64,000 nt of DNA from Candidatus Doudnabacteria bacterium (GTDB taxonomy: Bacteria > Patescibacteriota > Doudnabacteria > UBA920), in the NCBI GenBank assembly GCA_963768175.1, contig CAVYGQ010000001.1:766305-830304 (forward strand). The letters run 5' to 3'. The position numbers and the translations under genes were made by a program. Shown here piece after piece: positions 1 to 64,000 of this stretch. The notes under the pieces were generated by a model, which was not told the DNA's origin, searched no databases, and worked only from the letters and a program-made list of their open reading frames with translations. How positions within the stretch are numbered: the stretch's first letter is position 1; the number at the start of each line of letters is the position of its first letter.

Positions 1-146
1 CTAATGACGCTTATACTTCCGCCGCAGCCGGGGTATACGTTAACGGAGCTGCAGGCGACGAGCTTTATAAAAAGGTTAGCACGTTCTATAATGCAGCGGA
101 CTTAGCTGAACAACTGCCTAAAACATTAAAACATCTACTTGCTTAA
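1..146 (+). CDS. 3' fragment (48 aa, ends ...AAAGVYVNGAAGDELYKK...LLA*) of an upstream gene; possibly a ribokinase-like/YjeF-C type carbohydrate kinase C-terminus
   Basis: Open frame from position 3 to the TAA at 144-146; the motif resembles the C-terminus of sugar-kinase/NNR-like proteins; weak hairpin at 147-166. Confidence 0.3.
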   Translation, partial: NDAYTSAAAGVYVNGAAGDELYKKVSTFYNAADLAEQLPKTLKHLLA

Positions 147-182
147 ACCGCGGCCACGGTTTTAGCAAGTACCAATAAATTT

Positions 183-2354
183 ATGATAGAATTGGAAAAA
201 GCTTATGACCACAGCAAGGTGGAAGAAAAAATTTATAAACTATGGGAGGCTTCCGGATTTTTTAACCCGGACAGTTTGCCTGACGCGGAAAAGCGTAAGC
301 CTTTTACCATTTCTCTCCCTCCGCCGAATGTAACAGGTGTTTTACATATGGGGCATGCCTTTGAATACGCCATCCAGGACAGCGTCATTCGGTATCAAAG
401 GATGCGGGGCAAAAGAGCGCTGTGGGTTCCGGGCACTGACCATGCGGCCATCGCCACACAGGCCAAATTTGAAAAGGAACATTACAAAAAAGAAAAAAAA
501 TCCCGGCACGATTACAGCCGCGAAGAATTTTTCGACATGATCAATAAATTTGCCTTAGAAAACCAGCAAGGTATACTGTCGCAACTTCACAAGCTGGGAT
601 TATCTTTGGACTGGAGCAGGTTGGCTTTTACTTTAGATAAAGACCGCGAACTCGCGGTCAGGACTGCCTTTAAAAAAATGTACGAGGCTGGACTGATTTA
701 TCGCGGAAACCGCATGGTCAACTGGGACCCCAAAGGCCAAACCACGGTTTCTGATGATGAGATTGACTGGAAAGAAGAAAAAGTGCCTCTTTATTATTTA
801 AAGTACGGCCCATTTACTATTGCTACTGCCAGACCGGAAACCAAATTCGGCGACAAATACGTAGTTGTGCATCCGGATGATAAAAGATATAAGCAATACA
901 AGCAAGGCGATAAATTAAAAGTAGAATGGATTAACGGACCAGTTACCGCAACCATAATAAAAGATCCTATTATTGATATGGAATTCGGCACCGGTGCCAT
1001 GACTATCACCCCCTGGCATGACGCTGTTGATTTTGACCTTGCCCAGCGCCATAACCTCGATAAAGAACAAATCATCGATGAACGCGGAATTTTGCTTCCT
1101 ATTGCCGGGGAGTTTGCAGGTGACCATATTAAAAAAGCCAGGCCGAAAGTCGTAGAGAAACTGCAGTCCAAAAGTTTAATAGAAAAAATTGACGAAAATT
1201 ACATCCACCGCATTGCCACCAATATGCGCGGCGGAGGAATTATTGAACCGCAAATAAAACTGCAATGGTTTATAGACGTAAACAAAAACTTTACTCTTAA
1301 AAATTCCAAAATTCCCGCAATCCCATCGGGCAGCAAAACAACCTTAAAAGATATCATGAGAAAAACCGTAGCAAGCGGGCAAATCAAGATACTGCCCCAG
1401 CGGTTTGAAAAAATTTATTACTATTGGATAGATAACTTGCGCGACTGGTGCATTAGCCGGCAAATTATTTACGGCCACCAAATTCCAGTATGGTATAAAG
1501 GCAAAGAAATTTACTGCGGGCTAAAAGCGCCCAAGGGTGAAGGCTGGACCCAAGATACTGACACGCTGGACACATGGTTTTCTTCCGGCCTGTGGACTTT
1601 TTCCACTTTGGGCTGGCCAAAAGATACGGTTGACCTCAAAACCTATCACCCCACCTCCGTAATGATGCCGGGGTATGAAATTTTGTTTTTCTGGGTGGCG
1701 CGCATGATTTTGATGAGCGGGTTTTTGCTCGGCGATATCCCCTTTTACGAAGTTTATTTGCATGGCATTGTCCGCGACAGCCAAGGCAAAAAGTTCAGCA
1801 AGTCATTAAACAACGGCATTGACCCGCTGGAAATGACCGCCAAATACGGCACGGACGCTTTGCGTATGGCAATGGTCTTTGGCGCCGCACCCGGGAATGA
1901 TGTAATTTTTGACGAACAAAAAGTCAAAGGCATGAAGCATTTTGCCAATAAATTATGGAATATAGCGCGGTATGTTTTGGCAAATCTTGAGAATAATGAG
2001 ACAGGAATTATGAATTATGAATGGAAACCAATCACTCCAGCTGATAAAAAAGTTGTGGATGCTTTAAAGTTTGCCATAGAAGAAGTAACCGAAGGATTAG
2101 AAAATTTTTATTTGCATGCCGCGGCTCAAGAGATCTATCAATTTACATGGCATAGCTTTGCGGATATTTATATAGAAACAAGCAAGCTACAACTCAAAGA
2201 TGAAAAGCTTAAAGTCAATACCCAAGCCATACTTCTTAACTCATTATTCACAATTCTAAAATTACTCCACCCCTTTATGCCCTTTGTCACCGAGGAAATT
2301 TGGTCAAAGCTTAACCAAAAAGAATTATTGATGATAGCCGAGTGGCCAGAATAA
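183..2354 (+). CDS. valS: valine--tRNA ligase (class I aaRS), compact 723-aa form lacking the long C-terminal coiled-coil
   Basis: HIGH region PPPNVTGVLHMGHA; KMSKS variant KFSKSLNN; WCISRQ motif; typical ValRS/IleRS editing and anticodon-binding layout. Confidence 0.85.
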   Translation: MIELEKAYDHSKVEEKIYKLWEASGFFNPDSLPDAEKRKPFTISLPPPNVTGVLHMGHAFEYAIQDSVIRYQRMRGKRALWVPGTDHAAIATQAKFEKEHYKKEKKSRHDYSREEFFDMINKFALENQQGILSQLHKLGLSLDWSRLAFTLDKDRELAVRTAFKKMYEAGLIYRGNRMVNWDPKGQTTVSDDEIDWKEEKVPLYYLKYGPFTIATARPETKFGDKYVVVHPDDKRYKQYKQGDKLKVEWINGPVTATIIKDPIIDMEFGTGAMTITPWHDAVDFDLAQRHNLDKEQIIDERGILLPIAGEFAGDHIKKARPKVVEKLQSKSLIEKIDENYIHRIATNMRGGGIIEPQIKLQWFIDVNKNFTLKNSKIPAIPSGSKTTLKDIMRKTVASGQIKILPQRFEKIYYYWIDNLRDWCISRQIIYGHQIPVWYKGKEIYCGLKAPKGEGWTQDTDTLDTWFSSGLWTFSTLGWPKDTVDLKTYHPTSVMMPGYEILFFWVARMILMSGFLLGDIPFYEVYLHGIVRDSQGKKFSKSLNNGIDPLEMTAKYGTDALRMAMVFGAAPGNDVIFDEQKVKGMKHFANKLWNIARYVLANLENNETGIMNYEWKPITPADKKVVDALKFAIEEVTEGLENFYLHAAAQEIYQFTWHSFADIYIETSKLQLKDEKLKVNTQAILLNSLFTILKLLHPFMPFVTEEIWSKLNQKELLMIAEWPE

Positions 2355-2369
2355 TTAATTTGTATTCTT

Positions 2370-2615
2370 ATGAAAAACAAGTCGCCAGAAATGCCTTTAC
2401 AATCCCGATCAGCCAGCGAAATTTACGACAGTCTGATGGCTAAATATGGGGACAAACCTGTGAAGATAAAAGTTGAGGGAGAACAACTGGAAGACGGTTG
2501 GGAAATTTGTGGGGCCGAGGCAGATACGGTTTATGTAACAAAAAATGTTGTAGGAAAGGGCAGAATAACAAAGAAGTTTCCTCTCAACGAATTTCTGTCT
2601 TGGCAAAAGTTATAA
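2370..2615 (+). CDS. hypothetical small protein (81 aa)
   Basis: ORF immediately after valS, followed by a hairpin terminator; no recognisable motif. Confidence 0.4.
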   Translation: MKNKSPEMPLQSRSASEIYDSLMAKYGDKPVKIKVEGEQLEDGWEICGAEADTVYVTKNVVGKGRITKKFPLNEFLSWQKL

Positions 2616-2620
2616 AAACT

Positions 2621-2652
2621 TAAACCCGCCTCTCTAAAGAAGCGGGGTTTAA
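2621..2652. terminator. bidirectional intrinsic terminator hairpin (aaacccgcc...gcggggttt) between convergent genes
   Basis: GC stem flanked by A/T runs on both strands, between the 2370..2615(+) and 2676..3875(-) stops. Confidence 0.5.
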
Positions 2653-2675
2653 GTCAGCCTAATATAAACTATCGG

Positions 2676-3875
2676 CTAATGCGATTTTAAATACGCCTTC
2701 AAACCTCTTTTTAGTACTTCTATGGCCGCGGTTAATTTTTTGCTGCTTAACACATAGGCAATGCGAATTTCGTTTTTCCCCAAACCCTTAGTGATGTAAA
2801 AATCTTCCATGGGGGTAACCATCACGGTCTGATTTTTGTAAACAAATTTGCCGATTAAAAATTTGACGAAGTTTTCGCCGTCTTTTATCGGCAAACCAAC
2901 CGCCTGGTAAAAAGCTCCTTGGGAGGGCTTAAATACCGCACCGGGAATTTTGCTTAAGCCTCTAGCGACAACTTTTTGCCGTTTTTTATACTCTTTAATT
3001 ACGCTTTTCACATACGACCGGCTGTTGCGCAGTAGCGGCACCAAAGCCAGCTGTTCCAACGTGCCGGTAGATAGCCTGGCTTGGGCAAACTTTAAAATGG
3101 TAAACATAATGTCGTTATTAAAACTGGCAATGCAGCCGATGCGCGCGCCGGGCATGGAAAACCTTTTGCTGGCGCTGTCCACAACAATGACATTTCGGCG
3201 GTAAGCTTTTTTACTAAGCAGGCAGGAAGGTTTGCCGGCAAAACGAATTTCGCGGTAGGTTTCATCGGAAATTAAAAATAGGTTGCGTTGTTTACAAATT
3301 CTCAGCACCATTCCCAGCTCGTTTTCGGTCCAAAGCTTGCCGGTGGGGTTATCCGGATTAACCACCACAATGCCGCGGGTTTTTTCGGTTATCTTTTTTT
3401 CAATTTCCGCGGCCGGCGGCGTGACGAAATTATTTTTTATGGGCAGCAGCACCGGCACGAGTTTGACACCGGTCATAACGGCAAAAGATTTATAGCTAGT
3501 ATACAGCGGCTCAAACACAATCAGCTCGTCGCCCGGATCGCAAACCGCCTGCATGGCCAGCATAATGGCTTCGGCGCAGCCCACTGTGGGAATAATATTG
3601 GTCATAGGCAACTTAACGCCAAACTGCTCGTAATACTTTTGCCAGGCGGCGGTATGGGCGGTAATTCCGGGGCTGGGGGCGTAGCTTAAAGTTTTGCCGT
3701 CATATTTGCGGATAACGTTAAAAAACTCCTTGGGCGGGACCAAGTCGGGATCGCCGACGTTTATCTTATAAACTTTTACGCCTTTTTTCTCAGCTTGGTA
3801 CACGAAAGGCAAAAACTTGCGGATGGGCGAAGCTTTAACCGCATCCCCCCTTTTGGAAACTTTTAACTTTTTCAT
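2676..3875 (-). CDS. class I/II PLP-dependent aminotransferase (aspartate/aromatic aminotransferase-like)
   Basis: PLP-lysine motif SASKRFSMPGARIG; approximately 400-aa fold-type I layout. Confidence 0.8.
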   Translation of the reverse strand: MKKLKVSKRGDAVKASPIRKFLPFVYQAEKKGVKVYKINVGDPDLVPPKEFFNVIRKYDGKTLSYAPSPGITAHTAAWQKYYEQFGVKLPMTNIIPTVGCAEAIMLAMQAVCDPGDELIVFEPLYTSYKSFAVMTGVKLVPVLLPIKNNFVTPPAAEIEKKITEKTRGIVVVNPDNPTGKLWTENELGMVLRICKQRNLFLISDETYREIRFAGKPSCLLSKKAYRRNVIVVDSASKRFSMPGARIGCIASFNNDIMFTILKFAQARLSTGTLEQLALVPLLRNSRSYVKSVIKEYKKRQKVVARGLSKIPGAVFKPSQGAFYQAVGLPIKDGENFVKFLIGKFVYKNQTVMVTPMEDFYITKGLGKNEIRIAYVLSSKKLTAAIEVLKRGLKAYLKSH

Positions 3876-4024
3876 GATTCTAGGTTTAATTTTAAAAAGT
3901 ATGATAGTATCATACTCATCTGCTGTTATTATACCCCCACACTAAATTTTCTGCAATTTTTAGTGTGGGGGTAAATCAAAAACCCCCGCCCTTTACGAGG
4001 GTAAAAGTTATTCACCAACTCCTT

Positions 4025-4051
4025 GAGTGCTTATTCGTGCGAATTAGCACT
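4025..4051. repeat. left arm of a 27-bp perfect inverted repeat bracketing the arsR-like gene; overlaps its stop codon
   Basis: gagtgcttattcgtgcgaattagcact matches the reverse complement of 4315..4341 at 27/27 positions. Confidence 0.8.
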
Positions 4052-4304
4052 GGTCAAGGATTTGTTTTAGAACCAAAGGTTTTGGATTAACTAAACTATA
4101 AAAAACCATTAAGCTCTGCTGATCGGCAAATACCATTTCCGCGGCTCTTAAAACCGCCAAATGTCGCGAGGTAGATTTAAACGAAAGTTTAATTTCTTTG
4201 GCAATGTCGCCAACCGAAGCCTTATTGACCTTGTCCAGATATTTTAAAATCTTAAGCCTTCTTGCGTTTGCCAAAGCTTTTAATTGTTTTTCTAATTCTT
4301 TCAT
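4044..4304 (-). CDS. ArsR/SmtB-family winged-HTH transcriptional regulator (86 aa)
   Basis: LANARRLKILKYL...SVGDIAKEIKLSFKSTSRHLAVL HTH signature; GGAGG Shine-Dalgarno sequence 6 nt upstream of the ATG. Confidence 0.7.
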   Translation of the reverse strand: MKELEKQLKALANARRLKILKYLDKVNKASVGDIAKEIKLSFKSTSRHLAVLRAAEMVFADQQSLMVFYSLVNPKPLVLKQILDQC

Positions 4305-4314
4305 AAATACCTCC

Positions 4315-4341
4315 GAGTGCTAATTCGCACGAATAAGCACT
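4315..4341. repeat. right arm of the 27-bp inverted repeat, lying between the promoter region and the RBS of the arsR-like gene
   Basis: Reverse complement of 4025..4051; contains an internal agtgct/agcact hairpin. Confidence 0.8.
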
Positions 4342-4353
4342 CGTCTCCATTGT

Positions 4354-7317
4354 TTAATAGCTCCACGCTAAATCGCCTTTATTGGTACTAACCTTTAACA
4401 AATCCAAACCGGTAATTGATTTTAAAATTACGCCGGTTTTGTCTATGCCGACAAGAGAAGTCTTTTTACCGTTATAAACCGCTAAAATGACATAGGTTTT
4501 CTTGGCGGCCACGTTCTGGGAAAGGAAGGTTAAATTATTGTTTTTATCATATGCCCAAACAAAAGCCAAAATGTTTTTGCTGATATCCTGTAATATTCCG
4601 CTATAACTTAAAGACTGGATGGTAGACTGCATGCTGATTTTGCGGTTCTTTTCCTTAAGCTTAATCTCCGTGTTATTCCCGGCTTGGTCGGTAAGCAAAA
4701 TGTCATTTACATTATCCAGCACGGTAACTTTGGATGTGGTGGAAATATTATCACTGCCGGTAAACTGGATGTCTTTAAGCGAAGGGTTAAATTGTATAAC
4801 CGCTTCCGGGGCGGTTTTGTCTATGGTAAAGTTGGTGGTTTGTGGCTGTTCGTTATTCCCGGCTTTGTCGGTGGAAAAGAAGCTGATTGTATGCAGGCCT
4901 TCGGAGGTAACGCTAACTGTTCCCATTCCTCCCCCTTCTAGGGGGAGGCTAGGTGGGGGTGTTAAAGTTTGCCAAACTCCTCCGTCTAAACTGTATTGTG
5001 TTTTTAGTATTCCCGATGTGGTGGAGGCATTATTGTCTACTATTGGATCTTGCGCAGCCAAAGCCACGCTAACATTGCTCCTGTAAAACCCCGGCTGTCC
5101 CATAGTACCAATAATAGTTGAAGTGGAAACGGGAGGGGTGAGATCTTGAGATTGGTCTGCGTTGATGGTACTATCAGGGGTTACCACAACAGGAGTACTG
5201 GTAGGCGTGGCCTGTAAAGTTAAAGTAGTCTGCCCATTATCCCCGCCCAAATTTACTTGGCCGGTTAAAGCGGGAGTTACCGGCAAGTTAGAAAAGACCT
5301 GGGTTTGGGTTGTGACATTCCCACTTATACTTTCGTCATCCAGAGTAAAGGTCCCTGCCGCCGTACCAGCTATATTAATATCATAATTTTGATTATTATC
5401 CGTTGGTAAAAACACATATTTTTCATCTCCCCAGACTTCATAATCCGCTCCGGGAATAGAATTCTCTATTGAACCGTCCGGCAGAAGCCCTGAATGATTG
5501 CCATCTTGGTCAACTACGTCAATTGCCAAAGGGCTATGAATTTTTAAACTTTCCCCTTTAATTTCACAAAGGTCTGGCTTATTGGCCACTTCACCTTGAG
5601 TTAATATTTTCCCGCTAGTATCCAAAGCGCCGCCCGTAAGAATGTTTACAATTTCCTGACGGGAACCGTCTGCGCTAAGCAGGTTTCCGTGGTTTATGCC
5701 CGGCGCGAAAAATGTTCTGGTCTCATCTACCGGCAAACTGTCCGCGCTGGCAAAAGGTACAGTCCCGTCTCCCGAAGTGACTTTTGGAAAATTAAATGTC
5801 GGGGCCGAATTTTCATTAATCCATTCTGTAAACTTACCCAACGTCCCTGATTTACAACCAACTATGTTATATAAATCCACACCAGCGTTTCTTAAATCGT
5901 AGTTATCAAAATCCGCGGTATGCAAATCAGTACTACTAGCCACGCCTTGATTGTTAGCATAACTAGCACCCACCAAGTTCTGCATAGTCTCGGTAAAATT
6001 TAAGTCTTTATCTAAAATAGGATTTGTTAGAGGATTATGAAGGTGAAAAAAACTTCCGGCTTGATTATAGTATTCTTGCGTCGGAGCCAAATCATAAATC
6101 ACCGGCATATTTTGGCCTATCTTTTTCATTTCTAAAGGATTAAGCTCAGGGACGCCAAAATCGTCCCCCACTACTAAAGCTTTTAAAGCCTGTGGCGCGC
6201 CCAAGTTTGGCACGCCCACAAGCACCGCTTTACCAATATGGTGGTCGGTCGGATTTTCCCTTACATATTTTTTTACCAAAAGTCCGCCTGTACTATGGGC
6301 AACAACATTAACCACACTACTCCCCGTAGTGCTAGCAATATATGCAATCTCTCCTTTTAATTGGTTAACCGTGTCTTCACTAACCCCAAACCGCCAATCG
6401 TAAGGAAAAGTAAAAAGATCCTTGCCTTCAGTGTAACCGATGTCGGGAGAAGTAAGTTGATTAATTAAGCCATCTGTATAATGAGAAATAAAACCTATCG
6501 CTCCCTTTTGTCTTATAACTGACCCTAAGGTAAGACTAGCATTAAGCGGCGTCAAATTTTGATTAAAGGCTAACGGATCCATAAAGCCATCTGAAATAAA
6601 ACTCATTTTTGGATTTGCCCATAATAAATTAGTTCCTTGATATATATCTGTTCCTAAAACCCCAGGGACAACTAAAATGGGAACTTTTTGATTGTCTGTA
6701 ACATAGTGCATTCTAAACCACATTGCATAATTGGGATAAATAAAACTCAGGTTAAATTGACCGGCGCCAAGCCATGGGACAGTATTACTGTCTGTTCCGG
6801 CGGCTTCCACATTTTTCATTCCTCCGAGAAAAAACAAGATAAATTTTTTCGTTAAGTCACAAACCGGGCCATTATTTGGATCTATATTAAATTGAAACGA
6901 AAACTCTTGAAAACTATCACTCAATTGATCTTGACTAACAGAATTAAGCGAGGTTAAGTTAGCCAAAAAGAAATCTTCGTCTTCGCCATGCTCGTTGCAT
7001 AAAACTGTCATCTGTACAGGAAAGTCTTGGCCACCAGGGAATTTTCGAAGTCTAACATCTATAGAAGATAGTTTGGCCGGTACTTGGGACAAAAGTTCCG
7101 GAGGATATTTATTATAATCAAAACTTAACATTGTTAGCCCATAACCTGGTTCTTGCACTTGGGCAACATTGCCATTATCATTAACAAACATATCTCCTGC
7201 ATAAAAAGCCGGAACAATGGTACCATCTTGCAGGCCCTGAAAATAAAAAACATCCGATGCCGAAACAAACGCCGGTATAAGTAATAATCCCGAAACAAGC
7301 ACAATGCGCTTGAACAT
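4354..7317 (-). CDS. secreted alpha/beta-hydrolase (lipase/esterase, PGAP1/LCAT-like) with C-terminal Ig-like beta-sandwich domains (987 aa)
   Basis: N-terminal signal peptide MFKRIVLVSGLLLIPAFVSA; GxSxG nucleophile elbow VVAHSTGGLL; Thr/Ser-rich C-terminal repeats; carries an in-frame GC-palindromic element (4928..4961). Confidence 0.6.
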   Translation of the reverse strand: MFKRIVLVSGLLLIPAFVSASDVFYFQGLQDGTIVPAFYAGDMFVNDNGNVAQVQEPGYGLTMLSFDYNKYPPELLSQVPAKLSSIDVRLRKFPGGQDFPVQMTVLCNEHGEDEDFFLANLTSLNSVSQDQLSDSFQEFSFQFNIDPNNGPVCDLTKKFILFFLGGMKNVEAAGTDSNTVPWLGAGQFNLSFIYPNYAMWFRMHYVTDNQKVPILVVPGVLGTDIYQGTNLLWANPKMSFISDGFMDPLAFNQNLTPLNASLTLGSVIRQKGAIGFISHYTDGLINQLTSPDIGYTEGKDLFTFPYDWRFGVSEDTVNQLKGEIAYIASTTGSSVVNVVAHSTGGLLVKKYVRENPTDHHIGKAVLVGVPNLGAPQALKALVVGDDFGVPELNPLEMKKIGQNMPVIYDLAPTQEYYNQAGSFFHLHNPLTNPILDKDLNFTETMQNLVGASYANNQGVASSTDLHTADFDNYDLRNAGVDLYNIVGCKSGTLGKFTEWINENSAPTFNFPKVTSGDGTVPFASADSLPVDETRTFFAPGINHGNLLSADGSRQEIVNILTGGALDTSGKILTQGEVANKPDLCEIKGESLKIHSPLAIDVVDQDGNHSGLLPDGSIENSIPGADYEVWGDEKYVFLPTDNNQNYDINIAGTAAGTFTLDDESISGNVTTQTQVFSNLPVTPALTGQVNLGGDNGQTTLTLQATPTSTPVVVTPDSTINADQSQDLTPPVSTSTIIGTMGQPGFYRSNVSVALAAQDPIVDNNASTTSGILKTQYSLDGGVWQTLTPPPSLPLEGGGMGTVSVTSEGLHTISFFSTDKAGNNEQPQTTNFTIDKTAPEAVIQFNPSLKDIQFTGSDNISTTSKVTVLDNVNDILLTDQAGNNTEIKLKEKNRKISMQSTIQSLSYSGILQDISKNILAFVWAYDKNNNLTFLSQNVAAKKTYVILAVYNGKKTSLVGIDKTGVILKSITGLDLLKVSTNKGDLAWSY
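4928..4961. repeat. C/G-rich palindromic element (half copy) inserted in-frame in the hydrolase gene; encodes ...TPPPSLPLEGGGMG...
   Basis: cctcccccttctagggggaggctaggtgggggtg; the tail ctaggtgggggtg is identical to the end of the 23448..23536 copy. Confidence 0.7.
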
Positions 7318-7327
7318 AAAAATAAAA

Positions 7328-7609
7328 TTAGAATGAGGTATTAATAATTATTATGGCGAAGTATAAATAAGCAAGCAGTAAAATCAATAAAATTAAAGAA
7401 AACAAAAACCAAATATGGCTTTTTTCTTTTTTTGAAATTACCGCCAGCCATGCTGTGCCAAGGATTGAAACAATTAAAAATCCCAATTTAAAATAATTTC
7501 GATAGTCCTCCAACCAATTTCCTGCAAATTCAAAAAAGTGGGTATAAAGTTGAATTAAGGCCACAGGGAGGATAACCAAAAAACAAAGCATTAATATCTT
7601 TTTTTTCAT
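7328..7609 (-). CDS. small integral membrane protein (93 aa, 3 predicted TM segments)
   Basis: Hydrophobic segments LMLCFLVILPVALI, LGFLIVSILGTAWLAVI and LFSLILLILLLAYLYFAIIII. Confidence 0.4.
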   Translation of the reverse strand: MKKKILMLCFLVILPVALIQLYTHFFEFAGNWLEDYRNYFKLGFLIVSILGTAWLAVISKKEKSHIWFLFSLILLILLLAYLYFAIIIINTSF

Positions 7610-7655
7610 ATATTTTGTTTCTTAATGATTTTACTATTGGTTAAGCATAACAAAT

Positions 7656-7685
7656 TAAAAATCCTTGTCAATAGCAAGGATTTTT
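7656..7685. terminator. hairpin terminator (aaaaatccttg-tcaatag-caaggattttt), probably ending the minus-strand R-M operon
   Basis: 11-bp perfect stem whose arms carry A/T runs. Confidence 0.45.
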
Positions 7686-7770
7686 AAAAATTTCTTATTT
7701 ATTTGGCTAAAATCCAAATGTAGGTGGATAAAAAAATCCTTATAAATAAGAAGTTTTTCAGAATTATCTT

Positions 7771-7947
7771 TTAATTATACCTGCTTGATTTATCCTTCAG
7801 CGCCTCCGCTTCGGCAAAAACCTTGGTTAAATCTTCCACAGTATTGCCTCTGCCTTGCTTCATCGCCTGGCAAATATGGCAATCGGGAAAATAATTCCAC
7901 GGCCCGCGGGTGGTTGTACGAGGTTTTGCTGATGGCTTTTTGGCCAT
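7771..7947 (-). CDS. hypothetical basic small protein (58 aa, MAKKPSAKPRTTTRGPWNYFPDCHICQAMKQG...) at the 3' end of the R-M operon
   Basis: ATG-initiated ORF not in the supplied track (under 60 aa); position after the PD-(D/E)xK gene; no family assignment. Confidence 0.25.
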   Translation of the reverse strand: MAKKPSAKPRTTTRGPWNYFPDCHICQAMKQGRGNTVEDLTKVFAEAEALKDKSSRYN

Positions 7948-7982
7948 AATTTTATTTTTTAAAATTGGTTTTTAAACTTACA

Positions 7983-8507
7983 TTATTTCGGAACTGGCAG
8001 GCCGATCTTTTTTAGTGGTAAGAACTGAAAATAATATTCACAACCCATTGAGATAACATAGTCTAAAGAGTCCTTATACCTTGGTTGCCGAAACCAATTG
8101 CTTAAAATATAAATATACTGAACTTTTATATTAAGTGGCTCCATAAGTTTTTTATATATTTTCTTTTTAAAATCGCAGGTTTGTAGCTTTTCATCAACTG
8201 AACCGGGAGTTTTTTGAAACTTTATTTCAATAACAAAAAGAGTGTTGTTTATTATAACAAACACCGCTTCGTCAGGGAGCCATTTTTTTGAAACTATTTT
8301 TTTATAATCAACTCCTTGTGATTCTAAATACTTATAAAGTGCATTTTTTCTATAACTCCTCGCAACCTCCTTGCCATTAAAAAGAATCGTGTGATCGTTA
8401 TATACTGTATAGCCTTTAGTTGTAGACAGCAACGTTAAAATATCTACCCGCTTTTCAAATTTTAGGCCTGTTTTTGTATTGGCTCCACCCTTACCTTTTT
8501 CTATCAT
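7983..8507 (-). CDS. putative PD-(D/E)xK-fold nuclease, candidate Type II restriction endonuclease
   Basis: WLPDEAVFVIINNTLFVIEIKFQK gives PD...(E)IK catalytic-motif spacing; lies in an operon with a DNA methyltransferase. Confidence 0.45.
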   Translation of the reverse strand: MIEKGKGGANTKTGLKFEKRVDILTLLSTTKGYTVYNDHTILFNGKEVARSYRKNALYKYLESQGVDYKKIVSKKWLPDEAVFVIINNTLFVIEIKFQKTPGSVDEKLQTCDFKKKIYKKLMEPLNIKVQYIYILSNWFRQPRYKDSLDYVISMGCEYYFQFLPLKKIGLPVPK

Positions 8508-8526
8508 AAATTTTTGCTGGATGTAA

Positions 8527-8961
8527 TTATAAATTATTTATAAGGTTGAGTTCAATTGAATGAGGCTTCCTATTTCGTTTTAAATACTCTCTTCCATTAT
8601 ATGCCAGCAATACAATAGCATCGTACCCGAGTTTTTTTGCTTTTTTATACATCTTAGAATCTAAACTAATTCTGCGGTTATACCAACCATCACCATCTTT
8701 TAAAGCTCCGGCATATAACTTCTTAAATTCTTTTGGAAACAAATGTTTTAAAATCCTAATTTCGGAAGTGCCACAAATTGGATTCAAAATTTTAACCTTT
8801 TCTGGGATGTCATTCGGCCTGCCGTAAAACTCGGCGTGCTTATATGTGGATGCAAGAAACTTGCCTCTCTTGTTATAAGCATTTGGATCAAGAGGGGTTA
8901 CATGCCACCATTTGGATTTATTAACTTTGTCAATAAGAATTTTTTTTAGAGAAGCTCTCAT
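8527..8961 (-). CDS. hypothetical protein (144 aa) within the R-M operon
   Basis: Start overlaps the MTase stop by 4 nt; no recognisable motif. Confidence 0.4.
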   Translation of the reverse strand: MRASLKKILIDKVNKSKWWHVTPLDPNAYNKRGKFLASTYKHAEFYGRPNDIPEKVKILNPICGTSEIRILKHLFPKEFKKLYAGALKDGDGWYNRRISLDSKMYKKAKKLGYDAIVLLAYNGREYLKRNRKPHSIELNLINNL

Positions 8962-9908
8962 AATAGTTGCCGTTGCGCTATTTTTGTAATAGCTGTAAAT
9001 TGAATTTTGGCTTTATTGTCTTTTGTATTTTGAATTCGTTTTATAGGGAGCATTATTTTATCCATTTCTCGTAGTCTTTTTATTGACAAATCCAAATACT
9101 TCTCTTCCATATCAATACCGATAAACTTTCTTTTAAAAGCGCTGGCCGCAATTCCGGTGGTGGAACTTCCGGTAAAAGGATCCAAGATCACATCTCCTTC
9201 TTTAGTACTTGCCAAAACAATTCGCTTAAGCAAATCTATGGGCTTTTGGGTTGGGTGTTTACCGAACTTTTTTTCTGACTTTCTTGGGGTCAGAATAGAC
9301 CAAACAGAGCGCATCTGCAAGCCTTCTTTCTTTAAAAAATCTTCAGGCCATTGGCCGTTCTTCATTAAATCATAATTAAAGGTGTGCTTGGCCTTTTTAT
9401 CTTTTCGCGCCCAAATAATAGTTTCATGGCTAGCGGTAAAAAAACGGCAACTTAAATTTGGTGAGGCATTTGGCTTAAACCAAGAAATATCGTTTAGAAT
9501 GTGATATCCCAAAGCCTGCAATGCATGGCCGCATTGATAAATGGAGTGGTAAGTACCGCTAACCCAAAGGCTGCCTGCCGGTTTTAAAACTCTTTTACAT
9601 GCTTCTAGCCATTTAAAATGAAATTCGTAATCGTCCTTAAAACCTTTACTTTTGTCCCAGTTCCCTTTGTTTACGCTTACCATTCTTCCTGCGTGTACAG
9701 AAAAACCTCCATTAGATAAGTTGTATGGGGGGTCGGCAAAAATCATATCTACACTATTTTCCGGAAGCTGACTTAAAATATCCAGACAGTTTGCATGATA
9801 CAAAACAAAATTATCCTTAATAAAATAAGGTTTTTGGGCGATATTGGATAATATTTTCGCTCCGTTTTCCATTTTTTTTCTTTTGTTGATTTTTCGTCTT
9901 TTTTTCAT
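8958..9908 (-). CDS. beta-class amino DNA methyltransferase (N4-cytosine or N6-adenine), motif IV DPPY preceding motif I; true start probably the internal ATG (MENGAK, about 9872)
   Basis: MIFADPPYNL (DPPY); C-terminal ILDPFTGSSTTGIAA (FxGxG-like AdoMet-binding loop); the -10 box abuts the first ATG. Confidence 0.8.
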   Translation of the reverse strand: MKKRRKINKRKKMENGAKILSNIAQKPYFIKDNFVLYHANCLDILSQLPENSVDMIFADPPYNLSNGGFSVHAGRMVSVNKGNWDKSKGFKDDYEFHFKWLEACKRVLKPAGSLWVSGTYHSIYQCGHALQALGYHILNDISWFKPNASPNLSCRFFTASHETIIWARKDKKAKHTFNYDLMKNGQWPEDFLKKEGLQMRSVWSILTPRKSEKKFGKHPTQKPIDLLKRIVLASTKEGDVILDPFTGSSTTGIAASAFKRKFIGIDMEEKYLDLSIKRLREMDKIMLPIKRIQNTKDNKAKIQFTAITKIAQRQLL

Positions 9909-9948
9909 AGTATACTATCGTTCACCTTATGTCAACCCCATTAAAAAA
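9909..9948 (-). promoter_or_regulatory. sigma70-like promoter module TTGACA-N16-TATACT with conserved spacer ggtgaacgatag; duplicated upstream of the Fic gene (34627..34666)
   Basis: Reverse complement reads ttgacataaggtgaacgatagtatact; the same 38-bp module recurs at 34628..34666. Confidence 0.5.
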
Positions 9949-10114
9949 GCTATAAAACAAGGGGGGTAAAAATATTTATCCACATTTATCTAAATACAAA
10001 AATACTTTCTAACGGGGTAAAGTGGATAACTTTTAGGCCTTTATCTACTATTATTCTAACAAAAATCCCGCGCCGATGGAAATCGGAGCAGGATTTTATA
10101 TGGGGACAAAACAT

Positions 10115-13100
10115 CTACTCTTCCCCTTCTTCCATAGCGCTGGAGGCGGCGGCTTCCAATTGCAAATTTTCTCTGGCAATTTGTTCGGTAAAACCGGTGC
10201 CGGCCGGAATAAGTTTGCCAATAATGACATTCTCTTTCAAACCGCGCAAATAATCGGTCTTGCCGGTAACAGCGGCTTCTATTAACACACGGGTTGTCTC
10301 TTGGAATGAAGCTGCGGCCAAAAAGGAATCGGTATTTAAAGATACCTTGGTAATGCCCATAAGCAGCTGTTCGGACTGAACTGGGCGTTTGCCCGCGGCT
10401 TTAAGCTCGGCGTTAATAAAACCCAGCTTGGCCTTGTCCGCGACTTCGCCTACCGTTAATTCGCTGTCGCCGGAATCGGTTACCCTGACCTTGCTGAACA
10501 TTTGCTTAACAATAATTTCAATGTGTTTGTCGTGAATGTTTTGCCCCTGGGAAACGTAAATATCCTGGACTTCCTTGACAATATATTTTTGCGCCGCTTC
10601 CACGCCGCGCAAATGCATAATTTGTCCGGGATTTAAGTTGCCTTCGGTCAGCTGCTGGCCTTTGGTAACCAAGTCGCCGTCTTTAAGCAGCAGCGACAGC
10701 GAAGCCGGAATGATATATTCTTTAACCTGGTCGCTTTCGTGAAAAATAATAATTTGGTTTTTTTCTCCGCCGGAGGCCGATCCCGCTCTGCGGGACAAAC
10801 GGACCATACCGGCGGTTTTGGCCTTAACGGCTTTGCCGCTTTCGTCTATGTATAATGTTTCCCCGGATTCAACCTTACTGCCGTCTTTAATGGTAGATTG
10901 CGCCCGGCCTAAATCGTAAGTGTCTTTGGTGGCGTCCTCACCCTGAATCCTGATAATATATTCTTTGTTATTGGGTTTGGCAATGTAAACCTGCCCGTCT
11001 ATTTCCGACACATAAGCCTGTCCTTTGGGCTCGCGGGCTTCAAACAACTCTTCCACGCGGGGCAAACCTTGGGTAATATCTTTAACCGAAGCCGAGCCTC
11101 CGGTATGGAAGGTTCTCATGGTCAGCTGGGTGCCCGGCTCGCCAATGGATTGGGCAGCCACAATTCCCACAGCCGCGCCAAGGCGGACCATATCGTTAAA
11201 GCCCAAATCGTAACCATAGCAAAGCCTGCAAACTCCCCTGGAAAGCTTGCATTTCAATACGCTTCTGCATTTTACCTCTTCAATTCCGGCGTCTACAATT
11301 TTTTTGGCCTGCAAATCGTCAATCCCGTGATTTTTTTCCACAATGACATTACCTTTTTTATCCTTTAACTCTTCGGCGGCCACCCGGCCGAATAATCTCC
11401 TGTCAAAAGGCTTGTTCATGCGCTTGCTCTCTTCCTGGGTTATCAGGTCACAGTCTAGAGTGCCGCAGTCCTCGCTGTTAACTACAATGTCCTGGGCCAC
11501 GTCCACCAGGCGGCGGGTTAAGTAGCCGGCATCGGCCGTGCGCATGGCGGTGTCGGACATGCCTTTCCGGCTGCCGTGCGTGGAAATAAAATATTCCAAA
11601 ACGTTTAAACCTTCTTTAAAACTGCCCTTAACCGGAAGCTCAATAACGTCACCAGCCGGATTAACCACCAGTCCCTTCATGCCGGACATTTGGGTAATTT
11701 GGGAAAATGACCCTCTGGCCCCCGAGGACACAAAATAATTGACGCTGCCGTATTCGGCCACGGTGCCGTTAACCGACTTGGCGATTTTTTCCGAAACGTC
11801 AGCCCAAATTTCCACCACGCGGTTATAACGTTCGTCTTCGGTCAGCAAGCCTTCCTGATATTGCTGGTAAGTGCCTTCCACTTCCCCGTCGGCGGTTTTC
11901 AGCGTCTCATATTTGCCGGCCGGAACCAACAGGTCGTCCATGCCCCAGGACAAGCCGGACTTTTTCATATAGTAAAAACCCGTGCGCTTAATTTCATCAA
12001 TCAGCTCCGCGGTCTTTTCGTTGCCGAGCAGGCGGTGCGCTTCGCGCACCAGGCCCTGTAATTTCTTTTTATCAAAATTGTCATTGCGGAAACCCAGCTC
12101 CGGAGGCACAACTTTATTAAAAATCAGCCGGCCCACGGAAGTCTCCACGATTTCGCCGTTTTCTCCGCCAGTGACGGATCCGCCTTCGGCGGACAGCCTA
12201 ACTTTAATTTTGGCCTGGATATGGACGTAGCCGTTATTGTAAGCCAAAATGGCTTCAGCGGGGGAAGAAAATATTTTGCCTTCGCCCTTCTGGCCCAAGC
12301 GAATTCTGGTAATATAATAACAACCCACCACCACGTCTTTGTCCGGAGTCATAACCGGATCTCCCGAAGCGGGCTTAAGCAAATTGTGCGCGGAAACCAT
12401 AATTTCGCGCGCTTCCTTTTGCGCTAATTCCGTCAAAGGCACGTGCACGGCCATTTGGTCGCCGTCAAAATCCGCATTAAACGCGGCGCAGACCATGGGG
12501 TGCAGCTGAATGGCCTTGCCTTCTATTAATACCGGCTGGAAGGCCTGAAAACCCAGGCGGTGCAAAGTCGGAGCGCGGTTTAATAAAACATAGTGGTCTT
12601 TGGTGACTTCTTCCAAAATGTCGTAAACTTCGGTCCTGCCCTGTTCAATCAGGCGGTTGGCGCTGCGAACGTTATGCGCGTACTCGCGGCCGATAAGCTT
12701 GCTGATAACAAAAGGCTTAAACAGCTCCAGTGCCATCATTTTTGGCAGGCCGCATTGATGCAGTTTCAGGTTGGGACCCACCACAATAACGCTGCGGCCG
12801 CTGTAATCCACGCGCTTGCCCAAAAGGTTTTGGCGGAAGCGCCCCTGCTTGCCTTTAAGCATGTCGGCCAAAGAGCGCAGCTTTCTTTTTTGGCCCGTGC
12901 TGGCGGTGACTTCCTTGCCGTGGCGGATGCTGTTGTCAATAAGCGCGTCCACCGCTTCCTGCAGCATGCGCTTTTCATTTCTGGTAATGACTTCCGGCGC
13001 CTTAATTTCCAAAAGTTTTTTTAAACGATTGTTGCGGTTAATGACGCGGCGGTATAAATCGTTTAGGTCCGAGGCCGCAAACCGGCCGCCGTCTAGCTGC

Positions 13101-14071
13101 ACCATGGGGCGCAAATCCGGCGGGATGACCGGCAACATGGAAATAAGCATCCATTCGGGCCGCAGGCCGGAGTTGATTAACGATTTTACCAGCTTCATGC
13201 GTTTTAAAATTTTTCTCTCGGCCTGGCCTTCCAAATTCGGCAAGCTGGTTTGCAAATCCGAAAGCAGCTGCTCCAGGTTGATCTCTTCCAAAAGCCCTTT
13301 TATGCCTTCGGCGCCAATACTGGCCGAAAACACCGGCCCGTATTTTAAAGACAAATCGCGATACTGGAGTTCGCTGATAATTTGCATTTTCTTGATGGAC
13401 TTCAGCTCGGCTCTGGCCTGGTCGCGGATGCTTTCTAGGGCTTGCAGTTCCTTGCTCCAGGCGTCTTTCAGCCGGGTGACTTCCGCGTCAATTTCCGCCT
13501 GAAAGATGTCCGGATCTTTTTGGGAAGATTTTTGCCCGATGCTGGATTTGGATTTGCCGATTAAAGTTTCAAATTTCTCTTCAATGACTTTCTTCTTGGC
13601 TTTAAACTCGTGTTCAATCTGCTCCAAAGTTGACATTCTGGCTTCTTCGTCCACGGAGTTGATAATGTAAGCCGCAAAATAAATAACTTTTTCCAGCTCC
13701 TGTACGCCCAAATCCAAAATCAAACCCAAACGGGAAGGCACGCCGCGCAAAAACCAGATGTGCGCGGTCGGCACGGCCAGTTTAATGTGGCCCATGCGCT
13801 CGCGCCTGACGGAGGATTTGGTGACTTCCACGCCGCACTTGTCGCAGACAATCCCCTTGTAGCGGATTCTTTTGTATTTGCCGCAATAGCACTCCCAGTC
13901 TTTTATGGGGCCGAAAATCTTTTCGTCAAAAAGCCCGTCCTTTTCCGGGCGCTGGGTGCGGTAATTAATGGTTTCCGGCTTGGTAACTTCGCCGTGCGAC
14001 CACTGCATAATGGTCTCCGGGCTGGCGAGCTTCAACCGTACGCCTTTGAAATCTTCTGTCTGTGTGAACAT
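10115..14071 (-). CDS. rpoC: DNA-directed RNA polymerase subunit beta'
   Basis: NADFDGDQMAVHVPL catalytic loop; zinc-binding CYCGKYKRIRYKGIVCDKCGVEV; 1318 aa. Confidence 0.97.
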   Translation of the reverse strand: MFTQTEDFKGVRLKLASPETIMQWSHGEVTKPETINYRTQRPEKDGLFDEKIFGPIKDWECYCGKYKRIRYKGIVCDKCGVEVTKSSVRRERMGHIKLAVPTAHIWFLRGVPSRLGLILDLGVQELEKVIYFAAYIINSVDEEARMSTLEQIEHEFKAKKKVIEEKFETLIGKSKSSIGQKSSQKDPDIFQAEIDAEVTRLKDAWSKELQALESIRDQARAELKSIKKMQIISELQYRDLSLKYGPVFSASIGAEGIKGLLEEINLEQLLSDLQTSLPNLEGQAERKILKRMKLVKSLINSGLRPEWMLISMLPVIPPDLRPMVQLDGGRFAASDLNDLYRRVINRNNRLKKLLEIKAPEVITRNEKRMLQEAVDALIDNSIRHGKEVTASTGQKRKLRSLADMLKGKQGRFRQNLLGKRVDYSGRSVIVVGPNLKLHQCGLPKMMALELFKPFVISKLIGREYAHNVRSANRLIEQGRTEVYDILEEVTKDHYVLLNRAPTLHRLGFQAFQPVLIEGKAIQLHPMVCAAFNADFDGDQMAVHVPLTELAQKEAREIMVSAHNLLKPASGDPVMTPDKDVVVGCYYITRIRLGQKGEGKIFSSPAEAILAYNNGYVHIQAKIKVRLSAEGGSVTGGENGEIVETSVGRLIFNKVVPPELGFRNDNFDKKKLQGLVREAHRLLGNEKTAELIDEIKRTGFYYMKKSGLSWGMDDLLVPAGKYETLKTADGEVEGTYQQYQEGLLTEDERYNRVVEIWADVSEKIAKSVNGTVAEYGSVNYFVSSGARGSFSQITQMSGMKGLVVNPAGDVIELPVKGSFKEGLNVLEYFISTHGSRKGMSDTAMRTADAGYLTRRLVDVAQDIVVNSEDCGTLDCDLITQEESKRMNKPFDRRLFGRVAAEELKDKKGNVIVEKNHGIDDLQAKKIVDAGIEEVKCRSVLKCKLSRGVCRLCYGYDLGFNDMVRLGAAVGIVAAQSIGEPGTQLTMRTFHTGGSASVKDITQGLPRVEELFEAREPKGQAYVSEIDGQVYIAKPNNKEYIIRIQGEDATKDTYDLGRAQSTIKDGSKVESGETLYIDESGKAVKAKTAGMVRLSRRAGSASGGEKNQIIIFHESDQVKEYIIPASLSLLLKDGDLVTKGQQLTEGNLNPGQIMHLRGVEAAQKYIVKEVQDIYVSQGQNIHDKHIEIIVKQMFSKVRVTDSGDSELTVGEVADKAKLGFINAELKAAGKRPVQSEQLLMGITKVSLNTDSFLAAASFQETTRVLIEAAVTGKTDYLRGLKENVIIGKLIPAGTGFTEQIARENLQLEAAASSAMEEGEE

Positions 14072-14078
14072 AGAGGAA

Positions 14079-14116
14079 GTGATTAGTGCTTAGTGGTTAG
14101 TGGTTAGTTTGTAGTG
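14079..14116. repeat. degenerate TAGTG-type tandem repeat immediately upstream of the rpoC start
   Basis: gtgattagtgcttagtggttagtggttagtttgtagtg. Confidence 0.7.
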
Positions 14117-14160
14117 CAGGCCATTGGCCTGCCTTGATGTAAATGAAATATTTTCTCTTC

Positions 14161-14259
14161 GGCGTCATTCTGAGGGAGTGCATCCGACCGAAGAATCTCT
14201 AACCTGCATGAGATCCTTCGCCCGCTTGCTTTTACCGATGACGGGCTCAGGATGACGCC
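14161..14259. mobile_element. MITE-like palindromic element copy 1 (99 bp) with 14-bp terminal inverted repeats GGCGTCATTCTGAG/CTCAGGATGACGCC
   Basis: Terminal inverted repeats plus internal gcatccgaccgaag/atgagatccttcg motifs shared with the copies at 25348, 27879, 29169 and 57073. Confidence 0.75.
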
Positions 14260-14345
14260 ACTAGTAGGTGCCCTTTACAACTCTCTCTCTGTGTGCTATT
14301 TTTAGCTGTCCGATTCTTTTCGGAATGCGAAGGAGGTGAATTACA

Positions 14346-14624
14346 GTGGCTAACGTCCACAGACTGCTTGAAAATGTGGGGAAGGAGCTTCGTGCCTCTC
14401 GGGCAGGAGTAGGCATGTATTACGCTGGAATGGGAGCCAGAGAGCAAGGCCAAGTGGTGGAGAAAAATATGGAAAGGACTGAAATCAGGCTGGCAAGTAT
14501 CGCTCTACGGCTGAAACAAATCCAGTACGCCGCCGACATCGGAGACCTCACCGAAATCAAGCGGCTGCTCGCCGAGGAGATCCCGGTCAATGTTCTGCAA
14601 GCCCCGCAAACCCAGCCTGCCTAA
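14346..14624 (+). CDS. hypothetical 92-aa protein (GTG start, AGGAGG RBS), GC-rich cargo of cassette unit 1
   Basis: aggaggtg RBS 8 nt upstream; higher GC than the flanks; no family match recognised. Confidence 0.35.
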   Translation: MANVHRLLENVGKELRASRAGVGMYYAGMGAREQGQVVEKNMERTEIRLASIALRLKQIQYAADIGDLTEIKRLLAEEIPVNVLQAPQTQPA

Positions 14625-14630
14625 CTCGCG

Positions 14631-14735
14631 CCCGCCGGCGCAGACCTGCTTTGGCATCCGTAGATGCCCAAGTGGCGCCGCGGCAACCCCTTTTTTGACC
14701 GTTCAATCCGGTCAGGAGGGGTAATTTTTTTGCCC
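14631..14735 (+). terminator. conserved structured 3' element (nested hairpins cggcgc...ggcatc-cgta-gatgcc...gcgccg) followed by a CCCC...GGGG hairpin and U-tract
   Basis: The copy at 15128..15232 shows compensatory changes (ggcatc/gatgcc versus gacatc/gatgtc). Confidence 0.45.
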
Positions 14736-14847
14736 ACATTTATTTACATATGTAGAGGGCAGTCCGCCATAGCCTCTTTGTCCGACGAAGCTTTAGCGTA
14801 GTCGGATTTATCGGCTTAATTTTGAAATTTGGTATTGAAAATTGTGT

Positions 14848-14930
14848 AGCCGACCCGAATCTACAAATTGTATCCGAATGTTCCGAATTCGTGTCATTCG
14901 CGTGTAATTCGTATATCCGGATCGGTTATT
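14848..14930 (+). promoter_or_regulatory. CGAAT-rich promoter-associated element containing the core GACCCGAATCTACAAA
   Basis: Core shared with 51953..51968 and 62897..62912 (reverse complement); followed by ccgaat/attcg repeats. Confidence 0.45.
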
Positions 14931-15001
14931 GCTCTTTACAAACCTCTCTCTTATGTGCTATTTTTAGCTGCCCGATTCTTTCGGAAGGTGAAGAGGGTTT
15001 A

Positions 15002-15109
15002 TGAAAAAAAACGATTGGCAAATCTTGATATTGTTGATAGTGGTAGTAATCGCGACAATCGTCACAGTTGGTGGGGTGATCCTGTCAGCCATCGCCGTCC
15101 ATCACTGAT
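15002..15109 (+). CDS. 35-aa hydrophobic (single-TM) peptide MKKNDWQILILLIVVVIATIVTVGGVILSAIAVHH
   Basis: ATG with gaagaggg RBS inside the conserved leader of unit 2; not in the track (under 60 aa). Confidence 0.35.
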
Positions 15110-15127
15110 TCGTCGCCTCCCCGCCAC

Positions 15128-15232
15128 GCCCGCCGGCGCAGACCTGTTTTGACATCCAAAGATGTCAGAGCGGCGCCGCGGCAGCCCCTATCCAGTCGTT
15201 CAAACCGACGGAACCTGGGGCTTTTCTTTTTG
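15128..15232 (+). terminator. second copy of the conserved structured 3' element plus U-tract
   Basis: cgcccgccggcgcagacctgttttgacatccaaagatgtcagagcggcgccgcgg ... ggggcttttcttttt. Confidence 0.45.
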
Positions 15233-15258
15233 TAAATTTTTTAAGGTTCTTTGTCTTA

Positions 15259-15347
15259 TCCCCCTCTTAATATAAGAGGGGGTAGGGGGTGATATTTATC
15301 TTTGCGATAATATCCCCTCCTAGCCTCCCCTTATTCTAAGGGGAGGA
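15259..15347. repeat. C/G-rich palindromic element (two hairpins: ccccctctta-ata-taagaggggg and cctcccc-ttattctaa-ggggagg), intergenic, downstream of rpoB
   Basis: Member of the same poly-C/poly-G palindrome family as 4928, 23448, 35291 and 59194. Confidence 0.65.
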
Positions 15348-15370
15348 ATATTGTACCTATGTCTTCTCCT

Positions 15371-15408
15371 ATTCACTATTCACTATTCACTATTGCCTAT
15401 TCGCTATT
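15371..15408. repeat. heptamer tandem repeat (TATTCAC)n abutting the rpoB stop codon
   Basis: attcactattcactattcactattgcctattcgctatt. Confidence 0.75.
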
Positions 15409-18400
15409 TCTTCTTCTCCTTTTTCGGCTTTTTCTTAACTTCATCATCAAACAAAGAAGTTTCGGCTAAAATCGGCACTACCGGCGGTAAATTAGGCACT
15501 ACGATTTCCGGCTCTTCCGCCGCACTGCTTACCGCACCGTCGCGGCCTAAAAGCTCTACATCCATACACAGCGACTGGAGCTCTTTTACCAATACGCGGA
15601 AAGACTCCGGGATGTTCGGCTTTTTAATAGCTTCCCCTTTTACAATGGCCTCATAAGTTTTTGAACGGCCAACCACATCATCCGATTTTATAGTCAGCAT
15701 TTCCTGCAAAGTGTGCGCCGCGCCATAGCCTTCCAGCGCCCAAACTTCCATTTCCCCAAAACGCTGGCCGCCGAACTGGGCTTTTCCGCCCAAAGGCTGC
15801 TGGGTAATTAGGCTATACGGGCCAGTACTGCGGGCGTGCATCTTGTCGTCAACAAGATGGTGAAGCTTTAAGAAATACATAACTCCCACGGTAACTTTTT
15901 CGTCAAAAGGCTCGCCGGTTTTGCCGTCGTAAAGCGTCACCTTGCCGTCTTGTGGGATGCCGGCCTTTTTAAGCTCTTCTTTAATTTTATGTTCGGGTAC
16001 CCCGTCTAAAACGGGAGTCGCCACTTTATAACCCAGGCGATGGGCGGCCATGCCCATGTGGGTTTCCAAAATTTGACCCAGGTTCATGCGGGACACAACG
16101 CCAAGCGGGTTTAAAATAATATCCACGGGAGTGCCGTCTTCCATAAACGGCAGGTCTTCCACCGGAATAATTTTGGAAATGACGCCTTTGTTGCCGTGGC
16201 GGCCAGCCATTTTGTCGCCGACCTGGACTTTGCGCAAAACCGCGACCGAGACCTGGATGCTGCGAATAACGCCGCTTTGCAGCTTGTCCCCGGCTTCGCG
16301 CGTAAACTGGCGGATGTTAACGACTTTTCCGTATTCGCCGTGCGGCAAGGTAAGGGAAGTATCTTTCACGTCCCGGGACTTTTCGCCGAAAATAACTCTC
16401 AGGAGTTTTTCTTCCGCGGTTAAATCGGTCTCACCTTTGGGCGTGATTTTGCCGACTAAAATATCGCCAGCTTTTATCTGGGCACCAATGCGGATAATGC
16501 CGTTCTCGTCCAAATCCTTTAATTTTTCCTCGCCGACATTGGGAATATCCCGCGTTACCTGCTCCGGCCCGAGTTTGGTATCGCGCACGTCTATTTTAAA
16601 ATCATCAATGTGAATGCTGCTATAACGATCCTGCTGCACCAAGCGTTCGGAAATTAAAACCGCATCTTCGTAGTTGCCTCCCTCCCAAGACATAAAGGCC
16701 ACCAGCACATTTTGGCCCAAAGCCAGCTCGCCGCGATCCGTGGAGGCGCCGTCGGCTAAAATTTCGCCTTTCTTAATAGTCTGTCCCTTATTTACGCGGG
16801 CAATTTGGTTAATAGAGGTAGCGGAATTGGTACGCAAAAATTTCAGCAAAGGGTATTCTTTCTTTTTGCCTTTTTCGCCGACCACAATAATTTTTTCTCC
16901 GGTCACGGAAGTTACGATGCCGTCTTCATCGGCCAAAACCACGGTGCCACTGTCGCGCGCGGCCTTGCCTTCCATGCCCGTGCCGACTATGGGCGCTTCG
17001 GGCTTAATGCAGGACACGGCCTGGCGCTGCATGTTACTGCCCATAAGCGCGCGGTTGGCATCGTCGTGTTCCAAAAACGGAATCAACGAAGTGGTAACGG
17101 AAATAATTTGTTTTGGGGAAACATCCAAATAGTCTATGTCGTCGGTAGAAGCCATGGTCGGCACGGCGCGCACCCGGACGCTGGCTCTTAAATCCGCAAA
17201 GTGCCCGCGGTCATCAAGGTTAATATTGCTTTGGGCGATAATCAGCCGCTCTTCTTCATAAGCGTCCAAATATCTAATTTTATCCGTAACGCGGGGCTTA
17301 ATGCGGATTTCCAAAAGCTGGTGGTTTTTTGCCACTTCTTTGGCTTTGCCTGCGGTAATGGTTTCTCCGGCGGTAACTATTACGTCGCCTTTTTCGTCTT
17401 TAATATCATAAAGGGAAATTTCGTCTGCCAGATCCTTGCCGTCGTTTTTGGCGGATTTTTTTACCACCCGGTAGGGCGTTTCAATAAATCCAAAATTATT
17501 TACCCGCGCGTAAGTGGCCAAGTGGGCTACCAGCCCGATGTTCGGTCCTTCCGGCGTGGTAATCGGGCAAAGCCGCCCGTAGTGGCTGTGGTGCACGTCG
17601 CGGACTTCAAATCCGGCGCGCTCACGGGAAAGCCCTCCCGGCCCCATGGCAGACAGCCTTCTTTTGTGCTCCAGCTCGGCCAAAGGATTAGTCTGATCCA
17701 TAAATTGCGACAGCTGCGAAGAGGAAAAAAATTCCTGCATGGTCGCCACAATCGGCCGGACATGAATAAGCTGGGCCGGAGTCACGGTATCTAAATCCGC
17801 CAAGGACATGCGGTCTTTGGCAATTCTGGCCATGCGGGCAAGGCCTACGCGGAAACGGGCCTGGATAAGTTCGCCTACGGCCCTGACGCGGCGGTTAGCC
17901 AGGTGGTCAATATCATCCGGTGTGCCTTGGGAGTTGTTTAATTTAATTATTTCGCGAACGGCTATGACCAAATCTTCTTTGGTCAAAATCTGCCTATCTC
18001 GCTCTCTTAAAGCCGAGGCGGGGCTTTCGTTACCATCAACGTGCAAACGCTGATTAAACTTATAGCGGCCGACCGCGGAAAGATCATAACGTTCGGTGTT
18101 AAAAAACATTCCGGAAATTAAAGACTTGGCATTGTCTACCGTGGCTAAATCACCGGGTCTGATTCTTTTATAAACTTCCTTATAGCCTTCGTCCGGGTTG
18201 GTAGAGGCGTCCTTTTCCAAAGTGTTTTGGATATATTTGGTGTCCGGGTCGGTATCGACATCGGCAAAAGCGGCTAATATTTCTTCATTGCTGCCTAAGC
18301 CAAAAACTCGCAGTAGCGCGGTTATGGGGATTCTTCTTTTGCGGTCGATTTTAACGCCAATCACGCCGGTGGCGTCGGTATCCAGTTCCAGCCAGGCGCC

Positions 18401-18925
18401 GCGGTTAGGAATAATTTTGGCGCCGTAAAAATTTTTGCCGCGAAAATTTTCGGCGGTAAAAAATACGCCCGGGGATTTAATAAGCTGATTTACCACCACG
18501 CGCTCCACGCCGTTGATAATAAAAGTGCCGCGGGGGGTCATTAACGGGAAATCGCCAAAATAAACGTCCTGGGTCTTTACTTTGCCGGTTTGTTTATTGA
18601 CTAATTTTGCCGAAACATAAAGGGGGGCTTCGTAAGTGGTGTTTCTTTCCCGGGAAGTGAACTCGTCGTACTTGGATTTATCAAAAAAATAATCGCCAAA
18701 AAACATCTCCAGGTTTTTCCCGGTAAAGTCACGGATGGGATTGATTTCTCCCAAAAGTTCCTTAAGACCTTTTTCCACAAACCACTTATAAGATATCAAC
18801 TGCACCTCTATTAAGTTGGGCAGGAGGGCGGTTTCGTGGCTTTGGGTAAAAAACTTGCGGGCAAGAGCCTTAGTTTCGGGGAACTTAACCATGGCGGAGC
18901 TCATGGTCTTAGATTTATTGGCCAT
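15404..18925 (-). CDS. rpoB: DNA-directed RNA polymerase subunit beta
   Basis: 1173 aa; conserved beta-subunit blocks including the Rif-cluster region [38 protein letters not shown]. Confidence 0.97.
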
Positions 18926-19321
18926 TAAACAGCTTATTCCGCCAAAAACGCACTTTTTGGCTTATTTAAAGATAACGTTTAAGCCTAAGGCTATGTTGAA
19001 CCAAGAATATTTTATGCTCTCTATCTCCCCGAAATCATGATTGAGGACGCAAAACATCCCCTTTTTCGCATACGCAAAAAAGGCCGGTCCAGAAGGGCTT
19101 ATAAGCTTATGAAATTGTGCATATTCTGATTTTAGCAGTCAAGCGGAATTTGTCAAGTCCGGCGCCAGCCGGACTTGTTCCCGAGCGAAGCCCTGAAAGG
19201 GCGAAGTCGAGGGATCAAGGCAAAAAAAATTTCATTTGTACCTTTATACTAACAGAAAAAAAGGTTAATTGCCAGCCGTCAATCCACAGGTAAATAAGGC
19301 CACAAAGCTTTAACTTATCAA

Positions 19322-19669
19322 CTATGCCGTACCGCTTTGCTTAATATAATCGCTAATCCGCTGCTGGTCTTCCCTCGCTTGCTCACCTTTAAAATACAGT
19401 TCAATAAAGACTATTTCTTTCTTGTTGGGGTGATAGGCATAAATTATCCTTAGTGTATTTTTCTTCAAAAATCGGCAAAAAAATCGCGCTTTGGCAATTT
19501 TTAACTCGCTGTTTTGGAATAAAACAGCAAAATGCTTGTCAGTTCCAAGCGGCACTTCTTCCAAAACTTTCTTGAACACTTCCAAATCTTCGGGCAGGGA
19601 AAGGTATTTTTTGCCCAGCCGTTTGCAATTTTTGGTAAATTCAGGTAATTCATTAAAGTTCATCGTCAT
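19322..19669 (-). CDS. RelE/ParE-superfamily (HigB-like) toxin; start assumed at the internal ATG (MTMNFNEL), overlapping the upstream antitoxin stop
   Basis: C-terminal RIIYAYHPNKKEIVFIELYFKGE pattern typical of RelE/ParE; 17-nt overlap with the HTH gene. Confidence 0.5.
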   Translation of the reverse strand: MTMNFNELPEFTKNCKRLGKKYLSLPEDLEVFKKVLEEVPLGTDKHFAVLFQNSELKIAKARFFCRFLKKNTLRIIYAYHPNKKEIVFIELYFKGEQAREDQQRISDYIKQSGTA

Positions 19670-20429
19670 AATTGCGGACCGAATGTTCCTGATCACGGTA
19701 AAAAACACTTTCGTAATCTATTGCTTCTCCGGGTTTATGAACCATCCAAGGTATATCTGAATGGGAATATTTGCTTAATTCCGAAGCGGATTTATCGGAA
19801 AGCCGGTTTAACACCTCGTCAATATGTGCCAATTCCCGCGCGGACAATACTGTTAAATCCGCCTCTTCTCTCGGTAAGTATTTTTTTTGCTCATACTGAA
19901 AATAGCTGCTTTTAACTTTTTCCAGTTCATTTTGCGCTTCCATTTCTTTAACCAAACTCGAAAATTCCCTGGGAGTGGGTCCAAAATGATTGCGGATATA
20001 AGTCGCGCCGGTTAATTGTTCCTCAAACTTTTCATAAAAATCAAAATCAACAAAATATAACAACTTATAAAGTGCAGTTTCACCTATGTTGGGTTTGGCG
20101 CCGACTTTCCCCAAAATATATAACAAAACACTTTTAAATTTGTCAACGTTCAACTTGGGGACATTAATTCTAACTTCATTTTCAATTTCCGATTTTTTTG
20201 CCCTATTATCTAATTTTACCTTATGCTCGATAGGCGAAATTTGCGCCAAAAAATCGTCTAAAGGCAAACCAAAAAGCTCCGCGAGTTTTTGAGCTTCAGA
20301 TACTGTTAGCTCCCTTTCCCCTTTTTCTATTTGCATATAAGTGGGGCGAGAGACATTAATTTTTTGGGACACAAAATTCTGGGAAAATTTCGCATTTTCC
20401 CTCAATTTTTTGAGATATAGTCCAGTCAT
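19653..20429 (-). CDS. XRE-family HTH antitoxin-like protein with a C-terminal roughly 170-aa domain (possibly DUF4065/Panacea-type)
   Basis: N-terminal LYLKKLRENAKFSQNFVSQKINVSRPTYMQIEKGERELTVSEAQKLAELFGL HTH_XRE; first gene of a two-gene operon behind a consensus promoter. Confidence 0.6.
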   Translation of the reverse strand: MTGLYLKKLRENAKFSQNFVSQKINVSRPTYMQIEKGERELTVSEAQKLAELFGLPLDDFLAQISPIEHKVKLDNRAKKSEIENEVRINVPKLNVDKFKSVLLYILGKVGAKPNIGETALYKLLYFVDFDFYEKFEEQLTGATYIRNHFGPTPREFSSLVKEMEAQNELEKVKSSYFQYEQKKYLPREEADLTVLSARELAHIDEVLNRLSDKSASELSKYSHSDIPWMVHKPGEAIDYESVFYRDQEHSVRNYDDEL

Positions 20430-20460
20430 AGGGCTTAATCCTTTATTATTACTTTTCTTA

Positions 20461-20488
20461 ATTATATCAAAGTTAAACTATTTGTCAA
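20461..20488 (-). promoter_or_regulatory. consensus sigma70 promoter TTGACA-16-TATAAT for the toxin-antitoxin operon
   Basis: Reverse complement reads ttgacaaatagtttaactttgatataat; about 25 nt upstream of the HTH gene start. Confidence 0.55.
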
Positions 20489-20603
20489 TAGCTATAGTAA
20501 ATAACCTTTACAAATCATCAATTCCCTGCTAAACTATAAGGTAAGGTGGAGGCCAATAACCGAAACCAAAACTAATAATTAACTTGCTATGAAAGGAGCA
20601 AAT

Positions 20604-20765
20604 ATGCCAAAGCAACATCGTCACGTTGTCGATTTTGTGGCCCACAAGAAAGTTAAGGAGCCTGTAGAAGTCACTTTTGTGACCAATAAGGGTAAAGTAG
20701 TGGATTTTCCGGCCCACAAAAAAGTCAAAGAACCTGTGGAAGTCAGGTTCAAGGCCAAAGATTAA
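20604..20765 (+). CDS. 53-aa protein with two tandem 17-aa repeats (VDFVAHKKVKEPVEVTF / VDFPAHKKVKEPVEVRF)
   Basis: aaaggagc RBS 4 nt upstream of the ATG; strong terminator immediately downstream; not in the track (under 60 aa). Confidence 0.4.
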   Translation: MPKQHRHVVDFVAHKKVKEPVEVTFVTNKGKVVDFPAHKKVKEPVEVRFKAKD

Positions 20766-20796
20766 ATTAACTTCAAAAAAATGAAATCAAAATTTT

Positions 20797-20836
20797 AAAA
20801 GGCCGCGGCCAAAATAGTCGCGGCCTTTTATTTTGT
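20797..20836. terminator. intrinsic terminator (11-bp perfect stem aaaaggccgcg/cgcggcctttt); also serves the convergent DUF262-HNH gene
   Basis: Perfect GC-rich stem with a U-tract. Confidence 0.7.
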
Positions 20837-20843
20837 ATATTTT

Positions 20844-21935
20844 TTATTTTCCGGATTTAGTTCTATTATCATCTACGCACAGCATCTGGCAATTTTCCGC
20901 CGTAGTCGCCCCTCCCTTGCTCCACGGTTTGATATGGTCGGCTTCCATTTCGGAAATATCATATTCTTTTTTACAAAACGGGCAAATGCCGTTTTGCCGC
21001 TCATACGCCTCACGCTTCATTTTGTCGGTAAAAGCACGGATTGAAAGGTATTTTTCTTGTCTCGTTAAAATATATGGGTAAATACCGGATTTTTTAGTTA
21101 CATCTTCGTCCTGCATTAACTCTTTAATTTCGGCTTCCAGTTTGCCGACATTCTGTTTCTTGTCTTTAAATTCGTTATACAGTTCGCCCCACTCTACACT
21201 ATTCATTTCCCGGCGATAATTCGTAAAAGTTTTTCGCACCCAATCAATTACTTCTTGAAAATACTCCCATAACTCATCGGCATTTTTATTATGCTGATGC
21301 TTAGCCATGTAATCTTCTATTTTGCCGTTGTTAATCCATGAAAGCGCGGTTTCCAAATATTCCTGCCGAATTGGCGAACCGCTTACCAACTGCCCGCCGT
21401 CGTTGGCCAGCAGATACGCCGCGCAATGCGTTTTGCTGAACTTTAGTTTTGCGTCACTAAGCCACGGCCCTGTGTAAACCGCGTTACGGATTTCCTGGTC
21501 GGTAAGTTTTTCGCCGGCGATGTTAATAATCCTGAACCAATCCAGCCGCTCTTTATCCGTGCCCTCGCAAAAATAAATCATCAGCTCGTAATCCAAAATC
21601 CGGTTTTGTTCTTCGTCGGTTAGATTATGAAAATACATCTCGTTAAGTGAAAAATCACCGGCAACATATTGCCCGATGCTAATGGTGCGCTGTTGGCCGT
21701 CCAAAACTTCAAAATTGCCGGAATCATTTTTCATCCAGTACATTACATTAAGCGGGAAGCCATTTTTGATGGTTTTAATAACGGCATTGCGCTGCTGCTC
21801 CTTATAAACAAACTCCCGCTGATATTTTGGCCGGATATCCAGCTTGCCGCTAAAAGCTACTACGCCCTCCTCGGCGCTGTCTTTATAACCAGCAATTACT
21901 TTTCGTATAGTGATGCGATGTAAATCTATTTTCAT
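20844..21935 (-). CDS. DUF262 (ParB/Srx-like, DGQQR motif) plus C-terminal HNH nuclease; GmrSD-like candidate restriction component
   Basis: LDGQQRTISI motif; HNH signature CPFCKKEY...ADHIKPWSKGG...NCQMLCVDDNRTK. Confidence 0.7.
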   Translation of the reverse strand: MKIDLHRITIRKVIAGYKDSAEEGVVAFSGKLDIRPKYQREFVYKEQQRNAVIKTIKNGFPLNVMYWMKNDSGNFEVLDGQQRTISIGQYVAGDFSLNEMYFHNLTDEEQNRILDYELMIYFCEGTDKERLDWFRIINIAGEKLTDQEIRNAVYTGPWLSDAKLKFSKTHCAAYLLANDGGQLVSGSPIRQEYLETALSWINNGKIEDYMAKHQHNKNADELWEYFQEVIDWVRKTFTNYRREMNSVEWGELYNEFKDKKQNVGKLEAEIKELMQDEDVTKKSGIYPYILTRQEKYLSIRAFTDKMKREAYERQNGICPFCKKEYDISEMEADHIKPWSKGGATTAENCQMLCVDDNRTKSGK

Positions 21936-21936
21936 A

Positions 21937-23004
21937 CTAATTGATTACTTTCTTATTTTTTATGATAACTCGCGCGTAAGGAACGTCAACGGCTCCATTT
22001 GTAATCATGTACAAATCACCATCAACAGCTCCTCTTTTTTGAATTTCTTTCCTGTATTTTTTGTGGTTTTCTTTATAGGGCTTAACCCCAATTTCTATTC
22101 CCGAATTGGATATTCCCAAACCGATAATCTCAAATTGCTCCGGATTATATTTATCAAGAAAGGTAATAGGCACCCCTATAGCACCATTGTAGTCTGCCGG
22201 GATTTCAGAAGTTTTATTAACGTTAATAGCATCAAAATTTTCATACTTGGGATATTCTGTGGGAGTATATTTTTTATAAAGTAAAAAATTTTCATGACGC
22301 TCTTCGTAATCAAGGTTTGTAAACCAACGCACGCCTTTAACGCGAATATACTTGTGCCCATCCGCATCAACACGATAACTTGCCGCGTTCAGAGGATAAT
22401 CATCTGGTACCTGAAATTCACGATCGCCGCTATGGATACTCGCTCCAAGCCACATATTATTTTCTTTTATTAACTTAAAACACTCTTTATAAGTAATTGC
22501 ATTTACATTTCCAATTATCAAAAATTTCTTATTGTACTCCACCAACTGCGCAATATATTCTCTTAACAAAGAAAACGGCGGGTTGGTTACCACGATGTCG
22601 GCTTCTTTCAGCAGTTCAATACACTCCTGGCTTCGGAAGTCACCGGTGCCTATCATTTTGGTCATAAAATCATGCGGGTCGGGAACACGGCTGCCCTTTT
22701 TGCCGCCGGTGTATTCCAGTTTATATGGCGGTTCGTGGGTAAAAAGGTTGGCTTCTTTGTAATGAGTGGCAATGAGTTTCTTAAGTCCCAGTTCCGCAAA
22801 ATTTATGCTAAAATATTTCACAAAATTGCTTTCTTTCGGGTCGTCGCAATTACAAAACACCACTTTACCGCGAAACTGGTCTTTGTAGTGCTTAAGCTCG
22901 TTTTCAATATCGGCAAGCTGGGTATAAAATTCGTCTTTTTTTGCCCTGCTAGCCGTATGTAGATTTTTGTTTAAAAATTTCTTTTCCATGATTATTTTTA
23001 CCAA
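21937..23004 (-). CDS. putative N6-adenine DNA methyltransferase (gamma-like motif order: DEFYTQ motif X, then NPPF motif IV)
   Basis: DIVVTNPPFSLL (NPPF); N-terminal DEFYTQL resembling the (G/D)xFYTP AdoMet-region motif; lies upstream of the DUF262-HNH gene. Confidence 0.6.
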   Translation of the reverse strand: MVKIIMEKKFLNKNLHTASRAKKDEFYTQLADIENELKHYKDQFRGKVVFCNCDDPKESNFVKYFSINFAELGLKKLIATHYKEANLFTHEPPYKLEYTGGKKGSRVPDPHDFMTKMIGTGDFRSQECIELLKEADIVVTNPPFSLLREYIAQLVEYNKKFLIIGNVNAITYKECFKLIKENNMWLGASIHSGDREFQVPDDYPLNAASYRVDADGHKYIRVKGVRWFTNLDYEERHENFLLYKKYTPTEYPKYENFDAINVNKTSEIPADYNGAIGVPITFLDKYNPEQFEIIGLGISNSGIEIGVKPYKENHKKYRKEIQKRGAVDGDLYMITNGAVDVPYARVIIKNKKVIN

Positions 23005-23104
23005 TCCCTGATTATCAACTGCTTGCCTTTGGTAGTGTATATAAAGCCATTATATCACCAACATCAGGCTTATTCAAAGGAGTTAAAAATGCTATAATGT
23101 CCCT

Positions 23105-24136
23105 ATGGACAATGTTATTGAAGTGCAAAACCTAAAAAAAGTCTACCCCTCGCCCAAAGGCAAACAGCCACTGGAAGCTTTAAAGGGTGTGTCTTTTTTT
23201 GTGGAAAAAGGCGAGGTCTTCGGCATTTTGGGACCCAACGGCGCGGGGAAGACCACGACTCTGGAAATTATAGAATGTTTAAAACCGCAGACTTCCGGGG
23301 AAGTTGCGGTTTTGGGGTTTGATAATGTTAAATCTCCCGATGATATAAAAAAACGCATCGGCGTGCAGCTGCAGTCCAGCCAATATTTGCATCATTTATC
23401 TTTAGGGGAACTGCTGGATTTGTTTGCCTCATTTTATGGAAATAAATCACCCCTCCCTAACCCTCCCCCTCCAGGGGAGGGAATAAACACCGCAATAAGT
23501 TCCTCCCCCTTGAGGGGGGAGGCTAGGTGGGGGTGGACAAAGGATGATAAAAAAAACCTATTACAGCTAGTGAGCTTAGAAGACAAAGAACATGCCGAAT
23601 TTGCCAACCTTTCCGGCGGGCAAAAGCAGCGCTTCACCATTGCCACCTCCTTGGTGCATGAGCCACAAATTTTGTTTTTGGACGAACCCACCACCGGGCT
23701 TGACCCGAAAGCGCGGCGCGACATGTGGCAACTGGTTAAGACCATTAATGCCCGCTCAATCACTATTGTCTTAACCACGCACTACATGGAAGAGGCGGAA
23801 TTTTTATGCCACCGCGTGGCCATTATGGACCAGGGGAAAATTTTGGAAATTGACGAGCCAAAAAAATTAATAGACCGCCTGTCGGAAACCACGCAGATTT
23901 CCTTTTTTACGGACAGCCGCCTTGACCAAAACTTTTTCCGCACATTGCCGGAAATAAAAAAAATCCACGCCAGCTATCCCAAAGTCATTTTGGAAATCAC
24001 TTCTTTGGATAAAATTTCCGCGGTGGTAAATTTATTAAAACAGCACAGCATAGTTTTTTATGGATTTACCGTCAAAACCGCCACTTTGGAAGACGTCTAT
24101 TTGAAACTTACGGGAAAGGAGTATGAAGAAGAATAA
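23105..24136 (+). CDS. ABC transporter ATP-binding protein with an in-frame 30-aa insertion encoded by a palindromic element
   Basis: Walker A GPNGAGKTTT; signature LSGGQKQR; Walker B ILFLDEPTTGLD; the insertion NKSPLPNPPPPGEGINTAISSSPLRGEARWGW sits between the Q-loop region and the signature. Confidence 0.9.
   Translation: MDNVIEVQNLKKVYPSPKGKQPLEALKGVSFFVEKGEVFGILGPNGAGKTTTLEIIECLKPQTSGEVAVLGFDNVKSPDDIKKRIGVQLQSSQYLHHLSLGELLDLFASFYGNKSPLPNPPPPGEGINTAISSSPLRGEARWGWTKDDKKNLLQLVSLEDKEHAEFANLSGGQKQRFTIATSLVHEPQILFLDEPTTGLDPKARRDMWQLVKTINARSITIVLTTHYMEEAEFLCHRVAIMDQGKILEIDEPKKLIDRLSETTQISFFTDSRLDQNFFRTLPEIKKIHASYPKVILEITSLDKISAVVNLLKQHSIVFYGFTVKTATLEDVYLKLTGKEYEEE
23448..23536. repeat. full-length C/G-rich palindromic element (89 bp; terminal inverted repeats cacccctccctaa / ctaggtgggggtg; two internal hairpins) inserted in-frame in the ABC ATPase gene
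   Basis: ccctcccc-ctcca-ggggaggg and cctccccc-ttga-gggggagg hairpins; GC composition far above the host gene. Confidence 0.75.
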
Positions 24137-24149
24137 TTAACCGACACCA

Positions 24150-24220
24150 ATACGCAAATTGGACGCGAATGATGCTAATTCGTATCATTAGCGTGACATT
24201 CGTAGATTAGCGTCGCCTAT
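24150..24220 (+). promoter_or_regulatory. conserved roughly 70-bp CGAAT-rich leader ending GTCGCCTATATG (start codon included); paralogous to 54450..54527
   Basis: About 85% identical to the ruvB leader; contains the palindromes acgaattcgt and gctaat-tcgtatc-attagc. Confidence 0.5.
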
Positions 24221-24964
24221 ATGAAATCTTTTATTGAATTATTCAAGGCAAATTTCAAAATGTTCTACCGGGAAAAGGAAGGCTTTTACTGGACGGTGTT
24301 AATGCCAACTTTTATTTACATCGCCCTGTCCATTTTGCCGATTGGCAAAACCATTGGCGTCAATTTAAAATACTCCAGCTACGTGCTCCCGGGCATTATT
24401 GCCATGACTATTATGCAAGGCGGCATTTACAGCCTGGCTTATTGGATGGTGGACTTAAAGTCCCGCGGCATTATTAAGCGCCTGCTGGCCACCCCGCTTA
24501 AGCAGTGGCAACTGGCCTTGAGCCTGGTTGGCGCCAGGCTGGTAGTGGTAATTTTCCAGGTAATTATTCTAACCCTGCTGGGGATTTTAATTTTTCATGC
24601 CAGCTTTGCCGGCAACGTAACATCCACGCTTGTTTTGGTGCTCTTGGGCGGCGCGATTTTTTTGCTCTGCGGCCTGCTCATTTCCACTTTCGCCAAAAGC
24701 TATGACGCCGCCGCGCCGATTACCTCGGCTATTGCCCTGCCGCTGACTTTTTTGGGAAACATTTTTTACCCCATAGAAGCACTGCCTAAGGCCTTGCAAA
24801 TTTTTGCGCGCCTTTTGCCCATTACCTATCTGGCCGACGGCCTGCGCCAGGCATACTTGTATCCGTTTAACTTTGCCGTGATTGGCAAAGATATTTTTAT
24901 TCTTGCTTTGTGGCTGATAGGGATGCTGGTTGTGACCATATCGCTATTTAGATTAAAAGAATAG
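24221..24964 (+). CDS. ABC-2 family transporter permease
   Basis: Six hydrophobic segments; follows the ABC ATPase in the same operon. Confidence 0.75.
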   Translation: MKSFIELFKANFKMFYREKEGFYWTVLMPTFIYIALSILPIGKTIGVNLKYSSYVLPGIIAMTIMQGGIYSLAYWMVDLKSRGIIKRLLATPLKQWQLALSLVGARLVVVIFQVIILTLLGILIFHASFAGNVTSTLVLVLLGGAIFLLCGLLISTFAKSYDAAAPITSAIALPLTFLGNIFYPIEALPKALQIFARLLPITYLADGLRQAYLYPFNFAVIGKDIFILALWLIGMLVVTISLFRLKE

Positions 24965-24984
24965 GCGGCCTTCAACAAGTCAAC

Positions 24985-25029
24985 AAGGGGCATCCTTGCA
25001 CAGTGCAAGGATGCCCCTTGTTTTATTTA
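24985..25029. terminator. intrinsic terminator (17-bp perfect palindrome aaggggcatccttgcac|gtgcaaggatgcccctt plus U-tract)
   Basis: Perfect hairpin followed by ttgttttattt. Confidence 0.75.
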
Positions 25030-25332
25030 CTACCTGATAACAAATTTTTCTTTAGCTACTGCTTTTATCGGCACATTCCAAGTAAAACCCAAAGCCAAAG
25101 CGTGGGTCACCCCCACGCGCACGCCGGTGTAGGAGCCGGGGCCTTTGTTGACCACGATTTTTGATATAAAATTGTGTTTTATTTTATGCGCTTTTAGAAA
25201 TTTATCCAAAAATCCCAACGTTTCATGCGACTTGTATGGATTGATTTTATAAGATCGCTTGATAATTTTCCCGCTATCAGCAACGCCAAACGTAACACTG
25301 CTAAAATCCGTTGTGTCAATGTATAGAATCAT
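25030..25332 (-). CDS. tsaB: TsaB/YeaZ-like N-terminal domain protein (about 100 aa, truncated relative to canonical TsaB); the track ORF extends into the MITE via a GTG start
   Basis: MILYIDTTDFSSVTFGVAD...NKGPGSYTGVRVGVTHA (GPGSFTGxRIG-like motif). Confidence 0.55.
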   Translation of the reverse strand: MILYIDTTDFSSVTFGVADSGKIIKRSYKINPYKSHETLGFLDKFLKAHKIKHNFISKIVVNKGPGSYTGVRVGVTHALALGFTWNVPIKAVAKEKFVIR

Positions 25333-25347
25333 AGCTACCTCTTCCAA

Positions 25348-25433
25348 GGCGTCATTCTGAGCCCGAATGCATCTGAAGGCGAAGAATCTTTTATGAGATC
25401 CTTCGGTCGGATGCACTCCCTCAGGATGACACC
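25348..25433. mobile_element. MITE-like element copy 2 (86 bp)
   Basis: ggcgtcattctgag ... ctcaggatgacacc terminal inverted repeats; internal atgagatccttcggtcggatgcac. Confidence 0.75.
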
Positions 25434-26761
25434 ATTGATGTTAGCTTCCCCAATTCTTCCCGCACCACGCTTACGTCGTCCCAGTCAATTCTCTTATTGC
25501 CCGGCAAAACCAAAAACTGCTCGCTGCCTTTACCGGTAACTAACACCAAATCGTCTTTTCCCGCAATTGATATGGCACGGCTAATAGCTTGCCTGCGATC
25601 CAAAATTGTTTTAACATTTTTCACTTTTAACTTTCCACTTTCAACTTGTCTAATCCCCTGTTCAATGTTGGCCACAATCTCCTGAGGATTGGAGTAGTAG
25701 ACATCATCGTTGGTTACTATTATTTGGTCAGCAAACTTGGCACTAATCTTACCAAACTCAAACCGTTTTGAAGTATCGCGGTGCCCGCCGGTAGACCCGA
25801 ATACGTGAATTAATTTATTATGCGGCATTGCATTAGCCGCTTCCAAAGCGGCTTTAAAACTTGCCGGCTCACAGCCATAATCCACCAAAACGGTGAAACC
25901 CAGACTGTTGGGTACGTCCTCCATTCGGCCGCGCACGCCGCGAAAACTTTTTAAAGCCTCGGCCGACTTTGACAAATCTACACCCAGCATATTGGCACAA
26001 GCAGCCGCCAAAGCAGCATTTTGCGCGTTAAAATTACCCGGCAAATTCAGCACAAAGGGTACGCTATTGACCTGAAATTCAGTCGTAATTCCCTGCTTGG
26101 TCAACAAAGCATAAAAAACTTTTTGCGCGTCTCCTCCTTCAAGACGATTAAAACTTACACCAAACTTTTTGTCGGCCGGAGAGCTTAAAAAATAGTCCGC
26201 TTCTTTATCGTCCAAATTCACGCCCACCATTTTTTGCGGAAAAAATTTCTTTTTTTGGCTTTTACCGATGCCGACGAACAGCTTGCGCTTGGCCTGCCGG
26301 TAATTCACCAAACCTCCGTGCGCTTCCAAATGCGCGCTTGAGAAATTGGTGAACACGGCCATATCAAAATTTATCCCCCAATGCCGGTTTTGGGCCAGTC
26401 CTTCCGAAGTACACTCTATAATTGCCACCTTGCATTTATTTACGGCCATGGCATGCAGCTGCCTTTGTAATTTAATTTCATTGGGCATACTAAGGCCGTG
26501 CTTGTTAACGTAATCCTCTTCACCGTCAAAAAAATTCACGGTGGTAATGTACCCGGTCTTAAACCCGGCAAAGTTTAAAATATGCGCCAGCATGGCGGTG
26601 GTGGTAGATTTCCCGGTAGTGCCCGTTATACCCACAATAATCAACCGCTCGCTGGGACGGTCAAAATAAATATTGGCGTCCCAAGCCAAAAGGCCGTGAT
26701 ACCAAGGCCGAATTGCCTTAAGCAAGCTTTCAGGAATCAACGATTTAAGAAGTTTCTTCAT
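25421..26761 (-). CDS. Mur ligase family protein (MurE/MurF-like core with a very short N-terminal domain)
   Basis: P-loop GITGTTGKSTT; MurE/F-type motif GNFNAQNAALAAACANMLGV; C-terminal GKGSEQFLVL (Mur ligase C domain). Confidence 0.7.
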   Translation of the reverse strand: MKKLLKSLIPESLLKAIRPWYHGLLAWDANIYFDRPSERLIIVGITGTTGKSTTTAMLAHILNFAGFKTGYITTVNFFDGEEDYVNKHGLSMPNEIKLQRQLHAMAVNKCKVAIIECTSEGLAQNRHWGINFDMAVFTNFSSAHLEAHGGLVNYRQAKRKLFVGIGKSQKKKFFPQKMVGVNLDDKEADYFLSSPADKKFGVSFNRLEGGDAQKVFYALLTKQGITTEFQVNSVPFVLNLPGNFNAQNAALAAACANMLGVDLSKSAEALKSFRGVRGRMEDVPNSLGFTVLVDYGCEPASFKAALEAANAMPHNKLIHVFGSTGGHRDTSKRFEFGKISAKFADQIIVTNDDVYYSNPQEIVANIEQGIRQVESGKLKVKNVKTILDRRQAISRAISIAGKDDLVLVTGKGSEQFLVLPGNKRIDWDDVSVVREELGKLTSMVSS

Positions 26762-26957
26762 GACTAACCTATTATAGCTTAAATAGCCAAAAAGCTAAAA
26801 GTGTCTTATAATAAATCCAGCACTTTCCAGCATACACTAAAATTAAACCCTAAAAATAAATGGTTTCAAAATTACTTCCTATAGGCTGAAAGCTCTATGG
26901 GAAAGTGCTGGATAAAGCAAAGGTTCCCTTTTTGATACAAAATTTCTGTTAGGGCGT

Positions 26958-27873
26958 ATGGCCGCTAAAATCAACAACAACTATTCAACCAAACCGTCGC
27001 CAACTGTCATTGGGCCATCTTTAGTTTACCAGTCCGGGAGTTCTCCCTGGGGACTGGAGGCTTTTTATGAAGGCTACCGATTGGTGTTTTCGGCAGACTT
27101 TGGCCGAGTTCGGAAGACAGCAAAAAAATGGAAAAAATTTTTTAGGTCTTTTGTAACCGCGCCGAATAAAAACCCCGGCAGCATTATTCACAACGTTGAT
27201 TTATATCACCTGTTCAGCAAGAGCGCCGAGCATGCCTGGGACAACTCATATATTTTGGCGCAAAAACGCAAAAGCCGGCTTGGAGTGGAAGATATTTTTT
27301 TGGCCCTGCTGGAGAGAGCCCTCGGTAAAAAACCTCCTGTCCCGCATTAAGGTAGACAGCCTGCAGGCCAAAAGATTTATAAATAATTATTTAAAACTTA
27401 CCCTGTCGCTAAACGATGACACGGTAAAAAAAATTCCTTTTGAGGCGTTCGCTCTGGCGGCAAAACTTCATAACCATAAAGTCGGCAGCCTAATGCTGTT
27501 GGGTGGGCTGCTTAAAGCCACTCCTCATGACAATATTTTGCAGGCGGTTTTTACCAACATCGGCCTAACCGCCGCCAAACTTGAGTTGTTTGCCGTCTGG
27601 CATTTGGACTTAGATTACGAATTTCCGCCCAACTCCACCAGCGGCAAACTGCTGTTTTGCCTAAGACAAGCCACGGGCTTGGAAGAACATTTTGGCTATT
27701 TTTTTGAACTGCCGGCTATTGAGGCCGCGGTGGATTTAAGCCAAGGGCAAACCCTAAAAGATCTACAGCATTTAAAAGCCTTGCAGCTATTGGTAAAGGC
27801 CGGCCTTTTAGCCCAGAACAAAAAGACAAAAATAATTTCTGAAAATTTGGTCAAACAGGCGGCACGAAAATAA
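26958..27873 (+). pseudogene. Clp N-terminal (Clp_N) repeat-domain protein split over two frames by a 1-nt shift in an A6 run (27327-27332). This may be a frameshifted gene, a sequencing error or programmed frameshifting
   Basis: ORF 26958..27350 ends ...GVEDIFLALLERALGKK and ORF 27196..27873 continues NLLSRIKVDSLQAKRF... (Clp_N repeats); deleting one A restores a single frame. Confidence 0.45.
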
Positions 27874-27878
27874 AAAAT

Positions 27879-27974
27879 GACGTCATCCCTTCACTTCGTT
27901 CAGGGCAGGCTCTAAGGAGCGCAGCGACGAAGGATCCCATAAAAAGATTCTTCAGATGCATTCAGAATGACGCC
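27879..27974. mobile_element. MITE-like element copy 3 (96 bp, diverged left terminal inverted repeat)
   Basis: gacgtcatccct ... ttcagaatgacgcc. Confidence 0.65.
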
Positions 27975-27982
27975 AATATAAA

Positions 27983-28016
27983 ATCTCTCTTGGGTTAGCC
28001 AAGAGAGATTTTTTTT
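27983..28016. terminator. bidirectional intrinsic terminator (atctctcttgg-gttag-ccaagagagat plus T8); the FemAB stop codon lies in its loop
   Basis: 11-bp stem plus tttttttt. Confidence 0.65.
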
Positions 28017-29152
28017 GCCATTTTATTTACTGCCCTTAAAAAACGGTAAACCCGGTAACGGGGCTTGTTGATAACAAAATCATAAGCCCCCGCATATTGG
28101 CGCTCCTTTCCACCAAACCCCAATTTAAACCGGACAAAGCCAGGAACTTCTCCCGAAGAAGTTTCTGTTCCCCAAAAATCGTAAGCTTCAAACCCCTGCG
28201 CCTGGGCATCTTTTATTGCTTGCCAGTGCAACAAATATGGTGCCATGACATTTTTGTTATTTTCGGAGGAGCCGCCAAATAAAAACGTCCTTGTTTTGCC
28301 AAAATCCATCATGATGGCTGCCGCTAAAAGTTGATTGCTTAAAATAGCCTTATAAATATGCAATTTCACTTCGCCGGAGTTTCCGATGCCATCCGCCTTC
28401 GCTAAAGCTTCCCCCTCCGCCGAGACTACGGCGGACAAGTCGGCGGATTGCCCGCTATAGTTTTCTTCAGCTAAGGCTGAAGATTTATGATTGAGGGCAA
28501 AAAAATCAACCATTTTTTTATAATAACCAACGGGAAACGTCATAAACTTTTGGCGTCTTGATGTCCCGATTATCAGCTTCAAGGTTTCTTCAAAAAACAG
28601 CCCGTGTCCGACACTAATATCAAATTCGTCTTTAATCACCACCCCGTGCTTTTGTGCCACTTTAATATTGTAGCGGGTTTTAGAGTGCATTTCGGCCAAA
28701 AGCTGCTCTTCTGGTTTTGTAAGGTCAACAAGTAATGTTTTACCGGGCTGGATGTTGTGTGACTTAGTGAGTAGTGGGTAGTGAGTAGTGAGTAATTCTG
28801 CATCTTTTGGTTCAAGACGTATAAATACCGCATCCGGAAACTTCCTTTGCAACTCCTGCAGAAATAATTGAAAATTGAAAATTGAAAATTGAAAATTCTC
28901 GCCTCCGACGAATACCGGCCCATACGGCGCATACAAATAGTAACTGCCAAGAGGCAAAAGCATTTTTATCAGCTGAATTGAAGCCGCCGGTTTCCCATTA
29001 TCATCTAAAATCTGGAGTCTGCAGACTGTTCGCCCTAAATGAATCTGCCACTCTCCCCACCCCCAGCTTTGCAAAAAACTGCCGCTTGCGCACTGGGCAA
29101 CAAAGCGGTTATAGGATTCTTTATCGGCTGATGTCAGTTCAATAAGGCTCAT
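27995..29152 (-). CDS. FemAB-family peptidoglycan interpeptide-bridge aminoacyltransferase; start set at MSLIEL (the track ORF reads through the MITE)
   Basis: FemAB (GNAT-like) fold signatures ...QSWGWGEWQ...YLYAPYGPV...; contains two in-frame tandem-repeat tracts. Confidence 0.65.
   Translation of the reverse strand: MSLIELTSADKESYNRFVAQCASGSFLQSWGWGEWQIHLGRTVCRLQILDDNGKPAASIQLIKMLLPLGSYYLYAPYGPVFVGGENFQFSIFNFQLFLQELQRKFPDAVFIRLEPKDAELLTTHYPLLTKSHNIQPGKTLLVDLTKPEEQLLAEMHSKTRYNIKVAQKHGVVIKDEFDISVGHGLFFEETLKLIIGTSRRQKFMTFPVGYYKKMVDFFALNHKSSALAEENYSGQSADLSAVVSAEGEALAKADGIGNSGEVKLHIYKAILSNQLLAAAIMMDFGKTRTFLFGGSSENNKNVMAPYLLHWQAIKDAQAQGFEAYDFWGTETSSGEVPGFVRFKLGFGGKERQYAGAYDFVINKPRYRVYRFLRAVNKMAKKISLG
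28766..28796. repeat. degenerate TAGTGAG tandem repeat inside the FemAB coding sequence
   Basis: agtgagtagtgggtagtgagtagtgagta. Confidence 0.7.
28865..28896. repeat. ATTGAAA x4.5 tandem repeat inside the FemAB coding sequence (encodes NFQFSIFNFQ)
   Basis: ataattgaaaattgaaaattgaaaattgaaaa. Confidence 0.8.
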
Positions 29153-29168
29153 AAAAATACTGCCATTT

Positions 29169-29254
29169 GGCGTCATCCTGAACGCAGTGAAGGATCTCAA
29201 TCTTATCTTAGATGAGATTCTTCGCCTCGGATGCACTCGGCTCAGAATGACGCC
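29169..29254. mobile_element. MITE-like element copy 4 (86 bp)
   Basis: ggcgtcatcctgaa ... ctcagaatgacgcc. Confidence 0.75.
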
Positions 29255-29272
29255 GGACACACTAGCTCTAAT

Positions 29273-29863
29273 TTATTTCTTCCCGAGAAGTTGCAATGCC
29301 TGCTTTAACTGTTCCCCTTGCGGTTTTGCGCTATCTATTTTATTTACCACTTCCCTGACTTCACGCTGATTATATCCAAGGGCCAGCAGCGCGTCAAAAA
29401 CTTCACTTCCCGCTCCGGCCGTTCCGCCGCCAGGCCCGACCTTGGCTTTTAACTCCACGATAATTTTTTCCGCGGTTTTAAGGCCCACGCCGGAAATTCT
29501 GGTAAACACCCCCGCGTCCTGGTTGGCTATGGCCTGCCTGACCGCCTCAACTTTGGCGGCCGACAGTATTGCCAAGGCCACTTTCGGCCCCACGCCGGAA
29601 ACGGTAATAAGCAGTTCAAAAAACTGCAGGGTAGCAAAATCCGGCAAACCGAACAGGCTCTGCCCGTCATCACTGACTTTATGATAAGTAAACAAGGCCA
29701 CGGTATCGCCAATCTTGCCTTCAAGAGTCTCGGGCGTCACAAAAACCTTATACCCTACGCCGTTATTTTCTCCGCCAGAGGCGGATGCACCTCCGGTGTA
29801 CAAAATAATATAAGTCAGCCCTTTTTCTAAAATTGTGCCTTTTAAATAAGATATCATACCCAT
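29273..29863 (-). CDS. ruvA: Holliday junction branch-migration complex subunit RuvA
   Basis: N-terminal MISYLKGTILEK...; HhH motifs (GVGPKVALAIL / ISGVGLKTAEKI); 196 aa. Confidence 0.85.
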   Translation of the reverse strand: MGMISYLKGTILEKGLTYIILYTGGASASGGENNGVGYKVFVTPETLEGKIGDTVALFTYHKVSDDGQSLFGLPDFATLQFFELLITVSGVGPKVALAILSAAKVEAVRQAIANQDAGVFTRISGVGLKTAEKIIVELKAKVGPGGGTAGAGSEVFDALLALGYNQREVREVVNKIDSAKPQGEQLKQALQLLGKK

Positions 29864-29914
29864 ATTTTATCACATTTTTGACATTTTTGGATAAAAGAAT
29901 TAAATTTAATAAAC

Positions 29915-30441
29915 TCAGGCGGCGCCTGGTGGAAAAACCCAGCCCAGGCGCTTAGCCCACCCCCTCAAACGTGAGCGAGGGGCCAATAAGGGGGGCCCAG
30001 GCCCCCCAATTGGAAAGCAAATTTGCAAAGGAACCCGGCGGCCAAGCGGCGGTTGCCCGCGGGGCACCCGCATCACAATCGGAGCAGGCCCTTGTGGTCA
30101 CGCTTCAATGGATTGCGGTAATACCTACCGCTACCGCCGGGGACAAATTTAAAGAGGAATTGGGCACACAGCCTCGCGCAGAGGTTTTGCGCCCTTGAGA
30201 CACGCCGAATACCTATCAGACCCAGCTGGTATGCAGACGACGCGCCTCCCCAAGAGGGTCACAGCACAACTACTTTTTTTCTGCATTACCGTGGCAAATG
30301 CTCCAGCGACAGAAAGCAGAGATAAGTACTTATGCCGGGAAGAGACTTTTCCCATGACCCCCAGGATATATTTTAGGCCTATTATTGGCCGCCGGATGCT
30401 ACCCCCTCCTTACCCTACCCCAGCATCCGGTTCTTTTTTTT
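29915..30441 (+). ncRNA. candidate structured ncRNA of about 500 nt, about 60% GC against a roughly 43% background, with multiple stable hairpins and an intrinsic terminator; class unresolved (rnpB, ffs and ssrA to be tested)
   Basis: GC-rich hairpins (ccccctcaaacgtgagcgagggg, gggggcccaggcccccc, ggcgcctgg...ccaggcgc); GGAAAG/AGGAACCCGG and GCGGUAA motifs; terminal ccggatgct-loop-agcatccgg plus T8; the track ORFs here are spurious. Confidence 0.35.
30392..30441 (+). terminator. intrinsic terminator closing the GC-rich RNA region
   Basis: 9-bp stem ccggatgct/agcatccgg followed by ttctttttttt. Confidence 0.6.
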
Positions 30442-30566
30442 GTTCGCGTACGGTGTTATGATATAAGTCTGAACAAGCAATAGTGTTCGAGCTTGTCGAG
30501 AACCTATTATTTGTACTAAACTAAAAAATATCTTCTCCACGGGGGTCGAAGAATATTTTTTATTAT

Positions 30567-32660
30567 ATGAACAGATTTGTCTTAAAATCCAAGTTTCGGC
30601 CTGCCGGCGACCAGCCAAAAGCCATAGAAGGCCTGCTTAAATCGCTTAAAGCCAAACGCCGCTACCAAACACTTTTAGGCGTTACCGGGAGCGGCAAGAC
30701 TTTTACCATGGCCAATATTATAGAGAAGATCCAGAAACCCACCTTAATTATTAGCCACAATAAAACTTTGGCCGCCCAACTTGCCGCGGAATTTGAGGAA
30801 TTTTTCCCCGAAAATGCCGTACACTATTTTGTTTCCTATTATGACTACTACCAGCCCGAAGCCTATATCCCCCGCTCCGACACTTACATAGAAAAAGACA
30901 CCCAAATAAACGAAGAAATAGACCGCCTTAGGAATGCGGCCACGCAGTCGCTGCTGTCGCGCAAAGACGTCTTAATTGTGGCCAGTGTCTCCTGCATTTA
31001 CGGCCTGGGCAACCCGGCCAACTATTTGGAGCTGTCCTTAAACGTCAAAAAGGGCCAAAGCTTAAAGCGCGACAAGTTGCTAAGGCGGCTAACGGATTTG
31101 CAATATCACAGAAATGATATTGATTTACAAAGAGCCACGTACCGCGTGCAGGGCGACGTGGTGGAAATTATTTTGTCTTCCGAAGACACGGTTATCCGCA
31201 TGGATTTCTTTGGCGATGTTTTGGAAAACATTGAACGGCGGGATGTGGTCACCGGCCACAAAATTGAAAATCTTGATGAATTTACCATTTTCCCGGCCAA
31301 GCATTTTGTCACGCCGGAAGAAAAGCTAAAAGAAGCCGCGGAAAATATCCGCCTGGAGCTTACCGGCAGGGTAGCGGAGCTTAAAGCCCAGGGAAAAATT
31401 TTGGAAGCCGCCAGGCTGGAGCAAAGGACAAATTTTGATTTGGAAATGCTGACCAACACGGGCTTCGTGGCCGGCATAGAAAATTATTCCCGAGTGCTGG
31501 AAGGCCGCGAGCCGGGCAGCCCGCCATCCACTCTGATTGATTATTTTCCCGACGATTTTTTGCTGTTTTTGGACGAATCGCACCAAAGTGTGCCGCAAAT
31601 CGGCGCTATGTATGAAGGCGACAAATCCCGCAAAACCACTTTGGTAGACTACGGCTTCCGCCTGCCCAGCGCCTTGGACAACCGCCCGCTGAAATTTGAC
31701 GAATTTGAAAAAAAAATCAATCAGGTAATTTTTGTGTCCGCCACGCCGGCGGAGTTTGAAATTGAAAGAAGCCTAACGCAAAAAGACACGAAATTTATAA
31801 CTAAGTCCAGACGCACCGAAACCGAGCAAAGCATAATAGACGCCAGGCCGAAATTAAAACAAATGGACCCGCCGTCCATTGTGGAGCAAATTATCCGCCC
31901 CACCGGGCTGATTGATCCCACCATTGAAATCAAGCCCATAAAAAACCAAGTGGATGACTTAATAGAGCGCATAAAACAGCGCGCTAACAAGCACCACCGT
32001 GTGTTGGTAGCCACGCTGACTAAGCGCATGGCCGAAGAGTTGGCCGAATATTTAAAAGAAGAAGGCATAAAAGTGCAGTATCTGCACTCGGACGTGGATA
32101 CTTTTGAACGTTTGGAAATTTTGCGCGATTTGCGTTTGGGGGTTTACGATGTTTTGGTAGGCATCAACCTTTTGCGCGAAGGCCTGGACTTGCCCGAAGT
32201 CAGCCTGGTGGCAATACTGGATGCCGACAAAGAAGGCTTTTTGCGCAGTGAGACATTTTTTATGCAAATGATGGGCCGGGCCGCCCGCCACATGGAAGGA
32301 CACGTGGTAATGTATGCCGACAGGATTACAGGCAGCATGAAACGGGCCATAGACGAAACCACCCGCCGTCGCGCCCTGCAGGAATCCTATAACAAAAAAC
32401 ACGGGATTACGCCCAAGTCCATCCAAAAAGCCATTGCCGATACCCGTTTGGCCGGCAGTAAGAAAGAAATTGAAGACGAAGAGGAACGCAAAATTGACCC
32501 CGCCAAAATGACTAGAGAAGAAATTAAGTTTTACGTTTCCGAACTGCAGGAACAAATGAACCTCGCCGCCCAGAACTTGGAATTCGAGTTGGCCGCCCGC
32601 CTCCGCGACCGCATTGCTGAAATAAAAAAGCTGAGCAAATTGAGAGGCAAAAAAATATAG
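30567..32660 (+). CDS. uvrB: excinuclease ABC subunit B
   Basis: Walker [16 protein letters not shown]; [10 protein letters not shown] beta-hairpin region; helicase motifs; C-terminal UVR domain. Confidence 0.95.
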
Positions 32661-32836
32661 TTACCCTCTTGCTTTTTTTGACCGTTTTTGCTAAACTCTA
32701 TCTAATGTCGCAGTATAGCAGTTTAATAATTTAGCTCCGAGGCCGTGTAATTCACTTACCGGCCGAGGAATCTATAAAGGGAAAGGATAAGCCTTGAAAA
32801 GGAAAACCGTCAAGGTTGTCCTTTTCAAAATATTTT

Positions 32837-33100
32837 ATGCCCAACACTAAATCGGCCGCCAAGGCCATGAGACAGGCCATTGTGCGCAGAGCCAGAAATA
32901 TAAAAGCCAAGGACAAATTCAAGGACGCGGTCAAGGAAGTCAGAAAACTGATTGCCGCCGGAAAAAAGTCCGATGCCGTAAAAGCCATGCAAGCCGCCTT
33001 TGCCGCTCTGGACAAAGCCGCCAAAACGCACGTCATCCACAAAAACACGGCTTCCCGCAAAAAATCCCGTTTGGCCAAAGCCATCGCAAAGATAAAATAA
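32837..33100 (+). CDS. rpsT: 30S ribosomal protein S20
   Basis: MPNTKSAAKAMRQAIVRRARN... aligns with the S20 N-terminus; 87 aa, Lys/Ala-rich. Confidence 0.85.
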   Translation: MPNTKSAAKAMRQAIVRRARNIKAKDKFKDAVKEVRKLIAAGKKSDAVKAMQAAFAALDKAAKTHVIHKNTASRKKSRLAKAIAKIK

Positions 33101-33104
33101 TACC

Positions 33105-33143
33105 AAAAATCCGCCATCAGAAAGGTGGCGGATTTTTACTTTG
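33105..33143. terminator. bidirectional intrinsic terminator (aaaaatccgcca/tggcggattttt)
   Basis: 12-bp stem plus U-tract after rpsT. Confidence 0.7.
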
Positions 33144-33161
33144 GCAGCTCGCAAACTTTTA

Positions 33162-33389
33162 CTATATTTTTTCCTTAATCACTTCCATCGCCTGGCAAAA
33201 CTCCGTTAAATGATCGGGAAAAACCGTAATGTGGTTTCTCACCGGGATTCCTTTGTCTAAACGTGTTTCCGAAACTAGCAAATACTTTCCGCCCTTTTCC
33301 CCCCTTGCCTGCTTCACATCAAAGAAGTAAGTCTTACCGCCAGCTTTCATGCTTTGAGTATATATAGGTTTTTGAAATTCTTCTGACAT
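33162..33389 (-). CDS. PUR-alpha-like ssDNA/RNA-binding protein (DUF3276 family)
   Basis: GGKTYFFDVKQARGEKGGKYLLVSETR matches the DUF3276 YFFDVK...YL.I.E core. Confidence 0.55.
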   Translation of the reverse strand: MSEEFQKPIYTQSMKAGGKTYFFDVKQARGEKGGKYLLVSETRLDKGIPVRNHITVFPDHLTEFCQAMEVIKEKI

Positions 33390-33462
33390 ATTTTTTATTT
33401 CTAACTTAATTGTGCGACCTTTGATTAATAACTCCCGCAGCTGTTCGGGAATGATTAGAAAA

Positions 33463-34518
33463 TTATTTCCTATTGATCAAGTTTACTATTAGCTTTACCA
33501 TGACATTTTTCTGTACCGATTTGCTTTCGGCTATCAATAAAGCCAGGGCTACTAAAGCGGTATCGTTGACTTTGCGTTCGCCCTTTTTGTTGTTGAGACA
33601 ATTATTTTCTATCAAGAACAGCAAAAACAGCAAACAGCCAATGCGCTTGTTGCCGTCCACAAACGGATGGTCCTTAATGGCAAAATATAAAAGGTGCGCA
33701 GCCTTTTCTTCCAAGCTCTGATACAACTCTTTGCCGGCGTAAGTTTGGTAAATGCTCCCCAAAACGGCTTCCAGCTTGCCCCCTACTTCCTGGCCGAACA
33801 GGGAGCTGACTTCTTTTTTGACGGCAAGGCGCTGTTTGAACCGCGCGATGGTTTTTTGGATTTCCCCGTGGTCCAGCGGCCGCGCGGTTTTTTTGCTGAC
33901 ATCGGTTATCCCTAATTTACCTTCGTCGTATTCATGAAGCACCGTCCACGTGTTGGCGTAGTCTACAATAATGTTCAAAAATTCCTTTTCATACCCTTCC
34001 GCGCGCCGCGCTTCTATCACGTTTTGGAACAACTTTACCGTCTGCTGGAGTTCCTTAAGCTGGCTGTTATGTTCCTGCTTTAACTGGTCCAGCCGGTTTT
34101 TATTGACCGCGTAACCCTGGAGCAAATAATCGCGCAACCTTTGCGTTGCCCAAATGCGGAATTGCGTGCCGCGTTTGGAATTAACCCGATATCCAACCGA
34201 AATAATCATATCTAAATTATAATAAGTTGTTGGCTTATCTAAGCCAATTCCAGTAAAACTGGAATTGGCTTGTTTAAGAGAAGTTTCGGCCTGATTAAGT
34301 TCATTTTCTCTATAAATATTATTGATGTGCAAAGAAATAGTTCTGAAGTCTTTCTTAAACAATTCTGACATTTGAGCTTGTGTAAGCCAAACAGTTTGTC
34401 CTTCCATTCTTACCCTTAATTCCGGCCCTTCCGGGGCTTTATAAATAATAATTTCACCTTTTCTTGTTTCTTCTGACATAAAACTCCTTTTGTTCAAGCC
34501 AATATGTACTTTCTGCAT
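33463..34518 (-). CDS. Fic/Doc-family protein (RhuM-like N-terminal domain plus Fic domain) with the variant motif HPFVDGNKRIG
   Basis: Fic motif HPFx(D/E)GN(G/K)R at DHPFVDGNKRIGCLL. Confidence 0.7.
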   Translation of the reverse strand: MQKVHIGLNKRSFMSEETRKGEIIIYKAPEGPELRVRMEGQTVWLTQAQMSELFKKDFRTISLHINNIYRENELNQAETSLKQANSSFTGIGLDKPTTYYNLDMIISVGYRVNSKRGTQFRIWATQRLRDYLLQGYAVNKNRLDQLKQEHNSQLKELQQTVKLFQNVIEARRAEGYEKEFLNIIVDYANTWTVLHEYDEGKLGITDVSKKTARPLDHGEIQKTIARFKQRLAVKKEVSSLFGQEVGGKLEAVLGSIYQTYAGKELYQSLEEKAAHLLYFAIKDHPFVDGNKRIGCLLFLLFLIENNCLNNKKGERKVNDTALVALALLIAESKSVQKNVMVKLIVNLINRK

Positions 34519-34626
34519 ATTGGCTTATTTATAAGTATTTTCAGTTATCCGGAAATTCCGGATAGTTCAACTGTTGCATTTTTTGCAACAATTTAAATCT
34601 TTAATCCTAAATCTGGTATCTATTAT

Positions 34627-34666
34627 GGTATACTATCGTTCACCCCACGTCAACACCTTTAAAAAT
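34627..34666 (-). promoter_or_regulatory. second copy of the TTGAC(G)-ggtgaacgatag-TATAC(C) promoter module, about 110 nt upstream of the Fic gene
   Basis: Reverse complement reads ttgacgtggggtgaacgatagtatacc. Confidence 0.45.
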
Positions 34667-34738
34667 AAGGTTAAGATAAAATTTTACCATAGTTATCCAC
34701 ACTGCTTCGCCAAGGCTACGCAGTGCAAGCACGCACAG

Positions 34739-35473
34739 TTAAATATCAAAATTTTTAAGCTTTTCTTTCCGCTCCACAACTTCCGCTTCCGTAATATCAC
34801 TCGACTTAATTTTGCAATGTTCAAAAATTTGCCGTTCTATTTGCCGCAATGAGTTTTCAAAATTATCACGCTCTTGAGTATCATTTTTATGATGCTCATA
34901 CCTCTTCCTTAAATCCGCAAATCTTTCTTCCAAACTTATTATCCCCTTGGGACCCACGCGATCATCCGCGTACTGGCAAATTTTTTTGCCAAAATCCGGG
35001 CTTTGTGCATTATCCGGCCCTTGATCAAAGCCCACGCAATCCACTAATTCTCTAATCCTCTGATTTACTCCCAGTTCTGCCACTATTTTTACCGTCGCGT
35101 TATGGCTGCCCGTGCCGTATTTTTTGATAAACTCCTGCTTTACATTTTCCCAAAAAATTTGATCTTCTGGTGGCTTTGCAAAAACTGCCGGATACAACTC
35201 TGCGGTTTGGTTTAAATCAAACTTAACAATATTTCCCATGTCATGCAGCAGGCAAGCGGCCACGATATCATCACGGTTAATCCGTATTATTCCCTCCCCC
35301 TTGCGGGGAGGGTTAGGGAGGGGGGTAAAATGCTCACAAATCATCTCCGCCACCGCCGCCACAGTCAGCTGGTGCTCCATTAGCTGCGGCATAATTTGGT
35401 ATTTTTTGTAGATTTCTAAAATGTTCACCCTGTTAGAAATTAATGTTAAATTTAATGCGATTCGCAAATTCAA
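34739..35473 (-). CDS. HD-domain phosphohydrolase with an in-frame palindromic-element insertion (NPPRKGEGIIRI)
   Basis: H...LLHDMGN metal-binding motif; element at 35291..35326. Confidence 0.6.
   Translation of the reverse strand: MNLRIALNLTLISNRVNILEIYKKYQIMPQLMEHQLTVAAVAEMICEHFTPLPNPPRKGEGIIRINRDDIVAACLLHDMGNIVKFDLNQTAELYPAVFAKPPEDQIFWENVKQEFIKKYGTGSHNATVKIVAELGVNQRIRELVDCVGFDQGPDNAQSPDFGKKICQYADDRVGPKGIISLEERFADLRKRYEHHKNDTQERDNFENSLRQIERQIFEHCKIKSSDITEAEVVERKEKLKNFDI
35291..35326. repeat. C/G-rich palindromic element (hairpin ccctcccc-cttgc-ggggaggg plus a terminal-inverted-repeat-like ttagggagggggg) in-frame in the HD gene
   Basis: Same family as 23448..23536. Confidence 0.7.
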
Positions 35474-35521
35474 ACACCTTTAATATTTATGCCCAAAAAA
35501 ATTTTCCATTCCTAACGGGAT

Positions 35522-36400
35522 TTATATCAATTTTATTCCCGCATAAACTATCAAGGCGGCGCCTAGAAACCTTACCACGTAAACTTTAACAGGATGATGT
35601 TCCAAAAGTTTGGGGGCAAACACGGAAAACACCAAAGCAATAACGCTGGAAATGGGGATGGAAATTATTGCCGCGGTAATGCTGACATTATAAGTATAGG
35701 CTTTGTTTGCCGCCAAGGTGGCGATTAAATCCAAAACCGCTATTAACAATAAAAGCGCCCAATCCCTGGCCAACAGATTTTTTATCTCCTTGAAAAAAAG
35801 AGGCAGGGTCAGGCAAAAAAGCAACTGGCCGATTATAAACATCCACAAGGTCGCAGGCCAAAAACCGATTTCCACGATGGACTTTTTTATAAAAACCGCC
35901 ATCAGCGCCAGCGCCAGCATATCCAGCATGGCAAAAAACCCGCCCCAGGTAAAAATGGAGCGCCACGACATTCTTTCATCCAGCGTTACCAAAATCCCTC
36001 CAAAAAACATAAAAGCTATCAATATAAATTGCAAAACGCTCAACCGTTCCGCTAAAAACAAAGCCGCCAAAATTATGGCAAACGCGGTCCGGATATTGTA
36101 TAAAGGCGAGAGTGATGAAACATCCATCCTATAAAGGGCCAAAACATATAAAATGCTGGCCAAACCCCAGAAAATTCCTGCCCAGAATACGTTTAAAAAA
36201 TGTGCGGGCAGTCCGGCTGCGTGGTAATAAATGCCAAAGGGGATAGTTAACAGCAAAGTAAAACCCATCAGGAAAAAATTTAAAAGCCAGGGGTTTTTTA
36301 TCCCATGCTTGCTCATAAATTTCGTGGTTACCACCTCCAGCGCGTAAACAATGGAGGCAAACCAAGCAAAAGTCTGAAAATTTATATGGCTGAATAACAT
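35522..36400 (-). CDS. polytopic membrane protein, EamA/DMT-type transporter-like (10 TM)
   Basis: About 10 hydrophobic helices in two 5-TM halves. Confidence 0.45.
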   Translation of the reverse strand: MLFSHINFQTFAWFASIVYALEVVTTKFMSKHGIKNPWLLNFFLMGFTLLLTIPFGIYYHAAGLPAHFLNVFWAGIFWGLASILYVLALYRMDVSSLSPLYNIRTAFAIILAALFLAERLSVLQFILIAFMFFGGILVTLDERMSWRSIFTWGGFFAMLDMLALALMAVFIKKSIVEIGFWPATLWMFIIGQLLFCLTLPLFFKEIKNLLARDWALLLLIAVLDLIATLAANKAYTYNVSITAAIISIPISSVIALVFSVFAPKLLEHHPVKVYVVRFLGAALIVYAGIKLI

Positions 36401-36430
36401 AACCTAATCATACCAAAAAACCAGCTCCAA

Positions 36431-36859
36431 CTAATAACGAATCAATATGGCGGCAACCAGTATGCCTATAACTAAACCGGCAATAACATCTGCCAATTTA
36501 TGCCCGCTAAAATCCATCAAAATTCCTTCCTTGCTTATTCTAGCCAATGCCTCATCTTTGCTGGACAAAAAATATTGCTCATATAAAACCTGGCGTTTTT
36601 TGTCTTCCAGCAAGCCGTAAATAATTATTATTGAAACAATAACGGCAAAAGCAAACAGCGGGCCAAAACCCTGAAACCAGCCGATTAAATAAACAATAGA
36701 GGCCAAAAGGGCGCTATGCACGCTTGGAAAACTTCCCAGCCAAAAAAAAGACCAAGCCAGGCCGTTGCCCACAAAATTTCTTCTTCGCCACACAAAAACC
36801 AAAAATTTAACCAAATGGGCAACTATAAGCGCTGCTAAAGGGATAAAAAGATATTGCAT
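36431..36859 (-). CDS. divergent PAP2 (DUF212/YuiD-like) membrane protein
   Basis: GSFPSVHSALLASIVY resembles the (M/F)PSSHSA motif of the divergent PAP2 family; start set at MQYLF to avoid overlapping the polA stop. Confidence 0.5.
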   Translation of the reverse strand: MQYLFIPLAALIVAHLVKFLVFVWRRRNFVGNGLAWSFFWLGSFPSVHSALLASIVYLIGWFQGFGPLFAFAVIVSIIIIYGLLEDKKRQVLYEQYFLSSKDEALARISKEGILMDFSGHKLADVIAGLVIGILVAAILIRY

Positions 36860-36864
36860 AAATC

Positions 36865-39651
36865 CTAAATCTCTAATTTTTTCATCTCTCCCCAATTATC
36901 CCCGACTTTGGCTTCCACCTGTACGGGAACGGAAAGTTGAATAGCGCTTTCCATTAAGGGAACAAGCTTTTTTGCCCAATATTCCACTTTGCCTTCGGCC
37001 ACTTCAAACACTAGTTCATCGTGCACCTGCAAGAGCATTCGACAATCGGTTGTATGTTGTAAGTTGTATGTTGTAAGTTCTTTGTGGATATTAACCATGG
37101 CGACTTTGATTACATCGGCGGCCAGGGACTGTATGGGAAAATTCACGGCCGCGCGCTCGGCTGCGGCGCGGACAAAAAATTGGGACGACTTTATTTCCGG
37201 GAACTTGCGGATGCGCCCAAGCTCATTACGCACAAAGCCTTCTTCATTAACCTGCAATTTTATCTGCTCTATATATTCTTCCACTTTCGGGTAAGCCGCA
37301 AAATATTTGGCGATAAACTCCTTGGCCTCGGCGCGGCTAACCTGCCCAATGCGCGATGAAAGCCCAAAACTGGACAGCCCGTATAAAATCCCAAAGTTAA
37401 TAGTCTTGGCATCTCGCCGCATATCGGGAGTGACTTCGCCGGCCTTCACGCCGAAAATGCTCACGGCGGTATTGGTATGGATATCTTCCCCGTTCTTGAA
37501 TACGCGGAGCATATTTTGGTCTTTGGCCAAATGCGCCACAATGCGCAGTTCAATTTGGCTGTAATCTATGGATAACAGCTTAAAGCCTTTTTCGGCCACA
37601 AAGGCCTGGCGGATTCTGCTTCCCAACCCCTGCCCGCGAATTGGAATGTTCTGTAAATTCGGATCCGTGGAGGACAGTCTTCCTGTAGCCGCAATGGTCT
37701 GGTTATAGCTGGTATGAATCCTCCCTGTTTTTTTATTGACCAATTCCGGCAACGCCAACAAATAAGTTGACTGCAGTTTGGCCAATTCGCGGTATTCCAT
37801 TATTTTAGCTATAACCGGATGCTGGCCAAGCATTTTTTCCAGCTCCCCGGCCGCGGTGGAAAGGCCGGTCTTGGTCTTGCGGTTGTTTATGGCTTCCAGC
37901 TTTAACTTATCAAACAATACCTCCTTCATCTGCTTGGGGGAATTGAGGTTAAACTCCCGACCGGCTAATTTGTAAATTTTGCTTTCCAAATCTTTAATGT
38001 CTATTTCCGCTTCCGCAGAAAGCCGATTTAAAAATTTGGCGTCCAGCTTAATGCCGTTTAGCTCCATATTGGCCAAAACTTCCACCAGCGGCATTTCAAT
38101 ATCGTAAAAAACTTTTTCCAAACCCTCTTGTTTTATTTGCGGCTCAAATAATTGCTTAAGCCGCAGCGTCATATCCACGTCTTCACAACAATACCAAGAA
38201 ACTTTTTCCGCCGGCACCCGGTCCATGGTAATCTGGGTTTTCCCTTTGCCAATTAAATCCTCAATCGGCTGCGTCTGGTAGCCCAGCTCATTAAATGCCA
38301 GCGCCTCCAAATTATGCTGGCGCGTGCCAGCGTTGAGCAAATACGAGGCAATCATGGTATCAAAATAAATAGGGTTAAGAGCTAAGTTATTTGTGCTAAG
38401 TATCTGTAAATCATACTTAATATTGTGGCCGATTTTTTTGATGTGTTGATTTTCAAAAACCTTTTTTAATTCACCCGATGCCAAAACCAAATCCGCCGTG
38501 ACATAATAAGCCTGCCCCGGTTTTACACAAAAGCCAACGCCCACCAATTTGGCATCAGTGGGGTTTAAGCTGGTGGTTTCTGTGTCTATAACAAGTTCTT
38601 TGGCGGATGATAAAATTTTTATAACTTTGTCCAGCTTATCTTGCGTGTCAATTAAATTATATTCCTGCTTAAATTTAGCTTCTACCTTAGCCGGCAGAGG
38701 TATCCCCTCTGTAGCAGAGGGGACACCTCTGCCTTCCACGCCCGCTAACTGCCCACCTTTTGGCAATTTATTAATAAGCGACCGAAACTCCAATTCCTGG
38801 AACAGCCTAACTGTACTTTGTAAATGCGCCGCGTCCAAATCATACTTAAGAATATTAATGTCCAGCGGCACGTTGCGGTCAATTACCGACAATTGGTAAG
38901 ACATGCGCGCTTGGTCTTCCTGTGCTTTGAGCAGTCCCAAAATCCGCGGTTTAATTTTATTGCCGGTTTTTTCTTTCTTTATGGCCTCGTATAATCCGTT
39001 CAGCGATTTAAATTTCTTAACCAGCTCTTCCGCGGTCTTTTCGCCAATGCCTTTGACTCCAGGAATGTTGTCGCTGGGGTCGCCGCGCAGGGCTTTATAG
39101 TCTACCATTTGGTCGGGGTTCAGCCCATAACGCGCGCGTACGGCTTTCTGGTCGTAAACCACCACGTCGGTAATGCCTTTGCGCATAGTGTAAACTTTTA
39201 TTACCTGGTTCACCAGCTGCAAAGTGTCCAAATCGCCAGTGACAATTATGACTTCGGCTTCCGGATTTTTTTTATGCAAGCTCAAGGCCAAAGTCCCCAG
39301 ACAATCGTCCGCCTCAAACCCCTGTTTTTCAAAAATCGGGATATTTAGCGCGCCTACGACTTGTTTGACGCGAGGGATTTGGTCATAAAGTTCCTGGTCG
39401 GCCTTAACCCGTGTTGCTTTGTATTCCTTATACTGCTCATGCCTAAAGGTGGGTCCGGCTAAATCAAACGTGCAGGCAATGTGCGTGGGTTTAATGTCGG
39501 CAATAGCCTTTAACAATATCAAAGTAAACCCGTAAACGGCGTTGGTCTGCTCGCCGCTTTTGGTGTTTAAAACCGGGATGGCGTGGTAGCCGCGGTGGAT
39601 TAGCGCATTACCGTCTATTAGCATGTAGCGTTCGGTTTTGGGGAAAGTCAT
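36865..39651 (-). CDS. polA: DNA polymerase I (5'-3' exonuclease, 3'-5' exonuclease-like and polymerase domains); start set at MTFPKTERYMLIDGN
   Basis: Pol A motifs ...RRDAKTINFGILYG... and QVHDELVFEV; carries in-frame repeat insertions at 37031 and 38704. Confidence 0.95.
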   Translation of the reverse strand: MTFPKTERYMLIDGNALIHRGYHAIPVLNTKSGEQTNAVYGFTLILLKAIADIKPTHIACTFDLAGPTFRHEQYKEYKATRVKADQELYDQIPRVKQVVGALNIPIFEKQGFEADDCLGTLALSLHKKNPEAEVIIVTGDLDTLQLVNQVIKVYTMRKGITDVVVYDQKAVRARYGLNPDQMVDYKALRGDPSDNIPGVKGIGEKTAEELVKKFKSLNGLYEAIKKEKTGNKIKPRILGLLKAQEDQARMSYQLSVIDRNVPLDINILKYDLDAAHLQSTVRLFQELEFRSLINKLPKGGQLAGVEGRGVPSATEGIPLPAKVEAKFKQEYNLIDTQDKLDKVIKILSSAKELVIDTETTSLNPTDAKLVGVGFCVKPGQAYYVTADLVLASGELKKVFENQHIKKIGHNIKYDLQILSTNNLALNPIYFDTMIASYLLNAGTRQHNLEALAFNELGYQTQPIEDLIGKGKTQITMDRVPAEKVSWYCCEDVDMTLRLKQLFEPQIKQEGLEKVFYDIEMPLVEVLANMELNGIKLDAKFLNRLSAEAEIDIKDLESKIYKLAGREFNLNSPKQMKEVLFDKLKLEAINNRKTKTGLSTAAGELEKMLGQHPVIAKIMEYRELAKLQSTYLLALPELVNKKTGRIHTSYNQTIAATGRLSSTDPNLQNIPIRGQGLGSRIRQAFVAEKGFKLLSIDYSQIELRIVAHLAKDQNMLRVFKNGEDIHTNTAVSIFGVKAGEVTPDMRRDAKTINFGILYGLSSFGLSSRIGQVSRAEAKEFIAKYFAAYPKVEEYIEQIKLQVNEEGFVRNELGRIRKFPEIKSSQFFVRAAAERAAVNFPIQSLAADVIKVAMVNIHKELTTYNLQHTTDCRMLLQVHDELVFEVAEGKVEYWAKKLVPLMESAIQLSVPVQVEAKVGDNWGEMKKLEI
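37031..37060. repeat. heptamer tandem repeat (TTGTATG/TTGTAAG) x4 inside the polA coding sequence (encodes LTTYNLQHTT)
   Basis: ttgtatgttgtaagttgtatgttgtaagtt. Confidence 0.75.
38704..38733. repeat. C/G palindromic element (cccctctg-tagc-agagggg) in-frame in polA (encodes GVEGRGVPSATEGIPLP)
   Basis: 7-bp perfect hairpin, GC-rich relative to polA. Confidence 0.55.
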
Positions 39652-39700
39652 ATATACATTATAGATGATATTACCCGCCGGACAAAACATCCGCCATAGC

Positions 39701-39732
39701 AAAACCCCGCCCTTTGCGAAGGGCGGGGTTGC
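39701..39732 (-). terminator. intrinsic terminator after paralog A (aaccccgccc-tttgcgaa-gggcggggtt plus U-tract on the minus strand)
   Basis: 10-bp GC stem; tttt follows on the transcribed strand. Confidence 0.65.
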
Positions 39733-39756
39733 TTAATATTAAGCTCTTTACACCTT

Positions 39757-42700
39757 TTATTTAGCCGATGAAAGCGATAAAACCGGGAACTGATAATTAA
39801 AAACTTCATCCGGATTTATCCAATAAAAATCTATATCATTAAATACCAGATTGCCGTAAGAACCGACAGGGTTGGCCTTTAACAAAGCTATATTAGCCGG
39901 ATCCCCGGTATTGTATTCCGTACCGTTAAATACATTTTGCTTAAGCCAATTATATTTTTGCTGCAAATACTGGTTGCCGGTTGCCAGTTGGCGAAAAACT
40001 TTGCCCTGCAAAACATACAAGGAAAAAGATTCGGCGAAGTCTTCATAGGGGGTATAATGGCTGGCATCCAGTTTATCTGATGTCCAACCGGTACCGTAAC
40101 TACTCACAAACTCGCTGGCCTTGGCCGAGTCTCCGCGCAACAAGGGATAGAAAGTCCAGCCGGAAGCGGTTAAAGGTTTGGTGGTGTCAAAACTAATGGA
40201 ATAAAAACCCATGGTATCAATTACCCCCCTGGATCCATAAGCAGAATCCGGCGGATAAAGGTTCTTGTCAAGGTAGTGTGCATACTCATGCATTACTGTA
40301 TTCAAAGCGTAGAAGTCGTCATGAATATCCGCGGTGTGGTTCATGGGGACGCAGCTGTCGCCCATTTCCGGATAATACACTTCCAAACATAATTTATAGT
40401 TTCCGTTTGTAATATCAAAGCCAGAAGGACCGACCTGCCCTGTTAACTGATAATAAGCATACCATTTAAAATTAGCTTCATTCCAAGTAGCCAATTTTGA
40501 GGGCAAGGCGCGGAAAGCTTTATCCAACAAGGCGGCCACGTGTTCCTTAGAAGGCGCATTTTGCGGGGCGTCGCCCATATGGGCTGGATACAAAGGAAAG
40601 TCAGCGGCAGCAATCGTATCTGCCTGCTCCACAGGAGCCAATTGGCTGTCAACTTTTAATAGTACGTCTTTAGAAATAATATCCGAGGTTGGGAAACTAT
40701 TTAACTTTTCATATTTATTCAAAAGAAAGTGCGCAACGCCGTTGGCGTTGTCAGTGGAACGGCTTGGCCCGTAACCGAGTTGCCGTATGGCCATCAAAAA
40801 ACGGTAAGCAAAAGGGCTTGTGCTGGCCGACGGAGCCCCTGCGGCCATCCCAAACGAAGTAACATCATAATTAGCCAGCGTCCCCGCCGCAATCGCCTGC
40901 GCCGTTGTATCGTCTTTCAAAAATTTACTTTTTAAGATAGAAGTATTTGAACCTCCGGTTACCGTAACCGTAAAACTCTGTGTTGCCGTGTTCCCTGAAC
41001 TGTCGCTGGCGGTAATGCTAATAGGATAGGTTCCGGCCGTAGTTGGGGTGCCGTATAGGAATATTTCATTTAACACAATAACCATCGGACAGGCTGTTTT
41101 CAAATCCTGGTTATTACAAGGAGCATAGCCAAAGTTCATACCCGGTACGCTGCCGGTTTCGGTAAAAGTATACCGGCCCATTAAGTCACCGGATGTGGGA
41201 GCGCCAGGGCCAGCATAAAAACCGATTTTTCCATAAGTGCCTTGGGTAAAATTTAACGAACCGCTAGAGGTGATGGTGATGACAGGCGAAGAGCCGGAAT
41301 TAACTATATTTATAGTCTGTCCGGCAATCGGAACCATTGGTCCAATAACTGCGCCATTTGTAGCCCAAGTACCGGTTACAGTATTTAAGATAACCAAATT
41401 TTGGTTACTTACACCTGAATTACTGTTAGTTACCCCCGACGCAACATCCGCATAAACATCAAGAATAGCCAAACTCCCAGCGGGAATAGCCATAGATCCA
41501 GTAAAAGTATAGAGGCCATTGCTTGCCACTACTGGTTGGGTAGTACCGAATTGTATATAACTTACTATATCATAATTAACGGTCTGTACTTTCATCAGGA
41601 GATTCCGGAAATTATTACTTATGGTATTTCGTGTTGCCGTCAGGGTTATGGAATTAATATTTGCGGTGCCGGCAGTATTGTTTTTAAGCTGAAAAGAAGC
41701 GATCCTTTGGTTTACTCCTCCCGAGGAAACAGAAATTGGCGAAACCACTACACTGTTTAAGCTTACCGACAAAGCTGCATTGCTTGACTGATTTACCACT
41801 ATAACTGTGAAATTCTGCGTTGCCGTATTGCCTAATTGATCCTTTACGGTAATGCTTATTGGATAAGTCCCGGCCACGGTGGGTGTGCCGTCCAAAAATA
41901 CATAATTAGGAAAAGCCGGTGGGTCCACACAGATGGTTAAACCAGGATGGTTGCAAGGACTGGCCTCAAAAACCATCCCCGGCACGTTGCCGGTTTCCGT
42001 AAAGCTATACATAGAATACACCCCGTTTGAAGACAACGGCTGGGCAACAAAATCGATTTTCCCATAGGTGCCTTGGATAAGATTTAGCGAATCGGTAGTG
42101 GTAATAGTTATGGAAGGCGGACTGCTACTTCCGGGAACGCTCGATAAATCCGCCAGGCAAGCGCTTTGTGAACTAAAAGTCTTTAAGCCTTGATACATAT
42201 AAGCGCCGCAGAACTGCTTTTGGGAAGAACAGGTAGTGTTGGTGGAGTCGTGCCACCACAAGGTATTGCAGATGGTGCCGCTACCGGAAGATGTAGAAGG
42301 CACGGCTATAGTAGTAAAGAACTTCCTTAGCAGCAGGGTGCCGGCTTTGGCGGGTTGGGTGTAGAACTCCACGCGGTAGGCGGTAGCGGGGGCTAAAGTG
42401 GCGGTCTGGGTGCCGGTTTGGCTGGCCGGGTCAACGGCCAAAAGGACTTTGGCTTTATTGGCTTTTAAGGTCACATACAAGGAACCTTGGGCATTGCGGG
42501 TTCTGCTCCAATTAAACTGGTAAGTCCACTGGTTGGCGGTGCTGTCGTAGGACAGCGGGGTAGCGGTAACCTTTAAAGAAGTGTTGGTGGCAGAGGTAAT
42601 GTAAATGGTAGGATAAGTGGCAACCCCTAAGATCTGGGGGGAAGAGGCGGTTTGGAGCTCCTGCATAGTTAAGGCTCTAGCCTTTAAGATAGGGCTAAAG

Positions 42701-42879
42701 GAGTAATTATCCGGGCTCCCGGCTACGCAGACCACGGCCGCAGCCACGGACACGGCCGCAAACAGCACAAAGGTCAAGGCAATAGCCGAGCTTACGTTGG
42801 CATGAAGCACGCACGACAAAAACGAGGGCTTTGTGGTGGCCACTTTGGCCGGAGCAACACACTTGGTATCCTTATGCAT
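39757..42879 (-). CDS. paralog A: secreted modular protein with a signal anchor, a conserved roughly 135-aa N-module, two He_PIG-like Ig domains and a C-terminal HEXXH zinc-metalloprotease domain
   Basis: N-terminal IALTFVLFAAVSVAAAVV; shared module PDNYSFSPILKARALTMQELQ...LLRKFFTT; Ig-like YGTPTTAGTYPISITASDSSGNTATQSFTVTV; NTVMHEYAHYL (HEXXH); the track start 42906 is a TTG, the first ATG is MHKDTKC. Confidence 0.7.
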   Translation of the reverse strand: MHKDTKCVAPAKVATTKPSFLSCVLHANVSSAIALTFVLFAAVSVAAAVVCVAGSPDNYSFSPILKARALTMQELQTASSPQILGVATYPTIYITSATNTSLKVTATPLSYDSTANQWTYQFNWSRTRNAQGSLYVTLKANKAKVLLAVDPASQTGTQTATLAPATAYRVEFYTQPAKAGTLLLRKFFTTIAVPSTSSGSGTICNTLWWHDSTNTTCSSQKQFCGAYMYQGLKTFSSQSACLADLSSVPGSSSPPSITITTTDSLNLIQGTYGKIDFVAQPLSSNGVYSMYSFTETGNVPGMVFEASPCNHPGLTICVDPPAFPNYVFLDGTPTVAGTYPISITVKDQLGNTATQNFTVIVVNQSSNAALSVSLNSVVVSPISVSSGGVNQRIASFQLKNNTAGTANINSITLTATRNTISNNFRNLLMKVQTVNYDIVSYIQFGTTQPVVASNGLYTFTGSMAIPAGSLAILDVYADVASGVTNSNSGVSNQNLVILNTVTGTWATNGAVIGPMVPIAGQTINIVNSGSSPVITITSSGSLNFTQGTYGKIGFYAGPGAPTSGDLMGRYTFTETGSVPGMNFGYAPCNNQDLKTACPMVIVLNEIFLYGTPTTAGTYPISITASDSSGNTATQSFTVTVTGGSNTSILKSKFLKDDTTAQAIAAGTLANYDVTSFGMAAGAPSASTSPFAYRFLMAIRQLGYGPSRSTDNANGVAHFLLNKYEKLNSFPTSDIISKDVLLKVDSQLAPVEQADTIAAADFPLYPAHMGDAPQNAPSKEHVAALLDKAFRALPSKLATWNEANFKWYAYYQLTGQVGPSGFDITNGNYKLCLEVYYPEMGDSCVPMNHTADIHDDFYALNTVMHEYAHYLDKNLYPPDSAYGSRGVIDTMGFYSISFDTTKPLTASGWTFYPLLRGDSAKASEFVSSYGTGWTSDKLDASHYTPYEDFAESFSLYVLQGKVFRQLATGNQYLQQKYNWLKQNVFNGTEYNTGDPANIALLKANPVGSYGNLVFNDIDFYWINPDEVFNYQFPVLSLSSAK

Positions 42880-42949
42880 ATATGTTAGTTCTTGCCCCCA
42901 CACCAAAACGCATTATTAAGCGTTCTAATTTAAAGGCAGTTATTTAATT
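42316..42949. repeat. 634-bp segment (5' leader plus signal peptide plus N-module of paralog A) nearly identical to 44343..44976 of paralog B
   Basis: Direct comparison finds only a few SNPs clustered in the signal-peptide codons plus one 1-nt indel. Confidence 0.85.
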
Positions 42950-43005
42950 GTTTTTACTTAATGCTAATTTTTTGCTTTTGTGGTTGCCCACTAAGAATTT
43001 AAAGG

Positions 43006-44906
43006 CTATTGCAGAGGATTATTTGCACAGTTTGCCCAAGTGCTATTTAATCGGTTAATTACATAGTTATAATTTTGCTGGTTAGCTCCGCTTGCCATGG
43101 TAAATTTATCGGCTGTTAAATTTGCCGTGCCTCCCTGCGTAACGGTGAAATCGGCGTAGGCGATATCTTGGCCGGTGTTATTATCGTGGTACGTAATCCT
43201 GTAACCCCCGAGAGGCAGATTAAATGTTTCTAGATGACGATACGCGCTAACCAAATTAACAGCAACATTACTCTCTCCATTGTTAGAAACCTGAAGAAAC
43301 CTCATTTGGGGCAAAATCGTAACATAATTGAATTTAGTGTAACTTGCAGCTAGCCCGGCGCTTACGGGAATAGAAGGAGGCTGGGACGAGCTGATAACAT
43401 AATTTATTTGATTGTTAACAACCACATAATACAGATCTTTGCCATCGGTTCTGGTTATATTAAACATTAAAGGGTCGCCGGCAAGCGAATCGCTGGCATA
43501 TAGATTGCCGTTGGTCGGGACATTGGCAATCGTTACGGTTCCGAATACCGAAGAAGCATTCGCAGTGTCAAATCCCTTATAAAGTTCTGTCCCAAAATAA
43601 TCCCCAGGCTGTAATGAAACAGCTGAATACGCGCTTTGGTTATCCAATTGCCTGAAATATGAATATACCATAGGGGGGAAATCCACGGTAACCCCAACGG
43701 GCTTGCCTTGGGCGGCGCCGAACGTGCTATTAAATACAAGCCATTGGCCGTTAATATAAGCTTGGGTGTTTGCGTGTGCTGCGCCCTGAACAGGCATGGC
43801 TATTCTTGCGGGGATGCCTGCCAGCCTGAACATGGCCGTGGTTATTACTGCGGCATCAAGGCATATCCCTGTTTTTTCGTTATAAATGTCAATTACGCTT
43901 TGCAGGTTATTCGCTGGAGTTAAGCCCGCAGGGCTACTAGAGCTAGTATCGAGTGCAAAATCGTAAGGCCTGGATTGCTCCACCCAACTGGCAATGGCAA
44001 CCGCTTTGCTCATATCGTCATTTTTTCCGGCAATTAATGTATCTACCTGATTTATTATGCCTGAATCATGCATCCAGTCGCTGTCTATTAATGGATAAAT
44101 GTTCGGCCCGAGATATTCCGCATTGTGCGGGTCATCAGTATCAGTAAAGTTGATATTGCAACTTACCAAGGAGTTTAAAGGTGGGTTGACAGTAATCGGA
44201 GGCGGGCTGCCGCTACCCGGACACGGGAGAAGCTGGCAGTTCGGGCCGGTATAGCCCACGGTGGTTTTGCCGTCCGGACACAGGACGGTAATATTAGGAC
44301 ACATTGTAATGAGGGATGGTTTAGCAGAAGAACTAAGGGTGGTAAAGAACTTCCTTAGCAGCAGGGTGCCGGCTGTGGCGGGTTGGGTGTAGAACTCCAC
44401 GCGGTAGGCGGTAGCGGGGGCTAAAGTGGCGGTCTGGGTGCCGGTTTGGCTGGCCGGGTCAACGGCCAAAAGGACTTTGGCTTTATTGGCTTTTAAGGTC
44501 ACATACAAGGAACCTTGGGCATTGCGGGTTCTGCTCCAATTAAACTGGTAAGTCCACTGGTTGGCGGTGCTGTCGTAGGACAGCGGGGTAGCGGTAACCT
44601 TTAAAGAAGTGTTGGTGGCAGAGGTAACGTAAATGGTAGGATAAGTGGCAACCCCTAAGATCTGGGGGGAAGAGGCGGTTTGGAGCTCCTGCATAGTTAA
44701 GGCTCTAGCCTTTAAGATAGGGCTAAAGGAGTAATTATCCGGCTCCCGGCTACGCAGACCACGGCCGCAGCCACGGACACGGCCGCAAACAGCACAAAGG
44801 TCAAGGCAATAACGGAGCTTATGTTGGCATGAAGGACCGACGACAAAAGCGAGGGCTTTGCGGTGGCCTCTTTTGCCGGAGCAATACACTTGGTATCCTT
44901 ATGCAT
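43006..44906 (-). CDS. paralog B: the same N-module fused to a transglutaminase-like cysteine-protease domain. In this sequence the gene is disrupted by a 1-nt deletion (GGG to GG near 44736) that separates the signal peptide (frame of ORF 44712..44933) from the body (ORF 43006..44889)
   Basis: Transglutaminase-core-like KTGICLDAAVITTAMFRLAGIPARIA ... GAAHANTQAYINGQWLVF; A reads ttatccgggctcccggc where B reads ttatccggctcccggc. Confidence 0.6.
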
Positions 44907-44976
44907 ATATGTTAGTTCTTGCCCCCACACCAAAACGCATTATTAAGCGTTCTAATTTAAAGGCAGTTATTTAATT
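44343..44976. repeat. second copy of the 634-bp near-identical segment (paralog B)
   Basis: See 42316..42949. Confidence 0.85.
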
Positions 44977-45082
44977 TTATTTTGGTTTCTCTCACCCCCC
45001 ATACTTAATTTTGGTGTGGGGGTGAATTTCAAAGGTTTCGCACTAATTTTGGCGCGAACCTAAATTTAAAACTTGTGACTAT

Positions 45083-45111
45083 ATTATAGCATAAATCAAT
45101 ACTTTCCGCAA
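45083..45111 (-). promoter_or_regulatory. promoter TTGCGG-17-TATAAT driving paralogs B and A; identical core upstream of paralog C
   Basis: Reverse complement reads ttgcggaaagtattgatttatgctataat. Confidence 0.55.
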
Positions 45112-45161
45112 GAATAAAAAATTAAATCCGCGTCGGCACTTTTGACTATTAGCCTTAGCCT

Positions 45162-45202
45162 GCAAAACGAAACCCCGCCCTGTCTAATGACGGAGCGGGG
45201 TT
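45162..45202 (-). terminator. intrinsic terminator after paralog C
   Basis: aaccccgc...gcggggtt stem; tcgttttgc on the minus strand. Confidence 0.6.
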
Positions 45203-45215
45203 AAATTTTGAAGCA

Positions 45216-48200
45216 CTAATGGCTTGCAACCCCGATGACTAAATCACTTTGGCCGGAACCATATTTATTGGTTGCGGCGTAGTTTAAACGATAGGTATAC
45301 CCGGCCTGGCAAGGCTGGATTGCAAACGGACCGCTCACTCCGTTGCTTGAATTCCCTCCCGAAGGAACAGGGCTCCAGTTGTTTTGATTCAAAGAAGGAG
45401 AGTAAAGTGTACCCATTTCAAACGGAAGCATAGCAATCACAGAAGGATCGGTTATATCCAATCCATACTTAACCGCCGGAAGATTACATCCGTCCTGAAA
45501 AACAGGGAGGCCTTTGGAATTAAGGAAGCCGTCGTAATCAAAGTAGTAAGAGGTACCTCCGGTGGAAGTCCACTTGTACCAGATATTGGTCCCGGGTGAA
45601 ACCGCAAGCGTGGAATACCACGGACCGTTTGCCCCGGCAGTGGAAGCCTGCAAGCTCGCTATAGGCGTTGCTTGCGAGGCGGGAACCACTGTCCCCGCGG
45701 GAGCGGCGTAAGCGTCAAAACTCTGCTGAGCCACCACCTGGCCTGAATATGTAAGTCCGCTGTTGGCTACAGATATCATACAATTAGGGACCTTTATCTT
45801 CATTATCATGCCCACGTACTGGTCGGAATAACACGTTTGTATGCCGCTACCTTTATTATAATAATTGTCCAAAATTATACCTGCAGGGAAGAGGACTCCG
45901 TCGCTGCGGCGGATAAAAGCTGTCGCGTCCTGACCCGCAGCTTCGCCAACAAAGTGGTCCAGTTCTAAGGTCGCTGGCGCGCTGCCTGCCTGTGTGGCCA
46001 TGAAATTAACTATTCGCAATGCTTCGTTTCCGCCTTCTTGTGTAGCTGCATACGGATATTGTCCCTGCCAGCCATTAGTCGTTTGGACAACATGGAACCA
46101 GTTCATAAATCCTGATACCGTGCCCGGTCCATATGTGCATTTATTCAGGCTGGGATTTGAGGCTTGGCTTAAGGAACCAATGAAACCGGAATAATAAGGA
46201 TTGAAGGATTCATAAAGATCTTTAGTCGTACCAGCGTAATTGTTAGTTTGAAGCACAATATTAGGCGCGCCGCTTGAGGTGGTCTGCCCACCGCCATTGC
46301 CTTCACAATGACCGGTAGGGTTAGCCGAAGAAGGACTATTCCCGCCGTAAACCGCAAGTTTTAGAGTAACGGTCGTGCCGCCTGTGGTATAGGTTAAGGC
46401 GTAAATATACCCTCCTTGGCAAGCAAGAATCGGGTAAGGCCCAGCATAACCGCTTGCGCCTGAATAGGTAAAGGGCTGTCCGCCAACCGTATAACCGGTA
46501 GTGTTACCGTTCCACGGGGTCCAGGTATTATTCGGTGTATTGCCGCAACCGTCTTTAGTAACGGTCTTACCGTTAATGTCGGTTATTGACGCGAGAGCAA
46601 AGCTGTAGTCAGAATCAGCACCGCCGCTCCAGCTATAAGTTATTTGATCGCCTCCCTTGCCAGTGGCATCACCTGCCTGGACGGAAAGGTTATCACTGTA
46701 GCTGTAGCCATTGGTTGTTTTTGCCGCAAAAGTAACTGTCGGTGTCGGATTAACTGCCGGATTAGTAGCAAGGGAAAAATTGCACGAACTAATATTTGCA
46801 TTGGGGTTAGTGCCTATGTCTGGGGAAGGGGCAGCCGAGGTGCTGGGAACCGTGCAGATAATGGTGTCGTCTACAGGCTTGCCAACAGGGTTTGCGGCAA
46901 GAAAGGTGGAAAGCGGGGCTTGGGTAAGGTCTACTGCTACCGGGGCATTAAGGTTGCCACCTTCGGACTGGTAAAGCGCTGCTCCTGCCGCATTTAAAGC
47001 CAGAGGGTAAGAGGCGTTTCCACTATTTATGCAAAGGCCTGCGTATTTACCCGTGCCAATAACCCAACTTACCTCTGTATTCTTAAGAAGAGGGCTAAAA
47101 GCTTGACTGACCACAGTAGACGCAGATACCGGAGCAAAATAATCATAGTTGGGTGCATCAATAGTACCGGTGGAATTGGGACATACTACAGTACCAGGAT
47201 TTTTATGCGCTGAAAGCGGCGGGCCATAAAAGAAAGTGTATTCGTTGTAGGTCACTTCTGGAATAAAATAAACACCCACATTAGCATTATAATCAGCAGG
47301 AGACTGGGATGTATACAAAGCAAGACTTCCCATGCTTACGGTTCCGTTGGGCCGCATATCATAGCCTTGCCTGCCGCTGAAATTCACTAACATTTGGCTG
47401 GGAACTAAGGTCAAATTAGCCGGTAGCTGGACTCCGGCGGGAATCAGGCTTTGGTAAGAAACCTTACTTACCTTTTGCTGGATAGCGTTCAAAAACGCCA
47501 GCTCATCTTGAGTCATATTAACAGCTCCGCTCGGTGTTAACGGTCTAATGTCTTCATACTCATATGTACTAGGGTTGTATGACTTTAAACTAACAGGAGT
47601 CGGGGTCGCTTGGGCAAGATCCCACCTGGATGACGCCCATTCTCCCGGAATAGGCATAGTCATGGCATCAGTACGATTCAAAGGCAGGCCGTCAAAAAAC
47701 CACGATAAGTAACCGCCGCTGCTATTAAAGTAATATTTCCCATCAGTTCCCTTATAATACAAATAACCATAATGTTCGCATGGTAAATTAGTCTGGGCTT
47801 CAAGCTTTTTTTCATCCGCAGGAAGAGTCCATCCATGGCCTGCGGTGGTATAAGTTGGCGACTGCCTGCTAAAGTACCAGTTTGTGCCGGCAATCTGGAC
47901 TATATCTGTGTCCGAAACATTCGCCAGCGGATCGTTGGTGCAGGTATAAGTTGAAGGAGGGATGGAAGGCGAACCGCCGCTGCCGGAAACAGCAGAAGAA
48001 CTTAGGGTGGTAAAGAACTTTCTTAGCAGTAAGTTACCGCCTTGGGCAGGCTGGGTGTAGAACTCTACGCGGTAGGCGGTAGAGGGAGCCAAGGTAACAA
48101 TCTGGGTACCGGTCTGGCTGGCTGGGTCAACGGTTAGTAAGACCTGGGTCTTGTCGGATTTTAGGGTGACATACAAAGAGCCTTGGGCATTGCGGGTTCT

Positions 48201-48527
48201 CTTCCAGTATATCTGGTAAGTCCACTGGTTGGCGGTGCTGTCGTAGGACAGCGGGGTAACAGTAACCAGTAAGGAAAGGTTGGTGGCAGAGGTAATGGTA
48301 ACGGTGGGGTAAGTAGTAATTCCCAAGACTTGGGGAGAAGAAGCGGCCTGGAGTTCGTCCATGGTTAAGGCTTTGGCCTTTAGGGCGGAGCCGGAAAAAC
48401 CGCTGCCGGAGGCGGTTGCAAATAAAACAAAAGCCAGCGCAATAGCTGAGCTTATTTTGGCATTGAACACCGACGACAAAAACGAAGGCCGTTTCGCCGC
48501 AGAAACACACCTAGTATTCTGATTCAT
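45216..48527 (-). CDS. paralog C: diverged copy of the N-module (about 60% identity) fused to a roughly 950-aa Gly/Thr/Ser-rich beta-repeat (adhesin-like) region
   Basis: ALKAKALTMDELQAASSPQVLG...LLRKFFTTLSSSA; repeated CQ.GY.Y.L.Y beta-strand motifs; hydrophobic N-terminal segment. Confidence 0.65.
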   Translation of the reverse strand: MNQNTRCVSAAKRPSFLSSVFNAKISSAIALAFVLFATASGSGFSGSALKAKALTMDELQAASSPQVLGITTYPTVTITSATNLSLLVTVTPLSYDSTANQWTYQIYWKRTRNAQGSLYVTLKSDKTQVLLTVDPASQTGTQIVTLAPSTAYRVEFYTQPAQGGNLLLRKFFTTLSSSAVSGSGGSPSIPPSTYTCTNDPLANVSDTDIVQIAGTNWYFSRQSPTYTTAGHGWTLPADEKKLEAQTNLPCEHYGYLYYKGTDGKYYFNSSGGYLSWFFDGLPLNRTDAMTMPIPGEWASSRWDLAQATPTPVSLKSYNPSTYEYEDIRPLTPSGAVNMTQDELAFLNAIQQKVSKVSYQSLIPAGVQLPANLTLVPSQMLVNFSGRQGYDMRPNGTVSMGSLALYTSQSPADYNANVGVYFIPEVTYNEYTFFYGPPLSAHKNPGTVVCPNSTGTIDAPNYDYFAPVSASTVVSQAFSPLLKNTEVSWVIGTGKYAGLCINSGNASYPLALNAAGAALYQSEGGNLNAPVAVDLTQAPLSTFLAANPVGKPVDDTIICTVPSTSAAPSPDIGTNPNANISSCNFSLATNPAVNPTPTVTFAAKTTNGYSYSDNLSVQAGDATGKGGDQITYSWSGGADSDYSFALASITDINGKTVTKDGCGNTPNNTWTPWNGNTTGYTVGGQPFTYSGASGYAGPYPILACQGGYIYALTYTTGGTTVTLKLAVYGGNSPSSANPTGHCEGNGGGQTTSSGAPNIVLQTNNYAGTTKDLYESFNPYYSGFIGSLSQASNPSLNKCTYGPGTVSGFMNWFHVVQTTNGWQGQYPYAATQEGGNEALRIVNFMATQAGSAPATLELDHFVGEAAGQDATAFIRRSDGVLFPAGIILDNYYNKGSGIQTCYSDQYVGMIMKIKVPNCMISVANSGLTYSGQVVAQQSFDAYAAPAGTVVPASQATPIASLQASTAGANGPWYSTLAVSPGTNIWYKWTSTGGTSYYFDYDGFLNSKGLPVFQDGCNLPAVKYGLDITDPSVIAMLPFEMGTLYSPSLNQNNWSPVPSGGNSSNGVSGPFAIQPCQAGYTYRLNYAATNKYGSGQSDLVIGVASH

Positions 48528-48766
48528 ATGTGTTATTTCTTAATGGTAATCCCTTCCCTCCTATTATATATTAAAGAAGAAAAGATGACCATTATTTAAT
48601 TGTTTTTCTTGCCCCGTTAGAAACCTCACAATTATTTTGGAAGTGGTTTCTAAAGAAGTAAGTTTGTCGTTTTTATTTCTTTTATTCACCCTAATTCCTA
48701 ACGGGGTGAGTTTCAAGGAGTCCGCACTAATTTTGATGCAAACTTAAGTTTAAAATTTGTGTAAAT

Positions 48767-48795
48767 ATTATAGCATAAAATAAGATTTTCCGCAA
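48767..48795 (-). promoter_or_regulatory. promoter TTGCGG-17-TATAAT for paralog C, followed by a roughly 235-nt leader sharing a conserved 70-nt 5' block with the paralog B leader
   Basis: Reverse complement reads ttgcggaaaatcttattttatgctataat; conserved cgcactaattttg block and a covarying hairpin. Confidence 0.55.
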
Positions 48796-48798
48796 GGA

Positions 48799-48838
48799 CG
48801 CAAAAAAATCCGGAGCCTATCCGGATTTTATTTTTTAC
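48799..48838 (-). terminator. intrinsic terminator after pilB (aaaatccgg-agcctat-ccggatttt plus U7)
   Basis: 9-bp stem with a T-run on the minus strand. Confidence 0.65.
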
Positions 48839-48854
48839 ATCAATCCATTATTCC

Positions 48855-50510
48855 TTACCCCTCCCCGGCCACGCGGAACACCTCTTCAACATCCGTCATT
48901 CCCTGCAAAGCTTTAAGCAGGCCGTCCTGAACCATGGTTATCATACCCTGGCCTACGGCCACTTTTTTAAACTCGGCCATAGAAGAATTTTCTTTTAATA
49001 TTAACGCCTGAATAGCTTCGGTGTTTTCCAAAACTTCATAAATGCCGACGCGGCCGTTGTAGCCTAAAGTGTGGCACTGGGGGCAGCCAGTAGAATGATA
49101 AAAAATCAGCTCCTTAGTCAGTTCCACTTTGGCAACTTTCGGGATTTGTTTTAAAATGTATTGGATTTTCTCCAAAACCGTGGGAGAAAGCTTGGCCGGC
49201 TTTTTACAATTTTGGCACAACCGGCGAACCAGGCGTTGGGCTAATACGACCGAAAGCGCCGGCGCCGCCACAAAAGGTTTTATGCCCATGTTCAGCAAGC
49301 GCGGAATGGCGCCGGCGGCATCATTGGTATGCAGCGTGGAAAAAACCAAGTGGCCCGTTAGCGCCGCCTGCAGCGCCGTCTCTGCGGTTTCCTGGTCGCG
49401 GATTTCGCCGACCATAACAATATCCGGATCCTGCCGTAGAATGGCGCGCAGACCTTTGGCAAAATCAAAATCGTGATTATGGTCAATCGGGGTTTGTACT
49501 ATGCCCTCCAGCTTGTATTCCACGGGGTCTTCCAAAGTAATTATTTTTACCCCAGGCTTATTCAATTCGTTTAAAAACGCATAAAGCGAGGTGGTTTTGC
49601 CGCTGCCAGTAGGGCCGGTGGTTATAACCATGCCATTGGGTTTTTGCAGCTGCCTTTCCACCACTTCCAAAGCTTGGGCGGAAAAACCCAAATCTTTTAA
49701 CTTTAACGTGCTGGCTCCCGTGCCCAAAAGGCGCATAACAATTTCCTCACCGTAGGCGGAAGGCAATACCGACACGCGCACGTCTATGGGTTTTTGCAAA
49801 TAATAAAAAGTAATACGCCCGTCCTGCGGCAGGTCTTCCACGTTGAGTTTCAGTTTGGATAAAATTTTTATTCTGGTAGTAATGGAGCGCTGGAGGTCTT
49901 TGCTTAAATGCAGCATGTCCTGCAGCACACCGTCTACGCGGAACCGCAACTTAAAAAAATGCTCCTCCGGCTCCAAATGGATGTCCGAAGATTTATAAAA
50001 CATGCCGGCGCCAAAAATAATTTCCAAAAGCTGGCTGGCATTTTTTTTCTTTTGCTCTGGCTCCTGTTGCATCAGCTTAAGCATCTCACCATAGTCTTCC
50101 TCCTTTTCCACGCGCAAAACTTCCTCGGTAACCGCTTTAGGGCGCAAAACTTTGCTGTAAAATTTCAGCGTCTGCTCCAGTCCCTTTTTGGAAATAAAAT
50201 ATAACGTGACTTTATTTTTTGCGGACAACTCCTTTATTTTTTCCAAAAGCAGCGGATGTTTGGGCTGTGTGGTACCAATGCGCAAATCGGTTAAATCCTT
50301 ATAAAACGGAACCGCGCACATTTCCCGGGCTTCGGCTTCCGTAAACATGCCCAAAACGCTTAAATCCACGGGAAAATTGTGCAAATCTATGTACGGCAAC
50401 CCTAAAGAACCGGCCTGGGCCTGGGCTTCTTCTTCCTGCATTTTACGGTTTAGCTCATCCAGGCTCCCCTGCAATTCCTGTGGAGTGCTGGATAAAAATT
50501 TATTGGCCAT
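48855..50510 (-). CDS. pilB: type IV pilus / type II secretion assembly ATPase (PilB/GspE family); start set at MANKFL (the track start is a TTG)
   Basis: Walker A TGPTGSGKTTSLYA; Asp box; His box; C-terminal tetracysteine CPQCHTLGYNGR. Confidence 0.9.
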   Translation of the reverse strand: MANKFLSSTPQELQGSLDELNRKMQEEEAQAQAGSLGLPYIDLHNFPVDLSVLGMFTEAEAREMCAVPFYKDLTDLRIGTTQPKHPLLLEKIKELSAKNKVTLYFISKKGLEQTLKFYSKVLRPKAVTEEVLRVEKEEDYGEMLKLMQQEPEQKKKNASQLLEIIFGAGMFYKSSDIHLEPEEHFFKLRFRVDGVLQDMLHLSKDLQRSITTRIKILSKLKLNVEDLPQDGRITFYYLQKPIDVRVSVLPSAYGEEIVMRLLGTGASTLKLKDLGFSAQALEVVERQLQKPNGMVITTGPTGSGKTTSLYAFLNELNKPGVKIITLEDPVEYKLEGIVQTPIDHNHDFDFAKGLRAILRQDPDIVMVGEIRDQETAETALQAALTGHLVFSTLHTNDAAGAIPRLLNMGIKPFVAAPALSVVLAQRLVRRLCQNCKKPAKLSPTVLEKIQYILKQIPKVAKVELTKELIFYHSTGCPQCHTLGYNGRVGIYEVLENTEAIQALILKENSSMAEFKKVAVGQGMITMVQDGLLKALQGMTDVEEVFRVAGEG

Positions 50511-50535
50511 TGTTGGATTGAACAAGAATTAAAAG

Positions 50536-50566
50536 ATTGACACGATTGACACGATTGACACGATTA
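50536..50566. repeat. 3.4 x 9-bp direct repeat GATTGACAC between a TATAAT element and the pilB start codon
   Basis: gattgacacgattgacacgattgacacgatt; each unit contains TTGACA. Confidence 0.8.
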
Positions 50567-50670
50567 TACTGCGGTTAATTTTTGTCATTCTTGTCAATAA
50601 TATTATAACATCTGTGCCGGAATAATAAAACTCCCTTTTTTCGGGAGTTTGATAGTAGCTCTAGCGAAAG

Positions 50671-51813
50671 TTATTTTAAAACTTCCAAGAGCCGTGCTTC
50701 CAAACTTTCCAAACTTTCATTTTCAAAATGCTGCTGGATAATTTTATAGTTGCCCAGGTCCTGATCTAAAATTTTTGCCCCCTGGCCTAAGTTTGACACC
50801 AATTTTTCCGCCGGGACTTGTTCATGTACCGCAACTAGCAGGCGGGGCGAATTTCTTGTGGGCTCGGCCAACAAGGCAATAATTTTATAACCGCTAATGT
50901 TGTCCGTAAATTCCGCCAAAACCGGCAAAATCTCGCCCTCTCCGGCCCCGGCTTTTTCAAAGTCCCCGGAATTCAAAACCGAATAAATTATTTTTTCATC
51001 TTCCAAAATTTTCATCCTAGCCAGCGCCCGGCCCCAAAGCTTAAGCAGCGGTAAAGATTTGGTTTTGTAAATATTCTTGATAATTTCCTGCTGGCGGGCG
51101 CCCAAAGCCACCAGTTCACTGGCTTTCAAAAAAGCCCTGGGCGTGGTTTGTACGTGCTGGAAACTGCGAGTGGAAAAAATTATCCCGAGCAACAAACAGG
51201 TAGCAATATCTTGGTCTATTAATTGCTCCTCGTATTTTTGTAAGACCTCCGCCAATATTTCGGCTACCGAACTTACGGTGATATCAACCAAATTTAGCTG
51301 GCCAAAATATTCATTATCCGGGTGGTTATCTATGTTAATTTTCGGCGTTTCAAAAAATAAATCGGTATTGTCCTCATAAAGCTTGCCCAAATCTTCCAGT
51401 GACGCGCTGCCCAAAACAAAAATTAAATCAACCGGGAATCTTTCGGTAGAAAAGCTTAACTCTTGGGGCGTAAACTCTTCACCTTTGGCTTTTAAATAAA
51501 TTTGCGCTTTGACCTCCGTAGTCTGATAACTAATTTCTTCCAATTTTTTTACCGTCGTGTCAACCGTGACCACCAGGCTTTTGCCGGCGCTTACCTGGTT
51601 TTTAAGCTCGTTAGCTCCGGGCAAAAATTTTAAACTTTCCGGCACCTGACCCGAGCTGGCCACCAAAGTGTCCTTTTGCAGCTTATTTAAAAACAGACGC
51701 AGACCCAACGCGCTGGACAAGCTATCCGCCAAAGCGTTTTGGGGCAAGAAAATCAGAATCTTATTGCTTTTCCTGATTTGTTCAAAAATTTGTTGTTCAA
51801 TCGGAAGATCCAT
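50671..51813 (-). CDS. DHH/DHHA1-family (NrnA-like) protein whose catalytic DHH motifs appear degenerate (HxNPDGDAxGS becomes LPQNALADSLSS)
   Basis: Overall NrnA-like layout of 380 aa; C-terminal DHHA1-like region; no His/Asp at the canonical motif positions. Confidence 0.4.
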   Translation of the reverse strand: MDLPIEQQIFEQIRKSNKILIFLPQNALADSLSSALGLRLFLNKLQKDTLVASSGQVPESLKFLPGANELKNQVSAGKSLVVTVDTTVKKLEEISYQTTEVKAQIYLKAKGEEFTPQELSFSTERFPVDLIFVLGSASLEDLGKLYEDNTDLFFETPKINIDNHPDNEYFGQLNLVDITVSSVAEILAEVLQKYEEQLIDQDIATCLLLGIIFSTRSFQHVQTTPRAFLKASELVALGARQQEIIKNIYKTKSLPLLKLWGRALARMKILEDEKIIYSVLNSGDFEKAGAGEGEILPVLAEFTDNISGYKIIALLAEPTRNSPRLLVAVHEQVPAEKLVSNLGQGAKILDQDLGNYKIIQQHFENESLESLEARLLEVLK

Positions 51814-51949
51814 GGGAATTAACTAATAACTAATAATTGATAACCCATAACCCTACAAGTCAGGTTATAAATTATTAATTATCTATTATTTGTTGATTTT
51901 TTAGTATATTCTTTTTTGCCGAAGACGTCAATGCAGTGTAAAATAAGAT

Positions 51950-52044
51950 AGCGACCCGAATCTACGAATGCCATCCGAATTATCCGAATGGGTCTAATTA
52001 GGATTATTCGGGTATAATTCGTCAAATTCGGGTCGGCCAACCAG
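51950..52044 (+). promoter_or_regulatory. CGAAT-rich promoter-associated element with core GACCCGAATCTACGAA immediately upstream of tsaE
   Basis: gcgacccgaatctacgaatgccatccgaattatccgaatggg... Confidence 0.5.
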
Positions 52045-52045
52045 T

Positions 52046-52513
52046 ATGGGAAAAAATGTCAAAATTACCCTAAGCCAAATACCGCAAAAAGCCAAAGAAA
52101 TCGCCCAAAAACTAAAAAGCGGGGAAATTTTTGCCCTGGTCGGCCCTTTGGGCAGCGGCAAAACCACTTTTGTCCAAGCTTTGGGTAAGGAGTTAAAAAT
52201 TAAGCAAAAAATTACCAGTCCAACATTCATTCTGCTGCAGGCTTTTCCGTTTAAACTTAACCCCGCTAAAAATCGAACGGCTAAAGGCGCCCGCTGGCGC
52301 GATGCGCGCCTGACTTCTAACGGAATAAAGAACAAAAAAGAAATTTGGCTTTATCACTTGGACTTATACCGCACTAAAAACTTTAACGAAATCAAGGCCT
52401 TGGGGCTTTTGGAAGTCTGGGGCAGGCCGGATACCGTAACGCTAATTGAATGGGCCGACAAAATTAAAAAATATCTGCCGAAAAAAAGTAAAATTATCAG
52501 ATTCAAAAATTAA
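52046..52513 (+). CDS. tsaE: tRNA threonylcarbamoyladenosine biosynthesis ATPase TsaE (YjeE) with a GC-rich in-frame insertion of about 25 aa
   Basis: P-loop GPLGSGKTTF; SPTFIL; YHLDLYR; IEW; insertion LNPAKNRTAKGARWRDARLTSNGIK encoded by the palindrome ggcgcccgctggcgcgatgcgcgcc. Confidence 0.75.
   Translation: MGKNVKITLSQIPQKAKEIAQKLKSGEIFALVGPLGSGKTTFVQALGKELKIKQKITSPTFILLQAFPFKLNPAKNRTAKGARWRDARLTSNGIKNKKEIWLYHLDLYRTKNFNEIKALGLLEVWGRPDTVTLIEWADKIKKYLPKKSKIIRFKN
52286..52310. repeat. GC-rich palindromic insertion core within tsaE
   Basis: ggcgcccgctggcgcgatgcgcgcc (about 80% GC) inside an AT-rich gene, at a loop position relative to TsaE homologs. Confidence 0.55.
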
Positions 52514-53721
52514 TGAAAAAGGTTTGTTTAACAATTTTTTTACTGCTCACTTTCGCCCCGGCTAAGAACGCTTTTGCCGATGCCTTGAACAACGGTTTTA
52601 CTTTTACTTTTGGCCAGCAGACATTCGCTGTCCCAGCAGAGACCGTTGCTTCCTGGGAAGGCCAACAAATCGTAACACCAAATCCGGCTTTAAACCCGCC
52701 AGCGACTAATTTCCAAAGTTACCTGCTTAATTTTTTGGGCCAACTAGCGCCTGCACAAAATTCCACACTTACCTATAACTACGATTTGGGCGCAATCTAT
52801 AATTACATCCAAACTTTATCAATCCAGATTAATATAAAATCGCAGGAACCGGAACTGGTTATACAAAACAACCGCGCCACCAGTTTTACCCCGCCGCAAA
52901 CCGGCATGGAAGTGGATATTTACCAAAGCTCGCTTAACGCCTCGGCGGCGCTGGCAACGGGAAAAAATTCCAGCGAACTCACGGTATACCAAACCCCGCC
53001 AGAAACTTCTCTGACCCAAACCAATAATCTAGGAATCAACCAGCTTATTGGCGAAGGCGTTTCCAGTTTTGCCGGCAGCCCAAATAACCGCCGCCACAAC
53101 ATTGCCGCGGGCATTGAAAAATTCAAAGGCCTCCTAATTGTTCCTGGCGCGACTTTTAGTTTTGACGACAACTTGGGGGCGGTTACGGCGGAGGCCGGAT
53201 TTTTGCCGGAACTGGTAATTAAAGGCAGTGAAGGCACGATTCCCGAATTAGGCGGCGGACTATGCCAGGTGTCCACTACTACTTTCCGCGCCGCGATGCA
53301 CACCGGCCTGCCGATTACCGAACGCCGCAACCACGCCTACGCCGTGCAGTATTACTCGCCGCAGGGCACGGACGCGACCATCTACCCGGGCTCCGCGGAT
53401 TTAAGATTCATTAACGACACCCCGGGCACTATTTTAATTTGGCCTTACGAAAAAGACAAAAACACTTTGGTATTTGACTTTTACGGGACAGATGATGGCC
53501 GGCAGGTTACTTTAGAAAGGCCCGTGGTCTACGACCGCCAGAGCGACGGCAGTATGAAGGCTACTTGGACCAGGATAGTGGTAAAAGACGGCGAAACCTC
53601 CACCAGTACTTTTAAATCCATTTACCTATCTCCCGCACTATTCCACAAAACCGAAAGCTTTATTTCCGCCACCGGCACACCGATTAGCGGCCTAAAAATG
53701 CCAACCGCAAAAACTCAATAA
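52513..53721 (+). CDS. secreted VanW-family protein
   Basis: Signal peptide MKKVCLTIFLLLTFAPAKNAFA; VanW core GGGLCQVSTTTFRAAMHTGLPITERRNHAY...GTDATIYPGSADLRFIND; the start overlaps the tsaE stop (TAATG). Confidence 0.75.
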   Translation: MKKVCLTIFLLLTFAPAKNAFADALNNGFTFTFGQQTFAVPAETVASWEGQQIVTPNPALNPPATNFQSYLLNFLGQLAPAQNSTLTYNYDLGAIYNYIQTLSIQINIKSQEPELVIQNNRATSFTPPQTGMEVDIYQSSLNASAALATGKNSSELTVYQTPPETSLTQTNNLGINQLIGEGVSSFAGSPNNRRHNIAAGIEKFKGLLIVPGATFSFDDNLGAVTAEAGFLPELVIKGSEGTIPELGGGLCQVSTTTFRAAMHTGLPITERRNHAYAVQYYSPQGTDATIYPGSADLRFINDTPGTILIWPYEKDKNTLVFDFYGTDDGRQVTLERPVVYDRQSDGSMKATWTRIVVKDGETSTSTFKSIYLSPALFHKTESFISATGTPISGLKMPTAKTQ

Positions 53722-53725
53722 CCCT

Positions 53726-53760
53726 AATGTCAAAGGTCTCCTTTGACATTCCTTTACTAT
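53726..53760 (+). terminator. hairpin terminator after the VanW gene (aatgtcaaagg-tctc-ctttgacatt)
   Basis: 10-bp stem and a T-rich tail. Confidence 0.45.
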
Positions 53761-53812
53761 TGACATTGTAATACAATATGTTACAATTAAGTATATTATT
53801 AAACTTTAATTT

Positions 53813-54028
53813 ATGCGAGCCATTATAAACATTTCCGTGCCCCAAGAAGTCAAAAAAGAAATGGAAACCGCGGTCAAACAGGGCGGTTTTGCCACCAAAA
53901 GTGAATTTGTGAGGGACTTGATGCGGCTATGGAAACAAGAACAAATACTCAAAGAGTTACGACAGAGCCAACAGGAATTCGCCAGGGGAAAAGGCAAGCT
54001 TTTAAAATCTTTAAAGGACTTAAGATAG
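53813..54028 (+). CDS. ribbon-helix-helix antitoxin, ParD/CopG family
   Basis: INISVPQEVKKEMETAVKQGGFATKSEFVRDLMRLWKQEQ matches the ParD RHH pattern (...SEvvReaLRlle...). Confidence 0.7.
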   Translation: MRAIINISVPQEVKKEMETAVKQGGFATKSEFVRDLMRLWKQEQILKELRQSQQEFARGKGKLLKSLKDLR

Positions 54029-54033
54029 CCTTA

Positions 54034-54291
54034 ATGAAGATATTTTACTCGCCAAAATTCAGGCGCCAATACAAAAAACTGCCCCGCGAAATTCAAACAC
54101 TTGCGGAAAAAAGAGAACAAATATTCCGTAAAAACCCTTTCCACCCAACCTTAAAAACCCACAAGCTCCAAGGCAATCTGGAAAAATTTTGGGCGTTTTC
54201 CATAGACTACAAATACCGGATTATCTTTGAATTCATGCCCGACAAAACCGTCCACTTCCATTCCGTCGGCGACCATGATATTTACGATTAA
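54034..54291 (+). CDS. RelE/ParE-family toxin (85 aa) partnered with the upstream RHH antitoxin
   Basis: MKIFYSPKFRRQYKKLP...KYRIIFEFMPDKTVHFHSVGDHDIYD; start 6 nt after the antitoxin stop; the track ORF 53929..54291 is an upstream read-through extension. Confidence 0.7.
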   Translation: MKIFYSPKFRRQYKKLPREIQTLAEKREQIFRKNPFHPTLKTHKLQGNLEKFWAFSIDYKYRIIFEFMPDKTVHFHSVGDHDIYD

Positions 54292-54449
54292 AAGACATCT
54301 CTTACAAGGGCTGTCTTTTTTAAAAAACCGAAAGCTTTATCAGCGCTACCGGCACCCCGATTAGCGGGCTAAAAATGCCGTCCGTTAAAACCCAATAAAT
54401 TAAGATGCAATTAGCTAAGCGGCTGCCAATATAGTAAAATAACAATACC

Positions 54450-54527
54450 GATACAAATATACGAATTGGACGCGAATAATACGAATTCGTATCATTAGTG
54501 TGGCATTCGTGTATTAGTGTCGCCAAT
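54450..54527 (+). promoter_or_regulatory. conserved leader ending GTCGCCAATATG, paralogous to 24150..24220, directly upstream of ruvB
   Basis: See 24150..24220; the track ORF start 54498 is upstream read-through. Confidence 0.5.
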
Positions 54528-55568
54528 ATGATCACATCTAACCAACAACAAACTGCCCCCCTCTCCGCCCAGCCGGAGGATCGGGAAGAAATAATTATAG
54601 AGCAGACTTTGCGGCCGCAAAGCCTACTTGAGTATGTGGGGCAAACGGGGATAAAAAATAACCTGAAAATTATAATGCAGGCCGCCAAGCAGCGCGGCGA
54701 GGTTTTGGAACATCTTTTATTTTACGGCCCGCCGGGCTTGGGCAAAACCACGCTGGCCTTTATTGTCGCGCGTGAAATGGGCGGCAACATTAAAGTCACT
54801 TCCGGCCCGGCCATCGAACGCGCCGGCGATTTAGCCAGCCTGCTTACCAATTTAAGCGAGGGCGACGTGTTGTTTATAGATGAAATCCACCGCCTGAACA
54901 AAGCCGTGGAAGAAGTCTTGTATCCTGTCATGGAAGACTATGTTTTGGATATAGTTTTAGGCAAAGGCCCGGGCGCGCGCAGCATAAGAATGGATTTGCC
55001 AAAATTTACGCTCATTGGCGCCACCACCAGAATCGGCCTTTTATCTAGCCCCCTGCGCGACCGCTTTGGCGCCACCTACCGTTTGGAGTATTACCCGGAA
55101 GAAGATTTGCAAACCATCATTAGCCGCAACAGCAAAATATTGCAGGCAAAAATTGCCGATGACGCGGCAAAGGAACTTTCCCGGCGCTCGCGCTTTACCC
55201 CGCGCATTGCCAACCGCCTGCTCAAGCGGGTAAGGGATTTTGCCCAAGTCCGCGGCCATGATACAATTAATTTACAAACGGCGAAAGCTGCCTTAGAACT
55301 ATTGGAAATAGACAGCCAAGGGCTGGACAAGAACGACCGCCGGATTTTGGAAACTTTAATCCATAAGTTCTCCGGCAAGCCCGTGGGCCTAAATACCCTG
55401 GCGGCGGCCACGGGCGAAGAAGAAGACACCATAACCGACGTCTATGAACCTTTCTTAATCCGCATGGGAATGATTGCCAAAACTCCAAAGGGCCGCCAAG
55501 CCACGGAAGCGGCATACAGGCATTTGGGGGTAACACCTCCAACTCAAGGGCAACAAACCATCCTTTAA
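54528..55568 (+). CDS. ruvB: Holliday junction branch-migration ATPase RuvB
   Basis: Walker [15 protein letters not shown]; DEIHRL; sensor and arginine-finger motifs; start ATG inside the conserved leader. Confidence 0.92.
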
Positions 55569-55569
55569 C

Positions 55570-55710
55570 AAATCCGAAACACGAAATACGAAATTCGAAA
55601 CAAATCCGAATTTCTAAATTCAAATGTTTTAAGCCCAGGTTTTGAATCTCTGATTTATAATTTAGATATTGTTTCGGATTTCGATATTTGGATTTCGGAT
55701 TTAAATCTAT
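55570..55710. repeat. nested imperfect palindrome (about 45-bp arms of AAATCCGAA/TTCGGATTT-type repeats around an inner ttcaaa...tttgaa palindrome)
   Basis: aaatccgaaacacgaaatacgaaattcgaaacaaatccgaattt ... tgtttcggatttcgatatttggatttcggattt. Confidence 0.6.
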
Positions 55711-55918
55711 GAACTCCACCCCAGCCAATTTACTCATCTCTGGCATCTACTACGTAGTTGTCGGTTTAATAAGCTTTCTGTCTTTGTTCGGCGTCTATAT
55801 TTTACTCCGCTACGGGAAATCCGTAATTTTTTCTTTGGCTTTGGCAATTTTATACGCGATATTTTTTTTGCAAATTTTAGCCGAAACCTACACAACCCTC
55901 CATACATTAATAAGCTGA
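55709..55918 (+). CDS. small membrane protein (69 aa, 2 TM)
   Basis: MNSTPANLLISGIYYVVVGLISFLSLFGVYILL...; two hydrophobic helices. Confidence 0.3.
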   Translation: MNSTPANLLISGIYYVVVGLISFLSLFGVYILLRYGKSVIFSLALAILYAIFFLQILAETYTTLHTLIS

Positions 55919-55920
55919 TA

Positions 55921-56030
55921 CCGATATACCAATTCATACGGATGAGACTGATAATACGGATTACTGGCACCAAAGTGTATCAGTATTATCCGTATCGTCA
56001 GTATTACAATCCGTATATCAGTATCATAAA
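55921..56030. repeat. CCGTAT/ATACGG and CAGTAT short-motif repeat region with inverted copies
   Basis: catacggatgagactgataatacggattactg ... cagtattatccgtatcgtcagtattacaatccgtatatcagtatcat. Confidence 0.55.
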
Positions 56031-56033
56031 ACA

Positions 56034-56588
56034 ATGCCACACAAACTTTTTCCCAGCCAGCAAAGCGACGAAACAATCTATTTGGTGGTGCGCGAGCACT
56101 GGGTGCACTTACTATTAAAAGTTTTGGTCTGGGTTTTTTTCGCCGCGATTTTAGTGGTATTTAACCACTTCTCCCAATCTACCTTTCCCGCCTTAACCCA
56201 AGGGGTAATAGGCCAGGGAGTTTTACTGATTACCCAAATTTACACCATGCTTTTGGTTTTGAGCCTGTTTTTAATTTTTGTTTTTTGGTACCTGAATATC
56301 CAAATAATAACTAGCATCCGCGTGGTAGATGTAAGCCAGGAGGGGCTGTTTGACCACGTTGTTTCCGAACTGCATATAGATAAAATTGAGGATGCCACCA
56401 GCCAGACCGCCGGCATTTTGGGCACAATTTTTAACTACGGAAATGTTTTTGTCCAAACGGCGGGCACGGTGGAGCGTTTTGAATTCCACCACGTGCCGGA
56501 CCCGGCGGCCATAGAAAAAATGGTTCTGGACCTCTACGAAAAAAATTCCAATCTTGCCAAATCAGCGGCGGCGGGGGCGCAAAGTTAG
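56034..56588 (+). CDS. membrane-anchored bacterial PH-domain protein (bPH_2 / YdbS-like)
   Basis: ETIYLVVREHWVHLL motif followed by two TM helices and a PH-like domain. Confidence 0.45.
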   Translation: MPHKLFPSQQSDETIYLVVREHWVHLLLKVLVWVFFAAILVVFNHFSQSTFPALTQGVIGQGVLLITQIYTMLLVLSLFLIFVFWYLNIQIITSIRVVDVSQEGLFDHVVSELHIDKIEDATSQTAGILGTIFNYGNVFVQTAGTVERFEFHHVPDPAAIEKMVLDLYEKNSNLAKSAAAGAQS

Positions 56589-56611
56589 TTATCAATTAAC
56601 AATTATCAATT

Positions 56612-57064
56612 ATGACGACCGTAGCAATTTCCGGCGGGTTTGACCCCATCCACGTCGGCCATATTGAATTGATGCAGGAAGCCAAGGCCCTTGGCGACCG
56701 CTTGGTTGTGATTTTAAACAACAATAACTGGCTGATGAAAAAAAAGGGCTTTGTGTTTATGGACGAAAAAGAGCGGGCGGCTATTATAAAAGCCGTAAAG
56801 TATGTTGATGATGTGTTAATTACCAGTCATCCGGAAAATCCCGATGATATGTCGGTTAGCAGCGAGTTAGAGAAACTCAAACCCGATATTTTTGCCAATG
56901 GTGGCGATAGAAACGAAGCAGACGCGGCAAACCCACAATCATCGCTCTATAAAGATATTAAAACTTGCGAACGCATAGGAATTAAGATAGTCTACAATGT
57001 CGGCAAAAGCGGCAAAATCCAAAGCTCCAGCGATTTGGTAAAACGGGTAAGAGAAAACAAATAA
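56612..57064 (+). CDS. cytidylyltransferase-like nucleotidyltransferase (TagD / RfaE domain II type, HxGH motif)
   Basis: ISGGFDPIHVGHIELM (HxGH); 150 aa. Confidence 0.7.
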   Translation: MTTVAISGGFDPIHVGHIELMQEAKALGDRLVVILNNNNWLMKKKGFVFMDEKERAAIIKAVKYVDDVLITSHPENPDDMSVSSELEKLKPDIFANGGDRNEADAANPQSSLYKDIKTCERIGIKIVYNVGKSGKIQSSSDLVKRVRENK

Positions 57065-57072
57065 TCCTGTTG

Positions 57073-57110
57073 GCGTCATTCTGATCCGCCGGAGGCGGAG
57101 AAGAATCTCA
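57073..57110. mobile_element. truncated MITE-like copy (left terminal inverted repeat plus gaagaatctc)
   Basis: ggcgtcattctga...gaagaatctc. Confidence 0.55.
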
Positions 57111-57120
57111 AAAAAATCAA

Positions 57121-57153
57121 GGCCGGGAAGCGCGCAAGCGCCCCGGCCTTTTG
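57121..57153. terminator. bidirectional intrinsic terminator (ggccggg-aagcgcgcaagcg-ccccggcc plus U-tract)
   Basis: GC stem with T-runs on both sides. Confidence 0.6.
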
Positions 57154-57179
57154 CTACTTTTGTCATGGCATCCTCCTTT

Positions 57180-58298
57180 TTACCACGGCAGATGGAATTG
57201 CGGTTTGAACCCCAAACCCTCCAGCCATGGCACGCCTTCTTTAAAAGAGAGTGTGTAGACAGGAAATTGGGGTTGTCCGCCGATTGATGTATACCCGCCG
57301 ACCGCTGTGGAACAATCAAGGGTAAACAGACAGCCGCCGCCGCGCGCGCAGTGGGCGGAACGGTCAAAGTGTTCGCGCGTGGAAAACCAAACCAACGAAC
57401 CTGGTAGTGCCAAGAAATACAAAGCACCAACAAGTTCGTACTCGTCATCCACATAAGGAACAGCATTGATCTGAGTGTTCGGCCCCGGCTTCCATCGAGG
57501 CATCCCGAATATCACATTTGCGCCATACTCATTGGAGAGATACTGCGCGTGCTCAATGGTTGCCAGTGCTTCAAACCGCCAGTCCGCTAATCCTCCTAAA
57601 AAAGCGAGACCGACAGTCTTGATACCGCCCTGAAGTGCTCTGTCATGAGCGTCGAGACGATATTCAAAGTTGGATTTGGGTCCGCAGGGATGTTTTTCGC
57701 GATAAACTTCTGGCAGGTAAGTTTCTTGCCAAACAATCGCAAAGGTACAACCTGCGGCTTCAAGTTGGCGGTAGTCTTTCGCCTCCTGAAGCGGGAAGAA
57801 ATTGATGCCGACATTTTTCGTCCCAGCATCATTTACCGCCTGCACGAACTGGGCGGCCCTTTCCGCCTTCAGTAGTTCCGAGTCAGTTGCAGCAACTAAC
57901 TCAATATCACCGTAACCGAGACTAAGAAGGTGTTGGGCTTCGGCCCTGGTTTCTTCAACCGTTAGCCGCCGAACCTGCTCTGTTGGAACATTCCTGTTCC
58001 GCCAAGGACAGTAGACACAATGGTCAAGGCAGCCACCGCGCTTGGGGTCGCCGCCGCTGATGTAAAGTGGCGGCATCAAAAATAACCTACCGCCCCACTT
58101 TTTGGTTCGCCGGGCTACTGCCTCCTCAATAATCCGATACCGAAGCATAGGATTTGAAAAAGCCGCAACCAGTGCCGCAACCTGTCGCAATAACAGGTCG
58201 GGTTCACCAAGAATCTCTTCTACCTCCATCGAGTTGGGTACAGACCGATGCAGAAGAGAAAAGATTGAACCCGGATCAAAAACCTTGCTAAACATCAT
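57180..58298 (-). CDS. radical SAM protein (CxxxCxYC motif, BioB/ThiH-like) in a GC-rich island
   Basis: GGCLDHCVYCPW; about 55% GC against a roughly 43% background. Confidence 0.65.
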   Translation of the reverse strand: MMFSKVFDPGSIFSLLHRSVPNSMEVEEILGEPDLLLRQVAALVAAFSNPMLRYRIIEEAVARRTKKWGGRLFLMPPLYISGGDPKRGGCLDHCVYCPWRNRNVPTEQVRRLTVEETRAEAQHLLSLGYGDIELVAATDSELLKAERAAQFVQAVNDAGTKNVGINFFPLQEAKDYRQLEAAGCTFAIVWQETYLPEVYREKHPCGPKSNFEYRLDAHDRALQGGIKTVGLAFLGGLADWRFEALATIEHAQYLSNEYGANVIFGMPRWKPGPNTQINAVPYVDDEYELVGALYFLALPGSLVWFSTREHFDRSAHCARGGGCLFTLDCSTAVGGYTSIGGQPQFPVYTLSFKEGVPWLEGLGFKPQFHLPW

Positions 58299-59050
58299 CC
58301 TCTCCTGTAAAGCCCTGCGAGCATGCGAAGGTCGTCGTAGTTAGCGGTTACCACCTCTTCAAACCATGCATGCGTCATACGCCTATGAAGCTGGTCTGGA
58401 GTTGGTTTGTAAGAGACGAGGAGATCCTCGCCTTCACAGGCTATGTGCATCGTGGCAGTCTGATCATCATACCAGACACAGATGTTGCCGGCGTCCACCT
58501 TATGCCCGCTTTGCGAAAGCAATTCAAACACTGGCGGGATAAGATAAGAATCAAACATTCGGTCGTGTGGCTGTTCAACGGTTAGGAGAAACAAGTCTTC
58601 TTTTTCCATCACCTGATAAGTGTTCTCATCCATCTGATGATTAGAAAAAATAACGCCGTTTGCCACGAGAATAATCAGCACCGGCCCGCCAGCTTCCATC
58701 GCTAATCTGATGAGACCACAAGGAATCTCAACATCTTTTGCGATGGCCAAAAAATCTACATTCGGGTATTGAACTTGCAGATTCTGACGCGACCGTTCAA
58801 CGACCCCTGGAACGATATCATTGAGTACATATTCCTGAATTCCGGGTATGGCGTTCACGATGGCGGGCACTTCCCGCCCCGTGGAGCTGGCCAGATGCAG
58901 CACGCTCAGTATTCTGGGAACATAGGCGGCTACGGCTGGCAGAAAGCGTATTAAGGCAGCGAGTTCGCGCTGCCCCAAATCATACTTAGGGTGGCCGGCA
59001 ATCGCCTGCCAAAGACCATCTTTATACAACAATTTTGTCTGCATTGTCAC
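58295..59050 (-). CDS. hypothetical protein, possibly EgtD-like (Methyltransf_33) SAM-dependent methyltransferase; 4-nt overlap with the radical SAM gene
   Basis: Weak resemblance (RELAALIRF...LSVLHLASSTGREV against the EgtD ...ELGSGSS... block); GC-rich like its neighbour. Confidence 0.3.
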   Translation of the reverse strand: MTMQTKLLYKDGLWQAIAGHPKYDLGQRELAALIRFLPAVAAYVPRILSVLHLASSTGREVPAIVNAIPGIQEYVLNDIVPGVVERSRQNLQVQYPNVDFLAIAKDVEIPCGLIRLAMEAGGPVLIILVANGVIFSNHQMDENTYQVMEKEDLFLLTVEQPHDRMFDSYLIPPVFELLSQSGHKVDAGNICVWYDDQTATMHIACEGEDLLVSYKPTPDQLHRRMTHAWFEEVVTANYDDLRMLAGLYRRG

Positions 59051-59193
59051 TCCTTTAAATTGACCAATAAATATACTTCATTTGTCAATAATTATCTTAT
59101 GATTGGGTTAAAAATTGACTTTTTGCCAAATTTAAGCTATAATATAACCATAAATCATCATAATTTTTTGACGATAATAGACAATTCATTATT

Positions 59194-59240
59194 TCTCTCC
59201 TCCTTTGGGGGAGATGCCCCGCCAAAGGCGGGGCAGAGAG
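59194..59240. repeat. C/G palindromic element (gccccgcc-aaag-gcggggc hairpin) immediately upstream of the TrmB-like gene start
   Basis: tctcctcctttgggggagatgccccgccaaaggcggggcagagaggg. Confidence 0.55.
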
Positions 59241-59246
59241 GGTTTT

Positions 59247-60017
59247 ATGGTTAACGATAATCAAATCCAGCCCATTTTAGCCGGCCTTGGGCTGGATCAG
59301 CTGGAAATTAACTGCTATCTAGGCCTGCTTAAAAAAAGCCCGCAACGGGCTTCGGAGCTAGCCAAAAAATTTGAGGCCCCGAAGGCTACGGTTTTGGTGG
59401 CGCTTTACCGACTTAGCGATCGCTTTGGCATTATCAGGCGCACCAAACAAAAAAACAGCTTCCTGTTTTGGGTGGAAGATGTAAACGACTTATTGAATTA
59501 TGCCAGCAGGCAGGAGCAAAAATTATCAGAAAATAAAAAAACCATTGGGCGGCTATTGCCGGAGCTGCGCGCGATGATGAATTTGGACGCGGTCAAACCG
59601 CAAATTTCCTATTATGAAGGCAAGGAAGGATTAAAAAAAGCTTTTGAGTCGGTTTTGGAAGAAGCTGATGAAATTATTGGCTATGGCAGTAACGAGGACG
59701 ACATAAAATATCTGCCCGATCTTTACCCAAACTATTACGAACGAAGGGTCAAAAGGAAAATTCCAGTTAAGGCGATTATTCCCGCCACGGATTTTAATGT
59801 TAAAATTTTTTCCAATAACATTAAAGAATTAAGAAACGCGCATCTGATACCAAAGGAGTTTAATTACCCAATCCAAGTCAACATTTACAAACACACCGCC
59901 GTATTTTATTCCTTTGAAGAAAGTTTCGCGCTCATAATAAAAAGCCGGCCCATTGCCGACTGCCTGAAAAAAATATTTGAATTGGCTTTTGACAAAGCCG
60001 GGGAAACAAAAAATTAA
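59247..60017 (+). CDS. TrmB-family transcriptional regulator (N-terminal wHTH plus C-terminal effector domain); start at MVNDNQ
   Basis: LGLDQLEINCYLGLLKKSPQRASELAKKFEAPKATVLVALYRL resembles the TrmB HTH. Confidence 0.5.
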   Translation: MVNDNQIQPILAGLGLDQLEINCYLGLLKKSPQRASELAKKFEAPKATVLVALYRLSDRFGIIRRTKQKNSFLFWVEDVNDLLNYASRQEQKLSENKKTIGRLLPELRAMMNLDAVKPQISYYEGKEGLKKAFESVLEEADEIIGYGSNEDDIKYLPDLYPNYYERRVKRKIPVKAIIPATDFNVKIFSNNIKELRNAHLIPKEFNYPIQVNIYKHTAVFYSFEESFALIIKSRPIADCLKKIFELAFDKAGETKN

Positions 60018-60021
60018 AACC

Positions 60022-60747
60022 TTAACGGATAACTTTCCACTCTTCGTCCGCGGAGCGGTTTAGAAAAACCAGCGAGAGCCAGTTGGCGGTCCATTGCCAC
60101 AAAAGTTTTGGCCAGCCTATGGCATGAGGCCTCCGACCAGTATGATAAAGAAGAAGTTTGGGGTCGGTCTTGGTGCGGCCGACTTTGGCCAGGCGGCGTG
60201 GCAAATCCTGGTCTTCATCCACAGCAAGATCTTCGCGATAGCCGCCGACTTTGTTAAAATCCGCCCTGCGCATCATCGCAAACTCGCCACAGCCGGCGCC
60301 GGTCTTTAAAATATTATTGTATAACACCAATGACCAGTTGGTTAAAATGCCGTAACCGATTTTATCACCCAGCGTTTCCATTCCCTTAAACACCTTTAGC
60401 CAACCACTTAAGGCCGCAAGTTTTTGATCGGCTTCAAAGTGCTTAACGGCTCGGGTAAAAAATCTGTCCGGCTCCGGTACATAAATATCGGCGTCCAAAA
60501 ATACCAAAAATTCCCCTAAGGCTTGCCTTGCCCCTAAATTTTTGGCCTGTCCGATGGTCTGCCGCTTTTGACCATCATAAATCACTATTTTGTCCGTATA
60601 GCGCTGCGCTATTTGCGCGGTTTGGTCTTTGCTTCCGCCATCGGAAACTATAATTTCATAATCAAAAGCGATTATGGTTTTTAAATTTTTCAGCAACTTT
60701 TCTATAACTTTTTCTTCCTGCAATGTCGGAATAACAAAAGATATCAT
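60022..60747 (-). CDS. family 2 glycosyltransferase (polyprenyl-phosphate sugar transferase-like)
   Basis: FVIPTLQEE...YEIIVSDGGSKD...FLDADIY (GT-A DxD). Confidence 0.75.
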   Translation of the reverse strand: MISFVIPTLQEEKVIEKLLKNLKTIIAFDYEIIVSDGGSKDQTAQIAQRYTDKIVIYDGQKRQTIGQAKNLGARQALGEFLVFLDADIYVPEPDRFFTRAVKHFEADQKLAALSGWLKVFKGMETLGDKIGYGILTNWSLVLYNNILKTGAGCGEFAMMRRADFNKVGGYREDLAVDEDQDLPRRLAKVGRTKTDPKLLLYHTGRRPHAIGWPKLLWQWTANWLSLVFLNRSADEEWKVIR

Positions 60748-61352
60748 ATTTTGCTTTTTAGTAATAATGTCTTAAAGTACCGCCCGCCGCCGTAAATCAA
60801 CCCCATCATCAAAACCACCAAGCCGACGATAAACACAACCTTAAAGCCTTTATTTAACACCGCATAGAGATTGCCGAAAAAATATCCCAAAGACAGCAAA
60901 ATACCGGTCCAAATAAACCCGCCCAAAAGATTAAACAGCGCGTACCGCCTAAACGGTATGCGGACAATCCCCGCGGTAAGCAGGGTAGCTACGGCAAAGC
61001 CAAGCCCCATAGTAATTTTGGAAATAAACAAAATTTTATCCTGGTGCTTATGAAAAAAAATTTCCAGCTTTTCCAACACTTCCGGCGTCAGACTAAAATA
61101 TCTTCCAAAGCGGTCCACAAAGCGCCGCCCGCCGTAAAAGCCGACCCAATACCAAACCAAGTCCGCGACAAAATCCCCGAACATTAAAGACAAATATATC
61201 GGCCAAAAATAAAAAAAGTTCAGCCGCAATAAAATGCCGCTGGCCACCATAACCATGGGTCCCTCAACAATGGCTAATACAAAAGTCAGCAAGTAGCGGT
61301 AATACGCCAGGCCGGCGAGAAAATTTTGAAAAGCCCCAAATACAAAATTCAT
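60744..61352 (-). CDS. DedA/SNARE-associated family membrane protein
   Basis: VWYWVGFYGGRRFV...; 4-5 TM segments. Confidence 0.65.
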   Translation of the reverse strand: MNFVFGAFQNFLAGLAYYRYLLTFVLAIVEGPMVMVASGILLRLNFFYFWPIYLSLMFGDFVADLVWYWVGFYGGRRFVDRFGRYFSLTPEVLEKLEIFFHKHQDKILFISKITMGLGFAVATLLTAGIVRIPFRRYALFNLLGGFIWTGILLSLGYFFGNLYAVLNKGFKVVFIVGLVVLMMGLIYGGGRYFKTLLLKSKI

Positions 61353-61362
61353 AATTTAAAAA

Positions 61363-61710
61363 CTACATTTCCACGTAAATCGCGTAGACCGCCCGCTGGC
61401 CCAAAACCTCGTTTAGCGCCGTAATTATCCGTTCTGCCATTAGCTTTATTTTATAAGCTGTCTCGCGCGACAGACAGGCAACAGTTAAAACACCTCTATT
61501 AAAATCCACCGCTTGGGTTTGACTTTGGGCTTCTTCTACGAAACCGGAAATAACTTTCTGCCAACATTGCAACACTTTATGGCGATAAAAGGCATTTTCT
61601 AAATGATACTCCCTGGCGGTATTTTTTAAAAGCCTGCCTATTGGTATAAACCCGCCTTGCCTGATGGCAGTCGAGGCGGGGCCTTTGTGGAAATTTTGTT
61701 TCGTAACCAT
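61363..61710 (-). CDS. DUF721 (DciA-like) protein, typical recF neighbour
   Basis: ...QCWQKVISGFVE...GVLTVACLSRETAYKIKLMAERIITALNEVLG... Confidence 0.6.
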   Translation of the reverse strand: MVTKQNFHKGPASTAIRQGGFIPIGRLLKNTAREYHLENAFYRHKVLQCWQKVISGFVEEAQSQTQAVDFNRGVLTVACLSRETAYKIKLMAERIITALNEVLGQRAVYAIYVEM

Positions 61711-61730
61711 TTTAATATTGGCCAGGTTTT

Positions 61731-62825
61731 TTAATTTGTTTCCACTTCCTCTTCTTCCAGCGCAGGAGTTAAGGTTATATGCTGGGCAGGCATTTCCAAG
61801 GGATAAGTGGTAGTAATAAACGTCTGAAATTTGCCTTGCAAATATTTAAGCAAAAATGTGCGCCGGGTTTCGTCCAGTTCGGAAAGCACGTCGTCTAAAA
61901 GTAAAACCGGCTTTTCTTCCCCACGGCTTAAAAATTCCAACTCCAAAATTTTTAAAGCCAGCACTTGGCTGCGCAATTCGCCCCGGGAAGAAAATGGGGA
62001 CAAAAACAGGCCGTCGCTTTTTAAGGAAAAATCGTCGCGGTGGGGGCCAACCAGGCAAGTAGCCAAAAACGCCTCTTTTTTGGCGAAAGTTGCCAGCTTC
62101 TCTCTGAAACTTTGGGTTATTTCTTCCGAAGTGTCCCCTGATAGGGTATCATAAGCCACTTCCACGGGCCGATGGAAACCAGAAATGGTAGTGTAAATTT
62201 CCGCCATACTGGTATTTAAAAAGCTAATAAGCTTTTTTCGCTCCAAAATTATGCCGCTGCCAAGAGCAATTAGCTGTTCGTTCCATTCCGCCAAATCTTC
62301 CCCTTGGCTCCTCCCAGCTTTTATATCCTGCAAAAGGCGGGTTTTTTGGAATAAGGCTTTTTTATATTTTCCCAGCGCGTCCAAGTATTCCAAATTCTTT
62401 TGAGCTAACACCATATTTAAATACTTGCGGCGCGATTCTGGCGGTTTGTTAAACATGTCCACGTCCGTAGGGTCAAATATTACCACGCTTAAAAAGCCCT
62501 GGGCATCACGGCGTTTCTTTTTTATTCCGTCAATTAAAAAATTGGCGTAAATTTTGTCCCGCCTTTCCAAATAAATGGCCAAAGAGTGAGTTTGACCTTC
62601 CTTTTCCAAAACCAATTTCAGTTCAAGGCTGGCCGCATCCTTTAAAAAAATAAATTCCGTGTCGTCGCGAAAAGACTTAAACAAGGAGGCAAAATATACT
62701 GACTCTAGCAAATTGGTTTTCCCTACTGCGTTTGGACCTGTTAGTACTACAATGTCGCTCTTTATTTCTATGTTTAATTCTGGATAATTACGGAAGTTCT
62801 TTATCTCAATATTTTTTATTCTCAT
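61731..62825 (-). CDS. recF: DNA replication and repair protein RecF
   Basis: Walker A VLTGPNAVGKTNLLES; SMC-like signature; Walker B LLLDDVLSELD. Confidence 0.92.
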   Translation of the reverse strand: MRIKNIEIKNFRNYPELNIEIKSDIVVLTGPNAVGKTNLLESVYFASLFKSFRDDTEFIFLKDAASLELKLVLEKEGQTHSLAIYLERRDKIYANFLIDGIKKKRRDAQGFLSVVIFDPTDVDMFNKPPESRRKYLNMVLAQKNLEYLDALGKYKKALFQKTRLLQDIKAGRSQGEDLAEWNEQLIALGSGIILERKKLISFLNTSMAEIYTTISGFHRPVEVAYDTLSGDTSEEITQSFREKLATFAKKEAFLATCLVGPHRDDFSLKSDGLFLSPFSSRGELRSQVLALKILELEFLSRGEEKPVLLLDDVLSELDETRRTFLLKYLQGKFQTFITTTYPLEMPAQHITLTPALEEEEVETN

Positions 62826-62912
62826 ATAGCGGCCCTAATAACCGAATACATCCGAATGCCCCGACTTGGGCCCATTTCGGGTCGTTCGGGCACCGTTCGT
62901 AGATTCGGGTCA
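62826..62912 (-). promoter_or_regulatory. CGAAT-rich promoter-associated element with core GACCCGAATCTACGAA (minus-strand sense) upstream of recF
   Basis: Reverse complement of caccgttcgtagattcgggtcag; ends ...ccgctatATG. Confidence 0.5.
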
Positions 62913-62914
62913 GT

Positions 62915-64000
62915 TTAACTTTTTATTGGCATTACTAAATAAATATAATCTTTCTTGCCCTCGGGCACAACCAGGCTTGGAGAATTATCGTCAGTCATTT
63001 TTATAATCACGCCTTTTGAGTCAATACTGCTCAAACAATCCAATAAATAATGATAATTTAGCACCAAAGAACCCCCTTTACCCTCAATCTTTGCCGGGAG
63101 CTCGACCGAGCTCTTCCCCAAATCCGGCGACTCAGCTGTTAAAACCATCTGCTGTTTTTCTTCGGAAAAACCCACATTAACACTATTACTGTTTTGCCCA
63201 AACACGGCGGCTGCCCGGAGGGCATTAACAAGCGGGGTCTTTTCGGTGACCGATGTAGTAATAAAGCTTGTGGGAATAATTTGCTGGTAATCTGGATACT
63301 GCCCGTCCACCAAACGGCTTATAATCTGGGTTTCGTTAAAATTAATGGCGGCTTGTGTCCCCGAAAATCGCATTTCCACCTCCCCTTTCTGGTTTCCGAT
63401 TATCCGGGAAAGTTCCACACAAGTTTTTTGGGGGATTATGGCTTCGATAATGCGCCCTAGGTTTTTAGACACCAAAATCCTTTTTTCTGCCAAGCGGTAG
63501 CGGTCAGTAGCCGCGATCCTTAAACCGTTTTCTTCGCACACAAAAAGTATTCCGGAAATTTCCGGCTGTGTTTGGTTGGTTGCTGCTGCAAACACCACTT
63601 GGTCTAAAGCGGTCTTTAGTTCTTGAGAGTTTATATTTAGTGTGTTCAGCCCCTCGACCTCGGGGATTAGCGGAAATTCGTCCGCTGGTAGGGTTTTTAT
63701 GTTTGTGTGGTAATTTTCCACCTCAACAAACAAGGTGTTTTCTTTTGTTTGAATGTTTATGTTTTTGTTTGGTAGATTATTAACCAACTCAACTAGTGTT
63801 TTGCTGGAAACGGTAACTGCGCCTTCTTCCTCAACCTTGCACCTAATATTATTAGTAATGGCAATTTCTAAGTTTGTCGCAGAAACTTTTAGCAACCCCC
63901 CCTCGTTTTTTAAAAGGAGGTTATTTAATATTGGGAGGGTGTTGGAGTTGGATATTATTCTCCCCACAACAGCGAGGCCGTTTTTTAGGTTTTCTTGTGT
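62915..64000 (-). CDS. dnaN: DNA polymerase III beta sliding clamp, 5'-truncated by the window edge
   Basis: ...TLPILNNLLLKNEGGLLKVSATNLEIAI... aligns to DnaN residues of about 20 onward; the frame stays open to position 64000. Confidence 0.9.
   Translation of the reverse strand, partial: TQENLKNGLAVVGRIISNSNTLPILNNLLLKNEGGLLKVSATNLEIAITNNIRCKVEEEGAVTVSSKTLVELVNNLPNKNINIQTKENTLFVEVENYHTNIKTLPADEFPLIPEVEGLNTLNINSQELKTALDQVVFAAATNQTQPEISGILFVCEENGLRIAATDRYRLAEKRILVSKNLGRIIEAIIPQKTCVELSRIIGNQKGEVEMRFSGTQAAINFNETQIISRLVDGQYPDYQQIIPTSFITTSVTEKTPLVNALRAAAVFGQNSNSVNVGFSEEKQQMVLTAESPDLGKSSVELPAKIEGKGGSLVLNYHYLLDCLSSIDSKGVIIKMTDDNSPSLVVPEGKKDYIYLVMPIKS

Follow-up and report, generated by a model that had tools for sequence, protein, structure and literature searches.

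The pilB-polA locus

The stretch of DNA that we analyzed (the window, 64,000 nucleotides) holds three genes, designated A, B, and C, arranged in tandem between pilB and polA, all on the minus strand. The host is a tiny bacterium of the Patescibacteria/CPR.

48855..50525, minus strand: pilB, the type IV pilus ATPase (T2SSE), marking the upstream edge of the variable locus
45216..48527, minus strand: gene C, 1103 aa, sharing leader, signal peptide, and module with A and B
43006..44906, minus strand: gene B, 633 aa with one base restored (from ORFs, Pfam, and P0001)
39757..42879, minus strand: gene A, 1040 aa (from ORF, Pfam, and P0004)
36865..39702, minus strand: polA, downstream boundary of the variable locus

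Gene A encodes, in order, a putative signal peptide, an N-terminal module (N-module), a Cys-rich linker, a pair of He_PIG-type Ig repeats, and a C-terminal domain with an HEYAH motif (HExxH-containing), for which PDB sequences, NCBIfam, and Pfam returned nothing. Gene B encodes a putative signal peptide, the N-module, and a transglutaminase-like core, split between ORFs 44712-44906 and 43006-44889. The N-module of C is 80% identical to that of A at both the nucleotide and amino acid levels; the remainder of C had no match in Pfam, NCBIfam, or PDB sequences. The C-terminal bodies of the three proteins are mutually unrelated.

The body of B had originally been described as transglutaminase-like, and it matches PF01841 with 47.4 bits (Pfam gathering score, 23; E = 2.6e-12). 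Candidate triad residues are a Cys (GICLD), a His (AAHANTQAY), and, in third position, an Asn (VFNSTF) in place of the Asp of four homologs (FDSTF), so that B lacks a complete Cys-His-Asp triad. An Asn as third residue is compatible with an active papain-like Cys-His-Asn enzyme. The combination of the N-module with a transglutaminase-like core is a singleton; homologs of the body bear other N termini.

A family of exported proteins with a shared N-terminal module

The N-module spans ~125 aa, occurs in three copies in the window (in A, B, and C), and has no Pfam match. We found it in about 87 protein clusters among 1.84 billion representatives searched, almost always at residues ~10 to 180 of proteins of 400 to 1400 aa, paired with C-terminal TIG, F5/8C, malectin, GH43, GH99, M10, transglutaminase, or beta-helix domains. 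An AlphaFold2 model of the module is an all-beta sandwich (pLDDT 64.6), and comparison of this model with the PDB gave weak Ig/FN3-like matches only. A scan for the module recovered only three distant loci in genome contigs and one in metagenome contigs, and no further assembly of this species came up. Alignments inspected by eye indicate that family members begin with a K/R-rich n-region and a hydrophobic core of 20 to 25 aa, followed by a conserved candidate cleavage motif, (A/T/V)-x-A|LT(M/V/Y)(D/Q)E. Genes A, B, and C appear to belong, in tandem, to a small family of exported proteins specific to Patescibacteria, whose common plan would be a putative Sec-type signal peptide (A-x-A|LT), a predicted ~125-aa beta-sandwich N-module, and an unrelated C-terminal body. 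The module, newly described here and without a Pfam entry, would be the hallmark of large exported Patescibacteria proteins in about 87 clusters, whose C-terminal enzyme or adhesin domains are highly diverse.

The synteny from pilB to polA is kept in relatives, but the genes in between differ. One relative has genes encoding 273 and 456 aa, and another has genes encoding 337, 1241, and 1668 aa; the module-like N termini of these intervening genes are 26 to 31% identical. The comparison of orthologous loci that had been proposed along with the original prediction, run via pilB, gave no B ortholog among the closest relatives fetched, and orthologs of A or B were likewise not found among the relatives examined. 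The pilB-polA locus is variable, with different family members in different relatives, and is a fast-turnover site for such genes. It is also where the short-read assemblies of three relatives end, their contigs stopping 66 to 380 nt past pilB.

Regulatory elements and transcription

Both B and C are preceded by promoter-like and stem-loop elements, and terminator-like hairpins follow C and A.

48767..48796, minus strand: promoter-like element of C, same element as in B
48719-48744, minus strand: 5'-UTR stem-loop of C, counterpart of the B stem-loop
45171..45202, minus strand: terminator-like element after C, a GC-rich hairpin followed by a T-run
45083..45112, minus strand: promoter-like element of B (TTGCGG, 17-nt spacer, TGnTATAAT)
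45035..45060, minus strand: 5'-UTR stem-loop of B, 9 bp, loop CAAAATTA
39703..39730, minus strand: terminator-like hairpin after A

The promoter-like element, common to B and C, is conserved at the nucleotide level in relatives, and five of the nine pairs of the B stem-loop covary (5 loci). Promoter and stem-loop are conserved as nucleotide sequence across genomes in which the coding sequence there is only about 28% identical. No known RNA family was detected with Rfam in the leader/UTR region or across the window. Gene A has neither this promoter-like element nor a 5'-UTR stem-loop, and no terminator-like hairpin intervenes from the B stop codon (43006) to the A start codon (ATG, 42879). This distribution of consensus signals points to a single B-A transcript, and on their lack ahead of A we consider the two genes probably co-transcribed.

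Probable gene conversion between A and B

At their 5' ends, the two genes share a near-identical tract.

42314..42949, minus strand: tract copy A, comprising leader, signal peptide, and beta-sandwich N-module (local and three-way alignment)
44342..44976, minus strand: tract copy B, 1 nt shorter than copy A (local and three-way alignment)
A 42785..42858 and B 44812-44885, minus strand: substitution-rich patch, 11 substitutions in 74 bp

In the local alignment the two copies are 98% identical over ~635 columns, with 13 substitutions and one 1-nt indel. The original prediction had placed this tract at 42316-42949 and 44343-44976, and the alignment ends lie no more than 2 nt from those positions. 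Beyond 42314/42949 and 44342/44976, A and B do not align, so the boundaries are sharp. The 70-nt leaders (42880-42949 in A, 44907-44976 in B) are 100% identical. Eleven of the substitutions fall in the patch, which is 85% identical and carries seven amino acid changes in codons 8 to 32, corresponding to the cytoplasmic n-region of the signal peptide and the first part of its hydrophobic core. The earlier statement that the differences are confined to signal-peptide codons holds for these 11 but not for the other two, which lie inside the module and are both nonsynonymous (42600, I/V; 42347, K/T). The clustering is nonrandom (0 of 200,000 simulations were as clustered; analytic bound, 4e-7).

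Synonymous divergence in the module was far lower between A and B (dS = 0.022) than between A and C (0.69; dN/dS = 0.17) or B and C (0.63), and A-B dS in the diverged N-terminal patch was 0.146. In the three-way alignment, ~15 nt just upstream of the tract boundary of A resemble C rather than B, and the linker downstream of the tract in B (TTLSSSA) is C-like, so that both copies retain their own ancestral-like flank. The low module dS relative to A-C, the sharp boundaries, and a separate C-like flank on each copy make recent mosaic gene conversion between A and B a well-supported reading of these alignments, in agreement with the patchwork conversion originally proposed. The module of C, at 95% amino acid identity to that of P0008 from another genome and 80% to those of A and B, places C outside the recent homogenization. 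Similar 5' homogenization is seen in the CAZFQP01 MAG, whose paralogs have promoters, UTRs, and signal peptides near-identical to one another. We propose that RecA-type intragenomic gene conversion homogenized the first ~635 bp of A and B, whose modules would have been homologous beforehand, leaving a mosaic in which an identical leader and an identical module flank an older patch, 85% identical, in the n-region of the signal peptide.

The unrelated bodies and sharp tract boundaries might also be expected if a one-step segmental duplication or domain fusion had pasted a fresh 5' end of B onto an unrelated gene. We consider this unlikely, since a single paste predicts uniform divergence, not an 85%-identical patch between two ~100%-identical segments, and since the ~15 nt upstream of the A boundary are C-like and not B-like. 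Moreover, P0090, an unrelated metagenome protein, combines an A-type module with a CxTLWW(H/Y)DS... Cys-rich domain; with this architecture present elsewhere, A probably already owned a module before the exchange. A diversity-generating retroelement was rejected as a source of the patch: the 11 clustered substitutions use all four bases, with no adenine bias, and no reverse transcriptase domain was found in the nearby ORFs scanned.

A one-base deletion in the assembled sequence of B

The single indel in the tract falls in a short G run.

42713..42715, minus strand: GGG run in A (coding CCC), frame intact (…AGS PDNYSF…)
44741..44742, minus strand: GG run in B, one base fewer than in A

In A the sequence around the run is TTATCCGGGCTCCCGGC (42707-42723); in B it is TTATCCGGCTCCCGGC (44735-44750). 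With both genes on the minus strand, the run corresponds to coding-strand CCC in A and CC in B. Both the missing G and its consequence, a B signal peptide out of frame with its body, were as originally predicted: ORFs 44712..44933 and 43006..44889 are both present, and the signal-peptide frame reaches a stop 10 codons past the deletion, at 44712-44714. Restoring the base yields an unbroken 633-aa protein. Relative to its intact paralog, the frame of B is disrupted as in a pseudogene; however, the 1.9-kb gene has no further stops or frameshifts, and 574 codons are open downstream of the lesion. The public gene call for B is the 627-aa body ORF (P0001), and the annotation should be flagged "frameshifted, verify with reads."

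The deletion is an isolated lesion: a consensus indel left uncorrected, or else a null allele of very recent origin. We lean slightly toward an assembly or consensus artifact, to which we give about an even chance. The remainder of the B ORF is intact, and a second gene in the same window is likewise broken by a 1-nt lesion: a conserved Clp_N-domain gene of ~304 aa (26958-27873; lesion at about 27312-27318), whose 79 homologs, the closest of them full length, read straight through. This second probable indel was the only broken gene found when the window was screened with same-strand overlapping open frames and Pfam. A 635-bp repeat spanned within a 949-kb contig, together with the short-read contigs of relatives ending at this locus, suggests a long-read assembly, and 1-nt indels are a typical residual error of long reads (PMC9262707). 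Against an artifact, a change from G3 to G2 is a short run for homopolymer error, and reads of A cross-mapped to B would insert a G rather than delete one. When C serves as outgroup, the two module substitutions, each nonsynonymous, both prove to be derived in B, and B also has Asn in place of the triad Asp of four homologs; these changes together fit relaxed constraint on a gene that is really dead. A count of two broken genes in about 55 (3.6%) also falls inside the range of real pseudogene fractions.

It is nearly as plausible, though still short of probable, that the deletion is real and that B has been freshly inactivated, as a null allele or nascent pseudogene in this population. With similar tentativeness, the signal peptide would then be translated and end after 10 out-of-frame codons, the transglutaminase-like body would not be exported, and polarity may lower expression of the downstream gene A. 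The frameshift does stand in the deposited assembly, where only the body ORF was called, and the B-lineage changes described above (two derived module substitutions, Asn for Asp) are those expected under relaxed constraint. The singleton architecture of B also fits, as does the setting: accessory genes for surface proteins turn over fast in variable loci, and the gene set of relatives at this position is wholly different. A lone lesion in 1.9 kb, with so many codons still open, argues the other way, and the other frameshift in the window, which hits a widely conserved gene, is difficult to credit as real in a streamlined genome of ~0.95 Mb and points to assembly indels. The Asn triad, too, may suit an active enzyme of the papain-like type.

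A programmed function of any kind for the deletion appears improbable. The original prediction had listed phase variation among its readings of B. The frame could in principle toggle by slippage of the G run or by reciprocal conversion with the in-frame A, as in the Helicobacter pylori bab genes; we regard such ON/OFF switching as very unlikely. The lesion does lie in the signal-peptide coding region of an exported protein, and contingency switches classically sit in the 5' coding region of such genes (PMC5483490). Gene A offers a donor copy in the correct frame 2 kb away, with 99.5% identity around the site. In P0008, the family member from a relative, the tail LAPPPPTAWNFTPSLPKAVTYY matches the +1 frame of the module, which, judged from the protein only, may reflect another 1-nt deletion in a C-rich run. 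Switches that work by slippage rely on homopolymers of about 7 or more or on several units of a 2- to 5-nt repeat; the run here is only G3/G2, and the simple-sequence repeat expected of a phase-variable site is absent. The only repeat that TRF reported near the indel is a 12-nt unit in 1.9 copies, which keeps the frame, lies about 10 nt from the site, and is identical in A and B. The indel stretch itself is wholly absent from C and from family members of other genomes.

We also considered whether leader, signal peptide, and module could belong to a recombination-competent presentation cassette (promoter, 5'-UTR stem-loop, signal peptide, and module) that shuffles, silences, and reactivates surface enzymes downstream of pilB. 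Such a device seems quite improbable to us. If it existed, the B frameshift would be an OFF state, repairable by conversion from A with no need of a repeat tract, and an episymbiont-type bacterium would alternate surface enzymes at a post-pilB hot spot.

Expression of B despite the shift is the least credible possibility, whether by programmed -1 ribosomal frameshifting or by reinitiation at the ATG of ...ALTMQEL to give a leaderless protein: an in-frame ATG does lie 19 nt past the premature TAA, three residues after the predicted signal-peptidase site, but the site GGG AGC CGG ATA is not a slippery heptamer (X XXY YYZ), paralog A has the same segment in a single frame, and a reinitiated protein would be missing the signal peptide common to all family members.

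With neither a simple-sequence repeat nor a slippery heptamer, phase variation and recoding are unsupported, and the deletion does not appear to be a regulatory device. The A/B case is ordinary biology and not a genetic switch; gene conversion among paralogs is routine, as is a lone frameshift. Our overall explanation, combining the exported-protein family, conversion between A and B, and a nonregulatory deletion in B, carries middling confidence.

Comparison with known systems

The H. pylori babA/babB/babC genes resemble A and B in being surface-protein paralogs with near-identical 5' regions and divergent functional regions. In bab, RecA-dependent intragenomic gene conversion makes chimeras, and frameshifts in the 5' signal region turn expression off, driven by a CT-dinucleotide repeat (8 repeats ON, 7 or 9 OFF) (PMC5483490, PMC4552749, PMC3444412). 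At A/B there is no repeat tract but a G3/G2 difference; furthermore, the bab bodies are homologous to one another and their loci dispersed, while A and B have unrelated bodies and lie in tandem with C.

The tandem arrangement, with a shared leader and signal peptide fused to divergent bodies, recalls the vlp genes of Mycoplasma hyorhinis and the vsp genes of Mycoplasma bovis. These are tandem surface genes with a conserved 5' leader/signal-peptide cassette and divergent mature regions, in host-associated bacteria with reduced genomes. Their switches are promoter poly(A) tracts or site-specific inversion, and their mature regions are repetitive lipoproteins. No switch element was found at A/B/C, where the shared part adds a folded ~125-aa domain and the variable parts are enzyme or adhesin domains.

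Concerted evolution offers a third comparison. For tufA/tufB in Salmonella and for rRNA operons, homologous recombination keeps intrachromosomal copies near-identical, and mosaic tracts are sharp-edged. There, the whole gene is homogenized and the copies have the same function; in A and B, only the 5' cassette is homogenized and the functions differ.

Finally, polymorphic toxins of the Rhs and CdiA types have a conserved N-terminal export or presentation region and highly variable C-terminal domains in variable loci, and A/B/C similarly show a conserved N-terminal region recombined with variable C-terminal domains. No toxin/immunity pairs, Rhs/YD or filamentous hemagglutinin repeats, or orphan C-terminal cassettes were seen at the locus. 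Unlike those of polymorphic toxins, the C-terminal domains of this family are of glycan-binding, hydrolase, or protease-like types.

Probable Gene Conversion between Paralogs A and B

Three tandem paralogs encoding putative exported proteins with a shared N-terminal unit and differing bodies (A, B, and C) occupy the interval between pilB and polA:

36865-39702, minus strand: polA
39757-42879, minus strand: gene A
43006-44906, minus strand: gene B
45216-48527, minus strand: gene C
48855-50525, minus strand: pilB

Local alignment confirmed the near-identical A/B tract, pairing A 42314-42949 with B 44342-44976 at 13 substitutions and one indel, with no alignable A/B sequence outside these limits. 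The single missing G was also recovered: on the plus strand, A carries GGG at 42713-42715 and B carries GG at 44741-44742. According to the original prediction, substitutions were confined to the signal-peptide codons; this held for 11 of the 13, which fall within 74 bp (A 42785-42858, codons 8 to 32) and alter the amino acid in seven codons, with three codons synonymous, but the remaining two lie within the module and are nonsynonymous. Chance cannot account for this clustering (none of 200,000 simulations matched it; bound, 4e-7). The 70-nt leader, which forms a long hairpin just 5′ of the start codon (42896-42945 and 44923-44972, minus strand), has no difference between the copies, and dS over the first 37 codons is 0.146.

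Recent gene conversion, as proposed, proved a sound reading: module dS is 0.022 for A-B versus 0.69 for A-C. In a three-way alignment, B sequence 5′ of the tract runs on into a promoter and leader homologous to those of C, and the ~15 nt directly upstream of the tract boundary in A resemble C, not B. On the 3′ side, the linker TTLSSSA is common to B and C, while A departs immediately after FFT. Each copy retains its own ancestral-like flank. P0090, an unrelated metagenome protein, likewise has the A-type architecture, in which the module precedes the same Cys-rich domain. Together, the dS values, retained flanks, and P0090 architecture favor conversion between pre-existing modules over a one-off paste. 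The C module has 95% amino acid identity to P0008, a protein of another genome, versus 80% to its A and B counterparts; C took no part in the recent A/B event. The A-C module dN/dS of 0.17 points to purifying selection. Despite the A-C dS, a 46-nt run (A 42517-42562, with its B and C counterparts) shows no difference among the three paralogs (P ~0.002, codon shuffling), hinting at an older micro-conversion tract or nucleotide-level constraint. A tendency to 5′ homogenization appears to recur in another genome, MAG CAZFQP01, where three paralogs have near-identical promoters, UTRs, and signal peptides. The A/B case is a further example of a known phenomenon, concerted evolution of the 5′ cassette among surface-protein paralogs; a lone frameshift such as that in B is likewise known.

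The Frameshift in B

The claim that the B signal peptide is out of frame with its body was borne out by the ORFs. The signal-peptide frame starts at ATG 44906 and stops at 44712-44714, ten codons past the deletion, and the remainder of the protein lies in a different frame reaching 43006; restoring one base yields an uninterrupted 633-aa protein.

We give an artifact roughly an even chance of accounting for the frameshift, which is the sole lesion across 1.9 kb of B. A second frameshift occurs in the same window, where ORFs 26958-27350 and 27196-27873 (plus strand) are halves of one ~304-aa Clp_N-domain protein with 79 homologs, the closest of them full-length (best, 80% identity over 100% of length). 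At ~27312-27318, opposite ALL(K/E)EPSVKN of the homologs, the window carries a surplus base within a GAGAGAG context (CTG-GAGA-GAGCCC); given the conservation of this gene and the 0.95-Mb genome, a real knock-out is unlikely. Short-read metagenome contigs of three relatives (L009, L010, and L011) stop 66 to 380 nt past pilB, which suggests repeats or strain heterogeneity, yet here the 635-bp repeat is spanned within a 949-kb contig, so the assembly is probably long-read; single-base indels are the typical residual error of such assemblies (PMC9262707). Furthermore, P0008, a relative's family member (681 aa; 192,667-bp NCBI/ENA contig), has a C-like leader followed by an inserted body of ~490 aa that separates the ALTMDELQAASSPQVLG peptide from the beta-sandwich, and it ends in a tail matching the +1 frame of the module. 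Read from the protein alone, this would imply that its gene, in a second NCBI/ENA assembly, has likewise lost 1 nt, within a C-rich run.

That B is a real null allele is quite possible, if somewhat short of probable. Relative to C, B holds the derived state at both nonsynonymous module substitutions, its architecture is a singleton, and the locus turns over quickly. In addition, the transglutaminase-like core (window ~43830-43850) reads ...LVFNSTF... versus FDSTF in the four closest body homologs, placing Asn at the triad Asp position, which may reflect decay or, alternatively, a papain-like Cys-His-Asn variant.

Anything programmed is very improbable, and we see no sign that the frameshift is a device. 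The proposal of a phase-variable B fails on the defining feature of slippage, as the tract is G3/G2 and Tandem Repeats Finder detected no repeat at the indel site, unlike H. pylori babB, which switches via CT repeats (PMC5483490). The same program reported a nearby in-frame 12-nt near-duplicate that is the same in A and B. Programmed recoding is unsupported: GGG AGC CGG ATA does not form a slippery heptamer, and in A a single frame covers the corresponding segment. An ATG lies 19 nt past the premature stop, and translation could conceivably restart there, although the product would lack a signal peptide.

An N-Terminal Module with Varied Partners

The unit common to A, B, and C comprises a long basic n-region, a ~25-residue hydrophobic core, the conserved motif A-x-A|LT(M/V)(Q/D)EL, read by inspection as a putative signal-peptidase I site, and a ~125-aa module terminating in LLLRKFFTT. 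Exactly three modules occur in the window, and beyond them the proteins are mutually unrelated. The A body combines a Cys-rich linker with a pair of He_PIG-type Ig repeats and a C-terminal domain that lacks annotation and bears an HEYAH motif; the B body contains a transglutaminase-like core (PF01841, E = 2.6e-12); the C body had no match in Pfam or NCBIfam. No Pfam model covers the module. AlphaFold2 predicted an all-beta sandwich with moderate confidence (pLDDT 64.6), for which Foldseek against the PDB returned only generic, nonsignificant Ig/FN3-like matches.

Among 1.84 billion representative proteins, 87 module carriers were recovered by profile search. The module nearly always occupies residues ~10 to 180 of 400- to 1,400-aa proteins and is C-terminal in a few. 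Since its partners vary widely (TIG, F5/8 type C, malectin, GH43, GH99, M10 peptidase, beta-helix, PKD, and FN3), the unit looks like a common export/presentation module that serves a range of extracellular enzymes and binding proteins. This uncharacterized family is among the more interesting by-products of the analysis, along with the variable locus adjoining pilB and a conserved promoter and stem-loop.

A Hypervariable Locus with a Conserved Promoter-Like Element

The organism is assigned to Patescibacteria by pilB and the Clp_N-domain gene, whose named hits are Candidatus Doudnabacteria and unclassified Patescibacteria. Comparison of orthologous loci, proposed as a check on B, instead revealed locus hypervariability. 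The closest pilB relatives (89 to 92% identity) retain synteny around the locus, with DHH and pilB on one side and polA, DUF212, and RhuM/Fic on the other. Gene content between pilB and polA differs (273 and 456 aa in one relative; PDDEXK, 337, 1,241, and 1,668 aa in another), with no orthologs of the A, B, or C bodies in that interval. The locus is hypervariable between close relatives, module-family genes differing in each (L005, L007, and L008).

A ~90-nt element precedes module-family genes in four genomes:

45035-45112, minus strand: promoter-like element and stem-loop of B
48719-48796, minus strand: promoter-like element and stem-loop of C
L005 9742-9822, L008 13356-13436, L007 17650-17730: same element in relatives

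Upstream of both B and C, it consists of TTGCGG, a 17-nt spacer, TGCTATAAT, and a 9-bp 5′-UTR stem-loop with loop CAAAATTA. Its core, comprising the extended -10 box and the bases that directly follow, is present only twice in the window, versus 0 matches expected by chance. Conservation is far above that of the downstream proteins: in the three relatives, the copies preceding family members are 74 to 82% identical at the nucleotide level, compared with 26 to 31% identity for the proteins, and five of nine stem pairs covary. Rfam has no match to it. The whole B 5′-UTR has a folding z-score of -4.3, and an alternative pairing is possible because 45013-45026 (14 nt) is a perfect complement of 44923-44936.

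The element is absent upstream of A. Terminator-like hairpins lie downstream of pilB, C, and A; since the 126 nt from the B stop to the A ATG yielded neither a consensus promoter nor a terminator, we infer a B-A operon, in which A could suffer polarity if the B frameshift is real.

Other Features of the Window

A 1.3-kb ORF-free gap (14072-15403) separates rpoB (15404-18925) and rpoC (10115-14071). It contains two direct-repeat pairs (63 nt, 86% identity, 498 nt apart; 28 nt, 96% identity, 662 nt apart) and, within one repeat, a hairpin with compensatory changes (GGCATC...GATGCC versus GACATC...GATGTC). Rfam gave no meaningful match across the gap, which may be a structured RNA or gene remnant. 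Toxin-antitoxin/defense-type genes are interspersed among housekeeping genes: an HTH and SocA/Panacea antitoxin with a small downstream ORF (19322-20429, minus strand), a RelE/YafQ-like toxin (53929-54291, plus strand), and a RhuM-Fic protein (33463-34518, minus strand) whose gene is syntenic in L005.

Follow-up and report, generated by a model that had tools for sequence, protein, structure and literature searches.

Analysis of a 64,000-nucleotide stretch of a Candidatus Doudnabacteria genome (hereafter the window) uncovered five copies of a long imperfect palindrome of 80–90 bp (~85 bp). With a probability that we put at roughly 0.6, these palindromes are ORF-less foldback derivatives, or landing pads, of small selfish stem-loop elements that encode a GxxExxY protein. 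The five copies would form part of a family of small selfish insertions spread across the Patescibacteria; its full-length members carry a ~131-aa GxxExxY gene at the apex of the stem, and the window copies would be its solo, non-autonomous form. The source-genome DNA examined comprised the window and two short contigs, and relatives of its RecF and ABC permease are named Candidatus Doudnabacteria or Patescibacteria.

The palindromes were missed in the original prediction, which described a 16-mer core upstream of tsaE, of recF and of the second of two cassette units. All three sites were recovered. The 16-mer GACCCGAATCTACGAA occurs exactly twice, at 51953–51968 (plus strand) and 62896–62911 (minus strand), and the cassette copy at 14852–14867 (plus strand) carries one mismatch (CTACAAA); the positions reported earlier are correct for the tsaE copy and off by one for the recF and cassette copies. 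When up to three mismatches are allowed, five matches are observed in the 64-kb window against 0.27 expected, a number reached in none of 100 shuffles, which bears out a motif frequency above that expected from composition. The remaining two matches are inverted forms within the 24140 and 14850 copies. The inverted core, said to lie within conserved leaders at 24150–24220 and 54450–54527, is indeed found in both: the form cattcgtagatt is exact in the 24140–24221 copy (match at 24199–24214, minus strand, two mismatches to the 16-mer), and in the 54447–54528 copy it reads cattcgtgtatt, with two mismatches. In a scan of the window, the density of CGAAT/ATTCG peaks at the palindrome copies only. 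The 16-mer is the outer end of one palindrome arm, consisting of its first two modules (GACCCGAAT-CTACGAAT), and not a linear motif.

An HMM built from the five sites and searched with nhmmer recovered exactly these five copies (E 1e-18 to 1e-23) and no other match in the window. Copy 1 (51950–52041, plus strand; paired core ~51952–52037, −39.9 kcal/mol, z −3.9, E 1e-19) has the exact 16-mer at its 5′ end, starts 7 nt past the tsaE −10 box and ends ~10 nt ahead of the tsaE ATG (52046). Copy 2 (14849–14930, plus strand; z −4.1, E 2e-23) is a short form with the apex CGAATTCG and lies in the 1.3-kb rpoB–rpoC spacer between two small cassette-like units, with no adjoining start codon. Copies 3 (24140–24221, plus strand) and 4 (54447–54528, plus strand; z −4.2) belong to subfamily B, the former extending from the ABC ATPase stop (24134–24136) to the ABC-2 permease ATG (24221), and the latter beginning 8 nt past a conserved TAAAAT box and ending 6 nt ahead of the ruvB ATG (54528). 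Copy 5 (62824–62914, minus strand) occupies the gap between the dnaN stop and the recF ATG (62825, minus strand), and retains the exact 16-mer in a decayed hairpin (z −0.3). A sixth copy is found just outside the window, upstream of rpmH (positions 176–281 of contig L136). The expectation that each element ends at a start codon holds for four of the five window copies (tsaE, ABC-2 permease, ruvB and recF) and fails for the 14850 copy, which ends ~70 nt short of the next ATG at 15001.

Each arm of the palindrome consists of four modules of 8–11 nt with the consensus GAYNCNAAT, in which AAT/ATT is invariant, and the opposite arm is the inverted array. An alignment of 21 copies from the window and elsewhere gives the consensus CGACCCGAAT-CTACGAAT-nnnAYCCGAAT-GAYnCGAAT / ATTCGGGTC-ATTCGGATG-nnATTCGnAn-ATTAGGGTCG. 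In short forms the arms meet at the apex as CGAATTCG, and long forms have variable centres. Across the 21 copies, 79% of cells pair in the four-module structure, compared with 25–41% when the partner is slid, and compensatory changes are seen at several pairs; the structure was written by hand, as RNAalifold on the MAFFT alignment mispaired the modules. One pair is a G·A mismatch (CGAAT opposite ATTAG) in 18 of 21 copies, and CTAC is confined to one arm, between modules 1 and 2. Together, these two features imply that the arms are individually constrained and that the palindrome has an intrinsic left/right asymmetry. The predicted hairpins range from −22 to −40 kcal/mol, with z near −4 in three copies and weak values in two (−0.3 and −1.7). 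Folding is about as good on one strand as on the other, and copies occur in either orientation, on which grounds a strand-specific RNA was rejected.

The window copies are 20–40% diverged from each other and give no sign of recent activity, and this divergence, along with the two weak hairpins, counts against the solo-element reading. Pairs of solo copies at unlinked loci nonetheless have a common apex, namely the 24140 and 54447 copies (81% identity, apex included) and the 62824 and rpmH copies (82%), which indicates that the ORF-less form itself has been copied.

Related palindromes were recovered well beyond the source genome. A scan of species-representative genomes with the 16-mer gave real copies at 6 among the 118 loci listed, the rest being mostly chance matches; these real copies were found in Komeilibacteria, Saccharibacteria, the MAG FK3.bin112 and one MAG that looks mislabelled. 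A longer-pattern search added ten metagenome contigs with copies and no viral contig, and comparison of the palindrome with known phages, plasmids and viral contigs gave no matches. Iterated nhmmer searches brought the count to ~32 copies, including the sixth source-genome copy upstream of rpmH. The genes downstream of the copies are unrelated, and include tsaE, recF, ruvB, rpmH, ABC permeases, MacB-type permeases and DnaQ-like exonucleases, as well as ftsA, groES, groEL, grpE, secE, nusG and rplK.

In order to identify occupied and empty sites, the window was compared with the syntenic loci of relatives (RecF identity 73–91%), at a resolution that leaves the exact insertion boundaries unreadable because the closest relative has only 91% RecF identity. 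The gap between dnaN and recF is 89 nt in the window versus 3 nt in L135, and the coding flanks are almost identical (…CTTA/ATATATGAGAATAAAAAATATT in L135 versus …GTTAAACT-element-TATATGAGAATAAAAAATATT in the window), and other relatives have different palindromes at this junction. Upstream of tsaE, L132 reads TGTAAAATAAGGCTACTATG with no element, versus TGTAAAATAAGATAGC-element-GGCCAACCAGTATG in the window. The native tsaE promoter predicted by a promoter scan (TTGCCG-17-TAAAAT; 51916–51944, plus strand), whose box TGTAAAATAAG is conserved in the element-free L132, ends 7 nt before the stem. Similarly, the box AATATAGTAAAATAA upstream of ruvB, with its TAAAAT at 54435–54440 (plus strand), is common to L132 and the window, and the palindrome starts 8 nt after it; the ruvB slot of relatives contains other hairpins. 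At the junction of the ABC ATPase and permease genes, the empty state is seen in L138 and L139, where the two genes overlap (ATGAATAG), and a gene of 131–136 aa is present in L137 and L140–L144. At the occupied junction the segment in which the ABC genes once overlapped is present in both of them separately, which is no more than a hint of a target-site duplication. The longest word shared by the two flanks has a mean length of 3.6 nt, and mismatched flank pairs give 3.6 nt as well; this flank-word comparison thus detects no target-site duplication and counts against the solo-element reading, with the qualification that sequence divergence may hide short duplications. Insertion polymorphism in relatives and the occurrence of copies in several CPR lineages agree with the earlier suggestion of a duplicated, mobile-like module beside unrelated housekeeping genes.

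These comparisons are far less favourable to the function first ascribed to the element, that of a promoter/operator module whose CGAAT repeats form a binding array for a global regulator, which we regard as very improbable. Inverted arrays of short motifs with a period close to one helical turn would suit such a model, as would the TATAAT in one copy (52014–52019) and the TrmB-family regulators that are common in these genomes. However, some copies are operon-internal and others lie downstream of conserved −10 boxes, from which it follows that the palindrome is not the promoter, and close relatives differ in the set of flanked genes, contrary to what a regulon would lead one to expect. Promoter-like matches within the copies occur at the level of shuffled sequences and are not conserved across copies, the hexamers of the proximal arm vary, and no conserved gene-directed −35/−10 pair is found within the palindrome. 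With the CTAC arm as a marker, orientation is random (11 copies with the arm distal to the gene versus 7 proximal, p = 0.48); an HMM-based count of 17:3 was discarded as unreliable for a palindrome. The same arms, moreover, flank a nuclease gene. Protein binding to the modules is possible, and the best candidate binder is the GxxExxY nuclease rather than a global regulator.

The gene at the occupied ABC junction encodes a GxxExxY protein (PF13366 PDDEXK_3; TIGR04256, E 6e-27) and lies between inverted arms built of GAYNCNAAT-type modules. In L142, the left side reads TAA-ACCCCC-GATACCAAT-ATGCCAAT-CTTATGCTAAT-AATGCGAAC-ATG, and the right side TAG-CATTTTCGCC-AGATTTGCAT-ACGTTTGCAT-ATTAGCATC-ATATTTT-ATG. 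Equivalent arms, spanning from stop codon to next ATG, surround a different GxxExxY gene upstream of the FBP aldolase gene (L145–148) and another in L127, and the left arm of L145 (ATGCGAATCTACAAATTGCGAAT) contains GCGAATCTACAAAT, the same core from which the original prediction started. Four independent CPR loci and two viral loci were inspected: the ORF lies exactly at the stem apex in all four of the former, and the two viral genes have tandem modules downstream of the ORF with no clear inverted partner. The flanking arms pair strongly (z −4 to −7.6 versus shuffled right arms) and, once the ORF is removed, align module by module with solo copies. When run over ~300 kb of sequence, the HMM of the solo family matched the GxxExxY arms of L145 (E 8e-8), L142 (E 9e-5) and, weakly, L137 (E ~0.1). 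The window copies share with these loci the module arms that extend from a stop codon to 0–11 nt before the next ATG, and have no nuclease gene at the apex. A tblastn search with 120 GxxExxY proteins found no such gene anywhere in the window, whose copies are the ORF-less form; the lack of a GxxExxY, transposase or integrase gene in these 64 kb counts against the solo-element reading and makes mobilisation in trans within the source genome a hypothesis only.

The order of events could be the reverse, with the palindromes coming first as MITE- or REP-like landing pads, the GxxExxY genes entering at the apex in the manner of homing endonucleases, and the solo copies representing empty alleles. 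We consider this order unlikely, although several observations fit it. The ORF is exactly at the apex in the four loci, the short-form apex CGAATTCG is a perfect 8-bp palindrome that a dimeric PD-(D/E)XK nuclease could plausibly use as its site, solo copies outnumber ORF-bearing ones 5–6 to 0 in the window, and solo copies with shared apices have been copied as such. On the other hand, the start codon, N-terminal codons and stop codon of the ORF overlap arm modules in L142, L145 and L127, which suggests long co-evolution rather than a recent invasion, and the heterogeneous centres of long-form solo copies could be deletion scars. The palindrome itself is an insertion in either direction, whether the ORF was lost or inserted.

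The GxxExxY proteins contain three invariant residues (D71, E81 and K83), and an AlphaFold2 model (pLDDT 87.7) gives generic matches to PD-(D/E)XK nucleases, including lambda exonuclease, Cas4 SSO0001, tRNA-splicing endonuclease, Hjc and I-Bth0305I. On the basis of this model and the conserved D, E and K, GxxExxY is a predicted minimal PD-(D/E)XK nuclease. A sequence search of solved structures yielded no informative relative, and comparison with PHROGs and PADLOC indicated weak similarity to Cas4 and nothing beyond. Our literature search on its function returned only an entry that lists PDDEXK_3 as of unknown function with multiple transfers (PMC3424549). A profile search with GxxExxY matched 7,042 clusters at 50% identity (E ≤ 1e-3), many of which are long proteins with the PDDEXK_3 domain in-frame inside RecG, GatB, enolase or glycosyltransferases. 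These in-frame domains are bordered by periodic peptides (e.g., SNPSRIESNESRI…FEKDSSSFEENSRNE) that, judged at the protein level, look like translated arms.

The palindromes are closely positioned relative to genes. Window copies flank tsaE, recF (after dnaN), ruvB and the ABC-2 permease gene (after the ATPase), and two of the five, dnaN–recF and ABC ATPase–permease, are operon-internal and run from a stop codon to the next start. Among 25 non-redundant copies, ~20 end a few nucleotides from the ATG of a real ORF and ~12 begin 0–5 nt past a co-directional stop codon. Even in the large intergenic regions of tsaE, ruvB and rpmH–dnaA the copy is still 5–11 nt from the ATG, with a chance probability of ~1e-3 by our rough estimate from gap lengths; therefore, proximity to start codons is more than a by-product of short spacers. 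Shine–Dalgarno (SD)-like motifs are upstream of almost no gene in the window. Widespread leaderless promoters were considered and rejected, since −10-like hexamers are spread 0–35 nt from ATGs with no sharp peak, and for this reason we claim only short leaders and the absence of SD usage.

Such a fixed position, 3–11 nt before the ATG and maintained in the large intergenic regions, may instead reflect selection on the host for a cis-acting RNA, i.e. an mRNA-stabilising stem, an RNase III site or a translational-coupling stem, with any selfish origin being secondary. RNase III processing sites are found between phage T7 cistrons and in 23S rRNA intervening sequences. The predicted stems are stable, their pairing is kept by compensatory changes, the stem starts 7–8 nt past the −10 box at tsaE and ruvB, where the 5′ end of the transcript is expected, and copies before highly expressed genes (groESL, rplK, nusG and secE) show that the palindrome is compatible with expression. 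Nonetheless, we judge host selection to be a distinctly improbable explanation of the family. At housekeeping genes, close relatives differ in whether they carry the palindrome; the stems of two window copies have decayed (z −0.3 and −1.7); one strand folds as well as the other, in elements that occur in both orientations; and no Rfam match was found (0 matches in the window at the gathering threshold, and nothing above noise over 51900–52100 with E values up to 10 admitted). The asymmetry of the element (G·A in 18 of 21 copies, CTAC on one arm) is also kept whatever the direction of the gene, which suggests that what matters is recognition of the element as such and not a role in mRNA. A host-level RNA role of the hairpins, as stabiliser, RNase III site or coupling stem, is possible but not required.

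Palindromic stems are likewise features of TIGR-Tas guide RNAs and of integron-like cassette systems, in which imperfect palindromes, the attC sites, lie ahead of the cassette ORFs; of the explanations weighed here, we hold these to be the least probable, with next to no chance of accounting for the copies. For attC-type sites, the favourable observation is the copy between two cassette-like units, and no R″ (RYYYAAC)/R′ (GTTRRRY) core sites occur on either strand. For stem-loop guide RNAs it is the reported commonness of TIGR arrays of palindromic stems in Patescibacteria (bioRxiv 10.64898/2026.09.09.750476). A tigRNA is defined by two unpaired spacers bordered by box C and box D, and is encoded in an array beside a tas (Nop-domain) gene (bioRxiv 10.64898/2026.09.09.750476), whereas box C (RUGAUGA) is found in no copy and box D (CUGA) in one, and the palindromes are paired up to the apex. 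Against both systems, the copies are dispersed singly by housekeeping genes rather than arrayed, and the ~55 window ORFs include no Nop/Tas, integrase or other recombinase, transposase or Y1_Tnp gene. No tRNA genes are found in the 64-kb window.

When set beside known repeats, the palindrome works like a MITE or a Rickettsia palindromic element (RPE) and is not filed as either. As in MITEs, the copies are small and non-coding with complementary terminal arms, and number five in the window, a sixth nearby and >20 elsewhere, with empty sites at dnaN–recF (L135), the ABC junction (L138, L139) and tsaE (L132). MITE membership is not assigned because a target-site duplication was not detected. ORF-bearing relatives with homologous arms exist, and their ORF encodes the GxxExxY nuclease, which is not a recognised transposase. 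Correia elements of Neisseria resemble the family in their terminal inverted repeats, dispersed copies, insertion polymorphism, location near gene starts, longer coding relative and co-transcription as hairpins, the last of which is proposed here for the palindromes. Unlike Correia elements, the whole palindrome is built of tandem 8–11-nt modules, it has no internal conserved promoter and no detected target-site duplication, and its coding relative carries a 131-aa PD-(D/E)XK nuclease rather than a known transposase. RPEs are similarly palindromic selfish repeats tolerated in tight places of a reduced genome, and the in-frame GxxExxY domains inside RecG, GatB, enolase and glycosyltransferases recall them, although all five window copies are intergenic and there is no sequence similarity; we know of no link between RPEs and any nuclease gene.

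The ORF-bearing form has parallels of its own. The 23S rRNA intervening sequences also consist of a long inverted-repeat stem whose loop may hold a small ORF of the PF05635 family, and in relative L130 a gene junction holds a PF05635 gene between 33-nt inverted repeats. The palindromes differ from them in lying outside rRNA and in both ORF family and arm sequence. Free-standing homing endonuclease genes such as phage T4 seg and mob resemble the GxxExxY genes as small nuclease genes between conserved genes, with presence or absence in relatives (L137 and L140–144 versus L138 and L139), but the insertion sites here are many and unrelated, and to our knowledge homing endonuclease genes have neither long inverted arms nor ORF-less derivatives. 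REP sequences are palindromes of 20–40 nt preceded by GTAG and accompanied by a Y1 (HUH) RAYT transposase gene. The family shares with RAYT-mobilised REP/BIME an extragenic, often intercistronic location, imperfect palindromes, the lack of target duplication and a conserved asymmetric tetranucleotide (here CTAC/GTAG on one arm); it differs in its length of 80–90 bp, in a GTAG that is internal and not 5′ of the stem, in its association with a protein of the PD-(D/E)XK fold, and in that the window ORFs include no Y1 transposase.

Reading the window copies as solo derivatives, or landing pads, of GxxExxY elements suggests how such insertions could be tolerated and spread. Both the ORF-bearing and the solo forms sit between a stop codon (or a −10 box/TSS) and the next start codon, a position in which they would be transcribed with the downstream gene as a hairpin. 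The arms would fold back as an RNA stem, and possibly as a DNA cruciform or hairpin, and the folded stem may hold the stop, start and 5′ end on either side of it close together, such that host expression survives. Given that the genome does not use SD sequences, the insertion would also destroy no ribosome-binding site. The module arrays may act as recognition sites of the element's own nuclease, in which case that nuclease would mobilise both the ORF-bearing and the solo forms.

More tentatively, and with odds that we would place below even, GxxExxY proteins may supply the nuclease for a class of stem-loop mobile elements that has so far escaped recognition and that sheds self-spreading ORF-less copies. 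If so, the arms would be their recognition sites, and homing would be directed into stop/start junctions, transcript 5′ ends and reading frames (RecG, GatB and enolase). Much of the load of small palindromes in CPR genomes, and many of their protein insertions, would then have an explanation. The association gives a very common family of unknown function a testable role, that of the nuclease of a selfish stem-loop element, and offers an account of how genes that overlap or are tightly coupled can accommodate an insertion between them, and possibly how genes can do so within themselves. The hairpins would also be relevant to the way SD-less CPR bacteria organise operon expression if they undergo processing or lend stability to mRNA. 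CPR/Patescibacteria genomes are tiny and tightly packed, and this one has several hairpin-repeat families located exactly at gene starts; our literature search found no report of MITE or REP elements in CPR.

Several minor features of the window were also recorded. A 133-bp palindrome at 55570–55702 (no strand assigned), just past the ruvB stop, is a foldback of subrepeats with CGAAA/TTTCG modules; it has no match to the five-copy family HMM and may be a distant relative of the CGAAT-module palindromes. The window encodes an EcoRI-type methylase, and a link between EcoRI and the apex CGAATTCG was considered and set aside, as GAATTC is neither depleted nor enriched (13 observed versus ~18 expected). 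An AT-rich, ORF-less palindrome at 51817–51898, similar to the inverted repeats around the PF05635 gene of L130, directly adjoins a start codon. The source annotation starts the ABC-2 permease at its second Met and runs rpmH through the family copy upstream of it, and the CGAAT-module palindromes explain such recurrent annotation errors at their sites.

In RecG, GatB, enolase and GT4 glycosyltransferases of a representative protein library (P0411, P0422, P0461, P0455, P0414 and P0399), a PDDEXK_3 (GxxExxY) nuclease-fold domain is inserted in frame. Short periodic peptides lie on either side of this domain, and no intein domain was found in any of the six proteins. One of them, P0461, contains an additional 27-aa insert, SNGSRMNSNESRIFEKDSIKLEKDSRAS, which looks like a translated solo palindrome, that is, an element without the GxxExxY open reading frame. 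The element also misleads gene callers, both at the ABC-2 permease (window 24221-24964) and at rpmH (3-218 on L136, the rpmH-side contig of the source genome). In the source annotation the permease (P0121) starts at the second methionine and is 234 aa long rather than 247 aa, while the rpmH call runs through the element, giving a protein of 72 aa rather than 45 aa.

GC-rich hairpins constitute a second palindromic repeat family, one that is tolerated within genes. A hairpin pair of the form CCTCCCC-N5-GGGGAGG at 23448-23535 is in frame within an ABC ATPase open reading frame and is translated as ...PLPNPPPPGEGI...SPLRGEARWG..., and hairpins of this type also occur within an HD-domain open reading frame. 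Besides 23448-23535, the family is represented at 35293-35311 and about 15260-15340, and the pattern has 3 matches against 0.1 expected. Similar hairpins are located upstream of ruvB in the relatives L130 and L132. An exact 26-mer, GTCATYCTGAGGGAGTGCATCCGACC, is repeated at two unlinked window sites (14164-14189, plus strand; 25405-25430, minus strand; 0 expected) as a portion of larger GC-rich hairpins, and a similar sequence is found upstream of a half-element in the Komeilibacteria locus L069.

The rpoB-rpoC spacer (14100-15250 region) is a 1.3 kb gap, compared with 860 nt, including a 57-aa open reading frame, in the relative L137 and only 90 nt in the relative L138. It contains two cassette-like units on the plus strand, antisense to rpoBC, each with a conserved leader, a small open reading frame (92 aa in one, a hydrophobic peptide of ~35 aa in the other) and a conserved GC-rich tail. 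Each leader carries a strong Shine-Dalgarno motif, GAAGGAGG, which is unusual in a genome where such motifs are almost absent.

An AT-rich 82-bp palindrome (51817-51898) lies directly against the start codon of a DHH-family gene and resembles the 33-nt inverted repeats GGTTATAAATTAT..TAATTATC found on both sides of a 23S_rRNA_IVP (PF05635) gene that occupies a gene junction in L130 (15782-16211), although the AT-rich composition lowers the certainty of this match. The two may represent a second solo and ORF-bearing pair of the same kind. Downstream of ruvB, the intergenic region holds a 133-bp palindrome of CGAAA/TTTCG modules (55570-55702), with the same foldback-of-subrepeats design as the element, and a 69-bp palindrome of ATACGGAT/ATCCGTAT modules (55936-56004). 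Hairpins with common CCCCCACAC...GTGTGGGGG stems (3932-3973 and 44922-45022) could belong to one more small repeat family; one of them, after an ArsR-family gene, looks terminator-like.

The window encodes an EcoRI-family adenine methyltransferase (E = 2.5e-136) adjoining a GmrSD_N+HNH protein (both within 20844-23004); no EcoRI-like endonuclease was seen. Short-form elements have CGAATTCG at their apex, but GAATTC occurs at an unremarkable rate across the window (13 observed vs. ~18 expected). The UvrB intein gives a second example of a selfish element present in some members of the clade and absent from others: UvrB of the close relative L137 (15908-19588) is 1226 aa and contains an intein bearing a LAGLIDADG endonuclease, while the window UvrB (30567-32660) is 697 aa and intein-free.
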